Source of the DNA: Candidatus Rokubacteria bacterium 13_1_40CM_69_27
GTDB taxonomy: Bacteria > Methylomirabilota > Methylomirabilia > Rokubacteriales > CSP1-6
Assembly (NCBI GenBank): GCA_001917535.1
Contig: MNEF01000087.1
Location: forward strand, 1,401-65,400
Length of the DNA stretch: 64,000 nucleotides
Reading direction: 5' to 3'
The translations under genes were made by a program, and so were the position numbers. The stretch's first letter is position 1; each line of letters begins with the position of its first letter. Positions 1 through 64,000 of the stretch are shown here, piece by piece. A model generated the notes under the pieces. The model was given only the letters and a program-made list of their open reading frames with translations. It was not told the origin of the DNA and did no database searches.

Positions 1-617
1 TTCCCCTTCCTCCCTTGCTGCTAAGCGACCCGCACGCTCTCCACCCTGCCGTTCCGCCCGTAGAGAAGAGATGACAGGGGAGCCTTCAGCGGAGATCACC
101 GTCGCCCCCCGCCCTCGACGGCATGCGGGACCGACGATACTCCGAAGCTTGTCCAGAGGGTACTCCCAATCCGAGGCCGACCGTAGGCCAGGAATCGCGG
201 GGCAGACCACATTCCTTAGCCCCTAAAGGTGAGCTTCCAATTGGGACTAAATCGGACCCGGTGTCTTTGGACACCGTCTCGACTACGATGACGGCAGCCA
301 AGGAGGCTGGGCATGAAAGGCAAGGCGCGAAAAGGGGCTTCACGGACGAGTGGAGGAAGCAACGGCGATGAAGGACACGGCGCGTCCAGGGGTATCACAG
401 GCGGACGACTCCCGAACTCCGTGCTAACGACTCGCCGCCCGCCCGCCTTCCGTGGATAGTCGCCCATGGGGCCTCCCGCTGCATCTTACGTCCCCACAGT
501 GAGCAGTCGAAACGGGGAGCACTCCACCAGGAACACCGCCCCAAGCGTGCCGAGGCCAAGACCGGCTAGAGTCCATAATGTCTGAAGAGGTCATGATTGA
601 TCTTCGCTGGGCATCGT

Positions 618-2273
618 TCAGCTTTCCGCGCCCGCCTGGAAGGCCCTCTGGATGACCGATTGCGCCTCCTCCTGGATCCGGCCCAGGTGGTCTCTGCCCT
701 TGAAGCTCTCCGCGTAGAGCTTGTAGACGTCCTCGGTTCCAGACGGGCGGGCGGCAAACCAGCCGCTCGGGGTGACCACCTTCAGGCCTCCGATGGGAGC
801 GCTGTTACCCGGAGCAGTCGTCAGCAGTCTCGTGATCCTCTCACCCGCGAGCTCGGAGGCTGTGACCTGCCGCGGCGAAAGCTGCGCCAAGATCGCCTTC
901 TGCTCCGGCGTGGCCGGCGCGTCGATGCGCTGGTAGGCAGGTTCGCCGAACTCGCGGGTGAGTCCTCGGTAGAGCTCACCAGGGTCGCGCCCCATGACCG
1001 CCGTCATCTCTGCGGCGAGGAGGCCGAGGATGATCCCGTCTTTGTCGGTGGTCCAGACCGTGCCGTCGCGGCGGAGGAACGAGGCCCCCGCGCTCTCCTC
1101 GCCCCCGAAGCCGAGGGAACCGCCGATGAGCCCGTCGACGAACCACTTGAACCCGACGGGCACCTCCACGAGCGGGCGCCCGAGCCGGGCGACCACACGG
1201 TCGATCATGCTGCTGCTCACGACCGTCTTGCCGATACCGGCCTCCGTCGCCCACTCCGCCCGGTGAGTGAAAAGGTAGGAGATGGCGACGGCGAGATAGG
1301 CGTTTGGGTCCAGGAGACCGACACTCCGGGCCACGACGCCGTGCCGGTCGTGGTCAGTATCGCACGCCCAGGCGACGTCGAAGCGATTCCTGAGCTCGAT
1401 CAGGCGCTGCATCGCGTAGGGCGACGAGCAGTCCATGCGGATCTTCCCGTCCCAGTCGACCGTCATGAAGCTGAAGGTCGGATCCACCACGTCGCTGATC
1501 ACGGTCAGCGGCAGCTTGTAGCGCTCGCCGATCATGCCCCAGTAGTGCACCCCGGCACCTCCCAGAGGATCGACTCCGAGCGTGACCTTCGCGGCGCGAA
1601 CGACTTCCAGGTCCACGACGCGCGTGAGGTCACCGACGTAGGCGTCCATGTAATCGTGGCGGTGGGTGGTGGGAGCGCTGCGCGCCCGCTCGAACGGGAT
1701 CCGCTTCACTCCCGTGAGACCGTCGGCGAGGAGAGCGTTCGCCTGATCCTGGATCCACCCAGTGACGTGTGTATCGGCGGGACCGCCGTTCGGCGGGTTG
1801 TACTTGAAGCCGCCGTCCTCAGGCGGGTTATGGGAGGGGGTGACGACGATCCCGTCGGCGAGGCCGCCCGCCTGGCCGCGGTTATGCGTGAGGATCGCGT
1901 GGGAGATGACCGGTGCGGGCGTATACCCTTCTCTGTCGTCGATCATCACGTCGACCCGGTTGGCCGCCAGCACCTCGAGGGCACTGGCCAACGCCGACTC
2001 CGAGAGGGCGTGGGTATCGATCCCGAGGAACAGAGGCCCGTCGATCCCCTGCTCTTGTCGGTACCTGCAAATGGCCTGGGTGATGGCGAGGATGTGGGCC
2101 TCGTTGAAGACGCTAGCGAGCGCGGAGCCGCGATGGCCCGAGGTCCCGAACGCCACCCGCTGCTCGCGGACTGATGGGTTTGGCCGCCGCGTGTAGTACG
2201 CCGTCATCAGCCGCGGGATGTTCGCCAGCATCGATGGGTCGGGGGGCTTCCCCGCACGCGGGTCCACGATCAA
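618..2273 (-). CDS. pgm: phosphoglucomutase (alpha-D-glucose phosphate-specific)
   Basis: 551 aa ORF; active-site region TSGHRGS and overall PGM/PMM family similarity (GTSGHRG, GGPADTHVTGW motifs). Confidence 0.9.
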   Translation of the reverse strand: MIVDPRAGKPPDPSMLANIPRLMTAYYTRRPNPSVREQRVAFGTSGHRGSALASVFNEAHILAITQAICRYRQEQGIDGPLFLGIDTHALSESALASALEVLAANRVDVMIDDREGYTPAPVISHAILTHNRGQAGGLADGIVVTPSHNPPEDGGFKYNPPNGGPADTHVTGWIQDQANALLADGLTGVKRIPFERARSAPTTHRHDYMDAYVGDLTRVVDLEVVRAAKVTLGVDPLGGAGVHYWGMIGERYKLPLTVISDVVDPTFSFMTVDWDGKIRMDCSSPYAMQRLIELRNRFDVAWACDTDHDRHGVVARSVGLLDPNAYLAVAISYLFTHRAEWATEAGIGKTVVSSSMIDRVVARLGRPLVEVPVGFKWFVDGLIGGSLGFGGEESAGASFLRRDGTVWTTDKDGIILGLLAAEMTAVMGRDPGELYRGLTREFGEPAYQRIDAPATPEQKAILAQLSPRQVTASELAGERITRLLTTAPGNSAPIGGLKVVTPSGWFAARPSGTEDVYKLYAESFKGRDHLGRIQEEAQSVIQRAFQAGAES

Positions 2274-2295
2274 GACCGTCTCCTTGGGGGAACCT

Positions 2296-2640
2296 TCAGC
2301 GCTCGTTGAAGCGCCAACGCTGGAAGACGTAACCGGATTCCGAGGCCGTTCGGCCCTCCGCGATCAGACAGGCGGCCCCGGCCTCGAACGCGAAAATGCG
2401 CTTCACTCCCTCATGCTCAGAGGCCTCGATATAGACGTCTGTGACTGTGACGAAGACCTCGTCCAGGATGCCGGCTCGGTGAAGAGAGTTGAGAACCATC
2501 GCTCCGCCCTCGCAGTCCACGTAACGCACGCCGAATTCGTCAAAGAGACGCTCGTGCGATCGAAAGAGCCGGTTCCAGGACGGATTCGTCTTCTGCTGCA
2601 CGGACGGCACACCGATCGATCCCGACAACTTCGCCCACCG
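2296..2640 (-). CDS. dihydrofolate reductase family (RibD C-terminal domain) protein, possibly N-terminally truncated
   Basis: C-terminal ~110 aa (GVRYVDCEGGAMVLNSLHRAGILDEVFVTVTDVYIE...RIFAFEAGA...SGYVFQRWRF) matches the RibD_C/DHFR-like fold; the upstream part of the ORF is low-complexity and does not look coding. Confidence 0.45.
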   Translation of the reverse strand, partial: RWAKLSGSIGVPSVQQKTNPSWNRLFRSHERLFDEFGVRYVDCEGGAMVLNSLHRAGILDEVFVTVTDVYIEASEHEGVKRIFAFEAGAACLIAEGRTASESGYVFQRWRFNER

Positions 2641-2921
2641 GGAGTGGGCTCGCGTGCTCCTTGCGCTCGGGCCTGCGCCGCATCCGGTTCCACGATCTCC
2701 GCCACACGTACACGAGTCTCGTGATCGCCCGGGAGGCACTCTATCATTAACTCCCCTGGCCCGCGCACTTCCAGGACTTTAAGCCGGATCCGAACGAGCG
2801 GGCCCTGACCTCAATGCCCTTCAAGGCCAGCGGGTGCCACGGATTGCGGGAGTTCCGGAGGACGGCTACTCGCGAGATACCCCCGGAACGACCTCTTTGA
2901 GCAGCTCGAGTTGTTTGGCGC

Positions 2922-3569
2922 TCACGTCGGCGGATCGACGATTCGGCGCTGGGTCGACTCAGCCGCGCTTCGGACAGCAGCCAGCATCTCGCGCCGAATC
3001 AAGCCGCTGAACGGTCCGATCAACGTCCAATACGCGCGAAAGCGCCGCCGGGTCGCCACATCCGCGCACAATACGCGGGTCTCGGTCCGGAGCTCGGTGG
3101 CGCCGTCTGAACGTCGACCCACGGCGAAGTTCCATGCCGCCTTCGCGGTTCCTGGAGGAGCGGGCTCACGGAAGCGCGCTGGACTGGTTGCGCACAGTTC
3201 TCCGCGGGCGCGCCAAAAGCGACCCACCGTGCCCAGCACGAGTTCCTCGCCGGGCCGCTCCCCAAGCAGGGGGAAGCCACCCGCCAGCACGTTGTCGAGC
3301 GTAAAGCCCTGCCGCCAGAGCTCCTCACGGAAGCGGCGCCAGGTCTCGCGCGGGGCCGCGGGGAACGCTGGCAGCGCGCGCAGCGCGGAGAGTGCCCGCA
3401 TGAGCCCCCAATGGTCGAAGTCGGCGGTCCGCAGGCTTGCGTACACCCGCTCCGGAGGCGCGGCGATGCGGGTGGCATAGCTCGCCCGCACATCGAACTC
3501 GGGCAAGCAGTCATCCAGGAGCATGCGCCACCCCTTCACTCCATCGTGTGCGCCTAACTCCTCGTCCAT
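2922..3569 (-). CDS. hypothetical protein
   Basis: 215 aa ORF with normal amino-acid composition; no family confidently recognised. Confidence 0.4.
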   Translation of the reverse strand: MDEELGAHDGVKGWRMLLDDCLPEFDVRASYATRIAAPPERVYASLRTADFDHWGLMRALSALRALPAFPAAPRETWRRFREELWRQGFTLDNVLAGGFPLLGERPGEELVLGTVGRFWRARGELCATSPARFREPAPPGTAKAAWNFAVGRRSDGATELRTETRVLCADVATRRRFRAYWTLIGPFSGLIRREMLAAVRSAAESTQRRIVDPPT

Positions 3570-3835
3570 CGTTTCACGTCTTTCCCTAGTGGTAGGTAGG
3601 TGCGAGCAACATCTCTAGGCAGGCCGGTTACCTGATGCCCAAGCAACGGACACACCCGACGCTAAATGGTTTACCGGCGATACCACCTGTTCATCCCGGC
3701 CTGCGAGGTCGCGATGGCGCGAACGCCGCCAATGCTGGCCGAGGTGGGGCCGTGAGGGTCGCTCGGTCACTCGACGGACACTGGAGAACGACCAAGGGGT
3801 TGCGGGTTGGTCCGTAACACTTGGTTTCTTAAAGC

Positions 3836-3912
3836 GGCCGACCGGATTCAATGCCGGCGACGTCCGGTTTCGAGGCTGGAATTCAGAAGGGGTTACGGTG
3901 GCCCGTAACCCC
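3836..3912 (-). other. degenerate tRNA-like remnant plus perfect 10-bp hairpin (GGGGTTACGG-TGGC-CCGTAACCCC)
   Basis: About 33 bp near-identical to the 3' half of the adjacent tRNA-Gly (GCGGCCGACCGGATTC...GGCGACGTCC) but the T-loop and acceptor 5' strand are degenerate; immediately followed by a perfect hairpin at about 3888-3912. Confidence 0.35.
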
Positions 3913-3919
3913 TTGAATT

Positions 3920-3993
3920 TGGAGCGGCCGACCGGATTCGAACCGGCGACGTCCAGCTTGGGAAGCTGGCATTCTGCCACTGAATTACGGCCG
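3920..3993 (-). tRNA. tRNA-Gly (anticodon region TTCCAA; isoacceptor ambiguous, anticodon loop appears 6 nt in this sequence)
   Basis: Manual fold: acceptor GCGGCCG/CGGCCGC 7 bp, D-arm ATTC-AGTGGCA-GAAT, T-arm GCCGG-TTCGAAT-CCGGT, encoded CCA; anticodon stem CCAGC/GCTGG with loop TTCCAA. Confidence 0.75.
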
Positions 3994-4053
3994 CCCGGCG
4001 CCTCCTATTCTACTACCGCCCGAGCCCGCCACTCGCCCTCGTCGAGGGTCGTG

Positions 4054-5601
4054 TCACTGTCCGTCCCGTAGCGACATCCACACCCCGACCAGCTGTTCGG
4101 AGGAGAGCGCCTGGAAGTTCACCCGCCTGCTCACGCCGTACAGATCCATCTGCTGGTAGAGCGGCAGGACGGCGCCGTCGTCCAGCATGAGCCGCTGAGC
4201 CCGCGCATAGGTCTCCAGGCGCCGCTTCGAGTCGACCGTGGTCTGGGCCTCGTCGATCATCCCGTCGAAGTTGATGCTGTAGTGATTCGCCAGCGGGTTG
4301 CCCGAGCGCCACACGGGGGACAACGTGCCGTCGGCGTCCCAGGTGGTGTTTCCCCAGCCGATCAGGTACATCGGGCTCGCCTTGTGGACGAACGCCATCT
4401 GATTGAGATACGTGGTCCACTCGAAGGTGCGCACCCGCGCGCGAATCCCGCCCTTGGTGAGCTGCCCGGCCACCGCCTCCGAGACCTCCTTGTCTTTGAG
4501 GTAGCGGCCATCGGGCGAGTTGAGGGTCAGCTCGATCCCCCCGGGAAAGCCGGCGTCAGCCAGGAGCTTCTTGGCCCGATCCGGTTCGAACTTCACGGGT
4601 TGGAGCGTCCGGTCGAAGCCGAAGTGCTTGCTCGTGAGCGGCGTGGCGGTGCGGATAGCCTGGCCCTCGAGCACGGTGTTGATGATCGCGTCGGGGTTGA
4701 CGGCGGCGATGATGGCCTGGCGGACGCGCTTGTCCTTGGTGGGCCCGTCGACAGGCCCGACCGGCTTGTTGTTGGAGTCGAACTGATAGGTGTAGATCGG
4801 GATGAAGATGGTGCGGACGCTCGGCGCCTTGGACACGTAGAGCTTCGGATGCTTTTCGATGATGGTCAGCAAATGCGGCGGGACGTTGACCGTGATGTCG
4901 ACCTCACCAGACTGTAGCGCCGCGACACGAACCGCGTGCTCGGGGATCGGGCGGAACACGAGTGTCTTGACCTTGGGGGCCCCACCCCACCAGTGCTCGT
5001 TGGCCTCCAGCACGATCTGCTCGTCCTTGACCCAGCGGACGAACCGGTAAGGCCCGGTCCCGACCGGGTTCCGGTCGGCGAAGACCTTGTCCTTCCCCTT
5101 GAAGTGCTTCGGCGCCATGATGGCGCCCCGGAGGGCGAGCTGGTTCTCCAGCGTGGGGAACGGCTTGCTGGTCACGACGCGCACGGTGTATTTGTCCACC
5201 ACGTCCACCGAGGAGACCAGCCGGAAGTTTCCCGCCTGGCGATTCCTGAGCTCGGGGTCGCGCAGGCGGTCGAGGCTGAACTTGACGGCCTCCGCGTCGA
5301 ACTCCTCGCTGTTGTGGAACTGGACGTTCTTCCGGAGCTTGAACTCCCACGTCGTAGGATTCACCATCCGCCAAGACTCCGCCAGCCACGGAATGATCTT
5401 GAGATCCCTGTCGCGGAACAGCAGCGTATCGTAGATGTTCAGGAGCACGTTGTAGGCGGGCGTCTCCTCGTGCCATTGCGGATCGAGCGTCGTGGGATCG
5501 ACGCCCTGGGCAATGACCACCTGACCCGCGGGGGCGGCGTCGACCGCCAACGGCAGGAGCAGGACGAGCGCGAGGGCCAACCAGGTTCGCCAGCCGATCA
5601 T
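4054..5601 (-). CDS. ABC transporter substrate-binding protein, family 5 (peptide/nickel/opine type)
   Basis: 515 aa, N-terminal signal peptide (LALALVLLLPLAVDAA), SBP_bac_5 family similarity throughout. Confidence 0.85.
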   Translation of the reverse strand: MIGWRTWLALALVLLLPLAVDAAPAGQVVIAQGVDPTTLDPQWHEETPAYNVLLNIYDTLLFRDRDLKIIPWLAESWRMVNPTTWEFKLRKNVQFHNSEEFDAEAVKFSLDRLRDPELRNRQAGNFRLVSSVDVVDKYTVRVVTSKPFPTLENQLALRGAIMAPKHFKGKDKVFADRNPVGTGPYRFVRWVKDEQIVLEANEHWWGGAPKVKTLVFRPIPEHAVRVAALQSGEVDITVNVPPHLLTIIEKHPKLYVSKAPSVRTIFIPIYTYQFDSNNKPVGPVDGPTKDKRVRQAIIAAVNPDAIINTVLEGQAIRTATPLTSKHFGFDRTLQPVKFEPDRAKKLLADAGFPGGIELTLNSPDGRYLKDKEVSEAVAGQLTKGGIRARVRTFEWTTYLNQMAFVHKASPMYLIGWGNTTWDADGTLSPVWRSGNPLANHYSINFDGMIDEAQTTVDSKRRLETYARAQRLMLDDGAVLPLYQQMDLYGVSRRVNFQALSSEQLVGVWMSLRDGQ

Positions 5602-5658
5602 CGGAAGCCTCCTCGGGGCCTGAGGGTCGGTGGATAGCGACCGCCGGGTGCCCGTACT

Positions 5659-7098
5659 TTATGAGTCGCCCCCGCCCGAGTCAAGGTAGGCGAGCGCCTC
5701 CTCGCGCGTCCCGACGAGCCCAAGGTCCTGCGCTTCGCGCGCGCGCGCCAACAACCGGCCCACCTCGGGCCCGGGGCCGAGCCCGAAGCGCTCCATCACG
5801 TCCTGGCCTCTCACGAGCGGCGGCGCGGCCACGGCCCGCCGCTGCACTTCCCAGCCGCCCAGCAGATCGCGGATGAGCGTCGCGCGCCGCCACACGCGCA
5901 GGGGCGACTCCCCGCGGACGGCGGCGGCGTCGACCAGTGCCAGCAGCAGCAGGTCCCGCGTCTCGGGGCCCAGGTCGCGATAAAAGCGGTAGCGCGCGCG
6001 GTCCGTCACCGCCTCAGCCCCGGCCAGGTGCATGGGGCGGAGGTGGTGGCGGACCAGGCGCGCCAGCACGGCCGTGACGGCCTCGGGCAGGCGCAGGCGC
6101 TCGCCGATCGCGCGGACCCTGATGGCGCCCAGCACGTCGTGCTCGAAGAAGCGAATGCGGCCCCCGATCGCGCGGCGCGTTTGGGGCTTGGATACGTCGT
6201 GGAGCAACGCCGCCAGCTTGAGCGTGTTGGCGCGCTCGATCCCGCCGCCCAGCGGCTCGCGCAGGTGAGGCGCCAGCTCGTCCCCGAAGGGCTCGAGCCG
6301 CTCGCTGCGCGCCACCACGAGATCGGCGGCGGCGACGGCGCGCAGCGAGTGCTCGAGCACGGAGAACCGGTGCGGCGCCGGCTGGGGGGTGGTCCGCATC
6401 GGCTCGACCTCCGGCAGTACCACCGCCAGCAGGCCGAGCCGATCCGCCCGGCGGAGCGCTCGCGCGGTCTCGGGAAGGGCCAGCAGCGCGATCAGCTCGT
6501 CGCGAATGCGCTCGGCCGACACCGCGGCCAGTGCCGGCGCCACGGCGGCGACGGCCCGCGCCGCGCCCGGTGTGAGCCGAAGGCCCAGCGCGAGCTCCAG
6601 CCTCACTCCCCGGAGCGCGCGCAGCGGGTCGTCGGCCAGCGCGCCGCGGCTCGGAGGGCGGAGTCGGCGTGCCCGGAGATCGGCCAGCCCGCCCGTCGGA
6701 TCGACGATTGGTGCCCGGCCGCGGCGGAGGAGCGCGCCGAGGGGGACGGCCAGCGCGTTGACCGTGTAGTCCCGGGCGGCGAGGTCGCCCTCGAGCGTCG
6801 GCGCGCGGAAGTCGGTCAGGTCCAGCTGGCGGCCGAGGGCCAGCACTCGCGCGGCCCCCCGCTCGGCATCGAGCAGGACGAACGCGCCTGCCAGCCGGTC
6901 GGCGACCCGACGAGCCAAGTCGACCGCGCCCGCCGGCACGGCGACATCGATATCCTGGGAGAGCGGGCGACCGAGCCAGGCGTCGCGCACCGCGCCGCCC
7001 ACCAGCGCGGCCGTAACCCGTCGCCCGCCGGCCGCGGCCACGGCGCCCAGCAGACCGATGTGGGGGGGCGTCAGGCGCTCGAGTCGAAGCTCCGCCAT
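5659..7098 (-). CDS. cca: CCA tRNA nucleotidyltransferase / poly(A) polymerase family protein with HD domain
   Basis: Pol-beta-like head (LVGGAVRDAWLGRPLSQDIDVAV) and HD motif (LHDVSKP); start moved to internal ATG (MAELRLERL) because the upstream part of the ORF is R/S-rich overlap. Confidence 0.8.
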   Translation of the reverse strand: MAELRLERLTPPHIGLLGAVAAAGGRRVTAALVGGAVRDAWLGRPLSQDIDVAVPAGAVDLARRVADRLAGAFVLLDAERGAARVLALGRQLDLTDFRAPTLEGDLAARDYTVNALAVPLGALLRRGRAPIVDPTGGLADLRARRLRPPSRGALADDPLRALRGVRLELALGLRLTPGAARAVAAVAPALAAVSAERIRDELIALLALPETARALRRADRLGLLAVVLPEVEPMRTTPQPAPHRFSVLEHSLRAVAAADLVVARSERLEPFGDELAPHLREPLGGGIERANTLKLAALLHDVSKPQTRRAIGGRIRFFEHDVLGAIRVRAIGERLRLPEAVTAVLARLVRHHLRPMHLAGAEAVTDRARYRFYRDLGPETRDLLLLALVDAAAVRGESPLRVWRRATLIRDLLGGWEVQRRAVAAPPLVRGQDVMERFGLGPGPEVGRLLARAREAQDLGLVGTREEALAYLDSGGGDS

Positions 7099-7138
7099 GT
7101 GCCGGGATCGGGAAGCGGCGCGCGGGCTCCGCCCCACC

Positions 7139-8026
7139 CTACCCGAGCGCGATGCCGCGCTCGGTGATCCGGTACTCCACGATCTCGTCACTCATCGCGC
7201 TGCCCCGGTGCTTGACGGCGCAGAGCATGCGGGCCAGGCGGCCGCCCACCCGCTCGCTGCCCATGACGAGGATCGTGTTGGCGGTGGCGCCCACGTCGCC
7301 CGTCGCCACCTTGCGCGCGATCAGGTCTTCCAGGCGCGTCTCTTCGGTGGTGACGAGCAGCAGCGTCGTGATCCGGGTGTGGTCGTAGCGGTGGGCGTCG
7401 ATGAACGGCCGATGCTTCCACACGGGCAGGCAGATCTCCATCCCGAGGGTCTCGGCCTCGCGGTGGATGACCGTGCGGTACACCTCGTCGAACATGAAGA
7501 CCTGGATCGAGTCCGCGGGGGAGTCCATGGGCTCGACGCCGTCCACGACGACGCGCCGAGTGCCGGCGGCGAAGTGGAAGTACATGAACGGCCGGACGGT
7601 GTACAGCGCGTGGTTGTAGACCGCCTTCCAGTTCCAATCGAACTCTCGGTCGCCGGCGGGCGTCGGCACCTGGAAGTCGCGCGCGCGGCCCACCCAGTGA
7701 AGCGCGTTCGAGTAGAAGGCTTCCCGCTGCTCGGCGGGCGGGTACGGATCGGCCATGGGCGTGACGGTGTGCGTCCAGGGCGTGAGCCTCCAGTCGAAGA
7801 GGCGCGCCGCGTACTCGTCGTGCTGCTGGGAATCGCCGCGGCCGTTCATGTCGAGCACGATGCCCCGGGTGCCGTCGGCCGCCAGTCCGTGGTGGGCGAA
7901 GGTCAGGCCCAGATGCGTCTTGCCGATGCCGGTGGCGCCGTAGGCGACGGTCAGCGTCCCAGGCAGGAGCCCGCCGCCCAGCATGTTGTCGAGCTTGGCC
8001 AGACCCGTCGTGACCCGTGTGGTCAT
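7139..8026 (-). CDS. KaiC-like RecA-superfamily ATPase (single KaiC/RadA-type domain)
   Basis: Walker A GATGIGKT preceded by LAKLDNMLGGGLLPGTLTVAYG, typical of KaiC/RadB/Rad55 ATPase domains; the ORF track's upstream 85 aa is R/S-rich and overlaps the ligase, so the start is placed at MTTRVTTGL. Confidence 0.7.
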   Translation of the reverse strand: MTTRVTTGLAKLDNMLGGGLLPGTLTVAYGATGIGKTHLGLTFAHHGLAADGTRGIVLDMNGRGDSQQHDEYAARLFDWRLTPWTHTVTPMADPYPPAEQREAFYSNALHWVGRARDFQVPTPAGDREFDWNWKAVYNHALYTVRPFMYFHFAAGTRRVVVDGVEPMDSPADSIQVFMFDEVYRTVIHREAETLGMEICLPVWKHRPFIDAHRYDHTRITTLLLVTTEETRLEDLIARKVATGDVGATANTILVMGSERVGGRLARMLCAVKHRGSAMSDEIVEYRITERGIALG

Positions 8027-8054
8027 GGGCGTGAATTCTACACTATCGTCCGGC

Positions 8055-9644
8055 TCACCCCAGCGGACCCGACTGGTCGGAGGCGCGGGCGAACCGTCCT
8101 TTGGTGGCGAACTGCTTTTCGTAGAGCGCGCGCAGCTCGGCCAGCGTCGTCGCCTGGCTGGGGGCTTTGTCGTCGCGGATACGCTTGATGCGCGCGAAGC
8201 GGAGGGCCAGCCCCGAGGGATAGGTCGGGCTCTTCTGGATCTCGTTGTACTCCACCTCGACCACGATCTCCGGTCGGACACGCACGGTGTAGCCGTCGTC
8301 GCTCAGGGCGAGCGCCCACAGGCGCTCGGTCATAGCCGCGAACTCCTGATCGGTCAGGCCCTTGAAGGTCTTGCCGACGTCTGCCCACCGATCGTCATCG
8401 TGCACGGTGAGGTGGTAGTTCGAGAGCCATCCCACTCGACGACCCGATCCCCGGTCAGCGGCGACGATCACACAGTCGATCGTCTCCACGGCCTTGAGCT
8501 TGAACCAGCGCTTACCGCGGCCACCGGGCTCGTAGGCGCTGCGCGGATCCTTGGCCACGACGCCCTCGTGCCCGGCGGCCAGCGCGCGGCTCCGGAACGT
8601 GCGCGCTTCCTCCACCGAGGTCACGAGGGCGCGCTCCGCCAGATAGCGGCCGCCCGTCACGCGCACCAGCGCCTCCCACCGCGCCGTGTAAGACTGGTCG
8701 ATGAGCGGACGGCCCTCGGCGACGAGGCAGTCGAAGAAGTAGAGGGCCAGCGGCATCTGCCCCATCAGTGTCTCGACATCGTGCACGCGCCTGAACCGCC
8801 GCATGAGCTCCTGGAAGGGCAGCGGGCGGCCGGCGCTGTCGAGCGCGACCACCTCGCCGTCCAGGATGAACGGCGCCAGGCCGAGATCGCGTCGGGCGAT
8901 AGTGACGATGTCCGGCAGGCTGCGGGTGACGTCGCTGAGGCGCCGGCTCCAGACGGCGACCCGATCGCCGTCCCGGTGGAGCTGGATCCGCGCGCCGTCG
9001 TACTTGTACTCCAGGGCCGTGCTGCCGTCGTGAGCGGCCAGCACGTTCTCGAAGTCGACGGCCAGCTCGGCCAGCATCGGCAGCAGCGGCACGAACAGTC
9101 GCGATTGCGCCGCGGTGAGGGCGTCGGCGCCCTGGCCGAGCGCGAGCGCGGCCACCGCCGAGAGATCGCCGAGCAAGAGCGCCGCCCGGCGCGCCGCCGA
9201 CGGGTCGGCGCCGCAGGCTTCGGCGATCGATTCCAGAATAAGGCCGTCCGACACGCCCGTCCGCATCTCGCCGCCGATGATCCGCCCGAGCACCTCGCGC
9301 TCGAGGTCGGAGGCCCGCCCGGCCAGCGCCCCCAGCCGCTCGTCCCGAAGACGCCGGACGCCCGGCCCCGCCGCCTCGGCGACGGCGGCGAAGGCGGCGG
9401 CGACCTCGGCGAGCGTGAGCGGGGGCCCGCCGGAGGCACTCCGGGGTGCCGGCAGCCCGCGCACCTTGAGCGCGCGCGGATCGGAGGCGGGGAACGGGCG
9501 CCCGGTCAGGAAGGCCACGGCGGTGCCCACCTCGGCGGTCGGCAGGGCGCGAAGGTAGTCGGCCACGAGCCGCCGCTTGTCCAGGCGCCCCGGCGTCCGC
9601 GCCAACCGCTGACAAAGCGCCGCGAAGTCCGCGAGCAGGGCCAC
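8055..9644 (-). CDS. lig: ATP-dependent DNA ligase
   Basis: 529 aa; adenylation motif I LEYKYDGAR (KxDGxR) and ligase OB-fold region; Lig/LigB family. Confidence 0.85.
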   Translation of the reverse strand: MALLADFAALCQRLARTPGRLDKRRLVADYLRALPTAEVGTAVAFLTGRPFPASDPRALKVRGLPAPRSASGGPPLTLAEVAAAFAAVAEAAGPGVRRLRDERLGALAGRASDLEREVLGRIIGGEMRTGVSDGLILESIAEACGADPSAARRAALLLGDLSAVAALALGQGADALTAAQSRLFVPLLPMLAELAVDFENVLAAHDGSTALEYKYDGARIQLHRDGDRVAVWSRRLSDVTRSLPDIVTIARRDLGLAPFILDGEVVALDSAGRPLPFQELMRRFRRVHDVETLMGQMPLALYFFDCLVAEGRPLIDQSYTARWEALVRVTGGRYLAERALVTSVEEARTFRSRALAAGHEGVVAKDPRSAYEPGGRGKRWFKLKAVETIDCVIVAADRGSGRRVGWLSNYHLTVHDDDRWADVGKTFKGLTDQEFAAMTERLWALALSDDGYTVRVRPEIVVEVEYNEIQKSPTYPSGLALRFARIKRIRDDKAPSQATTLAELRALYEKQFATKGRFARASDQSGPLG

Positions 9645-9690
9645 GTCTCCATTATTGACTTGGTCAGCGCGCGGGACCTACGCTCAAGGC

Positions 9691-11577
9691 ATGCGGCAAA
9701 CCGTCTTCTATGACGCCGAATCGCAGGTGGCGGGGGCGGCTTCGGCCCTCCTTTTGGACGACTTCGACGTGCGCCCGCTGCCCTGGGGCGCGCGGCCCCC
9801 CCCCACGAGCCCGGCCGTGCTCTTCATCGACGGCGGCTTCCGCCACCCGGCGCCGCTGGAACACGTTCACGTGATCGCGCTGGTCGACCCCCAGGCCCCC
9901 GGGCCGTGGCCGGATCACTGGTACGCGCTGCTGCCGTACGGCGTGGGCCGGTCGATCCTGGCCCGCGCCGCGGCGAACGCGTTCGCCGACCTCGAGACGA
10001 CGAGTGAGGTCAGGCGGCTCGGTCGCGAGCTGTCCGAGCTGAACGCCATCGGCACCCGCCTGTCGGCCGAGCGCAACCCCGACACACTGCTCGAGCTGAT
10101 CCTCACCAAGGCCCGCGAGATCACCGAGAGCGATGCCGGCTCGCTGTACCTGGTGGAGGAAGGGCCGGACGGCGAGCGCCGCCTCTTCTTCGCGCTGGCG
10201 CAGAACGACAGCATCGAGGTCCCGTTCCGGGCATCCACGCTGCCGCTGACGCACGCGAGCGTCGCCGGGCACGTGGCGCTGACCGGGAAGGCGCTGAACC
10301 TCGAGGACGCTTACCGTCGGCCGCCGGGCTCGCCGTTCGAGATCAACCGGTCGTTCGACGAGCAGGTCGGCTACCGCACGCAGTCGATGCTGGTGGTGCC
10401 GATGCGCACGCCTCAGGGCGAGACGATCGGCGTGCTCCAGCTCATCAACTGCAAGCCGGGCTTCCCCGGCCCCCTGGCGCGGCCCGCGGAGGTCGAGCAG
10501 CACGTGCGGCCCTTCAGCCCCCGCCACGAAGCGCTGGCGGAATCCCTGGCCTCGCAGGCCGCGGTTGCGCTGGACAACAGCCGTCTCTACCAGAGCATCC
10601 GGCGACTGTTCGAGGGCTTCGTCGGGGCCGCGGTGACGGCGATCGAGTCGCGGGACCCGACGACGTCCGGCCACTCCTTCCGGGTGGCCGAACTGACGGT
10701 CGGCCTCGCCGAGGCGGTCGACCGCTGCCGGCGGGGGCCCTACGCGGCGGCGCGCTTCACCACCGATCAGATGATGGAGCTCCGCTACGCCGCCCTCCTC
10801 CACGACTTCGGCAAGGTCGGTGTCCGCGAGCACGTGCTGCTCAAGGCCAAGAAGCTCTATCCGGTCGAACTAGACCGGATCCGGCAGCGGATCGCGCTCG
10901 TCCAGCGTGGCCTCCAGCTGCGCTGCGCGCGCCACAAGCTCGACTACCTGATGGCGAGGGGACGCCGCGGGTACACCAAGCACGCGGCGGCCCTCGACGC
11001 GGAGCTGGTGGCGCGACTCGCCGAGCTGGACGATGCCCTCCAGCGCATCGTGCGCGCCAACGAGCCCGCCGTGCTCCCGCGCGACGTCGTCGCCCAGATC
11101 GAGCAGCTCGCCTTCCGCGTCTTCGAAGACGATCAGGGCCTGCAGCGGACCCTGATCACGCCGCAGGAGGCGGCCGTGCTGGCCATCTCGCGGGGCAGCC
11201 TCACGGACGGCGAGATCCTCGAGATCCGCTCGCATGTCGTCCACACCTTCGAGTTCCTGGCCCAGATCCCCTGGACCAAGGAGCTGCGGCGGATTCCTGA
11301 GATCGCGCGCTCGCACCACGAGAAGCTCGACGGCTCGGGCTACCCCGACGGGATCACCGCCGAGCAGATTCCCGTGCAGTCCCGGATGATGACGATCGCC
11401 GATATCTACGACGCGCTCACCGCCTCCGACCGTCCTTACAAGCGGGCGGTGCCGCTGGACGAGGCGCTCGACATCCTGGAAGCCGAGCGCCGCGCCGGGG
11501 CCATCGACGGCGAGCTGCTCGATCTCTTCATCACGGCCAAGGTGTTCGAGCGGACGCTATCGCGCGAGCAGGAGTAG
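9691..11577 (+). CDS. GAF domain-containing HD-GYP phosphodiesterase (c-di-GMP signalling)
   Basis: GAF-like N-region; HD motif (LLHDFGKVGV) and HHEKLDGSGYPDG motif diagnostic of HD-GYP. Confidence 0.8.
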   Translation: MRQTVFYDAESQVAGAASALLLDDFDVRPLPWGARPPPTSPAVLFIDGGFRHPAPLEHVHVIALVDPQAPGPWPDHWYALLPYGVGRSILARAAANAFADLETTSEVRRLGRELSELNAIGTRLSAERNPDTLLELILTKAREITESDAGSLYLVEEGPDGERRLFFALAQNDSIEVPFRASTLPLTHASVAGHVALTGKALNLEDAYRRPPGSPFEINRSFDEQVGYRTQSMLVVPMRTPQGETIGVLQLINCKPGFPGPLARPAEVEQHVRPFSPRHEALAESLASQAAVALDNSRLYQSIRRLFEGFVGAAVTAIESRDPTTSGHSFRVAELTVGLAEAVDRCRRGPYAAARFTTDQMMELRYAALLHDFGKVGVREHVLLKAKKLYPVELDRIRQRIALVQRGLQLRCARHKLDYLMARGRRGYTKHAAALDAELVARLAELDDALQRIVRANEPAVLPRDVVAQIEQLAFRVFEDDQGLQRTLITPQEAAVLAISRGSLTDGEILEIRSHVVHTFEFLAQIPWTKELRRIPEIARSHHEKLDGSGYPDGITAEQIPVQSRMMTIADIYDALTASDRPYKRAVPLDEALDILEAERRAGAIDGELLDLFITAKVFERTLSREQE

Positions 11578-11651
11578 CACCGCGCCCCAGGCGGCGACGC
11601 CGGCCAGGGCGGCGGTGGCGCGGCCGATCTCGCGGAGGACGTCCATCCTTG

Positions 11652-12287
11652 CTAGACCCCGCGCAGCAGGCCGATGACCTTGCCGAGAATCTGAACCCGG
11701 CGCTCGCGCGGATTCACGACGATCGGGGCCATGACCGGGTTCTCGGGCTTCAGGACGATGAGATCGCCCTGGCGGAGGAAGCGCTTGACCGTGGCTTCCC
11801 CTTGGCCTGACTCCGAGTCGAGCCAGGCCACGACGATGTCGTTGGGTTGAGCGTCGTCCTGGCGGCGGACGAGGACGAGGTCGCCGTCGCAGATGTGGGC
11901 GCCGATCATGCTCTCGCCGCGGACCCGCAGGGCGAACACGTTCTCGCCGCCCTCCGGCAGCGCGGACGGGGCGAGTGGCAGGTCGCCCTCGTGGTGTTCT
12001 GTGGCCAGCAGCGGCCCGCCGGCGGCGATCCGGCCCAGGATCGGCACTGGCCGGTAAGGCCCCGAGACCGGCTCGACCAGGGTGAGGGCGCGCGACGTTC
12101 GGCGGGCGCTGGACCGGCGCCGCAGCGCCCCCTTGCGCTCGAGCGCGCGCAGGTGATCGAACGCCGCGCGCGGCGTCACGCGGAACTTCTCGCCGATCTC
12201 GCGCACGGTCGGCGGCACGCCGTGGCGGGCCGTGAAGATCCTGATGAAATTCAGCACCTCACGCTGCCGGCTGGTGAGCTCCCGCAT
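11652..12287 (-). CDS. lexA: LexA repressor (S24 peptidase family)
   Basis: MRELTSRQREVLNFIR...GVPPTVREIG aligns with the LexA N-terminal wHTH; C-terminal S24 autocleavage domain (GESM, VKRF...GD.IVLKPEN). Confidence 0.85.
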   Translation of the reverse strand: MRELTSRQREVLNFIRIFTARHGVPPTVREIGEKFRVTPRAAFDHLRALERKGALRRRSSARRTSRALTLVEPVSGPYRPVPILGRIAAGGPLLATEHHEGDLPLAPSALPEGGENVFALRVRGESMIGAHICDGDLVLVRRQDDAQPNDIVVAWLDSESGQGEATVKRFLRQGDLIVLKPENPVMAPIVVNPRERRVQILGKVIGLLRGV

Positions 12288-12312
12288 CTGTCCCTCCCGG
12301 CCAGTCAAGATA

Positions 12313-12337
12313 CTCAACGGATGTTGAGGGTGTCAAC
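12313..12337. promoter_or_regulatory. candidate LexA operator: overlapping inverted repeats CTCAAC-GGAT-GTTGAG and GTTGAG-GGTG-TCAAC
   Basis: Two overlapping perfect palindromes 25-50 bp upstream of the lexA start; CAAC-N4-GTTG architecture resembles the GAAC-N4-GTTC class of SOS boxes. Confidence 0.35.
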
Positions 12338-12431
12338 TAAAAAAGAGCGAAATATCGGGCTCGGGGCGCGTGCCGGAGTAATCGCCGTTCGAGCGCGGGC
12401 TTGGCCCGCGCAATCCTTCCCGGTGGAGGCC

Positions 12432-12460
12432 TCGGAGGGGGCCGTCGAGGCCCCCTCCGA
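12432..12460. repeat. REP-like GC-rich palindromic element (CGGAGGGGGCC-GTCGA-GGCCCCCTCCG)
   Basis: Perfect 11-bp stem hairpin; same core as six other copies in this window. Confidence 0.6.
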
Positions 12461-12465
12461 CCTAG

Positions 12466-12957
12466 TTAGGCGGGCTCCCAGGGTTCGCAGACGGGGCACT
12501 CGAGCAACCCCTGGTCGCGCGCGTCGGCGACGCGCTTGAGGTAGACGCGCTCCACTTCCGGGATCCGTGACACCCACGAACACTCGCGACGGTGAAACAG
12601 GCGCGAGCCACGCTGGCCGCAGTAGGGCTCCGTGATCTCGGCCGCCTCTGTCACGGTGGTCTGCGTCGCAGTCGCCTCCGTGACCGGCTCGGCGAACTGA
12701 GGCTCCCCCTCGGAGGGCAGGCTCGCCGTCGCCGCCGCGGGCCCGGTGGCGGTGGGAGACCGCGGCTGGATCAGCGGCTCGGGATCGTTGATGTGGAGAT
12801 TCGTCTCGACGGTGGTGCGGAACTCGTCACTGGCCCGCCGGAACTCCCGCAGCGCGCGCCCGAACATGCGCCCCAGCTCGGGCAGCTTCGATGGACCGAA
12901 GACCAAGAGCGCGATGATGCCGATGACGAGCATCTCCTGGAGGCCGATGTCGAACAT
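12466..12957 (-). CDS. tatA: twin-arginine translocase TatA/E family protein with C-terminal Ada-type zinc-binding domain
   Basis: N-terminus MFDIGLQEMLVIGIIALLVFGPSKLPELGRMFGRALREFRRA is canonical TatA; C-terminal 45 aa (YCGQRGSRLFHRRECSWVSRIPEVERVYLKRVADARDQGLLECPVCEP) aligns with the Ada N-terminal Zn domain (FCRPSCRAR...ENVSFYANASEALAAGFRPCKRCQP). Confidence 0.7.
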   Translation of the reverse strand: MFDIGLQEMLVIGIIALLVFGPSKLPELGRMFGRALREFRRASDEFRTTVETNLHINDPEPLIQPRSPTATGPAAATASLPSEGEPQFAEPVTEATATQTTVTEAAEITEPYCGQRGSRLFHRRECSWVSRIPEVERVYLKRVADARDQGLLECPVCEPWEPA

Positions 12958-13237
12958 GGCGCTAGGGTACCACGCGCCGCCGAGGCGGGACCGAGCCGAC
13001 CGTGAGAAGGTTGTTCCGGAAGCTGGAAGTCCTTTTCCAGGTGGCGGGAACGGCGGGGGCGCGGCCCGCCTGTGGCAGGCGCTACTTAGCCGGACCCTCC
13101 CCCGGGCACGAGAGTTGCTCGACTATCTCGGGCGGGGAGGAGCGGCCCATGGTGGCGCTGAGGGTGCTGCTTTACCTCGTACTCATGTCGGGCTTGGCCG
13201 TGCGCGAGCACCTGGCCGCCGGGCGGCGGCCCGCGCG

Positions 13238-14284
13238 CTAGGACGCGATGGCCTCGGGCTCCTTCGCCGGCTTGGCCTGCTTCGCCTCTCTCTCCTCGGG
13301 CGTGGCGAGACCACACTGCACGATCTTGTAGAGCAGGGCCTTGTAGCTGATCTGGAGAAGACGCGCGGCCTTCGCGCGGTTCCAGTGCACGCGGTCGAGC
13401 ACTTCCTTGATGGCGACGCGCTCCGCATCACGGGCGGCCTGCCGGGCGATGTCCTTCAGGCTGAGCACGGCCTCGGCGCTGATGGGCGCCGGCGCCGCCA
13501 CGGTTACGGACGTACCGCCGTTGGCCCCGTGGTTCAGGCTCGTCAGGACCTCCTGGTGCACCGTTCGCGCGGTACCGAGCACGACGACGCGCTTGACCGC
13601 GTTTTCCAGTTCGCGGATGTTACCGGGCCAGTGATACTCCATGAACAGGCGCACGGTGTCCGGCGGGATCTCGATGTTCCGCACGTACTGGGCGTTGAAC
13701 TTCCGTCGGAAGTGCTCGACCAGCACGGGGATTTCCTCCCGCCGCTCGCGCAGCGGCGGGATCCGGATCTCGATGACGTTGAGCCGGTAATAGAGATCCT
13801 CGCGGAACTGGTGGACCCGCATCGCGGCCTCCAGGTCGCGGTTGGTGGAGGCGACCAGACGCACGTCGGTGCCGATCACCTTCTCGCCGCCGACCCGCGA
13901 GAACTCGCCGTCCTGGAGCACGTGCAGCAGCTTGGCCTGCAGGCGCAGCGGCATCTCCCCGATCTCGTCGAGGAGCAGTGTGCCGCCGTCGGTGGCCTCG
14001 AACTTCCCGGGCTTCTGCCGGTAGGCTCCGGTGAAGGCCCCCTTCTCGTGCCCGAACAGCTCCGATTCGAGCAGTTCGCCGGGCAGGGCCGCGCAGTTGA
14101 CCTTGAGGAACTGCCTAGCGGCGCGTGGAGAGAGCTTGTGAATCGCGCGCGCCACGATTTCCTTGCCGACGCCGCTCTCGCCGCGGAGAAGCACGGTCGT
14201 GTTCGTTCCCGCCACCTTGGCAACCAACTCTCGCACCAGCTGCATTTTGCTGCTAATGCAGAGACCCATTCCGTCAGCGCTCAT
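13238..14284 (-). CDS. sigma-54-dependent transcriptional activator (AAA+ plus Fis HTH, no receiver domain)
   Basis: GESGVGKE Walker A, GAFTGA motif, C-terminal Fis-type HTH; the protein begins directly with the AAA+ domain. Confidence 0.85.
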
Positions 14285-14475
14285 CCCCGCCCCCCGATGT
14301 ATGAGTCTTCTTTTTCACGACGTGTAGCCGCGGCTGCAGGGGACATGCCAGGCGTGTGCCCAGATCGTCTCGAAATGATTACAAGCACTTGTGCAGTCCT
14401 GTGCCAGAGCGGGTACCCAGATTTTGTAAAAATTTCCACACCGCGGGTGCTCTTTACAAAAAGAGGAGGGCCTCA

Positions 14476-14838
14476 ATGAACATCCTCATCGTGGACGACG
14501 AACCCCAGGTGGCAGAGGTCCTGGCCAGGTCGCTGACCCGGGAGGGCCACAAGGCGAGCGTCGCGCATTCCGGGGAGGAAGCGCTTCGCCGGCTCGGGAG
14601 GGAGGAGCCCGACGCGCTCTTTCTGGATGTGTCGATGCCGGGGATGAACGGGCTGGACGTCCTCGCCGAGGTCAAACGCCGCCGGCCGTCCTTGCCCGTG
14701 GTGGTCATCACCGGTCACGCGACGGCGGACGAGGTCGACGCGGTCAAGCGCCTGGGAGCCATCGACGTCATCGAGAAGCCGGCTCCGCTCACCTATTACC
14801 AGCTGGCACTGAAGCGGCTCGACACCCGTGCGTCGTAG
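14476..14838 (+). CDS. stand-alone response regulator receiver (CheY-like)
   Basis: AGGAGG RBS 8 nt upstream of ATG; MNILIVDDEP...LFLDVSMPGMNGLDVL; receiver domain only. Confidence 0.8.
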   Translation: MNILIVDDEPQVAEVLARSLTREGHKASVAHSGEEALRRLGREEPDALFLDVSMPGMNGLDVLAEVKRRRPSLPVVVITGHATADEVDAVKRLGAIDVIEKPAPLTYYQLALKRLDTRAS

Positions 14839-16120
14839 AAGGGCGATCGGGCGCCGGCCGGGTTGTGGTAGACATCGCGCCGTGCGACGCCTTCGGGGAC
14901 TCCCGGTCTGGGCCGGTGTGATCGTTGCGTGCGCGATCGGCCTGGCGGCTCCGGCGGCCTGGGCCCAGGCGACCCGGCGTCCCGCGGATCCCCAGCCGCT
15001 CGAGGGGCCACGGCTCGCGCCCCTCGTGCTGAGGCCGACGCTGACGCTGGAGGAGGAGTACAACGACAACGTCCTCCTCAACAATAACGACAAGCGCTGG
15101 GACTTCATCACCCGCTTCACGCCGGGCCTCGCCCTCGAGGTCGAGCAGCCCGTCTACCGCCTCAGCGCTGCCTACAGTTTCTCCGCCGAGATCTTCGCCC
15201 GGGAGCCGGGCCTCACTCACGTCTTCGACCAGCACCGCTTCATCCTCGATGGCCTCTATCGCGTCAGCCCCCCGCTGACCCTGAATCTCAGCGACACCTT
15301 CAGCCTCACCACCAACACGAACCTCCTCGCCGCCGAAGGCGTCGCCACCGGCCGCAGCCGCGGCTACAGCAATGCGCTGTCGGGCGGGGCCGCCTGGCAG
15401 TTCGATCCGCGGACGACGCTGCGGGGAGGCGCGTCGTGGACGGTCCTGCGCTTCGAGCGGAGGGAGCTGCGTGGCTCGGACGTCTATCGCGCCAACGTGG
15501 ACGTCGACCGGGCCCTCACGCGCCGGCTCAACGTAACGCTCGGCTACGAGTTCGGCTTCCTGGACGTCGAGCGCGAGGAGAACCTGACGACGCACACACC
15601 GCGGCTCGGCCTCACCTATCGCTTCACCGAGACGCTGACGGGCTCCGTCGTGGGCGGACCCACCTTCGAGGTCAGCGACCGCGACAATCGCGTGACGCCC
15701 ACGGTCAGCGCCAGCCTTCGCCAGCGACTCAAGTGGGGCTTCCTCAGCGCCGACTACAGTCGCACGCTCGGCACGGCCGCCGGGCTCGGCGGTCCCACCA
15801 TCAACCAGTCGGTCGGTGCCTCCGCTCAGCTCGCCACCCTGACGAAGGGGCTGACGGTGGAGTTCGGACCGCGCTACTCGATCGTCGAGTCGCAGGACGA
15901 CCGTAACCCCGACCGCATCGACGTGAAGAGCCTCAGCTTGCCGCTGTCGGCCACCTACCGGTTCACCCGCTGGCTGGCCCTGGTCGCCTCGTACCAGTTC
16001 TTCCACCAGCGGTCGGACAGCCGCATCACCGACGTGGCGGGGGCGTCGCTCGCCAACGACGTCGATCAGAACCGCATTTCCATCGGGTTACAGTTCGGAT
16101 ATCCGATCCGCTTCGACTAG
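14828..16120 (+). CDS. putative outer-membrane beta-barrel protein
   Basis: Signal-peptide-like N-terminus (VIVACAIGLAAPAAWA), alternating amphipathic beta-strand pattern, ends ...LQFGYPIRFD. Confidence 0.5.
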   Translation: MRRRRAIGRRPGCGRHRAVRRLRGLPVWAGVIVACAIGLAAPAAWAQATRRPADPQPLEGPRLAPLVLRPTLTLEEEYNDNVLLNNNDKRWDFITRFTPGLALEVEQPVYRLSAAYSFSAEIFAREPGLTHVFDQHRFILDGLYRVSPPLTLNLSDTFSLTTNTNLLAAEGVATGRSRGYSNALSGGAAWQFDPRTTLRGGASWTVLRFERRELRGSDVYRANVDVDRALTRRLNVTLGYEFGFLDVEREENLTTHTPRLGLTYRFTETLTGSVVGGPTFEVSDRDNRVTPTVSASLRQRLKWGFLSADYSRTLGTAAGLGGPTINQSVGASAQLATLTKGLTVEFGPRYSIVESQDDRNPDRIDVKSLSLPLSATYRFTRWLALVASYQFFHQRSDSRITDVAGASLANDVDQNRISIGLQFGYPIRFD

Positions 16121-16576
16121 CTGTCTCCTTCCTGCAACGGATTCCCCAGGGCCCGTGTAGCCCCTTCCCGATTCGCCCGAAATTTGCGTCAACACGATAG
16201 CGCCGAGGCGCCGAGGTCTGACCGCCCTCGGCCCGGCCGTCGAGCCGGATCTACTACACCTTCATACGCAACGCGATCTGGATTGCGCTGCGCAACCACC
16301 GCCCGGCGGCCGCCGCCGTCTCGATCGCCCAGGATCTGGCGCTGGTGGGCTTCTGCGCCGCGCGGGCGGGAGAGTTGCGGGCCTACGCGCGCGGGCTGGT
16401 CGACGCGCTGCGCGGCGCCCGCCGGGCGCTGGCCACGCGCGCGGCGCTGTCGCGCGAAGCCCGGGCACGGCTGCAGGCGCTGCAGGCGCACCGCCCGGGG
16501 CTGGCGGGCCGCGCCCTCCGCCACTTCCGCGAGCGTTTGATCTGATCGGCGTCGACACTCCGGGCATACTAGGGGG

Positions 16577-18919
16577 GTGAGTCCGCTCCTCCGGGCGCTG
16601 CCCGCGCGGCTCCGACGCGCGAACCCCCTCGTCCTCACGCTCCTGGCCGCGGGAGTCGTGCTCGGGCTGGCCCTGACCGGCCTCGTCACGTACACGGCGA
16701 TCGAGCTGGCCCGCTTCGACCGCGTCACCGCACGCCACGCCACCTTCATCTACGCGGCCGGGCAGCCCCTGGCCCCCGGCATCAACGTGCGCGCCGTCGA
16801 CCTGGAGGGCACGCTCGCGCGACTGCGCTATCGCGAGGTGCCCATGTCGCCGACGGCGCCGGGCCAGTTCTACCGCACCGACGACGCGTGGGAGGTCTTC
16901 CTGCGCGGCATCGAGGAGCGCGGCGGGCGCCGCTCGGCCCGCGCGCGCCTGGAGCTGGAGGGGGACCGGATCGCGCGGGTGACGAGCGAGGACGAACCGC
17001 TGGAGGCCACCGCCCTCGAGCCCGAGGTGCTGGCCAGCGCCGGCGACCGGCCCGGTGAGGACTACCGGCCGGTGCGCCTGGGCGAGATGCCGCTGGTGCT
17101 CCTGCACGCGGTGCTGGGCGCGGAGGATCACCGGTTCTTCGAGCACGGCGGCGTCGATCTCCGCGGCCTCCTGCGGGCCGTGTGGGTCAACCTCAGGGCC
17201 GGCCGGGTGACGCAAGGGGGCAGCACGATCACCCAGCAGCTCGTCAAGAATCGCCTCCTCGGCTCCCAGCGGACGTTCGGGCGCAAGCTCCGCGAGGCCT
17301 GGCTGGCGGCCGTGCTCGAATGGCGTTACACCAAGGAGCAGATCCTCGAGGCCTACCTCAACGAGGCGTACCTGGGCCAGCGCGGCTCCCTGGCGATCCG
17401 TGGCGTGGGCTCGGCGGCGCGGGCGTACTTCCGCAAGGAGGTGCACCAGCTCACGCTCGCCGAGGCGGCGCTGCTGGCCGGCATGGTGCGCGCCCCCAAC
17501 AGCTACTCCCCCGTCCTCAACCCCGACCGCGCCCGGCAGCGGCGCGACGTCGTCCTGGCGCGCATGCGCTCGCTGGGCCGGATCTCCGAGGTCGAGTACC
17601 AGACGGCGCGCCGGGAGCCGATCCGCCTGCAGTCGGCGCCGGCGCCCGGGCAATCGGCGCCCTACTTCGCGGACTACGTCCGTCAGGAGATCGAGCACCG
17701 GTTGGGTGACGGGATCATCGACGCGCGCGGTGGCGCGCGCGTCTTCACCTCGCTGGACCTGGCACTCCAGCGCCTCGCCGAGGCGGCGGTGAAGCGCGGG
17801 CTCGAGCGACTGGAGGGCAACCGGCCGGGCGCGCGCGGCAAGGATCCCGCCGAGCGCCTGCAGGCGGCGCTGATCGCGCTCGACCCCGAGACGGGGCAGA
17901 TCCGTGCGCTGGTCGGCGGCCGGGACTATCAGACGAGCCAGTTCAATCGGGCCGTCCTGGCCCGCCGCCAGCCCGGCTCGGCGTTCAAGCCCTTCGTCTT
18001 CCTGGCCGCGCTGCGACGGGCCAGCGGCGAGCCCGCGTTCACGGCGGCGACCTTCGTGGACGACACGCCGCTCACGCTCGACGTCGGGGACAAGGAATGG
18101 AGTCCCCGCAACTACGAGGACCGCTACGAGGGGCGCGTGACGGTGCGCCGCGCGCTCGAGCAATCGCTCAACGCGGCGACGGTGCGGATCGCCCAGGAGA
18201 TCGGCCTCGGCGCCGTGATCGAGACGGCGCGCGCGCTGGGGATTGCCAGCCCGCTCTCCCCCGTTCCGGCGATGGCGCTCGGCGCCTTCGAGGTCACGCC
18301 GCTCGAGCTGGCCCGCGCGTACCTGCCGTTCGCGAACGGTGGCGTCCGCGCCGAGACCGTCACCAGCGTGCGCGCAGTGTGGGAGGACGACGGAGGGGCG
18401 GTGGCGCTGCCCGAGCCCGAGCTGCAGCAGGCCGTGCCGACCGCCGAGGCCTATCTGATGACTTCGCTCCTCCAGGGCGTGATCGTGTCGGGCACGGGCG
18501 CCTCCGCGCGCACGCTCGGCGTCGCGGGCCCGGTGGCCGGCAAGACGGGAACGACGAACGATGGGCGCGACGCCTGGTTCGTCGGTTACGCCCCGAACCT
18601 GCTTGCGCTGGTCTGGGTCGGATTCGACAGCGGCGAGCCGCACGGGCTCAGCGGCGCGCAGGCGGCCCTGCCCATCTGGGCCGACTTCATGCGCCAGGCG
18701 CTGGAGGCCTATCCCGCGCCGGACTTCGACGTGCCGCCGGGCGTGACGCGGGTGGACATCGACCTCACCAACGGCAGGACGGCCAACCGCTTCTGTCCGG
18801 TGGTGGTTCGCGAGACCTTCCTGGAGGGGACGGCGCCGCCGCCCTGCCAGGAGCACGGCGGCATGGGCGAGCAGATCGTGGACTGGTGGCGGAAGTTCTT
18901 CCACTGGCTCCGCCGGTAG
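16577..18919 (+). CDS. mrcA: penicillin-binding protein 1A family (bifunctional transglycosylase/transpeptidase)
   Basis: GT51 motifs (EDHRFFEHGGVD, GGSTITQQLVKN) and transpeptidase domain (SAFKP, KTGTT); 780 aa. Confidence 0.9.
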   Translation: MSPLLRALPARLRRANPLVLTLLAAGVVLGLALTGLVTYTAIELARFDRVTARHATFIYAAGQPLAPGINVRAVDLEGTLARLRYREVPMSPTAPGQFYRTDDAWEVFLRGIEERGGRRSARARLELEGDRIARVTSEDEPLEATALEPEVLASAGDRPGEDYRPVRLGEMPLVLLHAVLGAEDHRFFEHGGVDLRGLLRAVWVNLRAGRVTQGGSTITQQLVKNRLLGSQRTFGRKLREAWLAAVLEWRYTKEQILEAYLNEAYLGQRGSLAIRGVGSAARAYFRKEVHQLTLAEAALLAGMVRAPNSYSPVLNPDRARQRRDVVLARMRSLGRISEVEYQTARREPIRLQSAPAPGQSAPYFADYVRQEIEHRLGDGIIDARGGARVFTSLDLALQRLAEAAVKRGLERLEGNRPGARGKDPAERLQAALIALDPETGQIRALVGGRDYQTSQFNRAVLARRQPGSAFKPFVFLAALRRASGEPAFTAATFVDDTPLTLDVGDKEWSPRNYEDRYEGRVTVRRALEQSLNAATVRIAQEIGLGAVIETARALGIASPLSPVPAMALGAFEVTPLELARAYLPFANGGVRAETVTSVRAVWEDDGGAVALPEPELQQAVPTAEAYLMTSLLQGVIVSGTGASARTLGVAGPVAGKTGTTNDGRDAWFVGYAPNLLALVWVGFDSGEPHGLSGAQAALPIWADFMRQALEAYPAPDFDVPPGVTRVDIDLTNGRTANRFCPVVVRETFLEGTAPPPCQEHGGMGEQIVDWWRKFFHWLRR

Positions 18920-18924
18920 CTCAG

Positions 18925-18956
18925 TCGGAGGGGGCGGACGGTACGGCCCCCTCCGA
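18925..18956. repeat. REP-like palindromic element
   Basis: CGGAGGGGGC-GGACGGTAC-GGCCCCCTCCG immediately after the PBP1A stop; terminator-like. Confidence 0.55.
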
Positions 18957-19087
18957 ACTGGCGCGACCGTCGTCAGGCCGCGCCCTGTGGCAACGACCGG
19001 CGGGCCTGTCCGTTGGCGCGGCCTGCCGGTTGACAGAATCCTCTCTATTAGGTATGCCTAAGGCGAGACCAAAGGGGAGGTTCATTC

Positions 19088-19435
19088 ATGGCCCGCCGGG
19101 TAGGATCGCTGTTGATCGGTATGTTGGCCGTCCTCGCCCTGCCGGCCGGCGTCGCCCGAGCCGCCGACGTCCCCAGGGAGATCGCGCTGACGATCGAGAA
19201 GAATCGGTTCCAGCCCGAGGAGATCCGGGTCAAGGCCGGCGCGTCATTCATCCTCGTCATCACCAACAAGGACCGGGCAGCGGAGGAGTTCGAGAGCAGG
19301 GAGCTCCGCATCGAAAAGGTGATTCCCGCGGGCAAGACGGTCCGCCTGCGGATGCCCGCGCTCAAGCCCGGAACCTACCCATTCGTCGGTGAGTATCACG
19401 AGGCGACGGCGAAGGGGCGCCTCGTCGCGGAGTAG
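19088..19435 (+). CDS. secreted cupredoxin-like protein (EfeO/P19-like partner of the iron permease)
   Basis: GGGAGG RBS; signal peptide; small beta-rich periplasmic protein located 3 nt upstream of the FTR1 permease gene. Confidence 0.55.
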   Translation: MARRVGSLLIGMLAVLALPAGVARAADVPREIALTIEKNRFQPEEIRVKAGASFILVITNKDRAAEEFESRELRIEKVIPAGKTVRLRMPALKPGTYPFVGEYHEATAKGRLVAE

Positions 19436-19438
19436 AGG

Positions 19439-20284
19439 ATGGGCGCCGCCTTCGTCGTCACCCTCCGCGAGGCCTTCGAAGCCGCGCTCATCCTGGGGAT
19501 CGTCTACACCTACCTCGACAAGATCGGGGGGCGCGCGTATTACCGGTACGCGACGGCCGGCGGAGCGCTGGGTCTGCTGGCGAGCATCGGGGCCGGCGTC
19601 GCCGTCAGCTTCCTCTCCGGCCCGCTGCTCGATCTGGGGCCCGACGTCGTCAGGACCGTCGTCGTCTTCGCCGCCGTGGTTCTGCTGACCTGGCACGGCT
19701 GGTGGATGCGCCAGCACGCCCGGTCGATCAAAGGGAACGTGCAGCGACGGATCGAGCAGGCCCGCCTGACGCGGCGGCTCTGGATCATCGGCCTCATCGG
19801 CTTCACCGGGGTCTTCCGCGAGGGCGCCGAGACCATCCTCTTCCTCTGGGGCCTGCTGACCCAGGCGACCTCGGCGGCCGCAGGCGTCGCCGGAGGCACC
19901 CTGGGGGTGGCCACCGCGGCCCTGCTGGGCTGGGCGATCTTCCACGGAGGCCGGCGGCTCAGCCTGCGTCGATTCTTCACGGTCACCTCCGCGATCCTGC
20001 TGTTCGTGTCGGCGGGGCTCTTCAGCACCGGTGTCGGTCAGCTCCAGGGGCTCGGCGTCCTTCCGCAGTCCTACGCCCTCTGGGACACCTCCTTTCTGCT
20101 CAGCGACCGGAGCCTCGTCGGCGCGTTCCTGAACGGTCTCCTGGGTTACCGCGCCCGGCCGTCGGCCCTGGAGCTGGGCGCGTACGTGACGTACGTGCTC
20201 GGCGCCGGGCTGTTGCTCTTCGGCAACGCTCTGGTGCCGGCGCGCCGGCGGTCGGGGCCCCGGCCCGACGTCGCCCGTCCGTGA
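19439..20284 (+). CDS. efeU: FTR1/EfeU family high-affinity iron permease
   Basis: Two RExxE motifs (LREAFEAALILG and FREGAETILFLWG) in a polytopic membrane protein. Confidence 0.8.
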   Translation: MGAAFVVTLREAFEAALILGIVYTYLDKIGGRAYYRYATAGGALGLLASIGAGVAVSFLSGPLLDLGPDVVRTVVVFAAVVLLTWHGWWMRQHARSIKGNVQRRIEQARLTRRLWIIGLIGFTGVFREGAETILFLWGLLTQATSAAAGVAGGTLGVATAALLGWAIFHGGRRLSLRRFFTVTSAILLFVSAGLFSTGVGQLQGLGVLPQSYALWDTSFLLSDRSLVGAFLNGLLGYRARPSALELGAYVTYVLGAGLLLFGNALVPARRRSGPRPDVARP

Positions 20285-20368
20285 AGGAGCGCGAGGTCGA
20301 GCCGGGCTGGTCTGGGGATTCTGAGCGGGGCTCGACGGCCCCGCTCAGCCGCCGCGGGCGGAGCGACG

Positions 20369-20701
20369 CTACTTCTTGGTGGTCGCCTGCCGGGCGATGA
20401 TCTGGTCCTTGATCTTGTCGTAGGTCGGCTGCGGGAGGATCTTCTTCTGGACCAGCTCATCCTTCCGCTTGTACGGCCGGTTCTCGATGATCTTCTTGGC
20501 GTAGGCGTCGCCGATCCCGGGCAGCGCCTGTAAGTCTTCGGCGCTGGCGGTGTTGATGTCGAGCGGCGCCTTCTTCTTCTCGGTGGTCTTGGCCGGGGCC
20601 TCCTTCTTGGGGGCGTCCTTGGCCTGCGCCCAGGCCGCCGGCAGGTCGCCGAGCCCGACCGCGAACACGAGCGCGATGAGCAGTGCCAGCACTCGCTTCA
20701 T
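20369..20701 (-). CDS. comEA: ComEA-like helix-hairpin-helix DNA-binding protein
   Basis: Signal peptide, K-rich linker, DINTASAEDLQALPGIGDAYAKKIIENRPY HhH motif. Confidence 0.7.
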   Translation of the reverse strand: MKRVLALLIALVFAVGLGDLPAAWAQAKDAPKKEAPAKTTEKKKAPLDINTASAEDLQALPGIGDAYAKKIIENRPYKRKDELVQKKILPQPTYDKIKDQIIARQATTKK

Positions 20702-20769
20702 AGATCTCCTTTCAGGATGAAGTGTCGACCACGCCCAGCCTACACCGAGACGCCGGGGCGATGGAAATT

Positions 20770-21546
20770 TCAGCCGAGGCCCGCCAGCGTCGCCAGCTCG
20801 GAGAAGGAGCGAACGACGAGGTCGGCGTCGCGGGCCTCACCCGCCCCGTCCGGCGCGTAGAGCACGGTGTGCATGCCCACCGCGCGCCCGCCGCGAATGT
20901 CGGAGGGCACGCTGTCGCCCACCATGGCGACGCCGGCGGCCGGCAATCCGAGCTGGCGCAGGGCGATGAGGAACAGCGGAGGCTCGGGCTTGCCGACGAC
21001 GAGGGGCCGGACGCCCGCGGCGACGGCCACCGCCTCCACGATCGCGCCGCACCCGGGCAGGAAGTCGCCGCCTTCGATGGGCAGCCGCCGATCCAGGTTC
21101 GGGGTGACGAGCGCGGCCCCGGCCACGGCCGCGCGACAGGCGGCGGTGAGCCGCTCGTAGGTGAGGTCGAAGTCGTTGCCGACCGCGACCACCGTGGCCG
21201 ACCGCCAGTCCTTCACGTCCAGGATGTCGTGGCCGCCCCGCGTGATGGCTTCCGCCATCTCCCGGGCGCCGATGACGAGCACGCGGGAGCGGCCCCAGCG
21301 CTCGGCGATCACCTGACCGATGATCTCGAGCGGCGTGAGCACGTGCTCGGCGGCATCCACGCCCAGGGCGTGCAGGCGCTCGCGCAGATCGCTCCCGGTC
21401 GCGCGGGAGTTGTTGGAGAGGAAGGCCAGACGGCGCCCGCCGGCGTGCAGGGCCGTGAGCACCTCGCGGGCCCCCGGATTGAGGACGGTGCCGTTCCAGA
21501 CGCAGCCGTCGAGATCGAAGACGAAGCCGCGCAGGCCCCTGAGCAA
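20770..21546 (-). CDS. HAD-IIA family hydrolase (NagD-like)
   Basis: GFVFDLDGCVWNG motif I; HAD-IIA pattern through the C-terminus; start uncertain (the ORF track's start overlaps the upstream GT4 gene). Confidence 0.7.
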   Translation of the reverse strand: MLRGLRGFVFDLDGCVWNGTVLNPGAREVLTALHAGGRRLAFLSNNSRATGSDLRERLHALGVDAAEHVLTPLEIIGQVIAERWGRSRVLVIGAREMAEAITRGGHDILDVKDWRSATVVAVGNDFDLTYERLTAACRAAVAGAALVTPNLDRRLPIEGGDFLPGCGAIVEAVAVAAGVRPLVVGKPEPPLFLIALRQLGLPAAGVAMVGDSVPSDIRGGRAVGMHTVLYAPDGAGEARDADLVVRSFSELATLAGLG

Positions 21547-21550
21547 CGCG

Positions 21551-22726
21551 CTAGTCGCCCGTCGACCGCTGGAACTCGGCGATGGCGTCGATGTACAACC
21601 GCTCGGTGCGCTCGGCGACACTCGCCCAGGAGAACTTCTCCTCGACGCGCCGGCGGCCGGCGCGGCCCATGGCGCGGCCCTGCTCGGGGTCGTCGAGCAG
21701 CCGTCGCAGCGCCGCCGCCAGCTCGTCGGGACGCCCCGGCGTCACCAGGTAGCCAGTGGTGCCGTCCTCGACGACCTCCAGGATGCCGCCCACGGCGGAG
21801 GCCACCACCGGCGTCTCGCACGCCATCGCCTCGAGGTTGATCAGCCCGAAGGGCTCGTAGACCGAAGGGCATGCGAACACGGCCGCGTGGCTGTAGAGCT
21901 GCACCACCTCCTCCACGGGGATCATGGCGTTGATCCAGAGCACGTTGGGGTGCAGGGGCACCGCGCGGCGCAGCCGCTCCTCGATCTCCGGGGTGTCGGG
22001 CGCCGAGGCGCACAGCACCAGCTGCACCCCGGCCGGCAGCTTCGGCGCCGCCTCCAACAGGTGGAAGATCCCCTTCTGGTCGGTGATCCGGCCGACGAAG
22101 AGCACGTAGGGCGGCCGCACCCCGTAGCGCTCCAGGGCGTCGCGCCGCCCGGCGCGGCGGAAGCGCTCGGGATCGATGCCGTTGTGGATGACAACGACCT
22201 TGGCCGGGTCCACGGCGAAGTGGCCCAGGATGTCCTCGCGCATGCGGGCGGAGACCGCGATCACGCGATCGGCCGCTTCCACCGCCGTCTTCTCGATCCA
22301 CGTGGAGAGCAGGTAGCCGGCGCCGAGCTGGTCGGCCTTCCACGGCCGCAGCGGCTCCAGGCTGTGCAGGGTCACGATCAGCGGAATGCGGTGCAGCGTG
22401 CGGATCCAGAGCCCGGCCATGTCGGCGTACCAGGTGTGAGCGTGCGCCACGTCGGCGTCCACCGGATCGCGCGCCATCGCCAACCCGATCGAGAGCGTCT
22501 CCAGCGCGGGCGCGAAGCGCGGTCCGTCCGGGCCCGCGCTCAGTCGCGACCAGGGCGTGTAGCCGCGGACGGCGATCTTGGCATCGGCCTGGGGCTCGCG
22601 CTCGCCGAAGCACCGCACCTCCACCGCCATCAGCTGGCTGAGCGCGCGCGCGAGCTGATCGACCACGACGCCGGCGCCGCCGTAGATGTGAGGTGGGTAC
22701 TCGCGGCTGAGCAGAAGGGCCTTCAC
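21551..22726 (-). CDS. glycosyltransferase family 4 (GT-B fold)
   Basis: Start placed at GTG (VKALLLSREYPPHIYGGAGVVVDQLA); C-terminal GT1 domain with E...E motifs; upstream 184 aa of the ORF is low complexity. Confidence 0.75.
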   Translation of the reverse strand: MKALLLSREYPPHIYGGAGVVVDQLARALSQLMAVEVRCFGEREPQADAKIAVRGYTPWSRLSAGPDGPRFAPALETLSIGLAMARDPVDADVAHAHTWYADMAGLWIRTLHRIPLIVTLHSLEPLRPWKADQLGAGYLLSTWIEKTAVEAADRVIAVSARMREDILGHFAVDPAKVVVIHNGIDPERFRRAGRRDALERYGVRPPYVLFVGRITDQKGIFHLLEAAPKLPAGVQLVLCASAPDTPEIEERLRRAVPLHPNVLWINAMIPVEEVVQLYSHAAVFACPSVYEPFGLINLEAMACETPVVASAVGGILEVVEDGTTGYLVTPGRPDELAAALRRLLDDPEQGRAMGRAGRRRVEEKFSWASVAERTERLYIDAIAEFQRSTGD

Positions 22727-22744
22727 CGCCGTAGAATACCATCC

Positions 22745-23221
22745 GTGGAAGCCCGGCTCCTCTCCCCGCGCATCCGCGCGGCGCTGGCGGCGCTGATGGC
22801 GGCTACCTGCCTGGCGCCGGCTGCCGGCGCCCAGCCGGAGCGGTGCTCGCCGACGCGGGCCGACGCGCTCGGCCCCTTCTACACGCCGAATGCTCCCGAG
22901 CGCGCGAGCACCGGCCGCGGGCTCGGCGTCGCAGGCCGGGTGCTCTCGGCCGCCGGCTGCGCGCCGCTGGCCGGCGCGAAGATCGAGTGGTGGTCGGCCA
23001 ACCCCCGGGGCGACTACGACGACGAGCATCGCGCGACGCAGGAGGCGGACACCCAGGGCCGCTACCACTACGAGACCGACTTTCCCGGCCGCTATCCGGG
23101 CCGCCCGCCGCACGTGCACGTGCGCGTCAGCGCCCCCGGCCACCGCGCGCTGGTCACCCAGCTCTATCCCAAGCCCGACCAGCGCACGCTCGACGCCGAC
23201 TTCATCCTGATCCACGAGTAA
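22745..23221 (+). CDS. secreted intradiol ring-cleavage dioxygenase-like protein
   Basis: Signal peptide (RIRAALAALMAATCLAPAAGA); C-terminal HVHVRVSAPGH...LVTQLY resembles the intradiol dioxygenase core. Confidence 0.6.
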   Translation: MEARLLSPRIRAALAALMAATCLAPAAGAQPERCSPTRADALGPFYTPNAPERASTGRGLGVAGRVLSAAGCAPLAGAKIEWWSANPRGDYDDEHRATQEADTQGRYHYETDFPGRYPGRPPHVHVRVSAPGHRALVTQLYPKPDQRTLDADFILIHE

Positions 23222-23312
23222 CCCGGGCCCCGCCGCCCGTCCCGCCGAGGCTTTCTCGAAGGCACGGGCATTGCACATCCAACACGCGATCCCAGCTCAG
23301 GAGGGGTGTGCA

Positions 23313-23528
23313 ATGAAGAGGATAATCTCTCCGATCATCAGCCTGTCGCTCATCGCGATGGTCATGGCCGGGTGCGGGACGGCGACCGGCGCCGCCGTGG
23401 GCGCCGGTTCTGGCGCTGCAGTCGCCGCAGGCACTGGCCACAGCCCCGGCAAGGGCGCGCTGATCGGCGCCGGCGTCGGTGCCGCCGCGGGCGCCATCTA
23501 CGACATCACCAAGCACAACCAGAAGTGA
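23313..23528 (+). CDS. glycine-zipper lipoprotein
   Basis: AGGAGG RBS; lipobox LIAMVMAGCG; G/A-rich glycine-zipper repeat (GAAVGAGSGAAVAAGTG...GAGVGAAAGA). Confidence 0.6.
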   Translation: MKRIISPIISLSLIAMVMAGCGTATGAAVGAGSGAAVAAGTGHSPGKGALIGAGVGAAAGAIYDITKHNQK

Positions 23529-23544
23529 TGCGAGGGAGGCGCCC

Positions 23545-23844
23545 ATGATCCGAAAAGTTCTGTCGGTGGTCTGCACGTTCGTCCTCTTCTCGGCCGGGGC
23601 CAGCGCGCTGGCCGAACAGAAGAAGGACTGCCCGCAGCCCTCCGCCTCGGTCGGTACCCAGGCCAAACCCGGCGCGCCCGACAAGGTCGAAGGCGAGGTC
23701 GTCAAGATCGACGCCAAGCGCAACATGGTGACGCTGCGCGCGTCGGACGGCACGACGCACGAGTTCCAGGGTTCGCGGGAGACGGTCAAGACCCTCAAGG
23801 TCGGCGATCACATCGAGATGAAGCTCCGCGCCGCCGCCTGCTGA
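23545..23844 (+). CDS. small secreted protein, possibly CusF-like beta-barrel
   Basis: GGGAGG RBS; signal peptide; EGEVVKIDAKRNMVTLRA...LKVGDHIEMKL resembles CusF-like metal-binding periplasmic proteins (weak). Confidence 0.45.
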   Translation: MIRKVLSVVCTFVLFSAGASALAEQKKDCPQPSASVGTQAKPGAPDKVEGEVVKIDAKRNMVTLRASDGTTHEFQGSRETVKTLKVGDHIEMKLRAAAC

Positions 23845-23857
23845 GAGCGGCGCGGAG

Positions 23858-25241
<1,384 letters not shown>

Positions 25242-25249
<8 letters not shown>

Positions 25250-26540
25250 GGACGGCCCGCTTGATCGGCAGCCGGATGGTGAAGCGGGCGCCCGCGCCCG
25301 GCCGGTTCGTCCAGCGGATCTCGCCGCCGTGCTCCTCGATGATCTGGCGCGCGATCGACAGGCCGAGGCCGGTCCCCTGCGGCTTGGTCGTGAAGAACGG
25401 CTCGAACAGTCGCTTGGCGACCTCCTCGGGAATACCGCCGCCGGTGTCGGTCACCGAGACCTCCACGATGTCACCGTCGCGCCGGCTGGCCAGCGTCAGC
25501 TCGCCGCCGCGGGAGAGCGCCTCCAGCCCGTTCTTGACGAGGTTCAGGATGGCCTGGCGCAGCAGGCCGCGGTCGATCTCCATCGTGGGCACGGTCGGAT
25601 CGGTCTCCACGTGCAGCGTGAGCCCCTGGCGTACGGCGACGGGCCGCACGAAGTCGGCCAGCTCCACCACCAGGTCGTTGACCGACTCCTCCTCGAAGTG
25701 CGGGCGGGGGAAGCGCGCGAAGGTCAGGTACTCCTCGGTCAGGGCGTCCAGGGTCCGCACCTGGTCCTGGATGGCGGCGACCAGGCCGGCCGCCTCCTCC
25801 ATCTCCGCCGCCGGCTGCCCGCGCACGATGTCCCGCAGGATCTCGGCGTTCAGCTCGATCGCGCTGATCGGATTGCGGACTTCGTGCGCGACCTTGAGGC
25901 TGAGCCGCCCGACGGTCGCCATGCGCTCGGCGACGAGCAGCTCCTGCTGGGTCGTCTGGAGCCGGTTGAGCGTTCCCGTCAGCTCGGTATTGAGCCGCTC
26001 GACCTCACCGCGGGCCCGCCGCTCCCGCTCGGCGACCAGGCCCAGGGTCACCGCCGGCAGGCCGGCGAGCGCGGAGAGAATGAACCCCGGCGTCCAGCCG
26101 ACCCAGGGTGGCACCAGCCACGCCGAGAGCGTATAGAGCCCGCCGGCGATGAGCGCGGCACCCAGGCCCACCCACGGACCGAAGTAGTAGGCGTTGACCG
26201 CGACCAGCGGGAAGAAGAGGAGGTAGAAAAGGCTGTCGCCGCCGCCGGTGAAGTAGAGGAGCGTGAAGACGAGCAGGAGATCGATGCCAAGCGCGTTGAG
26301 AAAGATGATGCGGGTGGCGCGGGGATTGATCGTGACCAGCGCGAAGACGCCAACCTTGTACGCCGCGAACCACGTCACCAGCGAGAACAGATCGATCTGG
26401 TAGCGGGGCCGCAGGGGGACGAGGCCGAGAGTCGTCAGGCCCCCTACCATCACGACGGCGAGAAGGACGGCGAACACCCGCTCGTCGCCCTCGAGCAGCT
26501 TGAAGATCGCGTGCCACGGCTTGCGGCCGGCTGTCGTCAC
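25242..26540 (-). CDS. membrane sensor histidine kinase (partner of the NtrC-family regulator)
   Basis: Five or six N-terminal TM helices; HisKA (LKVAHEVRNPISAI) and HATPase_c (GGTGLGLSIARQI); overlaps the RR gene by 8 nt. Confidence 0.85.
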
Positions 26541-26807
26541 GGTCCCTCCGGCCGACTATAGCACGCGCAGTTTCCCGGGCGTCGGGGGCGCGGGGGCCAT
26601 GCGAGAGCACGCTAGCCACATCGCGCCCGCCCATAGTTGCACGCTCTGGGTCGGGTCTGTCCCCTGAGACACGGCTCTCGCACGGCCCCCGCGCCTCCGA
26701 CGCCAGCTGCGACTTCTCGTCCTGCGTCACCCCTGGGAGTCGGTCACGAGGGCCGGGCGCGAGCAGGGCCGCGAGCATCAACCGCCGGGGGCGGCGGCGG
26801 GTGCGCG

Positions 26808-27398
26808 TCAGCTGCGGCGGCTCTGGCGGTAAGCGAGGACGGCGAGCCAGACGGCCAGCCCCACCAGCGCGTAGAGCACCAGCCAATGCTCGACGCGGCG
26901 CACGTCGGCCATCACGCGCTCGAGCTGGTCCGTGAAAAGGAAGGCGATCCCGAAGCCGATGGGGACGCCGACCAGCGCCGCGGCGACGTCCACCGCGAGA
27001 AACTTCCAGAACGGAATCTTGGCGATGCCGGCGGTGAGGAAGGCCGCGGCCCGCACGCCCAGCACGTGGCGGGCCGTGAAGACGATCTTCACGCCGTGGC
27101 GGTGGTAGGCGGCCTTCAGCCGCTCCTCGCGCTCCCGACTCAGGACGCGGCGGACCACCCGCCAGTCGAGCACCACCTCACCCCAATGGTGGCCGATCCA
27201 GTAGAGGACGACGTCGCCGCTGAGGACGCCCAGGATGCAGACGGGCAGCGCGATCCACCACCGCACGACGTCTTCGTGCGCGAGCGCGCCGGCGGCCAGG
27301 ACCGGAGCCTCCTCGGGGATCGGCAGCCCGAGCCCGGCCCCGAACAGCATCAGAAACACCCCGAGGTAGGTGAAGTTCTCGATGAAGCGCTGGAGCAT
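26808..27398 (-). CDS. DedA/SNARE-associated family membrane protein
   Basis: LGVFLMLFGAGLGLPIPEE...YHRHGVKIVFTARHVLGVRAAAF, DedA signature. Confidence 0.8.
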   Translation of the reverse strand: MLQRFIENFTYLGVFLMLFGAGLGLPIPEEAPVLAAGALAHEDVVRWWIALPVCILGVLSGDVVLYWIGHHWGEVVLDWRVVRRVLSREREERLKAAYHRHGVKIVFTARHVLGVRAAAFLTAGIAKIPFWKFLAVDVAAALVGVPIGFGIAFLFTDQLERVMADVRRVEHWLVLYALVGLAVWLAVLAYRQSRRS

Positions 27399-27399
27399 G

Positions 27400-28512
27400 A
27401 TCTATACTCGCATGGGCGTGCCGATGCCTCGCCAGCGACTGATCCTTCACACCGAGGCCTCGCTCGGCCTCGGCGGCCAGGAGATCCGGATCCTCACCGA
27501 GGTGCGCTGGCTACTCGATCACGGCTGGGGCGCGGTCATCGCCTGTCAACCCGAGAGTCGGCTGCTCTCCGAAGCGCGCGCCGCCGCGCTGCCCGCCGTC
27601 GCCGTCCCCATGCGCGGCGCCCTCGATCTGCCCGCGCTCCTGGCGCTCCGACGGCTCATGAGGGCGCGCGGGGTAACGCTCGTGCACACCCACAGCTCGG
27701 TCGACAGTTGGCTGGGCACGCTGGCGGCCAAGTCGCTGCGCCTGCCCGTCGTGCGCGGACGTCACGTGACGATCCCCATCATCAAGCGGCGCGCCCTGAC
27801 CTATCGTCTCGCCGATCGCGTCATCACCAGCGGCGAGGCGGTCCGGGCGCTGGTGGAGCGCGCCGGCGTGCCCGCCGAGCGGATCGTCGCCGTCCCCGCG
27901 GGGGTGGACACGACGCGCTTCCACCCCGGCGTGTCGGGCAAGACGGTGCGCGACGAGTTGGGGCTCACCGGCCCGGTGGTCGGCCTGGTCGCCAACGTGC
28001 GCGGCTCCAAAGGTCACCGCTACTTCCTGGAGGCCGCCCAGCCGGTGCTGCGCGCGGTGCCCGGGACGCGATTTCTCATCGTCGGCGACGGCGTCGGCTT
28101 CGAGGACGTGCGTCTCCGCGTGCGCGAGATGGGTCTCGAGCCCCACGTCATCATGACGGGCTTCCGCCGCGACATCCCCGAGGTGATGGCCGCGCTCGAC
28201 ATCCTCGTCCTGCCCTCCATCAAGTCGGAGGCGATCTCGCAGGTGATCCCGCAGGCGCTGGCGGTGGGTACGCCGGTGGTGGGCACCACGGTCGGGGGCA
28301 CCCCCGAGATCATCCGCGACGGCGAGAACGGCCGGCTGGTGCCTCCCGCCGACGCCGCCGCGCTCGCCGGCGCCATCGTCGCGCTGCTCCGGGACCCGGT
28401 CCGCGCCCGCGAGATGGCCCGGGCCGGCCAGGCGCTCGTGCGGGCCCGCTACACCATGGGCGCGACGATGGCGCAAACGACCGCCGTGTACGCGGAGCTC
28501 CTGGGCGGCTGA
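27400..28512 (+). CDS. glycosyltransferase family 4
   Basis: GT-B N-domain and C-terminal GT1 motif (PSIKSEAISQVIPQALAVGTPVVGTTVGGTPEII.DGENG); start approximate. Confidence 0.75.
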   Translation: MYTRMGVPMPRQRLILHTEASLGLGGQEIRILTEVRWLLDHGWGAVIACQPESRLLSEARAAALPAVAVPMRGALDLPALLALRRLMRARGVTLVHTHSSVDSWLGTLAAKSLRLPVVRGRHVTIPIIKRRALTYRLADRVITSGEAVRALVERAGVPAERIVAVPAGVDTTRFHPGVSGKTVRDELGLTGPVVGLVANVRGSKGHRYFLEAAQPVLRAVPGTRFLIVGDGVGFEDVRLRVREMGLEPHVIMTGFRRDIPEVMAALDILVLPSIKSEAISQVIPQALAVGTPVVGTTVGGTPEIIRDGENGRLVPPADAAALAGAIVALLRDPVRAREMARAGQALVRARYTMGATMAQTTAVYAELLGG

Positions 28513-28513
28513 G

Positions 28514-28990
28514 TCAGCGCAGGGGCGCCGTGTCCGGCCGCGCGGCCGGGCGGACACGCGCCGGCTCGGCGTGGGGCCCCGGCGGCTCGCGGGCGCCGTC
28601 GGGCAGCGCGACGACGCGCAGCCGCACCGGAAAGATGCCAGCGCCGAGCGCGCCCAGCCGCTGAGCGGCCGCGTAGGACACGTCGATGATGCGGCCCCCG
28701 ACGAAGGGGCCCCGGTCGTTGATCCGGACCTCCACCGAGCGTCCGTTCCCGAGGTGGGTCACCAGCACGCGCGTGCCCATCGGCAGCGTGCGGTGGGCGG
28801 CGGTCAGCTGGTACATGTTGAAGGTCTCGCCGCTCGACGTGCGCCGGCCGTGGAAGGGCTCGCCGTACCAGGAGGCCTGCCCGCGCTCCTCGGCCCCCAG
28901 CCGCACCGGCGCCGGCGGGGGAGCGACGCGCGCGGTGGCGCATCCGGCCAGCACGAGCAGCGCCACCGGCCATCCGGTGCGGGCTCGCAT
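28514..28990 (-). CDS. rlpA: septal-ring lytic transglycosylase RlpA-like (DPBB domain) lipoprotein
   Basis: Lipobox LLVLAGCA; WYGEPFHGRRTSSGETFNMYQLTAAHRTLPMGTRVLVT...RINDRGPF. Confidence 0.75.
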   Translation of the reverse strand: MRARTGWPVALLVLAGCATARVAPPPAPVRLGAEERGQASWYGEPFHGRRTSSGETFNMYQLTAAHRTLPMGTRVLVTHLGNGRSVEVRINDRGPFVGGRIIDVSYAAAQRLGALGAGIFPVRLRVVALPDGAREPPGPHAEPARVRPAARPDTAPLR

Positions 28991-29012
28991 ATCCCATCGT
29001 ACTATCGAATCG

Positions 29013-29681
29013 ATGGATGTCCGCGCCCTGGCCATCGACTACGACGGCACGATCGCCGAGAACGGGCGCACGCCCGCGCCGGCCGCCGCGGCGCTGGCCC
29101 GCGTGCGGGCCTCCGGGCGCAAGCTCGTGCTCGTCACCGGCCGGATCCTGGTCGAGCTGAGGGAGGTCTGCCCCGACGTCGACCGCATGTTCGACGCCGT
29201 CGTCGCCGAGAACGGCGCCCTCCTCTATCTACCGGGACTCGGCCGCACCCATCCCCTCGGCGCGGCGCCGGAGCCCGCGCTGCTCGAGGCGCTGTCCCGG
29301 CACCGCGTCGAGTTCAAGCTCGGCGAGTCGATCGTGGCGACACTGACCCCCTTCGCCGCCGCCGCGCGGGCGGCGATCCATGAGGCGGGGGTCCCCCGCA
29401 TCCTGGAGTTCAACAAGGGCGCCCTGATGCTGTTGCCCGAGGGCCTGTCGAAGGGGACGGGGCTGCTCGCGGCCCTGGCCGCGCTCGACGTCTCTCCCAC
29501 CGAGGCCGTGGCCATCGGCGACGCCGAGAACGATCACGCCCTGCTCGCCGCCTGCGGGCTGGGGGTGGCAGTGGCCGACGCCGTGCCGGCGCTCCGGGCT
29601 CGCGCCCAGCACGTCACCCGCGCGCCGGGCAGCCTCGGGGTGATCGAGTTCGTGGAGGAGTATCTGCTGAGGGCCGGCTAG
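29013..29681 (+). CDS. HAD-IIB family hydrolase (Cof-like phosphatase)
   Basis: LAIDYDGTI motif I, KLVLVTGR, GDAENDHALL motifs. Confidence 0.7.
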   Translation: MDVRALAIDYDGTIAENGRTPAPAAAALARVRASGRKLVLVTGRILVELREVCPDVDRMFDAVVAENGALLYLPGLGRTHPLGAAPEPALLEALSRHRVEFKLGESIVATLTPFAAAARAAIHEAGVPRILEFNKGALMLLPEGLSKGTGLLAALAALDVSPTEAVAIGDAENDHALLAACGLGVAVADAVPALRARAQHVTRAPGSLGVIEFVEEYLLRAG

Positions 29682-29685
29682 GTCA

Positions 29686-29758
29686 TCGGAGGGGGCCTCG
29701 ACGGCCCCCTCCGAAGCCTCCCCCAGAAGGATTGCGCGGGCGAAGCCCGCGCTCGAAC
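29686..29758. repeat. composite REP-like element (hairpin module A plus GGATTGCGCGGGCGAAGCCCGCGCTCG module B)
   Basis: TCGGAGGGGGCC-TCGAC-GGCCCCCTCCGA followed by CCCCAGAAGGATTGCGCGGGCGAAGCCCGCGCTCG; same two modules at 36555 and 55337. Confidence 0.6.
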
Positions 29759-29785
29759 GAGTGGCTTACTCCGACGCGCGCGTAG

Positions 29786-30775
29786 CTAGCCTTCGGCCAG
29801 CAGCTCGGCGATGCGGCCGGCGGCCTCGCGCGCGGCCGACGTGACGGGCACCACGGTCACGGCGCGCGGCGCGGCGCCCAGACCGACCTCGAGCGCCCGC
29901 GCGAGCTGCGCCGTCCGCCCGATCGGTCCGCGGGCGGCGGGGCCCTTCATGCCGTGCAGGCGCAGCAGCGCGATGGCGGCGGCGTCCAGCGCGCAGCGAT
30001 CGTCGCTGGCCAGGAAGACGCCGGGCGCCGCCCGCGTCCCCTGCTCGGGGCCGCCGTCCACGAACGCCTCCAGGCAATCCATGATGTTGAGGGCGGGGCG
30101 CCAGGCCAGGTTCGCCTCGGCGATCATCGCGCGCTGGTGCTCGGAGCCGTGGAGGTCCCGCATGTAGTTGTGCGGCGCGCCGGGCAGGTACTTCGCCACC
30201 AGCCCAACGGTGTTCTTGAGGGCCAGGGTCACGTGGCCGCCGAAGCGATGGGTCTTGCAGCACATGGTCTGGACGACGCAGGGCGCCTCGGCGAAGAGCT
30301 GCGCCGCCAAGAAGCCCTGCGGCCAGTGCTCGCCCCGGAACGGGCGCCAGCCGTCGCGCCCGAGCTCGTCGAGCACGACCATGCGCGCTCCCGACGACGC
30401 GAGGACGTCAGCCACCCCGGTCGCCTCCAGCACCCGCCGGGTGTCTCCCATGCCCGAGCGCTCGCCCAGCGTGAGGCTCGCGGCGCGGTGCGATGTGAGG
30501 CTGGCGAGCAGCGCCGCCAGTGTGGCGGGATGCGTCGAGGCGGGAAACGGATCGGCGCTGTTGAAGTTCGCCTTGATCGCGACGTCGCGCCCCTGGCACG
30601 CGGTGAAGGCCGCCGCGTCGAGGCAGGCGGCGACGGCCTTCGCTCGATCGGGCTCGCGGACCACGAAGACGCGCGCGCCGCCTGACCCGGGCGCGGCGGC
30701 CAGTGGCGCCGGCAGCGCGGCGGCGAGGCCGGCGGCCGCGGCGGTTCGGAGCACCTCCCGGCGCGACACGTCCAT
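29786..30775 (-). CDS. DUF362 domain protein with Tat signal peptide
   Basis: RREVLRTAAAAGLAAAL twin-arginine motif; AIKANFNSADPFP...THP region typical of DUF362. Confidence 0.55.
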   Translation of the reverse strand: MDVSRREVLRTAAAAGLAAALPAPLAAAPGSGGARVFVVREPDRAKAVAACLDAAAFTACQGRDVAIKANFNSADPFPASTHPATLAALLASLTSHRAASLTLGERSGMGDTRRVLEATGVADVLASSGARMVVLDELGRDGWRPFRGEHWPQGFLAAQLFAEAPCVVQTMCCKTHRFGGHVTLALKNTVGLVAKYLPGAPHNYMRDLHGSEHQRAMIAEANLAWRPALNIMDCLEAFVDGGPEQGTRAAPGVFLASDDRCALDAAAIALLRLHGMKGPAARGPIGRTAQLARALEVGLGAAPRAVTVVPVTSAAREAAGRIAELLAEG

Positions 30776-30793
30776 TCGGAGTCTATCGCCGGC

Positions 30794-31378
30794 TCAAGCA
30801 GCCCGCGCGGAGAAGCGGCGCCTGTCGCCCTCGGCGCACCGTCCCTCCGCCTCGATGCTGAAGCCGGAGGACTCGACGAGCCGCTCCGTCTCGCGGTTGG
30901 GATGGCAGCCCCCCGAGAGCCGAGTCCAGAGCGGCTGGATGAAATCCTGATAACGCGCCTTCCAGCGCCGCGTCGAGCGCACGTGCTCGAGCATCCGCAG
31001 CGCTCCTCCGGGACGCAGGACGCGCCGGACCTCGGCCAGTCCCCGGCGCGGGTCGGGCACGCTGCAGAAGACCAGGCCGCTGACGACGGTGTCGAAGGCG
31101 CGGTCGCGGAACGGCAACGCCTCGGCGCGGCCCTGGATCAGCGGGACGCCCGGCGCCCGGCCTCGGGCGCGCTGGAGCGACTCCCAGGCGGGATCGAGCC
31201 CGATCAGGCGCACCTCGGCAGAGAAGAGCGGCAGATTGCGCCCGGTGCCGCAACCCAGATCGAGGGTCCGCCCACGCGCGCCGGCCGTCAGCCACCGCCG
31301 CCAGCGTCCGAGCCCGAGGCGCTCGCAGACGGCGCACAACGCATCGTAGAGCCAGGGGATCTGCTCGAGGCCGCGCAC
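30794..31378 (-). CDS. class I SAM-dependent methyltransferase
   Basis: LDLGCGTG motif I, Methyltransf_11-like; GTG start immediately after the FIST gene stop. Confidence 0.7.
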   Translation of the reverse strand: MRGLEQIPWLYDALCAVCERLGLGRWRRWLTAGARGRTLDLGCGTGRNLPLFSAEVRLIGLDPAWESLQRARGRAPGVPLIQGRAEALPFRDRAFDTVVSGLVFCSVPDPRRGLAEVRRVLRPGGALRMLEHVRSTRRWKARYQDFIQPLWTRLSGGCHPNRETERLVESSGFSIEAEGRCAEGDRRRFSARAA

Positions 31379-31383
31379 GGGCG

Positions 31384-32592
31384 TCAGACGCCGGCCGGGA
31401 AGAGGACGAGGGCGCCGGTATAGTTGTGGAAGAAGTTGCGACGCCCGATGGGCGCGAACTCGCCGTTGCCGAAGAAGCCGACGAGCGGAAACTCCCCCAG
31501 GCAGCTGCGGATCAGCTTCACGTCGTGATCGGGGACGCCATAGAGCCCTTGACCACGGCCGGCGCAGTCGAAGTAGCACCCGAAGGCCGGGCGCCGGCCC
31601 TCCAGTGCTCTGGCCACGCCCTCCAGCGTCACCCGAAGATCTTCGCGCGAGGACTCCGCATCGCGGATCTGGAACTGGATCGTCTGGCCCACCTTCACCG
31701 GCTCGGCCACGGCGACGGCGCCGCTCGCGGGATCGGCCCCGACGAGGTTGCGGACCAGGAAGTCGCCGCGCTCGAGCGGCGACTTCGTCGGATCCATCGC
31801 CAGGCCCGCGAAGACCCCGGCGCGCTGCACGCGCATGGGGCCGTCCGGTAGCGATCGGATGGCCTCCTTGAGGACGTCCAGGGCCGGGCGGCTGCCGATC
31901 TCCATCACCACGTTGCCGTCCGCGCGGGTGATGACGTACGGCTCGCCGATGGGCACGCAGCCCTGGGCGACGCCGATGACGGGGCGCGGGCCCGACAGCG
32001 CGAGGCCGGCCAGGCCGCCGCGCGCCAGATCGGCGTTGTAGAGCTCGAAGAGCGGCGTGCCGGCAGCGACGGCACCGATGACCGGGACGAAGCCGAGCTC
32101 GGCCTGCATGCCGTCGAGGAGCCCGCGCGGGCTCAGCCCGGCCACGTCGGGGAGTACCAGCAGGCAGCCGCCCTCGGCGAGGGTGGTGCCCACCTGCCGG
32201 GCCACCTCGGCGCCGACATCGGGACCGGCCTCAGCCTGATCCTCGACGAGGAACGGCGTCGCCATCAGCCGCTCATCGCTCACCGCGAGCACGGCCACGG
32301 CCGACTCGCCCTCGATCTCCCGGCGCTCGGTGAGCACGCCGCTTCCGCTGCAGCCGACGACGATGCGCGCGCCCGTGACCCGGCGGACGGCGTGGAGCAT
32401 TTCGTGGGCGGCGGCGTGGGTGTCGCCGGTGGCGAAGACCAGCACCAGGTCGGCGTGATCGGTGCCCGCGCGCGCGAGCGCCTCCAGCGAGGCGTCGAGC
32501 GCCGCGTCCGCCGGCGACCCGCCGACCGCCAGCCCGGAGCCGGCGGCGCCGAGGGCGCGCTCAGTCGCCAAGGTCCTCGAGCCGGGCGACAC
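31384..32592 (-). CDS. FIST domain sensor protein (FIST_N plus FIST_C)
   Basis: C-terminal FFGNGEFAPIG...FHNYTGALVLF is the FIST_C signature. Confidence 0.75.
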   Translation of the reverse strand: MSPGSRTLATERALGAAGSGLAVGGSPADAALDASLEALARAGTDHADLVLVFATGDTHAAAHEMLHAVRRVTGARIVVGCSGSGVLTERREIEGESAVAVLAVSDERLMATPFLVEDQAEAGPDVGAEVARQVGTTLAEGGCLLVLPDVAGLSPRGLLDGMQAELGFVPVIGAVAAGTPLFELYNADLARGGLAGLALSGPRPVIGVAQGCVPIGEPYVITRADGNVVMEIGSRPALDVLKEAIRSLPDGPMRVQRAGVFAGLAMDPTKSPLERGDFLVRNLVGADPASGAVAVAEPVKVGQTIQFQIRDAESSREDLRVTLEGVARALEGRRPAFGCYFDCAGRGQGLYGVPDHDVKLIRSCLGEFPLVGFFGNGEFAPIGRRNFFHNYTGALVLFPAGV

Positions 32593-33165
32593 GGGCGCCG
32601 GCCTCCTTCATGGCGCCGAGCGCGCGGGCGCCGTCGCCGGGCGCCACGTCCACCGCGCGGATCGCGTCCTCCAGCACCACGACCTCGAAGCCCTCCTTGA
32701 GCGCGTCGAGCGCCGTCGCCTTCACGCAGTAGTCGGTGGCCAGGCCGCCGACGAACAGGCGCCCGACGCCCCGCTCGCCGAGGGCCGCGGCGAACGGCAT
32801 GCCGTCGGCGGTCTCGGCCTGGAAGCAGGAGTACGCGTCATCGGCGGGGTCCATGCCCTTGGAGACGACCTCGGTGGCGGATAGCAGGACCAGGCCCGGA
32901 TGGAACTCCGCCCCCGGCGTCCCCTGGACACAGTGCGGCGGCCAAACGCCGCCGTAGGCCTGGAAGTGCCTGGTCTGGGCAGGGTGCCAGTCGCGCGACG
33001 CGAAGACGGGGGCGCCCCGTCGCGCGAAGCGCTCGGCGTACCGGTTCAGCACGGGCACGACGTCGTCCCCGCCGGGCACGGCCAGCGAGCCGCCGGGGCA
33101 GAAGTCGTTCTGGACGTCGACGATCACCAGGGCGTCGCGCGCGGGATCGATGGTGAAGGCCATGG
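32561..33165 (-). CDS. pncA: nicotinamidase/pyrazinamidase (isochorismatase family)
   Basis: ALVIVDVQNDFCPGGSL, catalytic Cys in VFASRDWHP...HC context; start at MAFTIDPARD. Confidence 0.8.
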
Positions 33166-33293
33166 CGGCACCTCCCCTCGGGCCCGGATCGTACCATGGC
33201 CGTGGCAGCCGCAGGGCGGCCGTGGGCTGGGCCCCGCGCGCCCGAGGCGACCGAAGATGATAGAATCCCCCGCGTTTTCGGAAGGAGGAGATC

Positions 33294-34424
33294 ATGAAGC
33301 GCATCCTCGCCCTCATCGCCGTCCTCGCGCTGGTGCTCGGCGCCGGGCTCTACGCAGTCGCCCAGCAGCCGTACCAGCTGACGCCAATGGACGAGAGCAA
33401 GCGCGATCGTGTCGTCCCCGTGGCGGGCGGCCGGTACCACGTCCTGCCGGCGACGCTGGAGACGACTCAGTGGGGCTGGCTCGACCCCAACGAGAAGCCG
33501 AAGCTCATGATCAACTCCAGCGACACGGTGGCGATCGAGACCATGATGCACGCCCACAACGCCGTCCAGCCGGGCACCACGATGGACGACATCGTCAAGC
33601 TGCGGTTGGCCAACCCGGGCGGCGGCCCGCATTCGGTGACCGGCCCCATCTACGTCAACGGCGCCGAGCCCGGCGACACGCTGGAGATCCGGATCAAGAA
33701 GATCGTGCCCAAGGCCTTCGGGACGAACTTCCACCTGCCGGGCAAGCAGTTCCCCACGGTCGGCCTGCTGGCGCCCGAGTTCCCCGACGGCTTCGTCCGC
33801 TACTACTATCTGGACTGGGAGAAGCGCCAGGCCGAGTTCAAACCGGGCATCATGATCGACCTCCAGCCCTTCCCCGGCACCATCGCGGTCGGTCCCGACC
33901 CCAACGAGCCCGCCGCCAAGGCCGGCCCCGCCATCAAGGACGCCAAGGGGCGGACGAGCACGCTCCGCCCGTGGAAGAACGGCTCCAACATGGACATCAA
34001 CGAGCTGCAGGAGGGCACGACGCTCTACCTGCCCGTCTTCCTCAAGGGGGCTCTGATCTGGACGGGTGACTCGCACTGCCGTCAGGGCAACGGCGAGGTC
34101 AACCTCACCGCGCTGGAGTGCGCCTACCGGGAGATCGTCATCCAGCCCATCGTCCGCAAAGATCTCAAAGTCGAGTGGCCGCAGCTCGAGACCACCACCC
34201 ACTGGATCCTGATGGGCTTCGACGAGAATCTCGAAGAGGCCGTGAAGATCGCCGTCCGCAACGCGGTCAAGTTCCTCAGCGAGCAGCAGAAGCTGGTCCC
34301 GATGAGTCGGGACGAAGCCTACGCGCTGGTGTCGATGGTCGGCGACTGCCGCGTGACCCAGATGGTGGACATTCGCAAGGGCATCCACTGCATGATCCCG
34401 AAGTCGATCTTCGTCAAGAAATAG
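33294..34424 (+). CDS. acetamidase/formamidase family protein, secreted
   Basis: Signal peptide; TGPIYVNGAEPGDTLE signature of the FmdA_AmdA family. Confidence 0.8.
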   Translation: MKRILALIAVLALVLGAGLYAVAQQPYQLTPMDESKRDRVVPVAGGRYHVLPATLETTQWGWLDPNEKPKLMINSSDTVAIETMMHAHNAVQPGTTMDDIVKLRLANPGGGPHSVTGPIYVNGAEPGDTLEIRIKKIVPKAFGTNFHLPGKQFPTVGLLAPEFPDGFVRYYYLDWEKRQAEFKPGIMIDLQPFPGTIAVGPDPNEPAAKAGPAIKDAKGRTSTLRPWKNGSNMDINELQEGTTLYLPVFLKGALIWTGDSHCRQGNGEVNLTALECAYREIVIQPIVRKDLKVEWPQLETTTHWILMGFDENLEEAVKIAVRNAVKFLSEQQKLVPMSRDEAYALVSMVGDCRVTQMVDIRKGIHCMIPKSIFVKK

Positions 34425-34426
34425 CG

Positions 34427-35284
34427 TTGCTGCTGCCGCTCCTCGTAGCGGCGACGCTCTCCGTCGCCGCCACGACGACCGATCTCCGCGATCTCGTCGC
34501 CGCCGTCGGCGGTGAGGGCGTGAGGGTCGAGAGCCTCACGGATCCCCGGCAGGACCCCCACGCGCGGGAGATCCATCCCCGCCAGCTGGCGCTCCTCCGA
34601 TCGGCCGACCTGCTGGTGCGGGTGGGCCTCGATCACGAGCCCTGGCTCGGCCGCGCGCTCCGGGCGGTGGCGCCCCCCGCCCACGACCTCGATTGCTCGC
34701 GAGCGGTGGCGCTGCTGGGCACCGAGACGCCACGCCTGAGAGCGGACAGCCGCCCGCACGTCCACGCCTTCGGCAACACCCACTACTGGCTCGACCCCGA
34801 GAACGCGCGCCCCCTCACGGCGCATATCCAGGAAATCCTCGGCCGGCTGGTGCCGGCCGAGCGGGCGGCGTTCGAGGCCAACCGCGCGCGCTTCCTGGCG
34901 CGCCTGGACGCGGGGCTGACGCGCTGGAAGGAGCGCCTGCGCCCGCACGCGGGCAGCCGGGTCGTCGTCGTCCACGACACCTGGCCCTACTTCGCGCGCC
35001 GCTTCGAGCTCGTCATCACCGCGGCCGTCGAGGAGAAACCCGGCGTGCCGCCCTCGCCGGCCTACCTCGGCCTGCTCATGGAGCGGATGAGGGCCACGGG
35101 CGTGCGCGTCGTCGTCGCCGAGCCCGGCGCACCCGCCGCCCTCTTGCGCCGCATCGCCGGCGGCACCGGGGCGCGCGTCGTGACCCTGGCGCCGTCGGTC
35201 GGCAGCGATCCCGAGGCGACCGACTACCTCGCCCTGTTCGACGTGAACGTGGATCGCCTGGCGGCAGCGCTGGCCTCCCGCTGA
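34427..35284 (+). CDS. znuA: metal (Zn/Mn) ABC transporter substrate-binding protein, ZnuA/TroA family
   Basis: TroA-like SBP similarity (HAFGNTHYWLDP, VVVHDTWPYFARRF); TTG start with short signal-like N-terminus. Confidence 0.7.
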   Translation: MLLPLLVAATLSVAATTTDLRDLVAAVGGEGVRVESLTDPRQDPHAREIHPRQLALLRSADLLVRVGLDHEPWLGRALRAVAPPAHDLDCSRAVALLGTETPRLRADSRPHVHAFGNTHYWLDPENARPLTAHIQEILGRLVPAERAAFEANRARFLARLDAGLTRWKERLRPHAGSRVVVVHDTWPYFARRFELVITAAVEEKPGVPPSPAYLGLLMERMRATGVRVVVAEPGAPAALLRRIAGGTGARVVTLAPSVGSDPEATDYLALFDVNVDRLAAALASR

Positions 35285-36549
35285 TGCTCGAGCTGCTCTG
35301 GCTCCCCTTCCTGGCCTGCCTCGTGCTGACCGGGATCCACGCCTATCTCGGTCTGCACGTGCTGGCGCGGGGGGTCATCTTCGTGGACCTGGCGCTCGCC
35401 CAGGTCGCCGCGCTCGGCGCCACCGCAGGGCTGCTGGCCGGCCACGCGGCCCAGAGCGACGCCGCCTACTACTACTCGCTCGCTTTCACGGCGGCCGGCG
35501 CCGCGCTGTTCGCGCTGACGCGAGAGCGCCGCGGCGTCGTGCCCCAGGAGGCGATCATCGGGATCGTCTACGCCGTCGCCGCGTCGCTGACGGTGCTCGT
35601 CCTCGATCGCGTGCCCCAGGGCGGCGAGCAGATCAAGCAGCTCCTCGTCGGCAGCATCCTGAGCGTGACCGGCGACGAGGTCGCACGCGTGGCCGCGCTC
35701 TACACGGCCATCGGCCTCGTCCACTGGCTCTGCCGGCGGCCGCTGCTGGCGATCTCCCTCGGCGGCGCCCCGCCGTGGACGCGGCTGTGGGACTTCCTCT
35801 TCTACCTCACCTTCGGCCTGGTGGTGACCAGCTCGGTGCGGATGGCCGGCGTGCTCCTGGTGTTCTCCTACCTCATCGTGCCCGCCGTCGCCGGCGCCTG
35901 GCTGGCGCCGACACTCGGCCGCCGTCTGGCGATCGGCTGGGCGGTCGGCTTCGTCGTCAGCGTCGCCGGGCTCAGCCTCTCGTACCTGGGGGATCTGCCG
36001 ACGGGCGCGACGATCGTCGCCACCTTCGGGGCCGTCCTCGCGGCCGTGGCTCTGGCCCGGGGATCGTGGGCCCTCGCTGCCCGCCTGAGGCGCGAGGGCG
36101 CCCGGGCCGGCGCGGGGCTGCTGGTCGCGCTGGGCGCGCTCCTGGCGCTGGCCGGCCTCGCGCTGGCGCTGTTCCCCCGCGCCGATCACCCCTGGCTCGA
36201 CGCCGTCGAGCGCGTCACGCCGGCCGTTCAGGCCGTGTTCCTCACGCCCTCCGAGCGCGGCGTCGCCGCCGACAGCCGTGCCGCGATCGCTCACGGCTCA
36301 GGCGAGCTCGCCCGCCTGCGCGCGCTGCAGGCGGAGGTGCAGTGGGGCACGCGCGACCTCGGCCCGGAGGAGCGCGAGCGCCTGCGCCAGTTCCTCACCA
36401 GTCGCGACGAGATCGTCGCCGGCGACCGCCTGGTGCTGCGCACGCTCCGGCAGAAGGCGCGCGAGCGCCAGCGCTACGCGGTGGGCGTGCCGCTGGCGCT
36501 GGCGGGGGCGGGGCTGATCGTGGTCGGTGTCCGCCTGAGCCGCGGCTAG
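35284..36549 (+). CDS. znuB: metal ABC transporter permease (ABC-3/ZnuB family) with about 150 aa C-terminal extension
   Basis: ATGA overlap with the znuA stop; ABC-3 permease helices; extra C-terminal region with one more TM segment; no ATPase gene adjacent. Confidence 0.75.
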   Translation: MLELLWLPFLACLVLTGIHAYLGLHVLARGVIFVDLALAQVAALGATAGLLAGHAAQSDAAYYYSLAFTAAGAALFALTRERRGVVPQEAIIGIVYAVAASLTVLVLDRVPQGGEQIKQLLVGSILSVTGDEVARVAALYTAIGLVHWLCRRPLLAISLGGAPPWTRLWDFLFYLTFGLVVTSSVRMAGVLLVFSYLIVPAVAGAWLAPTLGRRLAIGWAVGFVVSVAGLSLSYLGDLPTGATIVATFGAVLAAVALARGSWALAARLRREGARAGAGLLVALGALLALAGLALALFPRADHPWLDAVERVTPAVQAVFLTPSERGVAADSRAAIAHGSGELARLRALQAEVQWGTRDLGPEERERLRQFLTSRDEIVAGDRLVLRTLRQKARERQRYAVGVPLALAGAGLIVVGVRLSRG

Positions 36550-36554
36550 GAGAC

Positions 36555-36627
36555 TCGGAGGGGGGCTTCGCCCCCCTTCCGAAACCTCCCCCCAGGAAGG
36601 ATTGCGCCGGCAAAGCCGGCGCTCGGA
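36555..36627. repeat. composite REP-like element (modules A plus B)
   Basis: TCGGAGGGGGGCTTCGCCCCCCTTCCGA plus CCCCAGGAAGGATTGCGCCGGCAAAGCCGGCGCTCG between convergent genes. Confidence 0.6.
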
Positions 36628-36680
36628 CAGGCTCCTAGAACATCCGGGGCACAGTTTGGGAACTCGGCTGCAGGGTACGC

Positions 36681-37010
36681 TTACCCGCTCGGCCGCCGCT
36701 CGCTCACCTGGATGTCGTTGACGATTTTCTCGACCCCGTTCACGCGCTTGGTCAGCTCTTCGGCCCGAGCCTTCTGCTCGGCCGAATCCACCGAGCCGGT
36801 CAGGTACACCGTCCCATTGACGGTCTTCACCCCGACGCGCGTGAGATTGGCCGCTTTGTCGGCGACGAGCTTGGCCTTCACGGAGGCGGTGATGGACTGG
36901 TCGTCCACGAACCGGCCGGTGCTCCGCCCCGTCATAGACTGGCACCCGCTGAGGAACGAGAGGATCACCGAGGACACGACGATCGCGCTGAGGACCCGCA
37001 CGCTGCGCAT
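36681..37010 (-). CDS. BON domain lipoprotein (OsmY-like)
   Basis: Lipobox LSFLSGCQ; BON domain (VKAKLVADKAANLTRVGVKTVNGTVYLTGSVDS); start at internal MRSVRVL. Confidence 0.7.
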   Translation of the reverse strand: MRSVRVLSAIVVSSVILSFLSGCQSMTGRSTGRFVDDQSITASVKAKLVADKAANLTRVGVKTVNGTVYLTGSVDSAEQKARAEELTKRVNGVEKIVNDIQVSERRPSG

Positions 37011-37320
37011 TTCACATACCTCCCCGAACGTCCCTGGCGGCAAACGGGGTGCCAAGCGACTCCTCGTCGTCCCCTTCATCGGGCGCCATCGGCCTCGCCG
37101 ACGCCTCCGCCTCCACCACCACCCACGCCTTAGGGCCGACGCCCCGGACTCCGGTCCCAGCCCTCCCCCCAGGCCTTGACACGCCGGTGACATCTCGGCG
37201 GACGCCCGGACGTACACCGCTGGGCCTGACGGAGCGTCTTATCAGGCGGCCGCCGACTCAAGCCGCTGAGCACTTCCTGGGGCGTGTCTGAGAACTGGGC
37301 GAGCCCGAAAGGAGTTCCAC

Positions 37321-38295
37321 ATGCCGGACTCCTCCGGTCCAGTCCCGGGTCACGGCCAACCACTCGACAGCCAGCGTGCGCTGGATTTCGCCGACGTGCC
37401 ACATGTCCTGGAGCGTGCCGACTTCGAGCTCTATCGCGATGACGTTCCGGGAGCGCTGAGCCTCCTCGAGCAGGCGTATGTCGCGACGGGGGAGCTGCGC
37501 TACGCGGCGCGGGCGGCCCAGATTCGTTCATGGCTTCAGCATCTCTCCAGACCCCAGGATTACGCAGCCGTCTACGAGCGGTTCTACGAGGAGCGCAAGG
37601 GCCGCTTCTCATTGAAGCGTCTGGAAAGGGATCTCAGGGTCCTCCTCGGACGGAAGACTCGGAAGACGGTGCAACGCATCGCTGCCGATCCGGAGTTCCG
37701 CCTTCTCGACCAGGAGGTCATCAAGCATCACCCGGCTCGCGTCCTCGACGCCGGGTGCGGCGAGGGCCGTGTCGCAATTACCCTCGGTTGCCGCCATCCT
37801 GAGATCCAACTCACCGGAGTCGATGTCTCGCGTACCAATATCCGTCTCGCCCGCAATGTGAATCGCTTCCCGAACGTGTCGTTCCACGGAGGCCTCATTG
37901 AGGAATTCGTCGAGCGCACGCAGCCGGCCTCATTCGATCTCGTGTACTCATTCGCCGTTCTGGAGCATGTGCCAGATGACACCGAACTCGTCCGGCGGAT
38001 CTTTCGCGTCCTCCGGCCCGGCGGGCGCTTTTGCTTCGTTGTCCCGATGAACGAGCTTACTGCGGTTGGTCCGGTACCGGAGTTCCGGCCACCCGACGGC
38101 GCCCTGGGACATGTCCGGTGCTTTTCGGAATCCGGGCTTCGCGCACAATTCGGCCACCACCGGGACTTCCTCCTCGTGAAGCTCCCGGGACAGTGGAGAC
38201 CGAACTGTTACCCTCCGACAATCGTGCCCATCGAGTTCGGCTCGTTCTTCGTGGCCCTCACCAAGCACCGAAGCCAAGAACCACCCCGCGAGTAG
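37321..38295 (+). CDS. class I SAM-dependent methyltransferase
   Basis: GGAG RBS; VLDAGCGEGR motif I, LRPGGRFCFVVP motif; N-terminal helical region. Confidence 0.7.
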   Translation: MPDSSGPVPGHGQPLDSQRALDFADVPHVLERADFELYRDDVPGALSLLEQAYVATGELRYAARAAQIRSWLQHLSRPQDYAAVYERFYEERKGRFSLKRLERDLRVLLGRKTRKTVQRIAADPEFRLLDQEVIKHHPARVLDAGCGEGRVAITLGCRHPEIQLTGVDVSRTNIRLARNVNRFPNVSFHGGLIEEFVERTQPASFDLVYSFAVLEHVPDDTELVRRIFRVLRPGGRFCFVVPMNELTAVGPVPEFRPPDGALGHVRCFSESGLRAQFGHHRDFLLVKLPGQWRPNCYPPTIVPIEFGSFFVALTKHRSQEPPRE

Positions 38296-38327
38296 TTCCA
38301 GAAAGACTGGCGCGTAGCTTCTGCGGA

Positions 38328-38891
38328 TTACCGCAGAAACGCGCGGAGGCCGGTGACGGCGACGAGGTCGCGGTAGCGCCGCTTGAAGTGCTGCCAGAAG
38401 CGGTGCATCTCGCGGTACTCCTGCAGGCGGTCGAAGAGGATCAGGTCCACGGCGGCGCTGTCGATCCAGTCCACGTCCGTCTTGTAGCCCACCACCATGG
38501 AGACCGCGGTGCCGGCGATGAACTTCGAGATCCGCGCCTGGGGAACGTTGATGGTCGCGCAGCTCCCGAAGTGGACGACCCAGTTGGCGAACCCCTCGCC
38601 CATGTACTGCGCGAGCTTCTCGATCTCGACGGCCGTCTGATCGAGGACCAGCTCGCCCGGGCGGCCGTGGCAGGAGAGGTAGAGGATGCCGTAGCCCCGG
38701 CGGTTCTTGAGCTTGCCGAGGTTGAACTTCAGCTCCTCCTCGGTGTTGCAGGTGAGGTAGCTGAACTTCAGCTCGTCCACGCGGGAGGCCAGCTCCAGCA
38801 GCGGCACGACGCTCAGCCGGCTCTCGATGTTGCCGTCCCAGAGCGACTCCACGCAGGCGATGTTCTTCTTGTGGCTCCTGGCCCGTCCCAT
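38328..38891 (-). CDS. minimal caspase-fold (peptidase clan CD / CHAT-like) protein, hypothetical
   Basis: 187 aa; YGILYLSCHGRPGELVL (His-Gly) followed about 35 aa later by WVVHFGSCATIN (Cys) in the spacing and hydrophobic context of caspase/CHAT catalytic dyads; the rest of the ORF track's frame (R-rich N-extension) is discarded. Confidence 0.45.
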   Translation of the reverse strand: MGRARSHKKNIACVESLWDGNIESRLSVVPLLELASRVDELKFSYLTCNTEEELKFNLGKLKNRRGYGILYLSCHGRPGELVLDQTAVEIEKLAQYMGEGFANWVVHFGSCATINVPQARISKFIAGTAVSMVVGYKTDVDWIDSAAVDLILFDRLQEYREMHRFWQHFKRRYRDLVAVTGLRAFLR

Positions 38892-38893
38892 CG

Positions 38894-40018
38894 TCAGCGC
38901 TTCGCTGGCGCCGCGATTCCCAGTTCCTGGAGGCTCGATGCGAACGCCTCCACCACGTCCTTCATGTCCGCCGGGGTCAGCGTGCCCATGTTGGAGACGC
39001 GGAAGGCGTAGGTACGGATGTCGCCCTGCCCCGCGTAGATGATGTAGCCCCGCCGCTTCATGGCGTCGTGCAGCGGGTCGTAGGCGAGTCCCGGCAGGAG
39101 CCGGAACGTGGTGAGGATGTTCGAGCGCGCGGCCGGAGCGACCAGAATCTCGAAGCCCAGCCCGACCATGCCCTCGCGGAGCACGCGCGCGTTCTCCGCA
39201 TAGCGGACGATGCGGTTGGCCACGCCCTCGCGCTCGAGCTCCACCAGCGCCTGCTCCATGGCGTGCAGCACCTGGACGGCGGGGGTGAAGGGCGTGTTGT
39301 CCTGCTCCTGAGTCGCCCACTGGTTGTGGAGGTCGAGGTAGACGCTCCGCGGGGCGCGGCCGCGCAGCGCCTCCATGGCGCTCCGCCGCGCCAGCACGAA
39401 CGACACACCGGGGATGCCCTGCAGGCACTTGTTGGCGCTGGCCACCACGAAGTCGATGCCGTCCTGGGTGACGTCGAGGGGCTCGCCGAAGAGCGAGCTC
39501 ATCGCATCCACCACCAGCCGCCGTCCCTGCTCGGCCGCCACCCGCGCCACCTCCCCGACCGGGTTCAGGAGGCCCGTCGTCGTCTCGTGGTGCACCAGCG
39601 CGACGTGGCTGATCTCGTGATGGGCGCGCAGCGCGCGCTCCACGTCGCCGGGCACGACCGGAGTCAGGTAGTCATAGGTGATCGCTTCGGTGCGGATGGC
39701 GTGGGCCCGCGCGATGCGGAGCATGCGGTCGCCGTAGACACCGTTGTTGACGACCAGCAAGGCGCCCTCCGGCGGCACTGCCGAGCAGATCGCGGCCTCG
39801 ACGGCGGCCGTCCCCGACCCGGCGAAGAGCACCGCGGTCCAGTCCTGAGCCCCTCCGATCAGATGCGCCAGGCGCTCCCGGCAACTCCGCATCATGTGGA
39901 AGAACTCGGGCTCCCGGTGACAGAGGTCCGGCATCACCAGCGCCTGGCGCACGCTGGGCGACGTGTTGGCGGGGCCCGGATTCAGCAGGATCCACTCTCT
40001 ATCGGCCATCGACGACAC
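38894..40018 (-). CDS. class V pyridoxal-phosphate aminotransferase (AGXT / serine-pyruvate / PhnW family)
   Basis: ILLNPGPANTS, HHETTTGLLNP, VDAMSSLFGE, SANKCLQGIPGVSFV; HREPEF motif favours the alanine-glyoxylate/serine-pyruvate subgroup over PhnW. Confidence 0.85.
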   Translation of the reverse strand: MSSMADREWILLNPGPANTSPSVRQALVMPDLCHREPEFFHMMRSCRERLAHLIGGAQDWTAVLFAGSGTAAVEAAICSAVPPEGALLVVNNGVYGDRMLRIARAHAIRTEAITYDYLTPVVPGDVERALRAHHEISHVALVHHETTTGLLNPVGEVARVAAEQGRRLVVDAMSSLFGEPLDVTQDGIDFVVASANKCLQGIPGVSFVLARRSAMEALRGRAPRSVYLDLHNQWATQEQDNTPFTPAVQVLHAMEQALVELEREGVANRIVRYAENARVLREGMVGLGFEILVAPAARSNILTTFRLLPGLAYDPLHDAMKRRGYIIYAGQGDIRTYAFRVSNMGTLTPADMKDVVEAFASSLQELGIAAPAKR

Positions 40019-40123
40019 GCCTCCTCCAGTGCGTCACCGGACTGCTGGCTATCATAGCGTGGAACCCCGCCCCAGCCGGAATCTTGGGGAATCCCGCGCC
40101 TCGCGTCGGGCAAATAGCCGTCG

Positions 40124-40717
40124 CTACAGGTGATACAGCATCCAGTAGACGACCACGCCGGTCAGGGAGACGTAGAGCCAGATGGGGAGCGTCCAGCGCG
40201 CGATCGTCATGTGGCGGGCGAACTGGGAGGTGAGGGCGCGGTAGATCGTCGTGAGGGCCAGGGGCACGATGGCGGCAGCCAGCACGATGTGGGAGGTCAG
40301 GAGAGCGAAGTAGACGGGACGGATCCAGCCCCGGACGGTGAAGGGCCGCGAGCCTGCATAGTAGTGGTAGGTCACGTAGGAGACCAGGAAGAGCGTGGAG
40401 ACGCCGAACGCGGTCAGCATACACGTCAGATGCGCCGTCACCCGGCGCCGCCGGATGAAGACGTAGCCGGTGACCAGCAGCACGGCGCTGGTGCCGTTCA
40501 GGACGGCGTTGAGCGCCGGCAACGCCGAGACGTCGCGCGCGCCGCTCACCTGGCGCCCGCCGAGCAGCAGCACGCCCACGGCGATCACCACGGCGGCCGA
40601 GACGACCCCGATCGCCGAGAGCGCCGCCCGCTCTCTCATCGCCGCCCGCGGAACTCCGTTCCGAAGGTCTCCAGGCCGTGCTGCAGCGCCAGCGGCGCGG
40701 CCTGCCCCAGGCCGCAC
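40124..40717 (-). CDS. DUF420 family membrane protein
   Basis: Four-TM protein with DUF420-like conserved helices (TAFGVSTLFLVSYVTYH). Confidence 0.55.
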   Translation of the reverse strand: MRPGAGRAAGAAARPGDLRNGVPRAAMRERAALSAIGVVSAAVVIAVGVLLLGGRQVSGARDVSALPALNAVLNGTSAVLLVTGYVFIRRRRVTAHLTCMLTAFGVSTLFLVSYVTYHYYAGSRPFTVRGWIRPVYFALLTSHIVLAAAIVPLALTTIYRALTSQFARHMTIARWTLPIWLYVSLTGVVVYWMLYHL

Positions 40718-41147
40718 AGCGAGGCGAGCTGGATCGTCTCGGCGAGGCTCGTCACCCGCGCCTCGGCCCCGGGCGAGGTCCGCAGCTCGTCGATGCGGGC
40801 TCGAGGATCCCGTGGCGGGCGCAGGCCACCTCCCCCTGCCCGAAGCCGTCGCGCCCCTCGCCTTCGCCGAGCATGGAGCGCGTGAGGTCGAGCACGGCAG
40901 CGCGGATGCGCGTGACGTCGCGATGGGTGGCGCTGACGCTCATGCCCTCCCGCGCCGGCAGGTAGCAGGCGGCGGGCGCGCCGCGCTGGCCCTCGACGTG
41001 CACGAGGCACGTGCGGCCGGCGCCGAGCGGCGGACGGTCGGGGTCCTTGCGGAGCTGCGGCAACGGGATGCCGAGCGCGTTGACGGCGTCGAGCACCGTC
41101 GCGCCCGCGAGCACCTCCAGCGCGCGGCCGTCGACCGTGAGCTTCAT
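40636..41147 (-). pseudogene. decayed remnant of a NuoG/FdhA-type 2Fe-2S N-domain fused by frameshift to a NuoF/HoxF-type C-terminal fragment
   Basis: MKLTVDGRALEVLAGATVLDAVNALGIPLPQL is a typical NuoG/Fdh-alpha N-terminus but the ligand Cys are lost; the downstream alternate frame ends ...SLCGLGQAAPLALQHGLETFGTEF resembling the NuoF C-terminus. Confidence 0.4.
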
Positions 41148-41219
41148 GGGCGTATTGTACGGCAGAACCGTGGGCGCCTCGCGGGGCGGCGCTCGCGCGC
41201 GACGCGGATGCGCGCCGGC

Positions 41220-42170
41220 TTAGCGCGCGTAGATGCGCTCGCCGAGCCCCAGGCGCGCGAGCAGGCGGCGCAGCGCGGGCAGGCGCACGAGCCCGCCCGG
41301 CACGAAGAGCCTGCCCAGCACCAGCAGGAGGCCGTAGACCACGAGGCGGAGGTACCACGTGCGCGTCCACAGCAGCTCCTGCACGGCGGTGACGATGACC
41401 GCGCCCACGATGGGCCCGGCGACGGTACCGCTGCCGCCCAGCACGGCCATGGTCACCGGCACCAGCGCGATCTCGGTGCCGAGCACGACCTCGGCGGTGA
41501 GATAGGTCAGGTTCATGGCGTAGACGGCGCCGACGAGTCCGGCCGGCGCCGCCCCGATCAGCAGGGCCCGGAGCTTGTGGCGATAGGGCGCCACGCCGAA
41601 GCTCCGCGCGACGTCCTCGTCTTCCCGGATCGTCATCAGCGCCAGGCCGAGGGGCGAGTGCGCGATCCGGTAGCTCACCCACACGGTCCACGCCGCCAGC
41701 ACGAGCGCCGCGTAGTAGACGACCTCGATCCGGTTGGCGAGCGGGATCGTGAACCCCTGGGAGCCGCCGGTAAGCCCGCCGAGATTGAGCGCCAGCAGCT
41801 CGAGCAGCGGGATCAACCCGAACGTCGCCAGCGCGAAGCAAGCGCCGCGGAGGCGGAAGATCGGATAGGAGATCAGCGCGGCGAAGGCCAGCGGGACGGC
41901 GACGGAGGCCACGACGGCCGCCGGCGGAGGCCAGCCCCGCGTGAGCGCGATCCCGAAGGCGTAGGCCCCCAGGCCGAAGAAGGCCGAGTGCCCCAGGTTC
42001 ATGAGGCCGGCGTAGCCGCCGAGGATATCGTAGGACACGGCCAGCGTCATGTAGATGAGCAGCAGCGCGCCCAGCGAGAGCGCGTACGTCCCCGCCGTCC
42101 ACGGCAGCGCGGCCAGCGCCGCCAGGAGGAAGACCAGCGCCAGCCCGCGACCGGTGCGATCCGGCGTAGA
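41220..42170 (-). CDS. livM: branched-chain amino acid ABC transporter permease (LivM-like), orphan
   Basis: MNLGHSAFFGLGAYAFGIALTRGW and BPD_transp_2 topology; no livH/livG/livF/livK nearby; start approximate. Confidence 0.65.
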   Translation of the reverse strand, partial: STPDRTGRGLALVFLLAALAALPWTAGTYALSLGALLLIYMTLAVSYDILGGYAGLMNLGHSAFFGLGAYAFGIALTRGWPPPAAVVASVAVPLAFAALISYPIFRLRGACFALATFGLIPLLELLALNLGGLTGGSQGFTIPLANRIEVVYYAALVLAAWTVWVSYRIAHSPLGLALMTIREDEDVARSFGVAPYRHKLRALLIGAAPAGLVGAVYAMNLTYLTAEVVLGTEIALVPVTMAVLGGSGTVAGPIVGAVIVTAVQELLWTRTWYLRLVVYGLLLVLGRLFVPGGLVRLPALRRLLARLGLGERIYAR

Positions 42171-42302
42171 GCCCCCTCCCCGCGGCCTGGCCGCTGCCGG
42201 GATTATAGATGAGGTGCGTTGGGCTCCCGGTGGGCGTGCTATCGTCAGCGCGAGGTTCCAGGGCAACGCAGGTCGCCGTCCACTCACGCCAAGGAGGCGG
42301 AT

Positions 42303-42704
42303 ATGCGGGGGATCTGGGGCATCGGACCGGGCTGGGGTATCACCGCGGTGCGGATCGCCATGGCCCTCGTTTTCATCTACTCCGGCTGGAACAAGTACCA
42401 AGCCGGTATCCCTGGCGTCACCGAAGCCTTCACGAAGATGGCCATCCCGGCACCGGGCATCAGCGGGCCGTTCATCATGACCCTCGAACTGGTGGGTGGG
42501 GTGCTGTTGCTGTTCGGCATCCTCGGCCGCTGGCTCGGCCTGCTCTACACCATCGAGTTCATCGTGGCCTTCTTCTACGTGAAGCTGCCAGCGGGGTTCG
42601 GCGGGGCGCGCCTGGACCTGATGCTCCTTGGCGGCGCGATCCTCCTCTTTCTGGCGGGCCCGGGGAGAGCCGCCGCCGACGCGGTCTGGCTCGAGAAGAG
42701 ATGA
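42303..42704 (+). CDS. DoxX family membrane protein
   Basis: AGGAGG RBS; 4-TM DoxX pattern (RIAMALVFIYSGWNK). Confidence 0.7.
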   Translation: MRGIWGIGPGWGITAVRIAMALVFIYSGWNKYQAGIPGVTEAFTKMAIPAPGISGPFIMTLELVGGVLLLFGILGRWLGLLYTIEFIVAFFYVKLPAGFGGARLDLMLLGGAILLFLAGPGRAAADAVWLEKR

Positions 42705-42923
42705 GCCGGGACCTCTAGCGGACCTTGGGCAGGACCTCCCGCGCGTAGAACCGAGGGCGGTAACGACCAGGATCGCGCCGACGAGGTTGCGGGTTATGGC
42801 GCACCCCTGGATGATGAGATCCGGACAGTACGGCTAGCAAGACGCCTGCCACCGGGGGGTGTGGAAACTTTTTCCCACCTACTTTGGTCTTAGAGCCGAA
42901 TACCCTTTCGCGGAGCACTGTTA

Positions 42924-43319
42924 TTGTCTATACTTGCCTGCCCAATGAGGACCGAGCTTCAGACCAGCGATCACAGGGTCAGCGGGCTCGTGGACGTGCT
43001 GGACCGCGTCCTCGACAAGGGGCTCGCCATCGCCGGCGACATCACGATCTCGCTGGCTGAAGTCGAGCTGCTCACCATCCGCATCCGCCTCATCATCTGC
43101 TCGATCGACAAGGCCCAGGAGATCGGCCTCGACTGGTGGAAGCACGATCGGCACCTGTCGGGCCGGCAGGACGCCGTCGAGACGCACGATCTTCAGAGGC
43201 AGCTGCGCGTGCTCGAGCGCAAGGTCGCCGCCCTCAGCACCGGGCGTGTCGCCGCGCCGGCCCGTCGCCCCGGGCGGAGAACCAAACCAGGGAACGAGGA
43301 GTCCTCGCAGGGAGGATGA
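42924..43319 (+). CDS. gvpJ: gas vesicle protein GvpJ/GvpM-like (GvpA family)
   Basis: [37 protein letters not shown] matches the GvpA/J/M hydrophobic core. Confidence 0.75.
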   Translation: MSILACPMRTELQTSDHRVSGLVDVLDRVLDKGLAIAGDITISLAEVELLTIRIRLIICSIDKAQEIGLDWWKHDRHLSGRQDAVETHDLQRQLRVLERKVAALSTGRVAAPARRPGRRTKPGNEESSQGG

Positions 43320-43322
43320 CCG

Positions 43323-43664
43323 ATGCCCGTTGAACGAACGTCCAGCAACACAAGCCTCATCGACGTTCTTGACCGCGTCCTCGACAAGGGCATCGTGATC
43401 GACGCCTGGGTTCGCGTGTCGCTCGTCGGCATCGACCTGATCACCGTCGAGGCACGCATCGTCGTCGCGTCGATCGAGACCTACCTGAAGTACTCGGAAG
43501 CGGTGGCCCAGAGCACGCCGGCTTTACGGTCCAACGCAGTCGAGACCCGCTCGCAGGAAGCTCTGGCGGCGGAGAATCGGTCGCTGCGGTCCAAGCTCGC
43601 AGCGGCGGCCGACGGCACGGGCGTGCCCGTGGTGAGAAGGCGGCGCCGCTCGGTCGGCGTCTAG
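43323..43664 (+). CDS. gvpA: gas vesicle structural protein GvpA
   Basis: [51 protein letters not shown] is near-identical to the canonical GvpA core. Confidence 0.9.
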
Positions 43665-43667
43665 GCC

Positions 43668-45827
43668 GTGGGCCGCGCCCTCCCGCTCCGCGCCCGGTCC
43701 CGAATATCCGGGAGCGGCCGGGCCGAAGCCCGGCTCGCGCTCGCCGAGTTCCTGCTCGGTTGCGACGACGTCGCGGAGTGCGCGCAGTGGGCGCTGGACT
43801 GGCTGGGCGCTCAGACCGACGCCCGGCAGGTCGTGTGCCTGCTGACCGATAAGGAGCGGACGCAGCTGGTCGCGATCGCCGGATACGGCCTGCCCGCTTC
43901 CCGCCTCCCCAAGCTCGCGATCGAGCTCGACCAGCGCGAACATCCGCTGGTGGCCGCCCTCGCCCGCGGCGAGCCGGTCGAGCTCACGCTGAACGGCTCC
44001 AGCGGACGCACCCCTGTGATGCGGCTCTTCGGCCGCGGCACGTTCCTGGCGATCCCGCTCATGGACGGCCGCAAGTCCGAGGACGCCCACGGTCTGCTGC
44101 TCGTCAACCCGAGGGCGCCCGACGTCGTTCGCGAAGGCGCCTGGCTCGCCGACAACCTGGGACCCAAGCTCGCGCGCCTCGGCGCCACCCAAGGGCTGGA
44201 GACGGCCCGGGCGGGCCTGGAGCGGGAACGGATCCTGCTCGAGAGCATCATCAACGCCGTCCACGACCCCGTGTTGTTGACCGATCACGAGGGGCGCATG
44301 ATCCTGGCCAACGCGCGCGCCGAGGCGCTCTTTGCCTCCACCGAGCGCGAGAGCGAAGGCCGGCGCCGGGCCATCGCGCTGAACAACATGCTCTTCTCGG
44401 CCGCCCTGGCCGGCCGCGCCATCGACCGGGCCGAGCCGACGCGCCGGGAGCTGCTGCTGGTGGATCCGATGGACGGCTCCGACCTGTTCTTCGAGCTGCT
44501 GAGCACGGTCGTCACCGATGCGTCGGAGGAGTCCCAGGTGGTCTCGGTCCTCAGGAACGTCAGCGATCTCCGCACCGCCATCGAGGCGCAGGAGGAGAAC
44601 TACCACAAGCTGCGCTTAGCCGAGGCTGAGGTCCGGGCCGAGCGCGACCGGCTCGAGCTGGTCATCGACGCCGTGGCCGACCCGATCCTCGTCACCGACC
44701 CCGCGGGAGCCATCGTCATGACGAACGCCCCGGCCGAGCAGCTCTTCACGGTACGGCCCGACACGCCCGGCGAGGTCGCCGTGAGGGTCCAATCGAACGA
44801 CGCGCACTTCTCGTCGTTCGTCTCGAACCTGCTCTTCGCCGGCGACACCCTGCGCCACTCGGGGTCCATCGAGCTCACCGATCCGGAGACCGGCGAGGGC
44901 CTCCCGGTGGAGGCGTTGGGGGGCAAGGTGCAGTCGGCCCACGGCGAGCTCGTCGGTGTGGTCACGATCCTGCACGACCAGCGGGAGGCGCTCGAGAAGC
45001 AGCAGCTCTACGAGCAGCTCAAGCGCGCCTCCCAGGAGCTGGAGGAGAAGGTCCGCCAGGCCACTGCCGAGCTGGTCCGACAGAACGAGCTGCTGCGGCG
45101 CCAGGCGATCCAGCTCGAGCACGCCTCGGCGCTCAAGTCCAGGTTCCTGGCCAACATGTCCCACGAGTTCCGCACGCCGCTCAACGCGATCCTGGGCTAC
45201 ACGAGCATGCTCCTGCAGGGCGTCCTCGGGGAGCTGACGTCCCAGCAGCGGCGGAGCCTCTCGCGAGTGGACTCCAGCGGGCGGCACCTGCTGGCCCTCA
45301 TCAGCGACATCCTCGACATCTCCCGCATCGAGGCGGGCAAGATGCCGGTCCATGTCAGCGATTTCCCGCTGCCCGAGCTGCTGGCCGAGGTGATGGCGGA
45401 GGTGGAGCCGATCGTCAGCCGCACCAGTCTCTGCGTCACCCAGGAGCTGGCCCCCAACCTGCCGATGATCGAAAGTGACCGCCCGAAGGTCAAACAGATC
45501 GTGCTGAACCTCCTGGCCAACGCGCTGAAGTTCACGCCGGAGGGCTGGGTCAAGGTCTCGGCGAGATTCGACGACGCCGGCGACCGGATCCTCATCGCCG
45601 TCGCCGACTCCGGCATCGGCATCGCCGACGATGACCAGGCGAAGATCTTCGAGGACTTCAGCCAGGCCGACAGCTCCTCCTCGCGCGCCTACAGCGGCGC
45701 CGGGCTGGGGCTCTCCATCTCGCGGCGGCTGGCCTCGATGCTCGGCGGTCAGATCACGCTCGAGAGCAAGGTCGGCCAGGGCTCCGCGTTCACCCTGATG
45801 CTTCCCAGGTCGCGCACGAGCCCATGA
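43668..45827 (+). CDS. GAF-PAS sensor histidine kinase
   Basis: N-terminal GAF-like region, PAS-like repeats, HisKA (NMSHEFRTPLNAILGY) and HATPase_c (GIGIADDDQAKIFEDF...GAGLGLSI). Confidence 0.85.
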   Translation: MGRALPLRARSRISGSGRAEARLALAEFLLGCDDVAECAQWALDWLGAQTDARQVVCLLTDKERTQLVAIAGYGLPASRLPKLAIELDQREHPLVAALARGEPVELTLNGSSGRTPVMRLFGRGTFLAIPLMDGRKSEDAHGLLLVNPRAPDVVREGAWLADNLGPKLARLGATQGLETARAGLERERILLESIINAVHDPVLLTDHEGRMILANARAEALFASTERESEGRRRAIALNNMLFSAALAGRAIDRAEPTRRELLLVDPMDGSDLFFELLSTVVTDASEESQVVSVLRNVSDLRTAIEAQEENYHKLRLAEAEVRAERDRLELVIDAVADPILVTDPAGAIVMTNAPAEQLFTVRPDTPGEVAVRVQSNDAHFSSFVSNLLFAGDTLRHSGSIELTDPETGEGLPVEALGGKVQSAHGELVGVVTILHDQREALEKQQLYEQLKRASQELEEKVRQATAELVRQNELLRRQAIQLEHASALKSRFLANMSHEFRTPLNAILGYTSMLLQGVLGELTSQQRRSLSRVDSSGRHLLALISDILDISRIEAGKMPVHVSDFPLPELLAEVMAEVEPIVSRTSLCVTQELAPNLPMIESDRPKVKQIVLNLLANALKFTPEGWVKVSARFDDAGDRILIAVADSGIGIADDDQAKIFEDFSQADSSSSRAYSGAGLGLSISRRLASMLGGQITLESKVGQGSAFTLMLPRSRTSP

Positions 45828-46228
45828 AGAAGGCGCCCCTGATTCTCCTGGTCGACGACTTCGAAGACAACCGGGAGATGTACGCCATGTTCCTGACGCA
45901 CTCCGGCTTCAAGGTCGCGGAAGCGGCCAATGGGCAGGAGGCGATCGAGCAGGCGTTCGAGCTGCTGCCGGACCTCATCGTGATGGACCTCTCGCTGCCG
46001 GGGCTCGACGGCTGGGAGGCCACGCGCCGCCTCAAGGGCGACGCGCGTACGCGTCACATTCCCGTGCTGGCGCTGACGAGCCACGCCCTTGAAGGCTTCT
46101 CGGAGGGGGCCAAGGAGGCCGGCTGTGACGGCTTCATCACCAAGCCCTGCCTGCCCGATGAGCTCATGGCGGAGATCCGCGGCATGCTCACCGTCGCCAA
46201 GAAATCCAAGTCGAAGAGCTCCACCTAG
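45824..46228 (+). CDS. response regulator receiver protein (CheY-like)
   Basis: ILLVDDFEDNREMY...DLIVMDLSLPGLDGWEA...ALTSHAL...GCDGFITKP; overlaps the HK stop. Confidence 0.85.
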   Translation: MKKAPLILLVDDFEDNREMYAMFLTHSGFKVAEAANGQEAIEQAFELLPDLIVMDLSLPGLDGWEATRRLKGDARTRHIPVLALTSHALEGFSEGAKEAGCDGFITKPCLPDELMAEIRGMLTVAKKSKSKSST

Positions 46229-46580
46229 CGCTTGAGGAGGTTATGCGGCTGGCCTGTTCGGAGAAAGACACGCGCGCCGATGAACGGCCCCGGCGCTGGG
46301 CTTCGGCAGCGGCCAAGCGAGGGCATGGCGGCGTCACCGCCTCGCATCGCGACTCACCTTCCGGGGTCCTTTCCGTCGGTGCTCGGACTGCGAGGCATTG
46401 ATTCCACACACCTTTTGAATGGTATGACCGTGTGGTCGGAATGGCATGACCATTCACGGTGGATATCTGTTGACAGTACGGGCGCGTGGCATGCTAGAGT
46501 GCCCGTCCTCGCGCGGCCTCGGCCACTGGAGTTGGACTAGAAGACGCAGGCGGAAACGAGAACGTGCTCGAGGAGGCCAT

Positions 46581-47480
46581 GTGAAAGGCAGGACGAAGCG
46601 GCAGGCCGGGCCCAAACCCGCGCGGGGACGGTCGGCCCCGGGCAAGACCGGCGACCTCGCGGCCAGCCGCGCCAAGCGGTCCAGCCGCCGGCCGCGGGCC
46701 GAGGCCAAGGGGGGGGCCGACAATCTCGGCAAGTACGTCTACTGCGTGGTCAGCGCCACCGAGCCGCTACGCTTCGGCGCCATCGGCATCGGGGCCAAGC
46801 CCGCCGAGGTCCAGACGGTCAACTACAAAGGCATCGCCGCGATCGTCTCCGACACCCCCCTCGAGGTGTACGACCCCACCCGCGAGAACGTCCTGGCCCA
46901 CGAGCGCGTGAACGAAACGGTCATGCGCACCCACACCGTCATCCCCATGTCGTTCGGCGCGGTGTTCAAGACGCGCGAGGACATCATCGAGCTGCTGCGG
47001 GGCGCCTACAACGCCTTTCACGACGTCCTCTCGAAGATGGAGGACAAGCTCGAGTTCGGGCTGAAGGTCCTCTGGGATCGCGACGTCATGATCCGCGAGA
47101 TCGAGCGGGAGGACGAGGACATCCGGCGGCTCAAGAACGAGATCGCGTCGCAGAAGGGCTCGACCTATTTCGCCCGCGTCCAGTACGGTCGCATGGCGGA
47201 CGCGGCGCTGCAGAACCTGGCCGACCGCTACGTCGCCGACATCTTCGCCCAGCTGCGCGACGTCTGCGTCGCCTCCCGGGCCAACAAGCCCATCGGCGAC
47301 AAGATGATCATGAACGCCGCCTTCCTGGTCGCCCGGAACCAGGAGGCCGCGTTCGACGCGCGCGTGAAGAAGATCGGCGCCCAGTACCACAAGCTCACGT
47401 TCAAGTACACCGGGCCCTGGCCGCCCTACAACTTCGTCAACATCCGGCTGAAGCTCGAGCGGGCCAAGGACGCCCAGTGA
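46581..47480 (+). CDS. gvpL: gas vesicle protein GvpL/GvpF family (paralog 1) with basic N-terminal extension
   Basis: GAGGAGG RBS plus GTG; GKYVYCVVSATEP...GPWPPYNFV motifs of GvpF/L. Confidence 0.8.
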   Translation: MKGRTKRQAGPKPARGRSAPGKTGDLAASRAKRSSRRPRAEAKGGADNLGKYVYCVVSATEPLRFGAIGIGAKPAEVQTVNYKGIAAIVSDTPLEVYDPTRENVLAHERVNETVMRTHTVIPMSFGAVFKTREDIIELLRGAYNAFHDVLSKMEDKLEFGLKVLWDRDVMIREIEREDEDIRRLKNEIASQKGSTYFARVQYGRMADAALQNLADRYVADIFAQLRDVCVASRANKPIGDKMIMNAAFLVARNQEAAFDARVKKIGAQYHKLTFKYTGPWPPYNFVNIRLKLERAKDAQ

Positions 47481-47761
47481 TCATCCTCGACTCCCTCCTG
47501 TTCGGCGGGCTCAAGTTCGTCCTGTCGAAGATCGCCCAGCTCGCCGATGCCGAGCTCAACGATGAGAGCGCGCTGCGCGAGGAGCTGCTGGCCGCCCAGA
47601 TGCGCCTCGAGCTGGGGGAGATGAGCGAGGAGGAGTTCGCGCAGTTCGAGCGCGAGATCCTGGCCCGGCTGCGCGAGATCCGCGCCCGTACGACGGGCGC
47701 CGGGCCCGGGGGGATGAAGGTCACGGGCGTGGAGGCCCGCGCCTGGGACGACGAGGAGTAG
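47477..47761 (+). CDS. gvpG: gas vesicle protein GvpG
   Basis: LFGGLKFVLSKIAQLADAELNDESALREELL...EEFAQFEREIL typical of GvpG; ATGA overlap with gvpL. Confidence 0.75.
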   Translation: MIILDSLLFGGLKFVLSKIAQLADAELNDESALREELLAAQMRLELGEMSEEEFAQFEREILARLREIRARTTGAGPGGMKVTGVEARAWDDEE

Positions 47762-47763
47762 CT

Positions 47764-49818
47764 CCGCACTACCGCTTCTTCGGTGGCAAGGGCGGCGTGG
47801 GCAAGACCACCTGCGCCGCCAGCGCCGCCGTCGCCGCCGCCGAGAGGGGCCACCGGGTGCTCCTGGTGTCGACCGACCCCGCGCATTCCCTGGGCGACGC
47901 CCTCCAGCGCCCGCTCTCCGCGCGCCCGCGCCGGATCCCCACCCGGCGGGGAGCGCTGGAGGCGGTGGAGCTCGACGCCGACCGCGCGCTCGACCGCTGG
48001 ATCGCCGCCCGCCGGCGCCTGCTCCGGACGATCCTCGAGCGGGGAACCTACCTCGACGAGGACGACATCGACCGCTTCCTGCGGCTGTCCTTCCCGGGCG
48101 TCGACGAGCTGATCGGCCTGGTGGAGCTGACGCGCCTGGCCCGCGCACGTCCCTGGGACGACGTGGTGGTGGACACGGCGCCCACCGGTCACACGCTGCG
48201 CCTGCTCGCGATGCCCGCCACGCTGGAGCGGATCGCCACCGTCCTCGACGACATGCAGGCCAAGCATCGCTTTCTCGCCCAGAGCCTCAGCGGCGTCCAC
48301 CGGCCGGACGCGACCGACGCCCTGATCGACGAGATCGCCACCGAGGGCCGGTCACTGCGGGCGCAGCTGAGCGACCCGGACCGCTGCACGTTTGTCTGGG
48401 TGCTCCTGCCCGAGCCGCTGGCGCTCGAGGAGGCCAAGGACGGGATCGGCGCGCTCGACCGGGCGGGCATCTCCGTGAGCGAGATCGTCGTCAACCGCGT
48501 GGTCCCAGCGCCCGACCAGCCCTGCGAGCTGTGCGACGGCCGGCGCCGGGCCGAGCAGGCGGCGATCGCGGCCGCGCGCGCGGCCTTTCCAGGGCGGCCA
48601 CTGACGCTACTTCCCGATCTCGCCGACGAGCCCCGCGGCGTCGCGGCGCTTCGTGGCGTCGGCCGCCATCTCGCCTCCTCGCCAGCCCGCGTCGAGACGC
48701 CTCGGGCGCGGGCTTCGCTCGCGCCATCGACTCCTATGGGAAGGTTCGGAGGGGGCCGTGAGGCCCGTTCCGACTATGGATCTCGGAAGGGGGGCGAAGC
48801 CCCCCTCCGAATCAAAACCGCCGCGGAAGCGGCATGGCTCGAGCGCATCGCGCCGCCGGGCGTGCGCCTCCTCCTCTTCGCCGGCAAGGGCGGCGTGGGC
48901 AAGACCACCTGCGCGGCGGCGGTGGCGCTCGCGCTGGCCGCGCGCGCGCCCCAGGCCGACATCTTGCTGCTCTCCACCGACCCCGCTCACTCTCTGGCCG
49001 ACGTGCTCGCGATCCCGGTCGGGGACGATCCGCATCCCGTCCCGGGCGCCCCGCGCCTCCGCGCGCGTGAGCTGGACGCCGACCGCGTGTTCGCCGCCAA
49101 GCGCGCCCGCTACTGCGAAGCGGTCGACGATCTGTTCGCGGCGCTGAGGGGCGGTTCGCGCTTCGACGTCGCCTTCGACCGCACCGTCGTCCAGGACCTC
49201 ATCGACCTGGCGCCGCCGGGCCTCGACGAGCTGTTCGGGATCCTCACGGTGATCGAGGCGCTGTTCCCCGAGCCCGGCGCCGGCCGGCGCTACGACACGG
49301 TCGTGCTCGATACCGCGCCCACGGGCCACGCGCTACGGCTCCTCGAGCTGCCGGATGCCGCGCTCGAATGGGTGCACGCGCTGCTGGAGATCCTCCTCAA
49401 ATACCGGAAGGTCATCGGCCTGGGCGAGCTGGGGATGGATCTCGTGACCGTCTCGCGCGACTTGAGGCGGCTGGGGGCGCTGCTCCGCGACCGGGTTGAA
49501 ACGGGACTGGTCGCCGTCACGCGCCCGGCGGAGCTGCCGCGTCTGGAGACCCTCCGTCTGCTCCGGCGGATCGGGCGGCTCCGGATTCCGCTCGCGGCCG
49601 TGCTGGTGAACGCCGTCACGCCGCCCGGCTGTGCCCGCTGCCGGACCATCAGTCGCCGCGAGGCGCGCCAGCTCACCGCGCTCCGACGGGAGTGCCGGTC
49701 GCCCGCCCGCGGTCGCTGCGGTATCATCGTGGCTCCGGCCGTGGCGCCGCCGGCGCGCGGCGCCGCGGCGCTCGCCCGCTGGCGCGCGCGCTGGGAGCTG
49801 GATGGTGAAACGGACTGA
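47764..49818 (+). CDS. tandem ArsA/GET3-type P-loop ATPase (two ArsA halves in one ORF)
   Basis: Two GKGGVGKTTCAA P-loops, two STDPAHSL motifs, DTAPTGHTLRLL signature (twice); the start is upstream of the ORF-track Met because the P-loop begins at about 47776; the linker contains a REP-like insertion. Confidence 0.75.
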   Translation, partial: PHYRFFGGKGGVGKTTCAASAAVAAAERGHRVLLVSTDPAHSLGDALQRPLSARPRRIPTRRGALEAVELDADRALDRWIAARRRLLRTILERGTYLDEDDIDRFLRLSFPGVDELIGLVELTRLARARPWDDVVVDTAPTGHTLRLLAMPATLERIATVLDDMQAKHRFLAQSLSGVHRPDATDALIDEIATEGRSLRAQLSDPDRCTFVWVLLPEPLALEEAKDGIGALDRAGISVSEIVVNRVVPAPDQPCELCDGRRRAEQAAIAAARAAFPGRPLTLLPDLADEPRGVAALRGVGRHLASSPARVETPRARASLAPSTPMGRFGGGREARSDYGSRKGGEAPLRIKTAAEAAWLERIAPPGVRLLLFAGKGGVGKTTCAAAVALALAARAPQADILLLSTDPAHSLADVLAIPVGDDPHPVPGAPRLRARELDADRVFAAKRARYCEAVDDLFAALRGGSRFDVAFDRTVVQDLIDLAPPGLDELFGILTVIEALFPEPGAGRRYDTVVLDTAPTGHALRLLELPDAALEWVHALLEILLKYRKVIGLGELGMDLVTVSRDLRRLGALLRDRVETGLVAVTRPAELPRLETLRLLRRIGRLRIPLAAVLVNAVTPPGCARCRTISRREARQLTALRRECRSPARGRCGIIVAPAVAPPARGAAALARWRARWELDGETD
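48745..48810. repeat. REP-like element (two hairpin modules) lying in-frame within the ArsA-like ATPase linker
   Basis: TTCGGAGGGGGCCGTGAGGCCCGTTCCGA ... TCGGAAGGGGGGCGAAGCCCCCCTCCGA translated as ...GRFGGGREARSDYGSRKGGEAPLRIK... between the two ArsA halves without a stop. Confidence 0.55.
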
Positions 49819-50596
49819 CACGACCGCCACCTACCTCTATTGCCTGGTGCACGGCAAGAAGTCTCCGTCTCTGGCCAGGCCGCCCCGGGGGCTTCCGGGC
49901 GCCGGCCCGGTGCGGCTGCTGGACGCGGGGGACGGCTTCTGGCTCGCCGTCGCCGACGCGCCCCTGGCGCGCTACGGCAGCGAGCCCATCGAGCGCGGCC
50001 TGCGCGACCTCAAGTGGGTGTCGGCGTGCGCGATGGCCCACGAGAGCGTCGTCGAGCACTTCGGCCGCGCGGGCACCGTCATCCCGATGAAGCTCTTCAC
50101 CCTGTTCTCGAGCGACGAGCGGGCCGCCACCCACGTGCGACGCGCGCGCAAGCGGCTCCTGCGCCTGATCACCCGCGTCATGGACCGCCAGGAGTGGGGC
50201 GTGCGGCTGAGCCTGGACGAGGCCCGCGGGCTCCGCGGTCTCGCCGCGCGCTCCCCGGGCGACGGCCGGCGCCTCGGCGCCGGCACGGGCTTCCTTGTCC
50301 GTAAGAAACAGGAACGCGACTCCGTCCGCCGGCTGGCCGAGCGGGCGCGCGCCGAAGCCGATCGCATCTTCGGCGCATTGGCCCGGCGCGCCGACGACGC
50401 GCGGCGCCAGACGCCGCCCCCGGGCGACGCCGGCATCCGCGTGCTCCTCGACGCCGCCTTCCTCGTGCGCGCCCGGCGCTCCCCTCAGTTCCGGGCGACC
50501 GCCCACGGCCTTGCCCGCCGCCTGGCCGGCGAGGGCTACGCCCTCACGCTGAGTGGTCCCTGGCCGCCCTACACCTTCGTGGCGGGGCCCGCGTGA
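49802..50596 (+). CDS. gvpF: gas vesicle protein GvpF/GvpL family (paralog 2)
   Basis: TYLYCLVHG...VIPMKLFTLF...GPWPPYTFV; ATG overlaps the ArsA-like stop. Confidence 0.75.
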   Translation: MVKRTDTTATYLYCLVHGKKSPSLARPPRGLPGAGPVRLLDAGDGFWLAVADAPLARYGSEPIERGLRDLKWVSACAMAHESVVEHFGRAGTVIPMKLFTLFSSDERAATHVRRARKRLLRLITRVMDRQEWGVRLSLDEARGLRGLAARSPGDGRRLGAGTGFLVRKKQERDSVRRLAERARAEADRIFGALARRADDARRQTPPPGDAGIRVLLDAAFLVRARRSPQFRATAHGLARRLAGEGYALTLSGPWPPYTFVAGPA

Positions 50597-50820
50597 AGCC
50601 CAAGGCGCGGCGCCGGCTCCGGAACGTCCTCGACGAGGCGGACGCGTCGCTGCTCGATCTCGTGGACCACGTGCTCAACAAGGGCGTCGTCATCGAGGGC
50701 GAGGTGCTGCTCGGCCTCGCCAACGTCGATCTCGTCTATCTCCGGTTGGCCGCCGTCCTCTGCGCCGCCGACCGCCTGGAGCGGACGAACGAAAGCCGGC
50801 GGCGGCGGGCGCGGTCGTGA
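50593..50820 (+). CDS. gvpS: small gas vesicle protein of the GvpA/J/S family
   Basis: LLDLVDHVLNKGVVIEGEVLLGLANVDLVYLRLAAVL matches the GvpA-family core; GTG start overlapping the upstream stop. Confidence 0.65.
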   Translation: MKPKARRRLRNVLDEADASLLDLVDHVLNKGVVIEGEVLLGLANVDLVYLRLAAVLCAADRLERTNESRRRRARS

Positions 50821-51503
50821 GCCGGCTCTACCTCTACGCGCTGCTGGGCGGGCCGCCCTCGGGGCCGCTGGGAGCCGGGCTCGCGGGCGAGCCCCTTCGC
50901 CTCGTACGTTGCGGCGATCTCCTGGCTGTCGCGGGCGACGTGCCGAAGGCGCCGTCCATCGACGCCGCGTCGCTGCGCGCCCACGACGCCACCGTGCGCC
51001 GGCTGGCCGAGATGGTCGAGGCCGTCCTCCCCATCCGCTTCTGCACGCTCGTCGACGATGAATCCGCGCTGGCCGGACTGCTGGAGCCGCAGCGCGCCGG
51101 GCTCGGTGAAGCCCTGGCCCTGGTCGCCGGGCGCGAGCAAATGACGCTCCGGCTCTACGGCGAGGGGCTGCACGACGACGCTCCCCTCCCCGATGCGGAG
51201 CCCTCCCTGCCCGGTCCGGGCGCGCGCTACCTCGCGGCCCGGCGGCGGGAGCGGCGGCGCGCGCACGGCAGCCGGGAGATGGCCGCGCTGCGGCGGGGGC
51301 TCGGGGCGCTGATCGTCGACGAGCGCGTCGAGCGCCACGACATGCCGCCGCTCCTGGCGAGCCTCTACCACCTGATCGAGCGCGGCGCCAGCGCCCGCTA
51401 TCTGAGCGCGCTGGAGACCATCGCCGGCGAGCTCGGCGCTGTCCGCGCCCGCGCCACCGGGCCCTGGCCGCCCTACGCCTTCGCGCCCGGAGCCATTCCG
51501 TGA
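50817..51503 (+). CDS. gas vesicle protein GvpF/GvpL family (paralog 3, short)
   Basis: LYLYALLG...GPWPPYAFAPG C-terminal signature; GTG start overlapping the gvpS stop. Confidence 0.65.
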   Translation: MSRLYLYALLGGPPSGPLGAGLAGEPLRLVRCGDLLAVAGDVPKAPSIDAASLRAHDATVRRLAEMVEAVLPIRFCTLVDDESALAGLLEPQRAGLGEALALVAGREQMTLRLYGEGLHDDAPLPDAEPSLPGPGARYLAARRRERRRAHGSREMAALRRGLGALIVDERVERHDMPPLLASLYHLIERGASARYLSALETIAGELGAVRARATGPWPPYAFAPGAIP

Positions 51504-51859
51504 AGCCGCGGCGGACGAGGCGCGCCGGCGTGGCGCTTCGCGTGCGGGAGCTGGAGGCGCTGCGGACCGAGCTGGAGCGGCGCGTGGCGGCGGAGACGCC
51601 ACGCTGGAACGCCGACCCCGAGGACGTCCAGCGCTCGGTCGCCAAGCTCGTCCTCACCCTCGTCGACTTCCTGCGCAAGCTCTTCGAGAAGCAGGCCATC
51701 CGGCGGATGGAAGCCGGCACGCTGACGCCCAAGGAGACGGAGGCGCTCGGCCTGGCGCTGATGCGGCTGGAGGAGACGATCCGCGACCTGGCCCGCCGCT
51801 TCGACCTGGCGCCGGAGGACCTGAAGCTCGACCTGGGCCCGCTCGGCCGGCTGTCCTGA
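51500..51859 (+). CDS. gvpK: gas vesicle protein GvpK
   Basis: VAKLVLTLVDFLRKLFEKQAIRRMEAGTLTPKETEALGLALMRLEE...LDLGPLG matches GvpK. Confidence 0.75.
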   Translation: MKPRRTRRAGVALRVRELEALRTELERRVAAETPRWNADPEDVQRSVAKLVLTLVDFLRKLFEKQAIRRMEAGTLTPKETEALGLALMRLEETIRDLARRFDLAPEDLKLDLGPLGRLS

Positions 51860-51880
51860 GCGCCGGTTCGCCGGGAGCGC

Positions 51881-52024
51881 TCAGACGCGCGTCGGCCGCC
51901 CCTGCCAGTACGGCTCGCGCAGCACGCGCTTGACGAGCTTGCCCGCGGCGTCGCGCGGAAAGTCCTCGTGGAACGACACCTCGCGCGGCACCTTGTCGTC
52001 GGCGTGAGCGGCGATGAAATCCAT
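51881..52024 (-). pseudogene. C-terminal remnant of an AMP-dependent synthetase/ligase
   Basis: MDFIAAHADDKVPREVSFHEDFPRDAAGKLVKRVLRE is the conserved C-terminal tail of acyl-CoA synthetases; nothing upstream of it is coding. Confidence 0.4.
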
Positions 52025-52090
52025 GGAACCTCTGGGGCTTCCAGATAGTAGTACACTTGCGCAGGCATCCACCCTCGGAAGGAGACAAGC

Positions 52091-52645
52091 ATGCGAACGA
52101 CACGCGCGGTGGTTGGGGGTGCCCTGATCGGAGCCGTCCTGGCCCTGGTCCTGGCGGGCCCGGCACGGGCGCTCGAGGTGGGGCAGAAGGCGCCCGACTT
52201 CACGCTGCCCGCCCCCGGGGGGAAGCAGGTGAAGCTGGCCGATCTGCTCGGCAAGGGACCTGTCGTCATCTACACGCTGATTCAGGCCTTCACCCGCACC
52301 TGAACGGAGGAAATCAAGGGCTTCGAGGCGGCCCTGCCGCAGTTCGAGGCCCTCAACGCCCAGGTCGTGGGCGTCAGCGCGGATCACGTAGCCACGCTCG
52401 AGGCGTTCGTGAAGCAGAACGACATCAAGCAGCTCATGCTTTCCGATTTCCGTCGCCAGATGCTGCCCGCCTGGGACGCCCTGGTCACGGACGAGAAGAG
52501 CCCGATTTACCGCTACGCCAAGCGCGCCTACTTCATCCTCGACCGGAACGGGATGGTGAAGTACGTCAAGGTGATGAACAACCCGCTGGATCTCCTGAAG
52601 CCCGACGAGGTCATCAAGGCCGTCAAGGAGTCGGGCGCATCATGA
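52091..52645 (+). CDS. periplasmic peroxiredoxin (AhpC/TSA family) with in-frame TGA at the peroxidatic Cys position: candidate selenoprotein
   Basis: Signal peptide; single reading frame 52091-52645 interrupted only by TGA at 52301-52303; ...VVIYTLIQAFTRT-[TGA]-TEEIKGFEAALPQFEALNAQVVGVSAD aligns with the Prx motif ...FYPLDFTFVCPTEI... with TGA exactly at the Cys. Confidence 0.7.
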
Positions 52646-53175
52646 AGCGCGCGCTCGTCCTCGCGGTCGCCCTCGCGCTCGGCGCGGGGGCGGCCGCGGG
52701 GGGCGTTCCCGACTTCGCGAGCTTCGGGCTCCAGGCGTACGCCCCGCCCAAGCCGGCGCCGCCCTTCACGCTCGCCGACCTGGAGGGCAAGCCGCGGTCG
52801 CTGGCCGACCTCAAGGGCCAGGTCGTCCTCCTCTTCTTCTGGGCGACCTGGTGACCGGACTGCCGGGAGGAGTTGCCTTCCGTCAACAAGCTCTACGACG
52901 AGTTCAAAGGCAAGGGGCTCGAGGTCCTGCTCATCACCTTCCGTGAGGCTCCTGAGCGGGTGAGGCGGACCGTCCGGGAGCGCGGCTACACGGCGCCCGT
53001 CCTGGTCGATGAGAGCGGCGAGGTGACGGGGGTCAAGTACGGCGTGTTCGGTCCTCCGACGGTGTACATCGTCGACCGCGAGGGTCGTCTGCTCGCGCGC
53101 GGCGTGGGGCCGCGCGACTGGTCCACGCCGGCGGCCCGCGCGCTGCTCGAGGACCTCGTCCAGCCACGCCGGTAG
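52642..53175 (+). CDS. periplasmic TlpA/ResA-like thioredoxin-fold thiol:disulfide oxidoreductase with in-frame TGA replacing the first Cys of CxxC: candidate selenoprotein
   Basis: ATGA overlap with the prx stop; signal peptide; LKGQVVLLFFWATW-[TGA]-PDCREELPSVNKLYDEFKGKGLEVL aligns with ResA [23 protein letters not shown]...; the frame continues without another stop to 53175. Confidence 0.7.
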
Positions 53176-53176
53176 C

Positions 53177-53541
53177 CTAGAGCGCCAGCGCGTAGCCGTC
53201 GCGGCGGGGGTCGGCGCCGCCGTGCAGGGCGCCCGACTCCGGGTCGCGGATGATCCCTGGCCCCCGCCGACGATCCACGACCAGTCGTCGATCACGTTGA
53301 CCTGGTGGCCGCGGCGCCCCAGCTCGGCGCGCGCCTCGGGCGCGATCCGCGCCTCCACGTCGACCAGCCGGTCGCGGTAGACGCGCACCCGCGGCGCCTC
53401 GATCGCCTCCTGGATGTTCAGGCCGAACTCGAGGACGTTCAGGATCATCTGCGGCGTCGTCTGCAGTATTCCGTACGAGCCCGGCGTGCCGATCGACATG
53501 AAGAACTCGCCGTCGCGGAAGATCTGCGTGGGCGACATCAT
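53177..53541 (-). pseudogene. gamma-glutamyltranspeptidase C-terminal fragment with frameshift
   Basis: MMSPTQIFRDGEFFMSIGTPGSYGILQTTPQMILNVLEFGLNIQEAIEAPR (GGT small-subunit signature), then the alternate frame ends GIIRDPESGALHGGADPRRDGYALAL (GGT C-terminus); the N-terminal about 400 aa are absent. Confidence 0.5.
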
Positions 53542-53673
53542 GGTCCCGGCCTTCCGGCCGGGGGCCAGCCGATTCGGGCTCTCGGGATGGCATCGACGCC
53601 AGCGGGTGCGCGGAGGTCACCACCCCGCGCCGTCCCATCACGACCGGCCGGTAGGCGTCTCGATGCGGTGGTC

Positions 53674-55320
53674 TCATTCTCCGCTGCCCTCCCCGATCCG
53701 CCCTTCGATCCGGGCGGTCACCGTTCCCTGCTCCTGGACGGCGCGACCGACCGTCTCGGCGATCAGCTCGCGCGTCGTGCCGCTGCCGTTGTCGATCATC
53801 GTGTAGCCGTCGCCGCCGCGGTAGAGGAAGTCGCTGGTGACGGCAGTGTACTCGGTCTCGTCGGGCCGGAGCGGTCGGCCGTCGAGCAGCCTCACCGCGA
53901 CGACACGGCGGCCCGGGGGTCGCCGCGGGTCGAAGCGATAGGTGAAGCCGGAGATCTGGAGAAAGCGACCGGCGGCGTTGGTGAACCGCCCGTCCTCGAC
54001 GAGGCCGTGGGACAGGCCGTTCTCGAGCGCCGCCCACAGCCCCCGTCCGCTGATCCGGAAGGTGACGGCCAGGTTGTCGAAGGGGAAGATGGCGAAGAAG
54101 TCACCCCGTACGAGGTCGTAGGGCGGGCCGGCGACGTAGCCCGGCGCCGAGCGCCGCAGCCGCCGGTCGGCGGGCTGGTATCCGGAGGGCAGATCGTCCC
54201 GCAGCGCGCCGGACACGTCGAAGGCGAGCTGGGTTCCGTACGCCGCGCGGAGCACGTCGGTCTCGAAGTTGCCGAGGGGCGACTCGCGCTCACGGGAGCG
54301 CTCCAGCACCGCCGCCGCCACCCCGACCTTCCGGTCGAACAGCGGGCGGACCTGAGCCCGGTAGCCCTCGATCATGGCTTCTACGCGCGCGTCGGGGACG
54401 ATCCGGTCGGCCCAGGGACGCTTCTGGATCGCCGATTTCTGGACGACGGCCCGGCGCGCCCGGTCGTAGACGAGATCGATCACCGCGTACTCGGCGCCCC
54501 TGGACCGGTTCTCGACGACCAGCGCACCGCCGACCACGGCGTTGACGCTCACGTCGCTGTGGTCGCCGATCAGCACGTCGACGCCGCTGATGGCACGGGC
54601 CACCTCGGCGAGCGGGCCCCGGGGGGCGCCGCCGGGCCCGACCGCAGTGGCGCCGAGGTGGGCCAGGACGACCACGATGTGCGCGCCCTCTCCGCGCAGC
54701 CTCTCTGCGTGGGCATTGATCAGCGGGACCGGATCGAGGAATCGATAGTCGCCGGTGCGGCCGGGCGCCACCAGGGCCGGCGTCTCGGGGTTGCCGACGC
54801 CGATCACCGCGACCCGGAGACCGTTCAGGATGAAGACGTGGGTGGGAGGGGTGATCGTGCGTTCGTCGGGGCCGACGATGTTGGCGGCCACGTAGCGGAA
54901 GCGGGCGAGGCTCATCAGCTTGCGGAGCCGTTGCAGACCGTGGTCGAAGCTGTGATTGCCGAGCGTGTCGATGTCGAACCCCATCGCGTTCTGCGCCTCG
55001 ACGGCGGGCACATCCTCCAGAAGGCTCGCCAGCGGGGGCGTGGCGCCGAAGGCGTCGCCGGCGGTCACCACGATCGTGCCGCCGGGGTTCTCCCGTCGCT
55101 CGCGGTCGAAGTAGGCCGCCAGGACCGCCGCGCCTGCGACCGGGCGGGGAGCGCCGTCGACGGTCACGCTCAGCGGCTCGAGCTGGGCGTGCCAGTCGCT
55201 GACGGCCACGATCGTGACCCGCCCGCTGTGACCGCCGTCACCGATGGGCCGCGCGCATGCCGCCAGCAGCGTGACGGCGACGAGACCGGCCAAGCCCCCC
55301 GCCAGCCCCCGACGGTGCAT
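53674..55320 (-). CDS. bifunctional metallophosphatase/5'-nucleotidase (UshA-like) lipoprotein
   Basis: Lipobox LLAACA; calcineurin-like metallophosphatase motifs (VSDWH, GNHSFD) and 5'-nucleotidase C-domain. Confidence 0.85.
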   Translation of the reverse strand: MHRRGLAGGLAGLVAVTLLAACARPIGDGGHSGRVTIVAVSDWHAQLEPLSVTVDGAPRPVAGAAVLAAYFDRERRENPGGTIVVTAGDAFGATPPLASLLEDVPAVEAQNAMGFDIDTLGNHSFDHGLQRLRKLMSLARFRYVAANIVGPDERTITPPTHVFILNGLRVAVIGVGNPETPALVAPGRTGDYRFLDPVPLINAHAERLRGEGAHIVVVLAHLGATAVGPGGAPRGPLAEVARAISGVDVLIGDHSDVSVNAVVGGALVVENRSRGAEYAVIDLVYDRARRAVVQKSAIQKRPWADRIVPDARVEAMIEGYRAQVRPLFDRKVGVAAAVLERSRERESPLGNFETDVLRAAYGTQLAFDVSGALRDDLPSGYQPADRRLRRSAPGYVAGPPYDLVRGDFFAIFPFDNLAVTFRISGRGLWAALENGLSHGLVEDGRFTNAAGRFLQISGFTYRFDPRRPPGRRVVAVRLLDGRPLRPDETEYTAVTSDFLYRGGDGYTMIDNGSGTTRELIAETVGRAVQEQGTVTARIEGRIGEGSGE

Positions 55321-55336
55321 CGGGCGCCTAGCTGGG

Positions 55337-55445
55337 TCGGAGGGGGCGGACGTTACGGCCCCCTCCGAGATCCATAGTCAGAGAGGGCCTCGCGGCCCCC
55401 TCTGAAACTCCCCAAAGGGATTGCGCCGGCAGAGCCGGCGCTCGA
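55337..55445. repeat. composite REP-like element (two module-A hairpins plus module B)
   Basis: TCGGAGGGGGCGGACGTTACGGCCCCCTCCGA ... GAGGGCCTCGCGGCCCCCTC ... GGGATTGCGCCGGCAGAGCCGGCGCTCG. Confidence 0.6.
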
Positions 55446-55488
55446 AATGGCGAGTCGAAGTGAGCGGGTGCCATTCGCCGACAGGCGT

Positions 55489-55704
55489 CTACAGGCGCGG
55501 CCGGATGTCGCCGGCAAAGGCCGCCAGCACCCGCTCGACCTCCTCCAGGCTCTTCGGCAGCAGCGCGGGCGGCAGCCCGTAGACGATGTGGTCGCCCACC
55601 CACACGGAGTCGTAGCCCAGCGCTTCCGCGCGGCGGGCCAGCGCGAGCGTGCCCTCGCCGGAGGCGAGCGGGCCGAAGTGCGGGAGCTGGACGCCGAACT
55701 TCAC
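55489..55704 (-). pseudogene. N-terminal fragment of an LLM-class (luciferase-like) flavin/F420-dependent oxidoreductase
   Basis: MKFGVQLPHFGPLASGEGTLALARRAEALGYDSVWVGDHIVY is a canonical LLM N-terminus but the ORF stops after 71 aa. Confidence 0.45.
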
Positions 55705-55711
55705 GCGACGG

Positions 55712-56593
55712 TCAGGCGGGCGGAAGGAACAGCGCCCACGTCGCGCGCAGCGTCCACATCGAGAGCAGGAAGCCGCCGGCCAGCGCCAGGCTCACCCCGC
55801 TGACGACGCTCACGCGGTGCTGGAGGGCCAGGGCGTCGGTGCCGGCTCGCCCGGCGCGCCCCGCCGCGAGCGTGCCCGCCACCGCCAGCGGCACCATGAG
55901 CCCGAGGCCGTACGCCATCAGCGTGACGGCGCCGAGCCAGGCGCTCTGCTGCGCCGCCACCCAGCCGATGACGAGCGCGTAGGCCGACAGCGGGCTGAAG
56001 ATCGCCATCGTCGCGCCGAACCCGAGCGCGATCGCCAGCGCCCGCCGCGTCAGACTGCCGGTGGGAGCTCCTTCCGCCGGGGCCGTGGTCAGGCGGGGGA
56101 GCAGCGGGCGCGCCAGCCCCAGCTCGCCGAGCGCGATCGCCAGCGCCAGCAGGCCCAGCCCCGAGAGGGTAACGGAGGCGATCGCTTCGCGCGCCCAGGG
56201 CGTCGTCACCTTGGCGGCCATGGCGGAGCCCGCCCAGGCCATCGCCGCGCCGAACACGCCCAGCACCGCCAGCAGGGCGCCCGTGAACAGACCGAGCACC
56301 GCCATCCACCGCCGTCTCGTCTTCGCCTCCTGAACCAGGGGCGCGATCGTGAAGATCATCGGCGTCCATCAGGGGACGCAGATGCGCGGCACCCCCATGA
56401 CGAAGGCGAGCAGCACGGCGGTCGACGCGCCCACCAGCGGCGCGCCCGGATCGGTGAAGAGCGCGATGAACCCTTTGTACATGCCGCTGAACATGGGCCA
56501 GTTCCAGGCGTAGCCCAGTAGCCCGCCCGTCAGCGTGGCGACCACGAACAACGTCAGACGAGAACGCATGGGAGCCTCCCTGAAGGGCAGCAT
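55712..56593 (-). CDS. ccdA: CcdA/DsbD-family transmembrane thiol-disulfide electron transporter with in-frame TGA in TM1 (C-V-P-[TGA]): candidate selenoprotein
   Basis: Two ORF-track pieces (55712-56359 and 56369-56593) are in the same frame, separated only by TGA at 56369-56371; ...AVLLAFVMGVPRICVP-[TGA]-WTPMIFTIAPLV... resembles the CcdA TM1 motif LSPCVLPL. Confidence 0.6.
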
Positions 56594-56724
56594 ACTCCAC
56601 TCACGCCGAGGAGCGAACGGCCCGACCTAGCGGCCTGTCCGCGAATAGCGCGATCTCACTCTCGGCCACTGCTCGCCGTTTCGAGCGCCGGCGTAGCCGG
56701 CGCGATCCTTTCCTGGGGGAGGCT

Positions 56725-56753
56725 TCGGAGGGGGCCGTAACGTCCGCCCCCTG
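56725..56753. repeat. REP-like palindromic element (degenerate)
   Basis: TCGGAGGGGGCCGTAACGTCCGCCCCCTG. Confidence 0.45.
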
Positions 56754-56785
56754 ACGGTTCATCGCACCGGGCATCGGGCGTCTCC

Positions 56786-57520
56786 TTAGAAATGGGCTCG
56801 GGCGGCCCAGACAGCATACAGCGGGTCGCCCTCGGCCGGCGTGTGCGCGTACTCGTTGAGCTCGCTCCAGCCCTCCCCGACACCGCCGGAGGCGGCGAAG
56901 TAGGCAGTCACGATCGCCCCGTGCTGATCGTCGCTCGCCGCGCGCCAGAGCGCGACGGCCTTCTCGGGAAAGCAGCGGTTGCTGAACGACACGACGAAAG
57001 GCGCCCCCCGCTTGAGCGTCCGGCGCACCTCCTGGAAGACCTCCACCGGCTGGGTGAGGTACTGCACCGAGACCGCGCACAGCGCGGCGTCGAAGGCGCC
57101 GTCGTTGAATGGCAGCTTCGGCTCCCGGTTGAGATCGTGAACGACGGCCTGGGCGAGCTGCGGGTTCTCGCGCATCTCGTCCCGGTTCAGCCCGACGCCG
57201 ATCAGCGTGCCCGCGAACGAGGCCGGCAGGTGGCTGCGCCAGGACGACATCAGGTCGAGCACGCAGCCGCGCGGCGGCGCCAGGGCCTCGTAGAGCCGCA
57301 TCAGTACGGCGATGGCGCCACTGTCCAGGTGCACCACGCGCCGGGGCCAGGCGTAGAAGAGGCGATCGTCCTCTTCGTTCTCGCGCCGGAAGGCGCCGGG
57401 CGGGAAGGCGATGGGCAGCTTAGCGGCCTTGCCAGTCGGGCTTGCGCTTGGCGAGAAAGGCGCGGACGCCCTCCTGGAAATCCTGACTGAGGTAGCAGGA
57501 GAGGATGATGTCCTCGGCAT
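56786..57520 (-). CDS. class I SAM-dependent methyltransferase
   Basis: VLDLMSSW...LIGVGLN...FDAALCAVSVQYL...LKRGAPFVVS Rossmann-fold MTase pattern; the start is uncertain because the ORF overlaps the crotonase gene 3' end. Confidence 0.55.
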   Translation of the reverse strand: MPRTSSSPATSVRISRRASAPFSPSASPTGKAAKLPIAFPPGAFRRENEEDDRLFYAWPRRVVHLDSGAIAVLMRLYEALAPPRGCVLDLMSSWRSHLPASFAGTLIGVGLNRDEMRENPQLAQAVVHDLNREPKLPFNDGAFDAALCAVSVQYLTQPVEVFQEVRRTLKRGAPFVVSFSNRCFPEKAVALWRAASDDQHGAIVTAYFAASGGVGEGWSELNEYAHTPAEGDPLYAVWAARAHF

Positions 57521-58208
57521 CCCGCAGCGAGGCCGGCGCCGTCACGCGGCGCGTGGCCTCCTTGACGGCGGCCAGCGTGAGGGGCGCCAGCTCCGTCAGG
57601 TGCGCGGCCAGCTCCCGCACCCGCGCCGGGAGCGCCGCGGCCGGGTGGACCTCGTCGATCAGCCCGATCGCCTTGGCCTCGGCGGCGTCGGCCAGCCGCG
57701 CGGTCAGCAGGAGGTTGCGGGCGCGCACCGGCCCGATCGTCGCGGCCAGCAACGAGAAGGCCAGCGGCGCGGTGCAGTTGCCCAGCGTGCGGGCCACCGG
57801 GGCGCCGAAGCGGGCGTGCTCGGCGGCCAGCCGGAGATCGCAGGCCAGCGACATGAAGAGCCCGCCCCCTACCGCGTCGCCCTGCACCATCGCGATCGTC
57901 GGCTTGGTCATGCCGTGCAGGCGACCCAGCACGCGGGTGATGCGCCTCTCGTACTCGAGCGCGTCCTCTCTCGTCTTGAAGGTGAGGAACTGGCGGATGT
58001 CGGTCCCGCTGACGAAGGCCTTGTCGCCGGCACCTCTCAGAACCAGCACGCGGACGGCCGGGTCCTTGTCCAGGCGCTCGCAGATCTCGTGGAGCTCCTC
58101 GTACATCTCGAAGGTCATGGCGTTGCGGGCCTCGGGGCGGTTGAAGGTGAGGAGGGCCACGCGCCCGTCCCGCTCGAGGACCAGATGACCGCTGGCCGCC
58201 GCGCTCAT
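57420..58208 (-). CDS. enoyl-CoA hydratase/isomerase (crotonase family)
   Basis: VALLTFNRPEARNAM...VLVLRGAGDKAFVSGTDI...GDAVGGGLFMSLACD. Confidence 0.85.
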   Translation of the reverse strand: MSAAASGHLVLERDGRVALLTFNRPEARNAMTFEMYEELHEICERLDKDPAVRVLVLRGAGDKAFVSGTDIRQFLTFKTREDALEYERRITRVLGRLHGMTKPTIAMVQGDAVGGGLFMSLACDLRLAAEHARFGAPVARTLGNCTAPLAFSLLAATIGPVRARNLLLTARLADAAEAKAIGLIDEVHPAAALPARVRELAAHLTELAPLTLAAVKEATRRVTAPASLRDAEDIILSCYLSQDFQEGVRAFLAKRKPDWQGR

Positions 58209-58221
58209 GGGGCTGTGGCCC

Positions 58222-59247
58222 TCACCTCGGCAGCATGAGCGCGAGAGGCTCGAGGTGCTTCGGATCGGGCGTGAACCCGATGCCGAGCTCCCTGAATCGA
58301 CGGACCACCGCCTCGTTGAACGGCGTCTTGACGCCGACGAGCCTCCCCTGCTCGACGACGTAGCCATTGAGGTAGTCGATCTCCGTCCGCCGGCCCCGCA
58401 TGACGTCCTGCAAGAGCGAGGGCCGGCCGCTCCCCAGGGACTTCGCCCCGGCAGCCATGTCCGCCATCACCTGGGCGCGGCCGCGCCCGGCGGCGGCATC
58501 GACGAACCGCTGCGCTTCGATGCCGAAGATCGGCTCGACCTCGAGGCCGCGGGCGCGGCCGGCCTGGATCACCTCGGCGGCGATCTCGATGGCGATCCGG
58601 CACGGCTGCGGCTCGCTCCGGATCTCGGCCGAGCCCAGGCCGCTGAGGCCCGCCAGCGGGTTGGCCATGCAATTGACGGTGAGCTTCGACCAGCGCTCGC
58701 CCCAGAGGTTGGTGGTCACCTTGGCCGGCGCCACGTCGTTCAGGAGGGCGACCAGCCGGCGGGCCCGCTCGGAGTCCGAGCCGTCCAGCTCGCCGATCTT
58801 GAACCCGATCTTGCTCGTGTCCGTGCGGATCGCGTGCCCCGGCTCGTACATGCCGGCGCCGATGGTGATCACGCAGCCGAGCGTCCGGTGGCGGCCGGCG
58901 ATGGCCGCCACCCGCTCGTCGTTGACCCCGTTCTGGAAGTCGACGGCGAGGCCGTCCGGCTCGAGGTGCCGGATGCCCAGCGCGGTGGCCCACTCCGTGT
59001 CGTACGACTTCACGGCGATGAAGACGGCCTCGAAGGGCTGGGCCAGGCTCTGGGCCTCGTGGACGTGAAACGCCTTGACGCGAATGACGTGCTGACCACA
59101 GGTGCCGCTCAGGCGGAGCCCCTTCCTCCTCATCGTCTCGACGTGCTCGGGCCACTGGTCGATGAGCGTCACATCGCGCCCGGCCCTGGTCAGCAGCCCG
59201 CCCACGACGCATCCGATAGCCCCTGCCCCGACGATCGCGATTCTCAT
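58222..59247 (-). CDS. panE: 2-dehydropantoate 2-reductase (ketopantoate reductase)
   Basis: MRIAIVGAGAIGCVVGGLL Rossmann N-terminus, ApbA/PanE N and C domains. Confidence 0.8.
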   Translation of the reverse strand: MRIAIVGAGAIGCVVGGLLTRAGRDVTLIDQWPEHVETMRRKGLRLSGTCGQHVIRVKAFHVHEAQSLAQPFEAVFIAVKSYDTEWATALGIRHLEPDGLAVDFQNGVNDERVAAIAGRHRTLGCVITIGAGMYEPGHAIRTDTSKIGFKIGELDGSDSERARRLVALLNDVAPAKVTTNLWGERWSKLTVNCMANPLAGLSGLGSAEIRSEPQPCRIAIEIAAEVIQAGRARGLEVEPIFGIEAQRFVDAAAGRGRAQVMADMAAGAKSLGSGRPSLLQDVMRGRRTEIDYLNGYVVEQGRLVGVKTPFNEAVVRRFRELGIGFTPDPKHLEPLALMLPR

Positions 59248-59416
59248 GCCGGCGCCTCCCGGGGACGCGATACGTGAGCATACCACTCTGCGCCGTCGGC
59301 GATCCGGCGGGGCTCGCGCGGAGGTTGCGCGAGGCCGACCATGAAACCGCTGGCCGTCCTTGCGGAGCAACGACTGTGCCACGTCCGCCGGGCGCGGCTG
59401 CTGTGGAAATCGATTC

Positions 59417-59791
59417 CTAGGAGGCGCGGCGGGTGATCACGACGATCCGGCCTCGATCGCTCACGAAGGTGGTCAGCACCCAGCTCACCACGCTCACCAG
59501 CAGGGCGCCGAAGACCGCCGCCCAGAAGCCGTGGACCTGGAAGCCCTTCACCAGGAGAGAGGTGAGCCAGAGGCAGAGCCCGTTGAGCACCAGCAGGAAG
59601 AGGCCCAGCGTGACCAGCGTCACCGGGAAGGTCAGCACGACGAGGATCGGGCGCACCACGGCGTTGATCACGCCCAGCACGAGGCCGGCGCCCAGCGCGG
59701 TCAGCACGCCGTCGACCTCGATGCCCGGCACGATCACCGCCACCACGTAGATGGCCACGGCATTAATGAGCACGCGCAGCAGGAAGCCCAC
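59417..59791 (-). CDS. DUF360 (phage-holin-4-like/YvlD-like) membrane protein
   Basis: 4-TM 124 aa protein with DUF360-like conserved helices (VINAVAIYVVAVIVPGI). Confidence 0.55.
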   Translation of the reverse strand: MGFLLRVLINAVAIYVVAVIVPGIEVDGVLTALGAGLVLGVINAVVRPILVVLTFPVTLVTLGLFLLVLNGLCLWLTSLLVKGFQVHGFWAAVFGALLVSVVSWVLTTFVSDRGRIVVITRRAS

Positions 59792-59801
59792 GTCGTGAGC
59801 G

Positions 59802-61208
59802 CTATCCGCCGGCGAAGATGCTCTTCTTGATGGTGGCGTGCACGCCCCAGTTGCCGTCCACGACCTGCGTGATGCCGAAATCGACGGCGACCGACATCAA
59901 GGAGATCGCCTCGTTCTCGCTCAGGCCCTTGGTGGTCATCAGGAAGTGCCGCATCTTGCGGAAGGCGTCCCGCATCGCCAGATCCACGGAGGACTTCTCG
60001 TAGATCTTGCTCTGGGCGTCGGGGCCGAGGTCGACCAGGTAGTTCGGGTAGGTGAAGCCGTGCAGCACCCATTCGTCCTGGGTTTCCAGGAGCGGATAGT
60101 TGAGCCCGTTCAGCGCCGTCCCCCGCAGCGTGTCCTTCTTGCGGACGATCAGCTGGAAGGTCCCGGTCAGCGAGCACTCGATGGCGGTGCCGGCGAGCTC
60201 GGAATCGCCCTGGGCGGCGTGGGAGTCCCCCGCGGACAGCAGCGCGCCTGGCACCGCGACCGGATAGTACATGGTGGCGCCCCTGCCGATGCGCCAGTCG
60301 TCGATGTTGCCGCCGACGTAGTTGGGCGGGATGGAGTCGACGATGTCGGCCTCGGCCGGGGCCAGGCCCAGCACGCCGAAATGGGGACGGATGGGAACGC
60401 GGACGTTCTTGAGTATCCCGTGGTTCTCCTTCACGGTGCGGTGGTCGACCGGCACCCCGGGGTAATCGATGATCTTGTGGACGACGCCGAAGGGATCGGT
60501 CTGCGGCGTCCACTGGAAGTTATAGACGGCCTGCGCCCAGTTCCGCTCCCCCGACGCGTCGAGCTCGTAGATCGTGATCACCTCGCGCGGCTTCGGCTCC
60601 GTCAACAGATCCTTGTAGTGGAAGCCCCACCAGGCAGCCGCGTTGCTCCCGAAACTCTTGCCCTTGTACCTGGGGTTCGCGCACGGGCGAGGGCGGACGT
60701 CGACGATGCGCACCTCCAGGATGTCTCCGGGCGCGGCTCCGTGGACGTAGACGGGGCCGGTGCAGATGTGGACGCCCAGGCCCTCGCCCGCGCCCCGACC
60801 GAACAACGTCGGCTTGATCGGCCCCGCTCCCCGGCGGTCGACGCCCTTGCGCTGCTTGTCCCACGAGAAGACGCTCTCGGCGCCGGGATCGCCCTTGATC
60901 ATCCGCTCGGCATCGTCGTTGGCGTGATGAGTCAGGGCCTCGATGGTGACGAAATCGCCGGAGTTGACCTCGACCAGGGGTTTGAGTGACTTGCTGAAAT
61001 AGCCCCAGTGCACCGTCCGGTCGGTCGCCGGCACGTAATAGTGATTCTTCGTGCCGGGGACCATCCCCGGCTGGGCGTCGGCATTCGAGACGGACGACAG
61101 CCCGGTCGTCGCCAGCGAGGCGACGACGCCTCCCGCCGTGAGGGCACCCTTGAGAAAGTCCCGCCGCCCTTCGTGACCGCCGTTCTCGACGGAGGCATCA
61201 GCGCTCAT
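59802..61208 (-). CDS. acetamidase/formamidase family protein with Tat signal (paralog of the 33294 gene)
   Basis: RRDFLKGALTAGGVVA Tat motif; CTGPVYVHGAAPGDILE FmdA_AmdA signature. Confidence 0.8.
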   Translation of the reverse strand: MSADASVENGGHEGRRDFLKGALTAGGVVASLATTGLSSVSNADAQPGMVPGTKNHYYVPATDRTVHWGYFSKSLKPLVEVNSGDFVTIEALTHHANDDAERMIKGDPGAESVFSWDKQRKGVDRRGAGPIKPTLFGRGAGEGLGVHICTGPVYVHGAAPGDILEVRIVDVRPRPCANPRYKGKSFGSNAAAWWGFHYKDLLTEPKPREVITIYELDASGERNWAQAVYNFQWTPQTDPFGVVHKIIDYPGVPVDHRTVKENHGILKNVRVPIRPHFGVLGLAPAEADIVDSIPPNYVGGNIDDWRIGRGATMYYPVAVPGALLSAGDSHAAQGDSELAGTAIECSLTGTFQLIVRKKDTLRGTALNGLNYPLLETQDEWVLHGFTYPNYLVDLGPDAQSKIYEKSSVDLAMRDAFRKMRHFLMTTKGLSENEAISLMSVAVDFGITQVVDGNWGVHATIKKSIFAGG

Positions 61209-61449
61209 AGACCATCGCCCCTCCCTGGTCGGCGAGCGGGAGCATATGCCAGACGTTGGAACAGGGTCAAGGCCGCCTCGACGCGCCGCCGGCGGTCGGG
61301 TGTAACGCCCTCCCCAGGGCCGCAGCGGGCGCGATGCCCGAACCGCCTCCGGGCACCGTTGAGTTCTTTCGCCTACTTAGGTGTGGCACCGGGCTTGCGT
61401 TTCGTCGGCGGCGGGCGGCAACGAGGCGCCGCTCGAAAGGGGGACGACG

Positions 61450-61743
61450 ATGCGAATGCCAAAGCTTTCGATCGGGGTGGCGGTTCTCTCGCTGGTGGCC
61501 AGCGTCGCGAGCGCGGAGACTCTGACCGACCGCATGCAGTCCAGCCGCATGACGGTTCTCCAGGTGAACCGGGAGACAGGCCAGTTCCAGTGTGTGGAGC
61601 ACCGGCGCTGGACGTTCGTCTCCAAGGCCGATCTCAGCGCGGTGAGACCCGGGGACATCGTCAGAGTGGACAGAACGGGCGGAACCGCGAGGCTCGTGCT
61701 CCTGCGGAGCGCCGCCGAGGAGCTGGCCGGGTCCGAACGGTAG
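61450..61743 (+). CDS. small secreted hypothetical protein
   Basis: GGGGGA RBS; signal peptide MRMPKLSIGVAVLSLVASVASA; 97 aa. Confidence 0.4.
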   Translation: MRMPKLSIGVAVLSLVASVASAETLTDRMQSSRMTVLQVNRETGQFQCVEHRRWTFVSKADLSAVRPGDIVRVDRTGGTARLVLLRSAAEELAGSER

Positions 61744-61786
61744 GCACTGGGCGCGGCAGGGAGCCACGAAGGAATAGGAGGGGTCT

Positions 61787-63373
61787 ATGACGAGGCAACG
61801 GCTCTTTCTGGTGGCGGTCATCCCTGTCCTGATCTCGGCGTCTGCGGCCCTGCTGGCCTGGGGCGAGCTGATCGACAGAACCCAGGCTCCCAACGCCTTG
61901 AACGAGGGCATCAACAAGTCGCTCGAGCAGCAGATCGGCGAGGGGCGGGGCAACATCTATACCCCGTCCTCCTCGGCGTTCATCATCACTCGCGACCCGT
62001 TCCGCGCGATTCGCCGCGGCCGGCAGATCTTCCAGCGCAAGTTCACCCGCGCCCAGGGTCAGGGCCCGAACGTCGGCGATGGGCGCGGCGACATCAACAC
62101 GGTCCTCACGATCGGCGCCGGCCTGGCCGACAGCTGCGCCGGATGCCACGGACGCCCGCGCGGCTCGGCGGGCTTCGGGGGCGACGTGGCCACCCGGCCG
62201 GACAGCCGGGACGCACCGCACCTGTTCGGGCTCGGGCTGAAGGAGATGCTGGCCGACGAGATCACGACCGATCTCCGGTCAATCCGCCAGCAGGCCCTCG
62301 ACGAGGCGCGCGCTCGCGGGCGCTCGGTCACAAGACGGTTGGTCAGCAAAGGCATCGGGTACGGCTCGATCACCATGAATCCGGACGGGTCCGTCAATAC
62401 GTCACGGGTTGAGGGTGTCGATCCCGATCTCCGCGTCCGTCCGTTGTTCGCCCACGGCGGCGAGTTCTCCATCCGGGCCTTTGCCGTCGGCGCCTTCCAG
62501 GCCGAGATGGGGCTCCAGGCCTTCGACCCCGACCTTGTGACCGCGAGCCGGGGCGGCCGGGTGATCACCCCGTCCGGGATGGTGCTCGACGGGACTCTCG
62601 ACAGAATCGATCCGCCACCGGCCACCAGCGAAGGCGATGACGGGGATCGCGACGGGGTACGGAACGAGATCCCGGTCAGCCTGGTCGACTTCATGGAGTT
62701 CTACTTGCTGAACTACTTCAAGGCCGGGATCTCCGAGCAGACGACCGCCACCCAGAACGGCCGCAAGCTCTTCGAGCGGATCGGCTGCGCGAGCTGCCAC
62801 ATTCCAGACTTGCCCATCGATCGCGACCGGCGCGTCGCCGACGTGGAGACTGTCTTCGACCCCGAGCAGGGAATCTTCAACCGGCTCTTCGCCACGGCGG
62901 CTCCGCTCCATCGGGTCGTCGATGACCGCAGAGGATACCCGCCGCTGAAGCCGCCCCTCCTGGGGCCGTTCGTGGTCGAAAACATCTTCACCGACCTCAA
63001 GCGCCATGACCTCGGCCCGAACTTCCACGAGCGCAACTACGACGGATCGACTCAGAAGAAGTTCATGACCACGCCCCTGTGGGGCGTCGGCAGCACGGCG
63101 CCCTACGGTCACGACGGGCGCAGCATCAATCTCCGGGAGGTCATCCTCCGCCACGGCGGAGAGGCCCAATCGGCGCGGAATGCCTTCGCCGCGCTCTCGG
63201 CCCTCAACCAGGGGGACGTGATCGACTTTCTGAACTCCCTCGTCATCTTTCCGCCGGACGACACGGCCTCGAACCTGGACCCGGGGAATCCGGCCGCGCC
63301 GGGCTTTCCGCAGGTCGGCCACGGCAGCATCAAGCTGGGCGCCCTGTTCAACGATCCGACCGATCGCGAGTAG
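61787..63373 (+). CDS. DUF1111 family di-heme cytochrome c (putative thiol oxidoreductase/peroxidase)
   Basis: Two CxxCH haem-binding motifs (CAGCHG, CASCHI), N-terminal TM/signal anchor, about 528 aa, typical of DUF1111. Confidence 0.75.
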   Translation: MTRQRLFLVAVIPVLISASAALLAWGELIDRTQAPNALNEGINKSLEQQIGEGRGNIYTPSSSAFIITRDPFRAIRRGRQIFQRKFTRAQGQGPNVGDGRGDINTVLTIGAGLADSCAGCHGRPRGSAGFGGDVATRPDSRDAPHLFGLGLKEMLADEITTDLRSIRQQALDEARARGRSVTRRLVSKGIGYGSITMNPDGSVNTSRVEGVDPDLRVRPLFAHGGEFSIRAFAVGAFQAEMGLQAFDPDLVTASRGGRVITPSGMVLDGTLDRIDPPPATSEGDDGDRDGVRNEIPVSLVDFMEFYLLNYFKAGISEQTTATQNGRKLFERIGCASCHIPDLPIDRDRRVADVETVFDPEQGIFNRLFATAAPLHRVVDDRRGYPPLKPPLLGPFVVENIFTDLKRHDLGPNFHERNYDGSTQKKFMTTPLWGVGSTAPYGHDGRSINLREVILRHGGEAQSARNAFAALSALNQGDVIDFLNSLVIFPPDDTASNLDPGNPAAPGFPQVGHGSIKLGALFNDPTDRE

Positions 63374-64000
63374 GCGCGCGCGGGCCCACCGCTGGCGGCG
63401 CCCCCGGGGAGATCAGATGATGATCCCCTCGGGGGCGACGCGATGATCCAGCGCGGCGGCGATCTCCTCGGGCGTGAGCAGATCGGCGCGGTCGAGCCCC
63501 ACGACGGTCGCGACGGCATCCAGGCGGTGGGCCCACGTGGCCCGGTTCACGAAGAGCAAGCCCCCCACATTGAGCGTTCCCCCCTGGCTCACGAAGCCGA
63601 GGGCCCGCGTGGCAGGTCCCGTGTGCAGGTCTCGTGAACGACCAGCCACATCCCGGCGCTGGCAATCCGGTCGGCGGCGGCAAGGACCTCGAACACGGGC
63701 TCGCCGTCACCGCGCACGCCGCCGGCAGCCAGCGCATCGACCATCGCGCGGACCCGGGCCCGCGTGGCCGGCGTGTGGCGGATCCGGCCGTTGCCGGCCG
63801 CCCACCGCGCGAAGGCGGCATCGCGCTCGTCGTCGTGAACGAGGTCGCGCGCGACGCTCACGCCATGCTCCGGGCGCGGGGGCCTGGGACCGCCAGGCAC
63901 GCAACGGCATCTTCAGCGATGACCAGCTCCTCGTCGGCCGGGATCACCCAGACCGACACGCGGGTTCCGTCGCCGCTGATGCGCCCCACCTCACCCACTG

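What the first reader, a model, noticed from the sequence alone, without database searches (positions are those of the whole stretch)
52091..56593. Cluster of three candidate selenoproteins forming an extracytoplasmic thiol-redox relay (CcdA, TlpA-like, peroxiredoxin)
Three thiol-redox genes within 4.5 kb each have one in-frame TGA at or beside the redox-active Cys: a periplasmic Prx, a periplasmic TlpA/ResA-like Trx-fold protein, and a CcdA/DsbD-family membrane electron conduit. Random pseudogenisation would not hit the catalytic residue three times, so UGA is most likely decoded as selenocysteine. Functionally the three proteins make a plausible chain: cytoplasmic reductant, then CcdA(C..U), then TlpA(UxxC), then Prx(U), then peroxide. 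I am not aware of an all-selenium periplasmic peroxidase relay of this kind being described, and a CcdA-family protein with a CxxU arrangement in TM1 would be unusual.
Basis: partly seen in the sequence, partly recalled or inferred. Interest (0 to 1): 0.85.

Follow-up and report, generated by a model that had tools for sequence, protein, structure and literature searches.

The report
Three-selenoprotein envelope redox gene cluster
A soil Rokubacteria (Methylomirabilota) genome carries three genuine selenocysteine-encoding thiol-redox genes side by side (an exported peroxiredoxin, an exported thioredoxin-like protein and a CcdA-type membrane protein), and the membrane one appears to be a selenoprotein family that is not in current inventories.

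Summary
Each of the three genes has one in-frame TGA exactly at the catalytic Cys position: Prx 52301-52303, TlpA-like 52852-52854, CcdA-like 56371-56369 on the minus strand. The TGA is kept in every related locus I could fetch: 22/22, 12/12 and 12/12. Protein sequence is conserved on both sides, Cys sits at that position in homologues, and a hairpin follows each TGA. TGA is also an ordinary stop in the same genes, so this is selenocysteine recoding, not decay and not an alternative genetic code.

Prx and TlpA-like belong to selenoprotein families that are already known. The CcdA-like protein is the new part. Its Sec replaces the TM1 Cys of CcdA. The second essential Cys, in TM4, is Ser, and a new Cys sits three residues before Sec, giving CxxU. 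It matches no NCBIfam model. It is absent from a May 2026 list of 119 families, and it is called as a truncated ORF in all 99 database hits.

A relay (CcdA-like, then TlpA, then Prx) is plausible. It has a known all-Cys analogue in Caulobacter (ScsB-TlpA-PprX). It remains inferred: adjacency holds in only some lineages, a 5'-nucleotidase gene always lies between the units, and distant Cys homologues sit in copper operons.

The parts
52091..52645 (+). Exported 1-Sec peroxiredoxin (PrxQ/BCP-like). It has a signal peptide ending ...ARA|LEVG, and Sec is its only redox residue: there is no Cys at all.
   Evidence: Pfam AhpC-TSA 6e-29. The best solved relatives are BCP/PrxQ 2ywn and 2cx3, and U aligns with their peroxidatic Cys. 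The gene is split into two ORFs by every gene caller in related loci.
52301..52303 (+). Sec (UGA) codon of the Prx gene, in the motif FT(R/P)T-U-T.
   Evidence: TGA in the window and in 11 of 11 related loci. A true Cys form also exists (P0179, FAALCTAE).
52318..52353 (+). Hairpin downstream of the Prx UGA; candidate SECIS. It is the least canonical of the three.
   Evidence: MFE z = -2.6. 91.7% of cells are paired across 6 distinct sequences, with one compensatory C-G to U-A pair. The apical loop (CCU, GCU or ACU) does not consistently have G at position 1 or 2.
52642..53175 (+). Exported or membrane-anchored TlpA/ResA-like thioredoxin-fold protein with a W-U-x-x-C active site. Its ATG overlaps the Prx stop codon (ATGA).
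   Evidence: Pfam AhpC-TSA, Redoxin and Thioredoxin_8. NCBIfam ResA and TlpA hits are below their cutoffs. U aligns with the N-terminal Cys of WCxxC in 3kcm and ResA 4nmu.
52852..52854 (+). Sec (UGA) codon of the TlpA-like gene.
   Evidence: TGA in the window and in 11 of 11 related loci.
52864..52882 (+). Hairpin CGGGAGG-AGUUG-CCUUCCG, starting 9 nt after the UGA; candidate SECIS.
   Evidence: Folded. It is conserved in all orthologues, with only G-C to G-U changes, and the loop AGUU(G/A) has G at position 2.
53674..55320 (-). 5'-nucleotidase/UshA-like metallophosphoesterase lipoprotein (lipobox LLAAC). It has no redox Cys. It is the constant downstream neighbour of the CcdA-like gene, and its role in the module is unknown.
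   Evidence: NCBIfam 5'-nucleotidase-type hits, all below their cutoffs. It follows the CcdA-like gene in L001, L005, L007, L009, L010, L014-L018, L020, L022 and L024.
55712..56569 (-). CcdA/DsbD_TM-family membrane selenoprotein. It has an extra N-terminal TM helix, CVPU in TM1, and Ser in place of the TM4 Cys. The likely start is ATG 56569, with AGGGAGG upstream; the ATG at 56593 is an upstream alternative.
   Evidence: Pfam DsbD_TM 30.9 bits. The family profile hits CcdA 5VKV at E = 2e-4, with the Sec column on the TM1 Cys. The TM4 Cys column is Ser. Orthologues start at MR....
56369..56371 (-). Sec (UGA) codon of the CcdA-like gene.
   Evidence: TGA in 22 of 22 Rokubacteria loci and in three distant family members. 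Cys occupies this position in full-length homologues P0109, P0112, P0115 and others.
56324..56343 (-). Hairpin CGCCCCUG-GUU-CAGG(A)GGCG, 25 nt after the UGA; candidate SECIS.
   Evidence: 98.8% of cells are paired, with compensatory G:C to C:G at the closing pair in distant members. Synonymous-codon identity is 0.84-0.97 in codons -16 to +15, against about 0.6 elsewhere in the gene.

Best explanation
The three genes are real selenoprotein genes of a Rokubacteria/Methylomirabilota genome. Each UGA is recoded to selenocysteine with the help of a hairpin just downstream.

The exported Prx has Sec as its only redox residue. After reacting with peroxide it needs an outside reductant. The translationally coupled TlpA-like protein (UxxC) is the obvious candidate.

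The oxidised TlpA-like protein would in turn be re-reduced by the CcdA-family membrane protein. That protein carries electrons from cytoplasmic thioredoxin across the membrane. Here it would use a Cys-x-x-Sec pair at the break of the first core helix, instead of the usual Cys pair contributed by TM1 and TM4.

Together this is a selenium version of the known membrane transporter, then TlpA, then periplasmic peroxiredoxin pathway.

What is shown:
- the recoding signature;
- the Sec-for-Cys correspondences;
- the altered Cys pattern of the membrane protein;
- the conserved gene neighbourhood in several lineages.

What is inferred:
- the direction and partners of electron flow;
- peroxide as the substrate;
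- any role of the 5'-nucleotidase-like lipoprotein encoded between the two units.
For: Recoding:
- TGA is conserved 22/22, 12/12 and 12/12, with conserved protein on both sides.
- Cys sits at that position in homologues.
- Hairpins follow each TGA, with compensatory changes and suppressed synonymous change.
- TGA is also used as a stop in the same operon.
- The phylum is reported to be rich in selenoproteins (PMC13188914; PMC13582414).

Relay:
- Prx has no Cys, TlpA has only UxxC, and the CcdA-like protein has only CxxU.
- The Prx stop overlaps the TlpA start, both in the window and in L001.
- The order CcdA(U), 5'NT, then TlpA(U) and Prx(U) on the opposite strand recurs in L001, L005, L007, L009, L014, L015, L017 and L020. 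The outer flanks differ between these loci.
- The all-Cys pathway ScsB, TlpA, PprX is experimentally established in Caulobacter (PMC3322552).
- Distant homologues sit next to other thiol-redox partners: AhpD/CMD-like and Thioredoxin_3.
Against: - The second Cys that is essential in CcdA/DsbD (TM4) is absent. The canonical mechanism therefore cannot apply unchanged.
- Adjacency is not universal. Three Prx-seeded contigs have Prx(U)-TlpA(U) with no CcdA-like gene within 6 kb. L002/L003 and L004 have the CcdA-like gene alone.
- The loci that do show the linkage come from one phylum, and several are close relatives.
- The Cys homologues of the membrane protein lie in csoR-copZ-X-copA and HMA contexts. 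That could point to metal handling.
- The Prx lacks the universal Pro of PxxxTxxC, which is Ile here.
- No Sec machinery could be examined.
- There is no biochemical evidence of any kind.
Confidence: 0.55

Rival explanations
1. All three are real selenoproteins, but the CcdA-like protein is a soft-metal (Cu(I), Hg(II), Ag(I)) or chalcogen handling membrane protein. It would use CxxU as a ligand pair, in the way that MerT-like and P-type-ATPase selenoproteins do, and would not be the reductant of the TlpA-like protein. Its closeness to Prx-TlpA would then be lineage-specific gene order.
For: - The full-length Cys homologue P0109 lies in csoR-copZ(HMA)-X-copA. P0125 lies next to an HMA gene. P0112 follows an ArsR-type repressor.
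- The canonical TM4 Cys is lost.
- CxxC-type pairs on one helix are typical metal sites.
- Metal-transport selenoproteins (MerT-like C/SxxU, SO_0444 UxC, E1-E2 ATPase UxxC) are in the known list.
- Prx-TlpA pairs exist without this gene nearby.
Against: - Copper operons also recruit true DsbD-type electron transporters. Scs is an example (PMC10907172, listed), so a metal context does not exclude redox function.
- The Rokubacteria loci carry no HMA, CsoR or CopA genes. They carry TlpA, Prx and a 5'-nucleotidase instead.
- The only solved relative found by profile search is the electron transporter CcdA.
Confidence: 0.2
2. The three selenoproteins are each functional but do not form one pathway. 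Prx-TlpA is a self-contained operon fed by some other reductant. CcdA-like plus 5'-nucleotidase is a second, unrelated unit that happens to lie convergent to it in some Rokubacteria.
For: - The two units are on opposite strands.
- In the window they are separated by gene remnants and dispersed repeats.
- Each unit is found without the other.
- The tightest link of the CcdA-like gene is to the 5'-nucleotidase gene. The gap is 37-106 nt, and database protein P0098 reads through from the CcdA-like gene into the 5'-nucleotidase start.
Against: - A periplasmic UxxC thioredoxin-fold protein needs a membrane reductant, and a CcdA-family protein is the standard one.
- The four-gene arrangement persists across lineages whose CcdA-like proteins are 66-78% identical and whose outer flanks differ.
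- All partners share the unusual use of Sec.
Confidence: 0.2
3. The TGAs are not decoded as Sec. The genes would be pseudogenes or carry sequencing errors, or TGA would be read as Trp or Gly under another genetic code.
For: - Other genes near the cluster are clearly decayed: the GGT, LLM and AMP-binding remnants.
- Some database entries show W or G at the Sec position (P0170, P0177, P0175).
Against: - The identical TGA occurs in 12-22 independent assemblies, with purifying selection on both sides.
- TGA terminates the Prx and 5'-nucleotidase genes themselves, and roughly half of the confident ORFs in the window.
- The W and G entries are best explained by gene callers run with code 4 or code 25.
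Confidence: 0.02

Closest known systems
Caulobacter crescentus ScsB, TlpA, PprX envelope peroxide-reduction pathway (Cho et al. 2012, PMC3322552)
   Same: It has the same three roles: a DsbD-superfamily membrane electron transporter, a periplasmic TlpA-type thioredoxin-fold protein and a periplasmic peroxiredoxin.
   Different: - It uses only Cys.
- ScsB is a large three-domain DsbD-type protein with periplasmic alpha and gamma domains. The protein here is a bare CcdA-like core with one extra helix.
- The pathway here is inferred, not shown.
- Here a 5'-nucleotidase gene is part of the neighbourhood.
CcdA (Thermus thermophilus 5VKV; Bacillus CcdA-ResA)
   Same: It shares the DsbD_TM fold. The catalytic residue lies at the break of TM1 in a P-C/U-x-x-P motif, and the partner is a TlpA/ResA-type protein.
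   Different: - Sec replaces the TM1 Cys.
- The TM4 Cys is Ser.
- There is a new Cys at -3, giving CxxU.
- There is an extra N-terminal TM helix followed by a periplasmic helix.
- Profile similarity is only E = 2e-4.
Sec-containing peroxiredoxin (PrxU of Eubacterium acidaminophilum) and the Prx selenoprotein family (TxxU), as listed in PMC13188914
   Same: It is an AhpC/TSA fold with Sec at the peroxidatic position in a TxxU motif.
   Different: - NCBIfam PrxU scores 37 bits against a cutoff of 270, so this is not that equivalog.
- The protein here is exported and is of the 1-Sec PrxQ/BCP type.
- The universal Pro at -7 is Ile.
Prx-like thiol:disulfide oxidoreductase and thiol-disulfide isomerase-like (cd02966) UxxC selenoproteins (PMC13188914, Table 1)
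   Same: These are TlpA/ResA-like folds with UxxC replacing CxxC.
   Different: Family assignment below the fold level was not tested. The protein is not the WAxxUGC family (60 bits against a cutoff of 300).
TsoB rhodanese/DsbD-fusion selenoprotein (NF045694, UxxxxU), MerT-like selenoprotein (C/SxxU) and SO_0444 transporter (UxC)
   Same: These are membrane proteins with Sec in or near a transmembrane segment. TsoB contains a DsbD-like part and sits in a three-selenoprotein operon.
   Different: The window protein gives no NCBIfam hit at E <= 0.01, so it matches none of these models. It also has a different motif, no rhodanese domain and different partners.

Membership tests
Bacterial selenoprotein gene (SelB/SECIS-dependent UGA recoding) | In-frame UGA aligned with Cys in homologues | tested here: met
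   - CcdA-like: Cys in P0109, P0112, P0115 and others, and in CcdA 5VKV.
- Prx: the peroxidatic Cys of 2ywn and 2cx3, and of P0179.
- TlpA: the first Cys of WCxxC in 3kcm and ResA.
Bacterial selenoprotein gene (SelB/SECIS-dependent UGA recoding) | UGA conserved in orthologues, with coding conservation on both sides | tested here: met
   22/22, 12/12 and 12/12 loci. Amino-acid identity is 0.56-1.0 on both sides of the UGA.
Bacterial selenoprotein gene (SelB/SECIS-dependent UGA recoding) | Stem-loop within about 16-37 nt downstream of the UGA, with G at the first or second apical-loop position | tested here: inconclusive
   - CcdA-like: met. Loop GUN, compensatory pairs and suppressed synonymous change.
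- TlpA: met. Loop AGUUR.
- Prx: a strong hairpin with one compensatory pair, but loop CCU, GCU or ACU.
- No bSECISearch run was available, and there were no Rfam hits.
Bacterial selenoprotein gene (SelB/SECIS-dependent UGA recoding) | selA, selB, selC (tRNA-Sec) and selD in the same genome | not testable with these tools
   None is present in the 64-kb window or in the fetched flanks. The genome itself is not available. Only the literature shows Sec use in Methylomirabilota (PMC13188914, PMC13582414).
Peroxiredoxin (AhpC/TSA, PrxQ/BCP-like) | AhpC-TSA domain above Pfam's cutoff | tested here: met
   100.8 bits against a cutoff of 26.
Peroxiredoxin (AhpC/TSA, PrxQ/BCP-like) | Active-site PxxxTxxC(U) motif and the conserved Arg | tested here: inconclusive
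   TxxU and the Arg (AKRAYFILD) are present and aligned. The Pro at -7 is Ile here and in all orthologues.
TlpA/ResA-type periplasmic thioredoxin-fold reductase | Thioredoxin fold with W-C-x-x-C, a cis-Pro loop, and an N-terminal signal or anchor | tested here: met
   The motif is W-U-P-D-C. GPPTVY aligns with the cis-Pro loop of 3kcm and ResA. The N-terminus is hydrophobic. NCBIfam ResA (95 bits, cutoff 170) and TlpA (76 bits, cutoff 230) are below their cutoffs, so this is fold-level membership only.
CcdA/DsbD_TM transmembrane electron transporter | DsbD_TM domain and fold | tested here: met
CcdA/DsbD_TM transmembrane electron transporter | Essential Cys in TM1 (P-C-x-x-P) | tested here: met
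   The position is occupied by Sec (V-P-U-W-T-P).
CcdA/DsbD_TM transmembrane electron transporter | Second essential Cys in TM4, forming the cross-helix disulfide | tested here: not met
   The column that holds Cys in GxGCPxPTY of the homologues and in T-P-C of 5VKV is Ser (FSPLSAY) in the window and in all Rokubacteria members. A Cys at -3 from Sec is the only other Cys in the protein.
CcdA/DsbD_TM transmembrane electron transporter | Thioredoxin-dependent electron transfer to a periplasmic partner | not testable with these tools
   This needs biochemistry or genetics.
Envelope peroxide-reduction pathway of the ScsB-TlpA-PprX type | Genes for a membrane transporter, a periplasmic Trx-like protein and a periplasmic Prx, functionally linked | tested here: inconclusive
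   All three roles are encoded, and they are adjacent in the window and in at least 8 loci. They are separable in others. The functional link is untested.

The most novel reading that the evidence does not exclude
The CcdA-like gene defines an undescribed family of membrane-embedded selenoproteins. In it the catalytic TM1 Cys of a transmembrane electron transporter has become Sec.

Three states exist:
- C...C, in the distant homologues;
- U...C, in L026 and L028;
- CxxU...S, in the window, the Rokubacteria loci and L027.

In the Rokubacteria form the resolving Cys has moved from TM4 to the same helix. Transmembrane electron transfer would then run through a single-helix selenenylsulfide. This form would feed an all-selenium periplasmic relay: CxxU, then UxxC, then U, then peroxide.
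Probability: 0.4. Interest if true: 0.75.

Novelty: new variant of a known kind. Interest (0 to 1): 0.6.

Why it matters
If the reading holds, it matters in four ways.

First, it adds a membrane electron transporter to the list of proteins that use selenocysteine. It gives a natural series for asking what Sec buys over Cys in a thiol-exchange relay: C...C, U...C and CxxU...S.

Second, a CcdA-type protein that works without the TM4 Cys would challenge the current two-helix alternating-access picture of how these proteins move electrons across the membrane.

Third, there is a practical annotation point. All 99 database relatives of the membrane protein, and more than 100 relatives of the Prx, are annotated as truncated or split ORFs. 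Selenoproteome counts for Methylomirabilota, and the annotation of these genes, are therefore wrong in public databases.

Fourth, it points to heavy investment in selenium-based defence of the cell envelope in an abundant, uncultured soil phylum.

Tried and rejected
Things that led nowhere:
The translation contains a stop, and U-to-C edited sequences are not accepted. I modelled a Cys homologue instead.
- Rfam has no match to any SECIS family, at gathering or at relaxed thresholds.
- A tRNA-Sec search of the window and 12 loci found nothing.
- Pfam scans of 40 window ORFs found no selA, selB or selD.
I therefore could not test directly whether any source annotates the protein as a selenoprotein.
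- Two papers could not be read: Haft et al. 2025 (PMC12013261) and Deng et al. 2026. Prior description of the membrane family in those papers is therefore not excluded.

Things considered and rejected:
- The in-frame TGA at 43317-43319 is not another Sec site. It simply separates two GvpA genes.
- The roughly 115-nt inverted repeats flanking the CcdA-like gene are not module-specific. They are copies of a dispersed repeat.
- The 5'-nucleotidase is not a member of the UshA-like selenoprotein families (39 bits against a cutoff of 275).
- Synonymous-site analysis was uninformative for Prx and TlpA, because most available orthologues are too closely related.


Full report
**What is there**

Reading and translating 51.5-57.2 kb confirms three genes, each interrupted by a single in-frame TGA.

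- Gene 1 (52091-52645, +) is an AhpC/TSA peroxiredoxin (Pfam E = 6e-29). It has a cleavable signal peptide and the motif FTRT-U-TEE. The TGA is at 52301-52303.
- Gene 2 (52642-53175, +) is a TlpA/ResA-like thioredoxin-fold protein with the motif WATW-U-PDC. The TGA is at 52852-52854. Its ATG overlaps the Prx stop codon (ATGA).
- Gene 3 (minus strand, 56569-55712) matches the DsbD_TM domain of CcdA/DsbD (30.9 bits against a cutoff of 27.1). Its motif is RICVP-U-WTP, with the TGA at 56371-56369. An upstream ATG lies at 56593, but orthologues and a Shine-Dalgarno AGGGAGG favour 56569.

Each protein carries the bare minimum of redox residues. Prx has Sec only. TlpA has UxxC only. The membrane protein has CxxU only.

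**Is the TGA selenocysteine?**

Homology search with the membrane protein returned 99 relatives. All are about 210 aa long and start just after the TGA. Gene callers everywhere had therefore been stopped by the same codon.

I fetched DNA for 21 related loci from Rokubacteria/Methylomirabilota assemblies and metagenomes.

- The TGA of the membrane gene is present in 22 of 22 sequences, in an invariant RICVP-U-WTPMIF context.
- The TGAs of Prx and TlpA are present in 12 of 12 each.
- Protein sequence is conserved on both sides of each TGA.

The TGA positions correspond to Cys in homologues.

- Prx: the peroxidatic Cys of BCP/PrxQ structures 2ywn and 2cx3, and of a 58%-identical Cys orthologue, P0179.
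- TlpA: the first Cys of WCxxC in 3kcm and ResA.
- Membrane protein: the TM1 Cys of Thermus CcdA 5VKV and of full-length family members.

TGA is also the ordinary stop of the Prx and 5'-nucleotidase genes and of many other ORFs in the window. A reassigned genetic code is therefore excluded.

**Downstream RNA structure**

Each TGA is followed by a hairpin.

For the membrane gene, the 50 nt after the UGA are almost invariant across proteins that are only 66-78% identical. Identical amino acids use the same codon 84-97% of the time in codons -16 to +15, against about 60% elsewhere in the gene. The hairpin CGCCCCUG-GUN-CAGG(A)GGCG lies 25 nt after the UGA. It is kept in three distant family members, with a compensatory G:C to C:G change at the closing pair. 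98.8% of cells are paired.

The TlpA hairpin (CGGGAGG-AGUUR-CCUYCCG, 9 nt after the UGA) varies only by G-C to G-U.

The Prx hairpin is long and stable (z = -2.6). It has one compensatory pair. Its apical loop lacks the consensus G in several sequences, so I call it the least canonical of the three.

The G-in-loop criterion is taken from PMC13582414. Rfam has no matching family.

**What could not be checked**

The window and the fetched flanks contain no selA, selB, selD or tRNA-Sec. The source genome is not available to me.

Two papers show that the phylum uses Sec. One reports a Methylomirabilota MAG predicted to have 63 selenoprotein genes (PMC13188914). The other reports Sec-type group 4 hydrogenases in this phylum (PMC13582414).

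**The membrane protein is the unusual part**

A profile search of 1.84 billion representatives found only 68 family members. Reading their genes and upstream DNA gives three states.

- C...C. Distant full-length members have VPC in TM1 and GxGCPxPTY in TM4. This is the classical CcdA pattern.
- U...C. L026 and L028 have TGA at the TM1 position and keep the TM4 Cys.
- CxxU...S. The window, all Rokubacteria members and L027 have Sec at the TM1 position and a new Cys three residues earlier. Ser occupies the TM4 Cys column.

The AlphaFold model of the Cys homologue P0109 (pLDDT 87) places the catalytic residue at the start of the second half of a broken helix. The -3 position lies at the end of the first half. 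A Cys-Sec bond across the break is therefore geometrically reasonable. This last point is my inference from the secondary-structure output, not a measured distance.

The protein gives no NCBIfam hit at all. It is not among the 119 prokaryotic selenoprotein families tabulated in May 2026. The nearest entries there are the TsoB rhodanese/DsbD fusion, the MerT-like protein and the SO_0444 transporter.

**Gene neighbourhood**

The order CcdA-like(U), 5'-nucleotidase-like lipoprotein, then TlpA(U) and Prx(U) on the other strand is found in the window and in L001, L005, L007, L009, L014, L015, L017 and L020. Partial contigs are consistent with it (L010, L016, L018, L022, L024), and the outer flanks differ between loci.

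It is the most constant neighbour of the membrane gene, and its role is unexplained. It has an intact metallophosphoesterase site, a lipobox and no redox Cys. It is not one of the known UshA-like selenoprotein families.

The linkage is not universal. L002/L003 and L004 have the membrane gene alone. Three contigs found by starting from the Prx have the Prx(U)-TlpA(U) operon without the membrane gene within 6 kb. The stable units are therefore Prx-TlpA and CcdA-like-5'NT. Their juxtaposition is frequent but optional.

**Mechanism**

The best-supported reading is a selenium version of the known envelope peroxide pathway.

1. Prx-Se(-) reduces peroxide.
2. The resulting selenenic acid is resolved by the Sec of the TlpA-like protein.
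3. The UxxC selenenylsulfide of TlpA is reduced by the CxxU pair of the membrane protein.
4. The membrane protein is recharged by cytoplasmic thioredoxin.

The all-Cys counterpart (ScsB, TlpA, PprX) is experimentally established in Caulobacter (PMC3322552). I give this relay about 0.55, and the recoding itself more than 0.95.

The main rival, at about 0.2, is that the membrane protein handles soft metals.

- Its Cys homologues sit in csoR-copZ-X-copA, next to HMA genes, or behind an ArsR-type repressor.
- However, copper operons also recruit true DsbD-type reductases such as Scs.
- Other distant homologues sit next to AhpD/CMD-like or small thioredoxin genes.

A second rival, at about 0.2, is that the two units are functionally independent.

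**Novelty and score**

Sec-Prx and Sec-TlpA-like proteins are known families. The relay logic is known in its Cys form. Clusters of selenoprotein genes are known.

What appears new is the following:

- a CcdA-type membrane selenoprotein;
- its relocated resolving Cys;
- a neighbourhood in which every redox partner uses Sec.

I could not read two recent papers that might already list the family.

I rate this as a new variant of a known kind, with interest 0.6.

Noticed in passing
window 53674-55320 (-); L001 10748-12280; for the other loci: A 5'-nucleotidase/UshA-like lipoprotein gene follows the CcdA-like selenoprotein gene in nearly every locus. In one database entry (P0098) the CcdA-like reading frame runs on into it. 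In two Prx-seeded contigs (L036, L037) a different secreted phosphoesterase (Pfam Phosphodiest) lies 0.1-1 kb downstream of the TlpA-like gene. I have no explanation.
   Followed up: partly
window 53177-53660 (-): A remnant of a gamma-glutamyltranspeptidase gene lies between the TlpA-like and 5'-nucleotidase genes. [quoted passage not shown] It is absent from L001.
   Followed up: partly
window 55489-55704 (-); compare L004 from about 10850 onwards: A 71-aa luciferase-like monooxygenase remnant lies between the CcdA-like and 5'-nucleotidase genes. It consists of an N-terminal and a C-terminal piece joined together. L004 has the full-length gene in the same position after its CcdA-like gene.
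   Followed up: partly
window 51881-52027 (-): A short ORF that reads like the C-terminal end of an acyl-CoA synthetase (AMP-binding enzyme) sits just upstream of the Prx gene. It looks like another gene remnant. Pfam gave no hit.
   Followed up: no
window 55339-55454 and 56672-56754 (inverted); also 18927-18954, 12387-12411, 29734-29758, 36604-36628: A dispersed intergenic repeat of about 115 nt, built from G+C-rich palindromic modules, flanks the CcdA-like gene in inverted orientation and recurs elsewhere in the window. It looks like a REP- or MITE-like element. It may explain the local rearrangements and the gene remnants.
   Followed up: partly
window 42894-51859 (+): A gas-vesicle gene cluster lies directly upstream of the Prx gene. 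It contains two GvpA-type genes, a PAS histidine kinase, three GvpL/F genes, an ArsA-like ATPase and GvpK. This is notable for a soil Rokubacteria genome.
   Followed up: partly
proteins P0170, P0177, P0175: Database 'full-length' relatives of the Prx show W or G exactly at the Sec position. The most likely cause is that the contigs were gene-called with genetic code 4 or code 25. Such entries hide selenoproteins as apparent Trp or Gly variants.
   Followed up: no
L029 537-2501; L031 1105-2318; L035 391-1866: Cys-type members of the same DsbD_TM subfamily lie in three contexts: csoR-copZ-X-copA, next to an HMA gene, or behind an ArsR-type repressor and in front of a small Thioredoxin_3 gene. 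This suggests metal-regulated roles for the wider family.
   Followed up: partly
window 52280-52303 and orthologues: The Pro of the universal peroxiredoxin PxxxTxxC motif is Ile in this Sec-Prx clade (IQAFT.TU).
   Followed up: no
L002 10644-11030: In a locus where the CcdA-like selenoprotein gene stands alone, it is followed by a 128-aa Cys-rich ORF (MADAGVIFTCMGCCCGQ...) and a methyltransferase gene. A methyltransferase gene also neighbours the CcdA-like gene in the window (56786-57520). Homology between the two methyltransferases was not checked.
   Followed up: no
window 61778-63373 (+): A di-haem oxidoreductase/putative peroxidase (Pfam DHOR) gene lies 5 kb from the cluster. It is another candidate envelope peroxide enzyme.
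   Followed up: no
window 52357-52373 (+): A second hairpin, CGCCCA-GGUCG-UGGGCG, with an fdhF-like GGUC loop, lies 56 nt after the Prx UGA. It is too far downstream for the usual SECIS spacing, and it overlaps the conserved NAQVVGV coding motif. It was read by eye only.
   Followed up: no

What the first reader, a model, noticed from the sequence alone, without database searches (positions are those of the whole stretch)
52091..52645. Peroxiredoxin with TGA exactly at the peroxidatic cysteine
The reading frame is continuous from 52091 to 52645 except for TGA at 52301-52303. The protein reads ...AFTRT-U-TEEIKGF..., matching the Prx active-site motif ...DFTFVCPTEI.... Selenocysteine peroxiredoxins (PrxU type) are known but rare. 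This one carries a signal peptide, so it is periplasmic.
Basis: partly seen in the sequence, partly recalled or inferred. Interest (0 to 1): 0.75.

Follow-up and report, generated by a model that had tools for sequence, protein, structure and literature searches.

The report
Exported selenocysteine peroxiredoxin with selenoprotein partner
The in-frame TGA is a real selenocysteine codon at the catalytic site of a secreted peroxiredoxin-type enzyme from a Rokubacteria/Methylomirabilota soil bacterium, and it sits in an operon with a second, overlooked selenoprotein (a TlpA-like reductase), a pair that gene callers cut in two at the TGA in every database entry and contig annotation examined.

Summary
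52091-52645 (+) is one frame with a single TGA (52301-52303). That TGA aligns with the peroxidatic Cys of BCP/PrxQ peroxiredoxins (PDB 2ywn, E 1e-23).

All 80 related loci, almost all from Rokubacteria/Methylomirabilota MAGs, keep TGA there. Four relatives have Cys instead. A hairpin 14 nt downstream shows compensatory changes. The same gene ends at TGA in 81/82 homologs, so the genetic code is standard. A Sec-type signal peptide is conserved in 63 distinct N-termini.

It overlaps by ATGA and is a TlpA/ResA-like protein with TGA at W-U-xxC. It is conserved in 77/80 loci and has a textbook bacterial SECIS.

The peroxiredoxin has no Cys at all (0/82). It must therefore be recycled by an external partner, most likely this neighbour. 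This would be a selenium version of the Caulobacter TlpA->PprX envelope peroxide pathway.

A third TGA gene lies 3 kb away (56569-55712, minus strand). It is CcdA/DsbD_TM-like with a C-V-P-U motif, and its TM4 Cys is replaced by Ser. I found it in no selenoprotein catalogue I could search. Its role as electron donor is uncertain, because its Cys-form relatives sit in metal-resistance operons.

Sec-peroxiredoxins are a known kind; this is a new variant.

The parts
52077..52084 (+). Shine-Dalgarno-like GGAAGGAG, 6 nt before the ORF1 ATG
   Evidence: read directly from the sequence
52091..52645 (+). ORF1: 184-codon exported 1-Sec peroxiredoxin-fold protein (BCP/PrxQ-like); Thr68, Sec71, Glu74, Arg145; no Cys
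52091..52171 (+). Signal peptide of ORF1 (27 residues, MRTTR / hydrophobic core / ARA|LE)
   Evidence: 63 distinct N-termini, median 27 aa, -1 Ala in 59/63, -3 Ala/Val in 58/63, almost no acidic residues. Cytoplasmic BCPs (2ywn, 2cx3) start at the residue that follows this extension
52301..52303 (+). Sec codon (TGA) of ORF1 at the peroxidatic position
52317..52353 (+). ORF1 SECIS-like hairpin (lower stem of about 11 bp, AG bulge, 5-bp upper stem, 3-nt loop; -25.9 kcal/mol)
   Evidence: 81% of cells paired against 32-52% in slid controls; 9 pairs with compensatory changes; 0/500 shuffles reach the covariation score
52642..53175 (+). ORF2: 177-codon TlpA/ResA-like thioredoxin-fold protein with W-U-P-D-C; ATGA overlap with the ORF1 stop; N-terminal signal or anchor
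52852..52854 (+). Sec codon (TGA) of ORF2 at the N-terminal (nucleophilic) Cys position of CxxC
   Evidence: 3kcm FWATW-C-PPC
52864..52882 (+). ORF2 SECIS hairpin CGGGAGG-AGUUG-CCUUCCG (7 bp, 5-nt loop with G at position 2, loop 16 nt after UGA, -9.5 kcal/mol)
   Evidence: 98% paired against 54-68% slid; 3 compensatory pairs; 0/500 shuffles reach any measure; Leu is always TTG/TTA and Pro nearly always CCT in a 70% GC genome
55712..56569 (-). ORF3: 285-codon DsbD_TM/CcdA-like membrane protein, C64-V-P-U67; the TM4 catalytic Cys is replaced by Ser (FSPLSAY). A candidate member of the system, not a proven one
56369..56371 (-). Sec codon (TGA) of ORF3 at the TM1 catalytic Cys position of CcdA
56324..56343 (-). 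ORF3 SECIS-like hairpin CGCCCCUG-GUU-CAGG.A.GGCG (loop GUU 33 nt after UGA, -10.7 kcal/mol)
   Evidence: stem invariant in 15 distinct sequences (only the third loop base varies, U/C); synonymous diversity 0.085 in codons +1..+17 against 0.35 in the flanks

Best explanation
ORF1 is a genuine selenoprotein gene.

Decoding. During translation, a hairpin that starts 14 nt after UGA-71 recruits SelB and Sec-tRNA(Sec), so the UGA is read as selenocysteine (inferred from conservation and covariation).

Export. The 27-residue Sec-type signal peptide sends the unfolded chain across the inner membrane. The mature 157-residue protein is a BCP/PrxQ-fold enzyme in the cell envelope.

Active site. Sec71 sits where the peroxidatic Cys sits, flanked by the Prx residues Thr68, Glu74 and Arg145.

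Catalysis. Sec71 most likely attacks H2O2 or organic hydroperoxides and becomes a selenenic acid (inferred from family chemistry). The protein has no Cys, so it cannot resolve this intermediate itself.

Recycling. The translationally coupled neighbour ORF2 is an exported TlpA/ResA-like protein whose nucleophilic Cys is also Sec (U-P-D-C). It is the probable reductant. It would attack the Se-OH and then close its own Se-S bond.

Result. This gives a selenium-based version of the experimentally shown Caulobacter TlpA -> PprX envelope peroxide-reduction pathway.

Electron source. ORF2 must in turn be reduced by a membrane DsbD-family protein. The nearby C-V-P-U CcdA-like ORF3 is a candidate only.

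The confidence given applies to the claim that ORF1 is an exported Sec-Prx-fold selenoprotein co-expressed with a Sec-TlpA partner. For peroxidase chemistry specifically I put about 0.6, and for ORF2 as its direct reductant about 0.6.
For: Shown here.

- ORF1 domain and active site: full-length AhpC-TSA match. U aligns with Cp of 2ywn, 2cx3 and 3hjp, and Arg aligns in AKRAyF.
- ORF1 conservation: TGA in 80/80 loci. Cys stands at that column in 4 relatives, and code-4 gene calls show W both there and at their own TGA stop.
- ORF1 is translated past the TGA: Glu+3 is invariant, while its codon varies between GAA and GAG outside the hairpin.
- ORF1 hairpin: covariation at 18-52 (CG 40 / GC 19) and 29-39 (CG 43 / GC 12); 0/500 shuffles reach the score.
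- Standard code: ORF1 ends at TGA in 81/82 homologs.
- No Cys: 0 Cys in 82/82 mature ORF1 homologs, and exactly one Cys in 81/82 ORF2 homologs.
- Export: signal-peptide statistics.
- ORF2: adjacent in 77/80 loci with TGA at W-U-xxC. Its U aligns with the first Cys of WCxxC in 3kcm and ResA. Its hairpin meets all four published bSECIS criteria.

From the literature.

- ScsB -> TlpA -> PprX was shown experimentally (PMC3322552).
- Methylomirabilota are reported to be rich in selenoproteins: 63 predicted genes in one MAG, and Sec-type hydrogenases (PMC13188914 and PMC13582414).
Against: - No selA, selB, selD or tRNA-Sec gene lies in the window or in the 1.7 Mb of fetched loci. The decoding machinery is therefore inferred from phylum-level literature only.
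- The ORF1 apical loop (CCU) lacks the G expected in the first two loop positions of the bSECIS model.
- The universal Pro of PxxxTxxC is Ile or Val in 82/82 homologs, and Thr-3 is missing in 7/82. The Cys-form relatives have C, S, A or N at -3. Classical peroxidase chemistry is therefore not guaranteed.
- No curated NCBIfam peroxiredoxin or selenoprotein model reaches its cut-off.
- There is no expression, proteomic or biochemical evidence.
Confidence: 0.85

Rival explanations
1. The Prx-fold protein is not a peroxidase. It is a selenol/thiol-disulfide oxidoreductase that acts with ORF2 on protein or small-molecule substrates in the envelope, for example sulfenylated proteins, copper-site maturation as for TlpA, or selenium or other chalcogen compounds.
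For: The canonical Pro is absent in 82/82 homologs and Thr-3 is absent in 7/82. Cys-form relatives show FCAIC (a CxxC), SKDC, AALC and NKTC. In Caulobacter, the Prx-like PrxL had no detectable peroxidase activity (PMC3322552). NCBIfam BCP scores 57 bits against a cut-off of 140.
Against: Thr68, Glu74 and Arg145 are conserved in most homologs. The best PDB matches over the whole domain are all genuine BCP peroxiredoxins. A lone selenol in a Prx pocket is intrinsically reactive with peroxides (established chemistry).
Confidence: 0.25
2. The three TGA genes form one dedicated all-selenium relay: cytoplasmic thioredoxin -> ORF3 (C64/U67 in TM1) -> ORF2 (U71/C74) -> ORF1 (U71) -> peroxide.
For: ORF3 matches DsbD_TM (31.1 bits, cut-off 27.1). 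The family profile hits Thermus CcdA 5vkv (E 5e-5) with U on the TM1 Cys. Twelve full-length Cys-form relatives have P-C-xx-P at the U column. TGA and C-V-P-U are invariant in 27/27 evaluable homologs. ORF1 and ORF2 lie convergent within 3-9 kb in 15 loci that reach far enough.
Against: 75 of 80 ORF1-ORF2 loci have no ORF3 within 10 kb, and distant genomes show the pair alone. The linkage is confined to one clade at 65-100% identity and may simply be inherited gene order; unrelated genes (5'-nucleotidase, LLM, GGT) lie in between. The three Cys-form relatives examined all sit next to HMA metallochaperone genes, two of them also with CsoR or MerR regulators. The TM4 catalytic Cys required by the CcdA mechanism is Ser.
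Confidence: 0.3
3. ORF3 is a soft-metal (Cu(I)/Hg(II)-type) membrane transporter or handler with a C-x-x-U binding site, unrelated to ORF1 and ORF2.
For: Relatives P0229, P0239 and P0222 lie in CsoR-HMA-X, MerR-HMA-X and X-HMA arrangements. Eight of 17 family members also hit DsbD_2. MerT-like C/SxxU proteins and other metal-handling selenoproteins are already catalogued (PMC13188914).
Against: No HMA, MerR or CsoR gene lies near ORF3 in the window, L081 or L107. Only three contexts were sampled. DsbD-family proteins can be linked to copper stress while still acting as reductant conduits, as in the Scs system (PMC3322552).
Confidence: 0.35
4. The TGA is a true stop: a pseudogene, a sequencing error, a split gene, or a lineage in which TGA codes for Trp or Gly.
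For: Every automatic gene call splits the gene into pieces of about 70 and 109 aa. No Sec machinery is seen in the window.
Against: TGA is conserved in 80/80 loci with protein-level selection on both sides. There is no start codon until 22 codons after the TGA, yet those codons are conserved as protein. The aligned residue in relatives is Cys, not Trp or Gly. TGA terminates ORF1 itself in 81/82 homologs and terminates many other window genes. The RNA hairpin covaries. The same pattern appears at two further catalytic Cys sites nearby.
Confidence: 0.02

Closest known systems
PrxU, the selenocysteine peroxiredoxin of Eubacterium acidaminophilum ('Peroxiredoxin (Prx), PF00578, TxxU' in the 2026 selenoproteome review, PMC13188914)
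   Same: AhpC/TSA fold. Sec replaces the peroxidatic Cys within a T-x-x-U motif. The SECIS lies inside the coding region just after the UGA.
   Different: Not an orthologue: NF040737 scores 37 bits against a cut-off of 270. ORF1 is BCP/PrxQ-like, exported via a signal peptide and free of Cys, and it has Ile where the family has Pro. It is fixed in an operon with a Sec-TlpA partner and comes from aerobic-soil Rokubacteria rather than an anaerobic Firmicute.
Archaeal BCP/PrxQ peroxiredoxins with solved structures (S. tokodaii 2ywn, A. pernix 2cx3/2cx4, S. solfataricus Bcp4 3hjp)
   Same: Best sequence matches over 152 of 157 mature residues (E 1e-23 to 2e-19). The same FT-x-x-[C/U]-T-x-E and AKRA-x-F motifs.
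   Different: They are cytoplasmic. They use Cys, keep the Pro, and have a resolving Cys at +5, where ORF1 has Lys.
ScsB -> TlpA -> PprX envelope peroxide-reduction pathway of Caulobacter crescentus (Cho et al. 2012, PMC3322552)
   Same: An exported PrxQ-type peroxiredoxin reduced by an exported TlpA-like thioredoxin-fold protein, which is fed by a DsbD-family membrane protein. This is the functional template for ORF1 and ORF2, and possibly ORF3.
   Different: All of its redox residues are Cys. PprX has two distant Cys, whereas ORF1 has one Sec and no Cys. The donor is ScsB, which has periplasmic domains, not a minimal CcdA-like protein. The genes are not arranged as an overlapping pair.
'Prx-like thiol:disulfide oxidoreductase' (PF00578, UxxC), 'thiol-disulfide isomerase-like' (cd02966, UxxC) and 'Redoxin family' (PF08534, UxxC) selenoprotein families (PMC13188914, Table 1)
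   Same: ORF2 has the same fold class and the same UxxC motif, with Sec at the nucleophilic position.
   Different: ORF2 does not reach the cut-off of any curated NCBIfam selenoprotein model: WAxxUGC_long 60 bits against 300, TUGYCR 20 against 100, SelL-related 29 against 120. Its obligate pairing with a 1-Sec Prx is not described in the texts I could read.
CcdA (Thermus thermophilus 5vkv) and TsoB, the rhodanese/DsbD fusion selenoprotein (NF045694, UxxxxU)
   Same: ORF3 shares the DsbD_TM fold signature. Its Sec sits on the TM1 P-C-x-x-P Cys.
   Different: The TM4 Cys is lost (Ser) and a new Cys at -3 gives C-x-x-U. There is no rhodanese domain and no hit to the TsoB model. Only 38 representatives match at E<=1e-3 among 1.84 billion.

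Membership tests
Peroxiredoxin (AhpC/TSA, PF00578; BCP/PrxQ subfamily) | Domain match above the curated threshold over the whole domain | tested here: met
   100.8 bits against a cut-off of 26, residues 30-159 on profile 1-124/124. PDB BCPs at E 1e-23.
Peroxiredoxin (AhpC/TSA, PF00578; BCP/PrxQ subfamily) | Redox-active residue at the peroxidatic (Cp) position | tested here: met
   The TGA codon aligns with Cp of 2ywn, 2cx3 and 3hjp. Cys stands at that column in P0003, P0007, P0013 and P0015.
Peroxiredoxin (AhpC/TSA, PF00578; BCP/PrxQ subfamily) | Thr/Ser at Cp-3 and conserved Arg (catalytic triad) | tested here: met
   Thr68 in the window; T or S in 75/82 homologs. Arg145 is nearly invariant and aligns with AKRAvF of 2ywn.
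Peroxiredoxin (AhpC/TSA, PF00578; BCP/PrxQ subfamily) | Pro at Cp-7 (PxxxTxxC) | tested here: not met
   Ile in 80 and Val in 2 of 82 homologs. Ile aligns with Pro of 2ywn.
Peroxiredoxin (AhpC/TSA, PF00578; BCP/PrxQ subfamily) | Thiol- or selenol-dependent peroxidase activity | not testable with these tools
   Needs purified protein and a reductant (ORF2 or thioredoxin).
PrxU equivalog (NCBIfam NF040737) / Prx-SUH (NF045827) | Score at or above the curated equivalog cut-off | tested here: not met
   PrxU 37.4 bits against 270; Prx-SUH 40 bits against 298.
Bacterial selenoprotein gene (standard computational criteria) | In-frame TGA conserved in homologs, with protein conservation on both sides | tested here: met
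   80/80 loci for ORF1; 77/80 for ORF2; 27/27 evaluable loci for ORF3.
Bacterial selenoprotein gene (standard computational criteria) | Cys/Sec pair: Cys-containing homologs align Cys with the TGA | tested here: met
   ORF1; ORF2; ORF3.
Bacterial selenoprotein gene (standard computational criteria) | bSECIS: 3-9 nt loop, 4-16 bp upper stem, G in the first two loop positions, 16-37 nt from UGA, MFE <= -7.5 (PMC13188914) | tested here: inconclusive
   ORF2 (loop AGUUG, 16 nt, -9.5) and ORF3 (loop GUU, 33 nt, -10.7) meet all four criteria. [quoted passage not shown] ORF1 nevertheless has the strongest covariation.
Bacterial selenoprotein gene (standard computational criteria) | Sec machinery (selA, selB, selC, selD) in the same genome | not testable with these tools
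The phylum is reported to use Sec.
TlpA/ResA-type thiol:disulfide oxidoreductase (ORF2) | Thioredoxin fold with a W-C-x-x-C active site, exported or anchored | tested here: met
   Pfam AhpC-TSA, Redoxin and Thioredoxin_8. 3kcm at E 6e-31 with FWATW-[C/U]-P-x-C aligned. N-terminal hydrophobic segment. NCBIfam ResA (95 bits against 170) and TlpA (76 against 230) are below their cut-offs.
CcdA/DsbD transmembrane electron transporter (ORF3) | DsbD_TM domain match | tested here: met
   31.1 bits against a cut-off of 27.1 with U written as C; 24.4 bits with X. Family profile against 5vkv, E 5e-5.
CcdA/DsbD transmembrane electron transporter (ORF3) | One catalytic Cys in TM1 (P-C-x-x-P) and one in TM4 (x-C-x-x-P) | tested here: not met
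   The TM1 position is Sec. The TM4 position is Ser in 26/26 sequences that reach that region. The only Cys in the protein is at -3 from Sec.
ScsB/DsbD -> TlpA -> periplasmic Prx pathway | An exported Prx, an exported TlpA-like reductant and a DsbD-family membrane donor acting in series | tested here: inconclusive
   The first two components are present and translationally coupled. The donor is only a candidate. Electron transfer itself is not testable here.

The most novel reading that the evidence does not exclude
The locus encodes a complete selenium-for-sulfur rebuild of the envelope reductive pathway. It would consist of a CcdA-type membrane protein that has moved its redox pair into one helix (C-V-P-U, with the TM4 Cys lost), a TlpA-type U-x-x-C carrier, and a Cys-free 1-Sec peroxiredoxin. 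Every electron transfer from membrane to peroxide would then pass through a Se-S or Se-Se bond. On this reading ORF3 would also be a selenoprotein family that is not yet catalogued.
Probability: 0.25. Interest if true: 0.8.

Novelty: new variant of a known kind. Interest (0 to 1): 0.55.

Why it matters
- Annotation. The ORF1-ORF2 pair occurs in at least 80 loci of species-representative Rokubacteria/Methylomirabilota genomes, a major but uncultured soil and groundwater phylum. In every database entry and contig annotation I examined it is split into fragments labelled 'redoxin domain-containing protein' or 'peroxiredoxin'. Correct annotation changes the predicted envelope antioxidant capacity of these organisms.

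- Mechanism. A peroxiredoxin with one Sec and no Cys, recycled by a Sec-containing thioredoxin-fold partner, would have to pass through a Se-Se or Se-S intermolecular intermediate. This gives a natural system for asking why selenium is chosen in an oxidising compartment, for example resistance to irreversible over-oxidation.

- ORF3. If it is confirmed, ORF3 adds a membrane-embedded selenoprotein family and a natural experiment on how the two-Cys CcdA mechanism can be rebuilt.

Tried and rejected
- RNAalifold on the ORF1 alignment returned no consensus structure. The structure was tested explicitly instead.
- My first dot-bracket string was one column out of register, giving 36% paired with the slide -2 control at 76%. 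It was corrected.
- Folding ORF2's 60 nt as a single sequence was no better than shuffles. The signal appeared only in the comparative data.
- Rfam gave nothing relevant at the gathering threshold or at E<=10, and no SECIS family matched.
- ARAGORN found no tRNA-Sec in the window or the loci.
- Pfam scans of about 50 window ORFs found no SelA, SelB or SelD.
- The sigma-70 promoter and terminator scan around the operon was empty or uninformative.
I used the exact post-TGA fragment instead.
- The contig of the Cys-form ORF1 relative P0013 ends before the neighbouring gene, so I could not test whether Cys forms pair with Cys-TlpA.
- Haft & Tolstoy 2025 and Deng et al. 2026 are not held in the library. 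BSepDB has no supplement held as text. 'Not catalogued' for ORF3 therefore rests on the 2026 review's table, the NCBIfam models and full-text searches.
- Two other TGA hits in the sensitive sweep were rejected. Position 4400 (+) is an antisense frame of an SBP gene, and 51883 (-) is a true gene end.
- Structure prediction was not run.
Full report
**Observation**

The finding's coordinates are exact. ATG 52091 is preceded by GGAAGGAG at 52077-52084. It opens a frame that runs to the TGA stop at 52643-52645, with a single internal TGA at 52301-52303 (codon 71)...VVIYTLIQAFTRT-U-TEEIKGFEAALPQFE....

With U written as Cys, the protein matches Pfam AhpC-TSA over the whole profile (100.8 bits, cut-off 26) and also matches Redoxin. 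Against the PDB the best hits are archaeal BCP/PrxQ peroxiredoxins: 2ywn at 1.3e-23, 2cx3 at 1e-21 and 3hjp at 2e-19. They cover 152 of the 157 mature residues.

The TGA falls on their peroxidatic Cys (AFTRT-U-TEEI against AFTQV-C-TKEM). The Prx Arg aligns as well (AKRAYF against AKRAVF). Their resolving Cys at +5 corresponds to Lys here.

**Is it selenocysteine?**

A protein search returned hundreds of close relatives that are only about 109 aa long and cover just the part after the TGA. Most are from Methylomirabilota/Rokubacteria MAGs and are named 'redoxin domain-containing protein' or 'peroxiredoxin'.

The few full-length calls show W at the U column and W again at their own terminal TGA. 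They were therefore translated with a TGA=Trp table. Four true relatives carry Cys at that column: P0003, P0007, P0013 and P0015.

A scan of species-representative genomes gave 80 loci, and the codon is TGA in 80/80. ORF1 itself terminates at TGA in 81/82 distinct homologs, and other genes in the window also end at TGA. The lineage therefore uses the standard code.

The codons just after the TGA are under protein-level selection. Glu+3 is invariant while its codon varies between GAA and GAG, outside the hairpin. No start codon occurs for 22 codons.

**The RNA element after the ORF1 TGA**

Downstream of the TGA, a long hairpin (window 52317-52353, -25.9 kcal/mol) is supported by 74 distinct sequences:

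- 81% of cells are paired, against 32-52% when the partner column is slid.
- Nine pairs carry changes on both sides, for example 18-52 (CG 40 / GC 19) and 29-39 (CG 43 / GC 12).
- No shuffle out of 500 reaches the covariation score.

Measured against the published bSECIS constraints (PMC13188914), it meets spacing (29 nt), stem length and energy. Its 3-nt loop (CCU), however, lacks the G expected in the first two positions. I record that as an unresolved deviation.

No selA, selB, selD or tRNA-Sec gene lies in the window or the fetched loci. That this phylum decodes Sec rests on the literature: a Methylomirabilota MAG with 63 predicted selenoprotein genes, and Sec-type group 4 hydrogenases.

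**Signal peptide**

The 27 residues before LEVGQKAPDF are extra relative to cytoplasmic BCPs. Across 63 distinct N-termini:

- The median length is 27.
- 58/63 have Lys or Arg in the first eight residues.
- Acidic residues are almost absent.
- The 11-residue hydropathy maximum has a median of 2.7.
- Position -1 is Ala in 59/63, and -3 is Ala or Val in 58/63.
- The sequence itself is not conserved.

This is a classical Sec/SPase I signal. There is no twin-arginine motif. Export to the envelope is inferred, not shown.

The next gene, ORF2 (52642-53175), overlaps the ORF1 stop by ATGA. It has its own in-frame TGA at 52852-52854: FFWATW-U-PDCREE.

It is a TlpA/ResA-like thioredoxin-fold protein. 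Its U aligns with the first, nucleophilic Cys of WCxxC in 3kcm (E 6e-31) and in ResA.

The gene follows ORF1, with TGA at that site, in 77/80 loci. The two Sec codons lie 539-581 nt apart.

Its hairpin (52864-52882, CGGGAGG-AGUUG-CCUUCCG) meets all four bSECIS constraints:

- 98% of cells are paired, against 54-68% in the slid controls.
- Three pairs are compensatory.
- 0/500 shuffles reach any of the five measures.
- Synonymous sites are visibly frozen. Leu is always TTG or TTA, and Pro is nearly always CCT, in a 70% GC genome.
- Synonymous diversity is 0.23 in the 17 codons after the TGA, against 0.40 in the flanks.

**Mechanism**

ORF1 homologs contain no Cys at all (0/82). ORF2 homologs contain exactly one, the C of UxxC (81/82). 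A selenenic acid formed on ORF1 therefore cannot be resolved within the protein.

The translationally coupled Sec-TlpA neighbour is the obvious reductant. This mirrors the experimentally established Caulobacter pathway, in which TlpA, fed by the DsbD-family protein ScsB, keeps the PrxQ-type envelope peroxiredoxin PprX reduced (PMC3322552).

- Shown: gene structure, conservation, RNA structure and active-site alignment.
- Inferred: Sec insertion, export, peroxidase chemistry and ORF2 -> ORF1 electron transfer.

Some features caution against assuming textbook Prx chemistry. The universal Pro of PxxxTxxC is Ile or Val in 82/82 homologs. Thr-3 is missing in 7/82. The Cys-form relatives have C, S, A or N at -3. 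Relaxed activation residues would be compatible with the intrinsically reactive selenolate, but that is an inference.

**A third TGA gene: ORF3**

On the minus strand, 56569-55712 encodes a 285-residue membrane protein with one TGA (56371-56369): GVPRIC-VP-U-WTPMIF. It matches DsbD_TM (31.1 bits, cut-off 27.1).

About 100 close relatives are all fragments of roughly 210 aa that start just after the TGA. In DNA, 27/27 evaluable homologs have TGA in an invariant R-[IV]-C-V-P-U-W-T-P context.

The family is small: 38 representatives at E<=1e-3 among 1.84 billion. Twelve distant full-length relatives have Cys at the U column within P-C-x-x-P, plus a second Cys in G-C-P-x-P-T-Y.

The family profile hits Thermus CcdA (5vkv, E 5e-5), and both catalytic Cys columns align. 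In the Sec clade the second (TM4) Cys is Ser in every sequence that reaches that region. The only Cys in the protein lies three residues before Sec.

Its hairpin (loop GUU, 33 nt after the UGA, -10.7 kcal/mol) meets the bSECIS constraints, and its stem is invariant in 15 distinct sequences (only the third loop base varies, U/C). Synonymous diversity there is 0.085, against 0.35 in the flanks.

**Whether ORF3 feeds ORF2 is open**

In favour:

- In its clade, ORF3 lies convergent to ORF1-ORF2 in every locus that reaches far enough (15 loci).

Against:

- 75/80 loci with the pair lack ORF3 within 10 kb.
- Distant genomes show the pair alone.
- Unrelated genes lie between ORF3 and the pair.
- The three Cys-form relatives I could place all sit beside HMA metallochaperone genes, two of them also with CsoR or MerR regulators. 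This points to metal handling.

**Comparison with known families, and novelty**

The 2026 review of prokaryotic selenoproteomes lists Prx (PF00578, TxxU; verified as PrxU) and several TlpA/Redoxin-type UxxC families. ORF1 and ORF2 therefore belong to known kinds.

They are nevertheless not members of any curated NCBIfam selenoprotein model. PrxU, Prx-SUH, WAxxUGC, TUGYCR and SelL-related all score far below their cut-offs.

I found no description of any of the following:

- an exported, Cys-free 1-Sec BCP;
- its fixed pairing with a Sec-TlpA;
- a CcdA-type selenoprotein.

The review table has only the rhodanese/DsbD fusion TsoB, whose model does not hit ORF3. Full-text searches were negative.

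Two relevant papers could not be read: Haft & Tolstoy 2025 and Deng et al. 2026. The deep-Sep survey of groundwater MAGs may well have flagged these genes already.

**Verdict**

The finding is a genuine and strongly supported selenoprotein. It is a new variant of a known kind, with a more interesting neighbourhood than was reported. I score interest at 0.55.

Noticed in passing
window 52642-53175 (+), TGA at 52852-52854: The adjacent gene, which overlaps ORF1 by ATGA, is a TlpA/ResA-like selenoprotein (W-U-P-D-C) with a textbook bSECIS hairpin at 52864-52882. It is conserved with TGA in 77/80 related loci.
   Followed up: yes
window 56569-55712 (-), TGA at 56371-56369: A CcdA/DsbD_TM-like membrane protein has Sec at the TM1 catalytic Cys position (C-V-P-U) and Ser at the TM4 catalytic Cys position. 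It was not found in the selenoprotein catalogues I could search. Its Cys-form relatives lie in HMA/MerR/CsoR operons.
   Followed up: yes
window 53180-53616 (-) and 55492-55791 (-): These are remnants of a gamma-glutamyltranspeptidase (only Pfam profile positions 382-494 of 512, with a frame break near the end) and of an LLM/luciferase-like oxidoreductase (about 25 matched residues). The closest relative, L107, has intact genes of 540 aa and 314 aa at the same places, so this genome has lost or decayed them.
   Followed up: partly
window 42894-51859 (+): A gas-vesicle gene cluster: three GvpA-like genes (42894-43316, 43320-43661, 50593-50817), three GvpL/F genes, a double ArsA-like ATPase (47566-49815) and GvpK (51500-51856). 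A PAS histidine kinase and response regulator (43665-46225) are embedded in it. The cluster lies directly upstream of the selenoprotein operon.
   Followed up: no
window about 37300-38900: A lower-GC island (61-65% against 70% for the window) without the usual GC3 coding signal. It holds a SAM-methyltransferase-like ORF (37321-38295, +) and a small minus-strand ORF containing ...YLSCHGRPGEL.... It may be horizontally acquired.
   Followed up: no
L059 about 13127 (-): A second, diverged TlpA-like gene with an in-frame TGA (FWHST-U-PYC, 39% identity to ORF2) lies 2.4 kb from the ORF1-ORF2 pair. This suggests further Sec-TlpA paralogues in these genomes.
   Followed up: no
L002, L007 and L074 (one MAG, CAVXVV01); L009 and L023 (DASYUM01): Some single MAGs carry two or three separate copies of the ORF1-ORF2 pair. 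L007 and L052 show an apparent frameshift in ORF2.
   Followed up: no
L081 14046-18937: In a related genome, an NAD-dependent formate-dehydrogenase-like molybdopterin gene with a NuoF-like partner lies next to the selenoprotein pair. It is called full length, so it is probably a Cys type.
   Followed up: no
window 61778-63370 (+): A di-haem cytochrome c peroxidase-like (DHOR) gene lies 5 kb beyond ORF3. It would be another envelope peroxide-related function in the neighbourhood.
   Followed up: no

What the first reader, a model, noticed from the sequence alone, without database searches (positions are those of the whole stretch)
52642..53175. TlpA/ResA-like thioredoxin-fold protein with UxxC instead of CxxC
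WATW-[TGA]-PDC aligns with the ResA/TlpA WGTW-C-EPC motif. The gene is translationally coupled to the Prx gene (ATGA overlap) and carries a signal peptide. A Sec in the nucleophilic position of the CxxC motif is the classical arrangement in Trx-fold selenoproteins.
Basis: partly seen in the sequence, partly recalled or inferred. Interest (0 to 1): 0.75.

Follow-up and report, generated by a model that had tools for sequence, protein, structure and literature searches.

The report
Exported TlpA-like selenoprotein with UxxC site
This gene encodes an exported thioredoxin-like reductase whose key active-site cysteine is replaced by selenocysteine, a known kind of selenoprotein that gene callers cut in two, and here it is paired with a selenocysteine peroxidase it probably recharges.

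Summary
ORF 52642-53175 (+) encodes a 177-aa Redoxin/AhpC-TSA protein with one in-frame TGA (52852-52854) in FFWATW-U-PDC. The TGA aligns with the first Cys of WATWCPDC in full-length Cys homologues and in ResA/TlpA structures. The same codon is TGA in 79 of 80 related species-representative genomes, mostly labelled Rokubacteria/Methylomirabilota. A 7-bp, AGUUG-loop hairpin (52864-52882) meets the published bacterial SECIS criteria. Its six core pairs are never broken in 80 sequences, two pairs covary, and rare Leu/Pro codons are held in place. Five Cys-form relatives with DNA in hand lack the intact stem (four single stem-breaking changes, one divergent). Codon periodicity is equal on both sides of the TGA, and TGA also ends 47 of 80 orthologues, so this is local recoding, not a pseudogene or a reassigned codon.

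In 58 of 75 loci with enough upstream sequence the gene follows an exported peroxiredoxin with its own TGA and no cysteine. It is therefore most likely that peroxidase's dedicated reductant, resembling Caulobacter TlpA-PprX.

UxxC Trx-fold selenoproteins are long known, so this is a new, widely mis-annotated member of a known kind. No Sec machinery lies in the window, so that test stays open.

The parts
52642..53175 (+). TlpA/ResA-like thioredoxin-fold selenoprotein gene (177 codons including Sec71; stop TAG 53173-53175)
   Evidence: Translation. Pfam and NCBIfam matches. PDB homologues 3kcm at 7.7e-31, ResA 4nmu and TlpA 1jfu. 79 TGA-containing orthologues.
52642..52704 (+). Putative Sec-type signal peptide or N-terminal anchor (about residues 1-21, MKRALVLAVALALGAGAAAGG); no lipobox Cys
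   Evidence: Inspection of the translation. Hydrophobic N-termini are also present in the full-length homologues. No signal-peptide predictor was available.
52852..52854 (+). In-frame UGA read as selenocysteine (residue 71), the N-terminal nucleophilic position of the U-P-D-C redox motif (52852-52863)
   Evidence: Aligns with the first Cys of WATWCPDC and with the CxxC of ResA-family structures. TGA in 79 of 80 genomes. Codon periodicity is equal on both sides.
52861..52885 (+). bSECIS-like hairpin: core stem CGGGAGG/CCUUCCG (52864-52870 with 52876-52882), apical loop AGUUG (52871-52875), two extra lower pairs
   Evidence: dG -10.6 kcal/mol, z -2.1. The 6 core pairs are never broken in 80 sequences and 2 pairs covary. 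Third-position diversity is 0.082 here versus 0.48 elsewhere, and rare TTG/TTA and CCT codons are fixed. The stem is disrupted in Cys forms. Criteria taken from PMC13188914.
53056..53058 (+). Codon for Pro139, the conserved cis-Pro-loop proline of the thioredoxin fold (GPPT)
   Evidence: Invariant in alignments A1 and A3. Aligns with the V-P of 3kcm in the G-x-P-x-T/F-x-I-D loop.
52625..52630 (+). Shine-Dalgarno AAGGAG, 11 nt before the ATG and inside the end of the Prx gene
   Evidence: Sequence read.
52642..52645 (+). ATGA start/stop overlap with the upstream Prx gene (translational coupling)
   Evidence: Sequence read; translations.
52091..52645 (+). Partner gene: exported BCP/PrxQ-like peroxiredoxin with in-frame UGA at 52301-52303 (FTRT-U-TEE), no Cys in the whole protein, long hairpin at 52317-52353
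   Evidence: A Prx lies directly upstream in 58 of 75 loci, with the TGA read in all but one, L029. There is no Cys in 58 of 60 mature Prx orthologues.
55712..56626 (-). Candidate membrane electron donor (speculative link): DsbD_TM/CcdA-like protein with in-frame UGA at 56369-56371 in the motif C-V-P-U-W-T-P
   Evidence: Pfam PF02683 at 2e-7, above the cut-off. The U aligns with the TM1 Cys of a distant Cys homologue. The TGA is conserved in L001, L009 and L027. Nearly all of the roughly 100 database homologues are about 210-aa fragments that start after the TGA.

Best explanation
The ORF encodes an exported, or membrane-anchored and outward-facing, 177-aa thioredoxin-fold thiol:disulfide reductase of the TlpA/ResA-like superfamily. 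The first, nucleophilic residue of its CxxC centre is selenocysteine (W-U-P-D-C).

UGA-71 is most likely recoded by SelB carrying Sec-tRNA(Sec). SelB would be recruited by a 7-bp stem with a 5-nt AGUUG loop that starts 9 nt after the UGA and lies inside the codons for R-E-E-L-P-S-V.

The gene is translationally coupled to an upstream exported peroxiredoxin whose only redox residue is also Sec. The proposed cycle is as follows.
1. Prx-Se(-) reduces a peroxide and becomes Prx-SeOH.
2. The selenolate of the TlpA-like protein attacks it, giving a mixed Se-Se intermediate.
3. Cys74 resolves this intermediate, releasing reduced Prx and leaving an intramolecular Se-S bond in the TlpA-like protein.
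4. A DsbD/CcdA-type membrane transporter re-reduces that bond with electrons from the cytoplasm.

Shown here: the ORF, the Cys/Sec alignment, conservation of the TGA, the conserved and covarying hairpin, the conserved two-gene cassette, and the cysteine content of both proteins. Inferred: actual Sec insertion, the Prx-TlpA electron transfer, the Se-Se intermediate, and the identity of the membrane donor. The confidence given (0.85) is for the core claim, a genuine Sec-encoding TlpA-like reductase gene with a functional bSECIS. The Prx-reductase role alone I put at about 0.6.
For: Family membership
- Pfam AhpC-TSA and Redoxin are above their gathering thresholds. The best NCBIfam hits are ResA and TlpA.
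- PDB hits 3kcm (7.7e-31), ResA and TlpA align WATWCPPC with WATW-U-PDC.
- The U sits in the first-Cys column of full-length Cys homologues.

Conservation of the TGA
- The codon is TGA in 79 of 80 species-level genomes at 55-73% protein identity.
- Among the top 120 database hits, about 100 are roughly 100-aa fragments that start just after the CxxC. These are orthologues cut by gene callers.

Translation through the TGA
- Substitution periodicity is the same on both sides: position 3 is 0.44, positions 1 and 2 are 0.17-0.23.
- No orthologue has a stop in the 79 codons after the TGA in frame 0, against 79 and 70 of 80 in the other two frames.
- TGA also terminates 47 of 80 orthologues (all).

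Hairpin
- It has a 5-nt loop with G at position 2 followed by U, a 7-bp stem, 16 nt between the UGA and the loop, and dG -10.6 kcal/mol.
- The 6 core pairs are never broken in 80 sequences. Pair 16:28 occurs as GU, GC, AU and UA, and pair 17:27 as AU, GC and CG. No shuffle of 500 reached the observed values on any of the five measures.
- Third-position diversity is 0.082 in the hairpin codons against 0.48 elsewhere. Leu+7 is TTG or TTA in 79 of 80 (4% elsewhere) and Pro+8 is CCT in 76 of 80 (4% elsewhere).
- Four Cys-form relatives each carry a different stem-breaking change, two of them synonymous, and a fifth, L078, lacks the hairpin altogether.

Partner
- A Prx lies directly upstream in 58 of 75 loci, with an in-frame TGA read in all but one, L029.
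- The mature Prx has no Cys in 58 of 60 orthologues, and the TlpA-like protein has exactly one Cys in 81 of 81.
- Experimental precedent exists: the ScsB to TlpA to PprX envelope peroxide pathway of Caulobacter (PMC3322552).
- Methylomirabilota are reported to be Sec-rich (PMC13188914; PMC13582414).
Against: - No selA, selB, selD or tRNA-Sec was found in the window. ARAGORN on loci L001-L060 found no tRNA-Sec, and a crude SelB/SelD motif scan of all loci held then (L001-L085) found nothing. The Sec machinery of the source genome is therefore unverified.
- No Rfam family matched the hairpin.
- Folding a 64-nt or 121-nt stretch of the single sequence is not better than shuffles in this GC-rich context (z = 0.12 and 1.03). 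The signal comes from comparison across genomes.
- Scores are below the NCBIfam cut-offs for ResA, TlpA and DsbE, so no specific orthology supports a function.
- The Prx-reductase role rests on gene order only. 17 of 75 loci lack the upstream Prx. Ten of them form a paralogous subfamily, and the two examined, L013 and L036, sit next to a CoxL-like dehydrogenase.
- The candidate DsbD_TM-like donor is nearby in only 4 of 81 loci and is on the opposite strand.
- There is no protein-level evidence of selenium.
Confidence: 0.85

Rival explanations
1. The TGA is a true stop. The locus is a pseudogene, or it holds two separate small genes, a 70-aa N-terminal peptide and a 100-aa C-terminal protein starting at TTG 52873, as automatic annotation calls it.
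For: Gene callers and NCBI annotate exactly this. Examples are the 100-aa products P0015 and P0016, the 102-aa 'TlpA family protein disulfide reductase' P0081, and the 70 + 100 aa gene calls in L086. TGA is a normal terminator in this lineage.
Against: - The TGA is conserved at one codon in 79 of 80 diverged genomes.
- Coding periodicity and purifying selection are equal on both sides and in the same frame.
- The 100-aa fragment would lack beta1, the CxxC and the start of alpha1, so it could not form the thioredoxin fold seen in the aligned structures.
- An RNA hairpin is conserved at synonymous sites only in the TGA forms.
Confidence: 0.02
2. The UGA is recoded, but not to selenocysteine. One option is Cys inserted through SelB and a tRNA(Sec)-like tRNA(Cys). 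Another is near-cognate read-through giving Trp or Cys, so that the mature protein has a plain CxxC or WxxC site.
For: Sequence alone cannot tell which residue is inserted. SelB-dependent Cys insertion at UGA by non-canonical tRNA(Cys) is cited in the literature (Vargas-Rodriguez 2018, reference list of PMC13582414). The Sec machinery was not found in the sequence held here.
Against: - The hairpin has the loop G-U and the spacing typical of SelB-bound SECIS elements.
- Three different redox genes in the same window carry a UGA at a catalytic Cys position.
- The phylum is reported to be selenoprotein-rich.
- Repeated Sec/Cys exchanges scattered over the tree, with the hairpin decaying in Cys forms, are the pattern described for genuine Sec/Cys pairs.
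Confidence: 0.04
3. It is a genuine UxxC selenoprotein, but its physiological job is the classical one of ResA, CcmG or TlpA. That job is reducing apocytochrome c or the Cu-site cysteines of Sco and CoxB, or general envelope disulfide reduction. Recycling the neighbouring peroxiredoxin would not be its role.
For: The best-scoring named families are ResA, TlpA, StoA and DsbE. The closest solved structures are ResA-family and TlpA. A paralogous Sec subfamily occurs without a Prx, so the fold is used with other partners in the same genomes.
Against: - Scores are far below all equivalog cut-offs: ResA 95.5 against 170, TlpA 75.8 against 230, DsbE 65.7 against 123.
- No ccm, res, sco or cox genes adjoin it in the window.
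- The Prx-TlpA pair is translationally coupled and conserved in 58 of 75 loci.
- The Prx has no resolving Cys and so needs an external partner.
- TlpA reducing a periplasmic Prx is experimentally established.
Confidence: 0.2

Closest known systems
Bacterial Trx-fold UxxC selenoprotein families: 'Prx-like thiol:disulfide oxidoreductase' (PF00578), 'Thiol:disulfide interchange protein' (PF13098) and 'Redoxin family protein' (PF08534), as catalogued in PMC1794560 and PMC13188914
   Same: It has the same domain families (AhpC-TSA and Redoxin). Sec is in the N-terminal position of the CxxC. A bSECIS lies directly downstream inside the coding region, and Cys-containing homologues exist.
   Different: The exemplar sequences could not be fetched, so identity with any one listed family is untested. 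This clade comes from genomes mostly labelled Rokubacteria/Methylomirabilota, carries an export signal, and forms a conserved cassette with a Sec-peroxiredoxin. Public records annotate its members as truncated proteins.
TlpA (Bradyrhizobium, PDB 1jfu and 4txo), ResA (Bacillus, 1st9 and 4nmu), CcmG/DsbE, and the Geobacter-type 'thioredoxin family protein' 3kcm
   Same: It has an extracytoplasmic thioredoxin fold, the FW-x-T-W-C-x-x-C active-site context, the cis-Pro loop, and a similar length. E-values run from 7.7e-31 to 1e-18.
   Different: Sec replaces the nucleophilic Cys. Scores are below the equivalog cut-offs for ResA, TlpA and DsbE. There is no cytochrome-maturation or Cu-centre gene context.
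ScsB to TlpA to PprX envelope peroxide-reduction pathway of Caulobacter crescentus (PMC3322552)
   Same: An exported BCP/PrxQ-like peroxiredoxin is paired with an exported TlpA-like reductant. A DsbD-family membrane protein is needed as the electron source.
   Different: Both soluble components carry Sec here. The Prx has no resolving Cys, whereas PprX has two cysteines. The two genes are fused into a translationally coupled operon. No ScsB was found, and the only nearby DsbD-family gene is a CxxU variant 2.5 kb away on the other strand.
NCBIfam selenoprotein models NF041054 (ResA-like WAxxUGC), NF053656 (redoxin TUGYCR) and NF040769 (SelL-related redox protein)
   Same: These are ResA- or redoxin-like folds with Sec in the active-site motif, and they give weak homology to this protein (1.9e-16, 5.7e-4 and 5.9e-7).
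   Different: The motif here is W-A-T-W-U-P-D-C, not WAxxUGC or TUGYCR. Scores of 60, 20 and 29 bits are far below the cut-offs of 300, 100 and 120, so it is not a member.

Membership tests
Thioredoxin-fold TlpA-like / Redoxin superfamily (Pfam PF08534, PF00578) | Profile HMM score above the Pfam gathering threshold | tested here: met
   AhpC-TSA scores 96.3 bits against a cut-off of 26, and Redoxin 81.4 bits against 26.6.
Thioredoxin-fold TlpA-like / Redoxin superfamily | CxxC redox motif in the W-C-x-x-C context at the start of helix alpha1, aligned with that of solved family members | tested here: met
   WATW-U-PDC aligns with WATWCPPC of 3kcm and WGTWCKPC of ResA 4nmu, and with WATWCPDC of Cys homologues. 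The first Cys is replaced by the UGA codon.
Thioredoxin-fold TlpA-like / Redoxin superfamily | Conserved cis-Pro loop opposite the active site | tested here: met
   Pro139 in GPPTVYIVD is invariant in A1 and A3 and aligns with the G-V-P-E-T-F-V-I-D loop of 3kcm.
Thioredoxin-fold TlpA-like / Redoxin superfamily | Extracytoplasmic location (signal peptide or N-terminal anchor) | tested here: inconclusive
   The N-terminus has a typical n/h/c layout, seen by eye. No signal-peptide predictor was available.
ResA (NF002854), TlpA (NF047696) and DsbE/CcmG (TIGR00385) orthologous groups | Score at or above the curated NCBIfam cut-off | tested here: not met
   The scores are 95.5 against 170, 75.8 against 230, and 65.7 against 123. 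It is a superfamily relative, not an orthologue.
Bacterial selenoprotein gene | In-frame UGA aligned with a conserved, redox-active Cys in homologues (Cys/Sec pair) | tested here: met
Bacterial selenoprotein gene | UGA-containing orthologues in other organisms, with coding conservation on both sides | tested here: met
   79 of 80 genomes carry the TGA. Codon periodicity is the same on both sides, and no orthologue has a frame-0 stop in the 79 codons after it.
Bacterial selenoprotein gene | bSECIS downstream of the UGA: 3-9 nt loop, 4-16 bp stem, G in the first two loop positions, 16-37 nt between UGA and loop, MFE of -7.5 kcal/mol or lower (PMC13188914) | tested here: met
   The loop is AGUUG (5 nt, G at position 2 followed by U), the stem is 7 bp, the spacing is 16 nt, and dG is -10.6. 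The hairpin is conserved with covariation and decays in Cys forms.
Bacterial selenoprotein gene | Sec machinery (selA, selB, selC, selD) in the same genome | not testable with these tools
   None is present in the 64-kb window. ARAGORN found no tRNA-Sec in L001-L060, and a crude SelB/SelD motif scan of all loci held then (L001-L085) found nothing. Only literature support at phylum level is available.
Bacterial selenoprotein gene | Selenium in the protein (75Se labelling or mass spectrometry) | not testable with these tools
   This needs an experiment.
NCBIfam selenoprotein families WAxxUGC_long, redoxin_TUGYCR and SelL_rel_redox | Score at or above the cut-off, and the name-giving motif | tested here: not met
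   The scores are 60.3 against 300, 19.8 against 100, and 29.3 against 120. The motif here is WATWUPDC.
DsbD/ScsB to TlpA to periplasmic Prx peroxide-reduction pathway (PMC3322552) | Exported BCP/PrxQ-type peroxiredoxin genetically or functionally linked to an exported TlpA-like protein | tested here: met
   The Prx has a signal-like N-terminus and its best NCBIfam hit is the Bcp-type thiol peroxidase. The genes overlap in ATGA, and the pair is conserved in 58 of 75 loci.
DsbD/ScsB to TlpA to periplasmic Prx peroxide-reduction pathway | DsbD-family membrane electron donor | tested here: inconclusive
   A DsbD_TM-like gene lies 2.5 kb away on the opposite strand, but it is near the cassette in only 4 of 81 loci. 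No ScsB was seen.
DsbD/ScsB to TlpA to periplasmic Prx peroxide-reduction pathway | Demonstrated electron transfer from TlpA to Prx and peroxidase activity | not testable with these tools
   This needs biochemistry.

The most novel reading that the evidence does not exclude
The cassette may be part of an all-selenium envelope peroxide-detoxification relay. In this reading a CcdA/DsbD-like membrane protein has moved its redox pair into one helix as C-V-P-U. This would be a selenoprotein family I could not find in NCBIfam or in the 2026 catalogue. It would pass electrons to the U-P-D-C TlpA-like protein. That protein would in turn regenerate a cysteine-free 1-Sec peroxiredoxin through an obligatory protein-protein diselenide intermediate. 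Sec would then sit at every step of an extracytoplasmic electron-transfer chain.
Probability: 0.2. Interest if true: 0.65.

Novelty: new member of a known kind. Interest (0 to 1): 0.4.

Why it matters
**Annotation.** This clade is common in soil and groundwater metagenomes. Among the top 120 database clusters, about 100 are truncated fragments, and 79 of the 80 species-level genomes fetched carry the TGA form. Current pipelines split it, and its Prx partner, into meaningless halves. As a result the selenoproteome and the antioxidant capacity of Rokubacteria/Methylomirabilota are under-counted.

**Biology.** The cassette pairs a cysteine-free Sec-peroxiredoxin with a dedicated UxxC reductant outside the cytoplasm. 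That makes it a compact, testable system for asking what selenium buys over sulfur in peroxide reduction, and whether Se-Se intermediates form between proteins.

**Evolution.** Sec forms have an intact hairpin. The Cys forms have a decaying one while still sitting next to a Sec-Prx. This gives a clean natural series for studying Sec/Cys exchange.

None of this changes what is known in principle about Trx-fold selenoproteins.

Tried and rejected
- Rfam, at gathering and at permissive thresholds, found no SECIS-type family, only chance hits. Bacterial SECIS elements of this type are not modelled there.
- Single-sequence folding of 64-nt and 121-nt stretches was no better than shuffles. Only the isolated 25-nt hairpin (z = -2.1) and the comparative analysis are informative.
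- I searched for Sec machinery with ARAGORN on the window and on 60 loci, with crude SelB and SelD motif scans, and with Pfam scans of 49 window ORFs. Nothing was found. This is uninformative for a 64-kb piece of a genome.
- I clustered neighbouring ORFs in the 80 loci to find further conserved partners. The result was swamped by spurious high-GC antisense ORFs. Only the Prx emerged as a conserved neighbour.
I did not model a homologue because the PDB sequence matches already fix the fold.
- The Haft & Tolstoy 2025 paper (PMC12013261) is not held, and literature searches on Rokubacteria selenoproteins gave almost nothing.
- Rejected reading: genome-wide reassignment of TGA. TGA terminates 47 of 80 orthologues, and a window scan found only three in-frame TGAs joining what reads as a single gene. 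The other three hits in that scan are a boundary between two gas-vesicle genes and two gene ends.
- Rejected reading: the TGA junction at 43317. It is simply the boundary between two tandem gas-vesicle protein genes.
Full report
**1. Observation**

The window is about 70% G+C. ORF 52642-53175 (+) translates to 177 codons with a single internal stop, TGA at 52852-52854. The context is ...GQVVLLFFWATW-*-PDCREELPSVNKLY....

The start ATG (52642-52644) overlaps the TGA stop of the upstream gene (52643-52645), giving an ATGA overlap. An AAGGAG Shine-Dalgarno lies at 52625-52630. The N-terminus, MKRALVLAVALALGAGAAAGG, looks like a Sec-type signal peptide or anchor. I judged this by eye only.

GC3 is 0.99 before the TGA and 0.90 after it, in the same frame.

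**2. What the protein is**

With U replaced by C, Pfam gives AhpC-TSA (1.6e-27) and Redoxin (7.6e-23), both above the gathering thresholds. The best NCBIfam matches are:
- ResA, 3.3e-27
- TlpA, 4e-21
- StoA
- DsbE

All of these are far below the curated equivalog cut-offs. The protein is thus a member of the TlpA-like thioredoxin-fold superfamily and not an orthologue of any named enzyme.

Against solved structures the best hits are 3kcm (7.7e-31), ResA 4nmu (2.3e-26) and TlpA 1jfu (8.9e-19). WATW-U-PDC aligns with WATWCPPC and WGTWCKPC, and the cis-Pro loop is conserved.

**3. Is the TGA a Sec codon?**

*Homologues in the protein database.* A search of 5.8 billion proteins returned two kinds of hit. 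About 14 were full-length relatives (174-187 aa, 45-66% identity). About 100 of the top 120 were roughly 100-aa proteins, 67-100% identical to the query, that start right after the CxxC.

In the alignment the full-length relatives all have Cys in the U column (WATWCPDC). The short ones begin at (M/L)PSVNKLY. The short ones are therefore orthologues that gene callers cut at the TGA. In the near-identical contig L086 the callers produce 70 + 100 aa for this gene and split the two other candidate selenoprotein genes in the same way.

*Related genomes.* A scan of one genome per species gave 80 loci. Most are labelled Rokubacteria, Rokuibacteriota, Methylomirabilota or NC10. In 79 of them the codon is TGA and in one (L078) it is TGC.

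*Evidence for translation through the TGA*:
- Across these 80 sequences, nucleotide diversity is 0.19/0.17/0.44 at codon positions 1/2/3 upstream of the TGA and 0.23/0.18/0.44 downstream.
- No sequence has a frame-0 stop in the 79 codons after the TGA, whereas 79 and 70 of 80 have one in the other two frames.
- TGA is also the real terminator of 47 of 80 orthologues, so the codon is not reassigned.

A window-wide scan returned six in-frame TGAs flanked by coding-like sequence. Only three join what reads as a single gene: this one, the Prx one, and one in a DsbD_TM-like gene. The other three are a boundary between two gas-vesicle genes and two gene ends.

**4. The recoding signal**

Nine nucleotides after the UGA lies CGGGAGG-AGUUG-CCUUCCG (52864-52882), extended by two lower pairs to 52861-52885. 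Its dG is -10.6 kcal/mol and z is -2.1.

It meets every constraint of the published bacterial SECIS model (PMC13188914):

| Criterion | Model | This hairpin |
|---|---|---|
| Apical loop | 3-9 nt | 5 nt |
| Upper stem | 4-16 bp | 7 bp |
| UGA-to-loop spacing | 16-37 nt | 16 nt |
| MFE | -7.5 kcal/mol or lower | -10.6 kcal/mol |

*Comparative support*:
- In the 80-sequence alignment the six core pairs are paired in every sequence.
- Pair 16:28 occurs as GU (43), GC (22), AU (14) and UA (1).
- Pair 17:27 occurs as AU (76), GC (3) and CG (1).
- No shuffle of 500 reached the observed values on any of the five measures.
- Sliding the 3' partner by 1-3 columns drops pairing from 96.8% to 42-76%.

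*Constraint on the RNA, not only on the protein.* The stem is built from the codons for R-E-E-L-P-S-V, so protein conservation could mimic a structure. Three results argue against that.
- Third-position diversity is 0.082 in these seven codons against 0.48 in the rest of the gene.
- The loop Leu uses TTG or TTA in 79 of 80 sequences, against 4% of other Leu codons. The 3'-arm Pro uses CCT in 76 of 80, against 4% of other Pro codons.
- Amino-acid changes are compensated. In L006, L024 and L072, E-to-R (GAG to AGG) goes with CCT to CCC. In L041, E-to-S goes with CCT to CCG and Ser to Thr.

*The Cys forms as a control.* DNA was fetched for four Cys-form relatives that encode the same or nearly the same peptide. 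Each carries a different change that breaks a stem pair never broken in the TGA forms:
- CCT to CCA (synonymous)
- CGG to CGA (synonymous)
- CGG to CTA
- CCT to GCT

L078 has lost the hairpin entirely. The RNA constraint therefore exists only when the codon is TGA.

In a rough NJ tree without support values, the Cys forms fall at several separate places among the Sec forms. This suggests repeated Sec/Cys exchanges.

Rfam has no matching family. Folding longer single-sequence stretches is not significant.

**5. Context and likely mechanism**

*The upstream gene.* Gene 52091-52645 is an exported BCP/PrxQ-like peroxiredoxin with TGA at 52301-52303 in FTRT-U-TEE. A long hairpin begins 16 nt downstream (z = -3.6 for 52317-52353).

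*The cassette is conserved.*
- A Prx homologue lies directly upstream on the same strand in 58 of 75 loci that have enough sequence. The Prx active-site TGA was read in all but one of them, L029.
- Two of the loci where the TlpA-like gene has switched to Cys, L081 and L082, still show the Prx TGA. In L083 and L084 the Prx is still called as two pieces.
- The mature Prx contains no cysteine in 58 of 60 orthologues. The two exceptions look like anomalous ORFs.
- The TlpA-like protein contains exactly one cysteine, Cys74, in 81 of 81 sequences.

*Inference.* The peroxidase has a single redox atom and no resolving residue, so it must be regenerated by an external partner. The translationally coupled UxxC protein is the obvious candidate.

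The experimental precedent is Caulobacter. There ScsB passes electrons to TlpA, and TlpA reduces the periplasmic PrxQ-type peroxiredoxin PprX (PMC3322552). My proposed cycle is Prx-SeOH, then a Prx-Se-Se-TlpA intermediate, then TlpA(Se-S), then re-reduction by a DsbD-family membrane protein. This cycle is inference from those facts.

*A possible membrane donor.* A DsbD_TM-like gene lies at 55712-56626 (-) (PF02683, 2e-7). It has its own in-frame TGA in C-V-P-U-W-T-P. The link to the cassette is weak, because the gene lies within 5 kb of the cassette in only 4 of 81 loci and is on the other strand.

*Loci without a Prx.* Seventeen loci lack the Prx. Ten of them form a paralogous subfamily (U-P/T/S-T-C...LPP[V/I]Q[K/T]). 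In the two loci examined, L013 and L036, the gene follows a CoxL-like molybdenum dehydrogenase. Several MAGs carry both paralogues.

**6. Sec machinery**

No tRNA-Sec, SelA, SelB or SelD is encoded in the window. ARAGORN found no tRNA-Sec in loci L001-L060. A crude SelB/SelD motif scan of all loci held at that point, L001-L085, found nothing. For a 64-kb fragment this is uninformative, and the whole genome could not be reached with the tools.

Two lines of indirect support exist. Three independent candidate selenoprotein genes lie in this one window. Literature also reports Sec use in the phylum: one Methylomirabilota MAG is predicted to hold 63 selenoprotein genes (PMC13188914), and Sec-type [NiFeSe] hydrogenases occur in Methylomirabilota (PMC13582414).

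**7. Comparison with what is known, and novelty**

Trx-fold selenoproteins with UxxC have been catalogued since 2004-2006 and are listed in the 2026 review. They include:
[quoted passage not shown] - 'Redoxin family protein'
- UGC-type TlpA proteins
- thioredoxin, glutaredoxin and DsbA-like proteins

Sec-peroxiredoxins with TxxU are also listed there.

The present protein does not reach the thresholds of the NCBIfam selenoprotein models for ResA-like WAxxUGC, TUGYCR redoxins or SelL-related proteins. This explains why NCBI records show only the C-terminal stub (P0081).

I could not fetch the catalogue's exemplar sequences, so I cannot say whether this clade is one of the listed families. The safest label is a new, systematically mis-annotated member of a known kind.

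What appears not to be described is the conserved, exported Sec-Prx/Sec-TlpA cassette with a cysteine-free peroxidase. My literature searches found nothing on it. The library is incomplete, and one key paper was not held.

**8. Verdict**

- The gene is a genuine selenoprotein gene with a functional bSECIS: confidence about 0.9.
- It serves as the reductant of the neighbouring Sec-peroxiredoxin: about 0.6.
- Interest is moderate (0.4). It is a solid, well-supported call with practical value for annotation and a neat system for Se-versus-S biochemistry, but a selenoprotein specialist would not be surprised.

Noticed in passing
window 52091-52645 (+): The upstream peroxiredoxin is itself a candidate selenoprotein (TGA 52301-52303, FTRT-U-TEE). 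It has no cysteine anywhere, so it would be a '1-Sec' Prx. The usual Pro of the PxxxTxxC motif is replaced by Ile or Leu. A strong hairpin lies at 52317-52353. The TGA is conserved in about 58 related loci.
   Followed up: partly
window 55712-56626 (-), TGA at 56369-56371: This is a DsbD_TM/CcdA-like membrane protein with an in-frame TGA in C-V-P-U-W-T-P.
- The U aligns with the TM1 Cys of a distant Cys homologue (P0222).
- The second canonical TM Cys is Ser, so the redox pair seems to have moved to a CxxU in one helix.
- A hairpin with a GUU loop lies 33 nt after the UGA.
- Nearly all of the roughly 100 database homologues are about 210-aa fragments that start after the TGA.
- There is no NCBIfam hit, and I did not find it in the 2026 selenoprotein catalogue.
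It may be an undescribed selenoprotein family.
   Followed up: partly
L013 6001-6519, L036 6001-6501 and similar loci (L022, L023, L030-L032, L035, L040, L051): A paralogous Sec-containing TlpA-like subfamily (U-P/T/S-T-C...LPP[V/I]Q[K/T]) has no upstream Prx. In L013 and L036 it follows a CoxL-like molybdopterin dehydrogenase large subunit. Several MAGs carry both paralogues.
   Followed up: partly
L081-L084 (Cys-form TlpA-like loci): Where the TlpA-like gene has Cys instead of Sec, the upstream Prx TGA was read directly in L081 and L082. In L083 and L084 the Prx is still called as two pieces. The former SECIS of the TlpA-like gene shows different single stem-breaking mutations in each locus. 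This looks like a natural series of Sec-to-Cys conversion.
   Followed up: yes
window 53177-53616 (-): Only the C-terminal part of a gamma-glutamyltranspeptidase is present (about 146 aa; PF01019 positions 382-494 of 512). There is an apparent frameshift near 53250. It is probably a gene remnant.
   Followed up: no
window 51881-52024 (-) and 55489-55704 (-): Two further short gene remnants flank the cassette. One is a 47-aa C-terminal piece resembling an acyl-CoA synthetase; that resemblance is my reading, with no tool result. The other is a 71-aa N-terminal piece of a luciferase-like (F420-type) oxidoreductase. Both are also called in the near-identical contig L086.
   Followed up: no
window 42894-51859 (+): A gas-vesicle gene cluster lies immediately upstream of the cassette. 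It holds tandem GvpA-like genes, three GvpL/GvpF genes, GvpK, an ArsA-like ATPase and a PAS histidine kinase. It is syntenic in L086.
   Followed up: no
L016, L032, L041, L052, L053, L066, L071, L075, L076, L079: Very similar Sec-Prx/Sec-TlpA cassettes, or in L032 the Prx-less paralogue, sit in MAGs labelled with other taxa. The labels are Tepidiformaceae, Binatia, Verrucomicrobiia, Deferrimicrobiaceae, Acidoferrum, Limnocylindria, Solibacteraceae, Dormiibacterota and even the archaeon Nitrosotalea. Binning contamination by Rokubacteria contigs seems more likely than wide horizontal spread.
   Followed up: no
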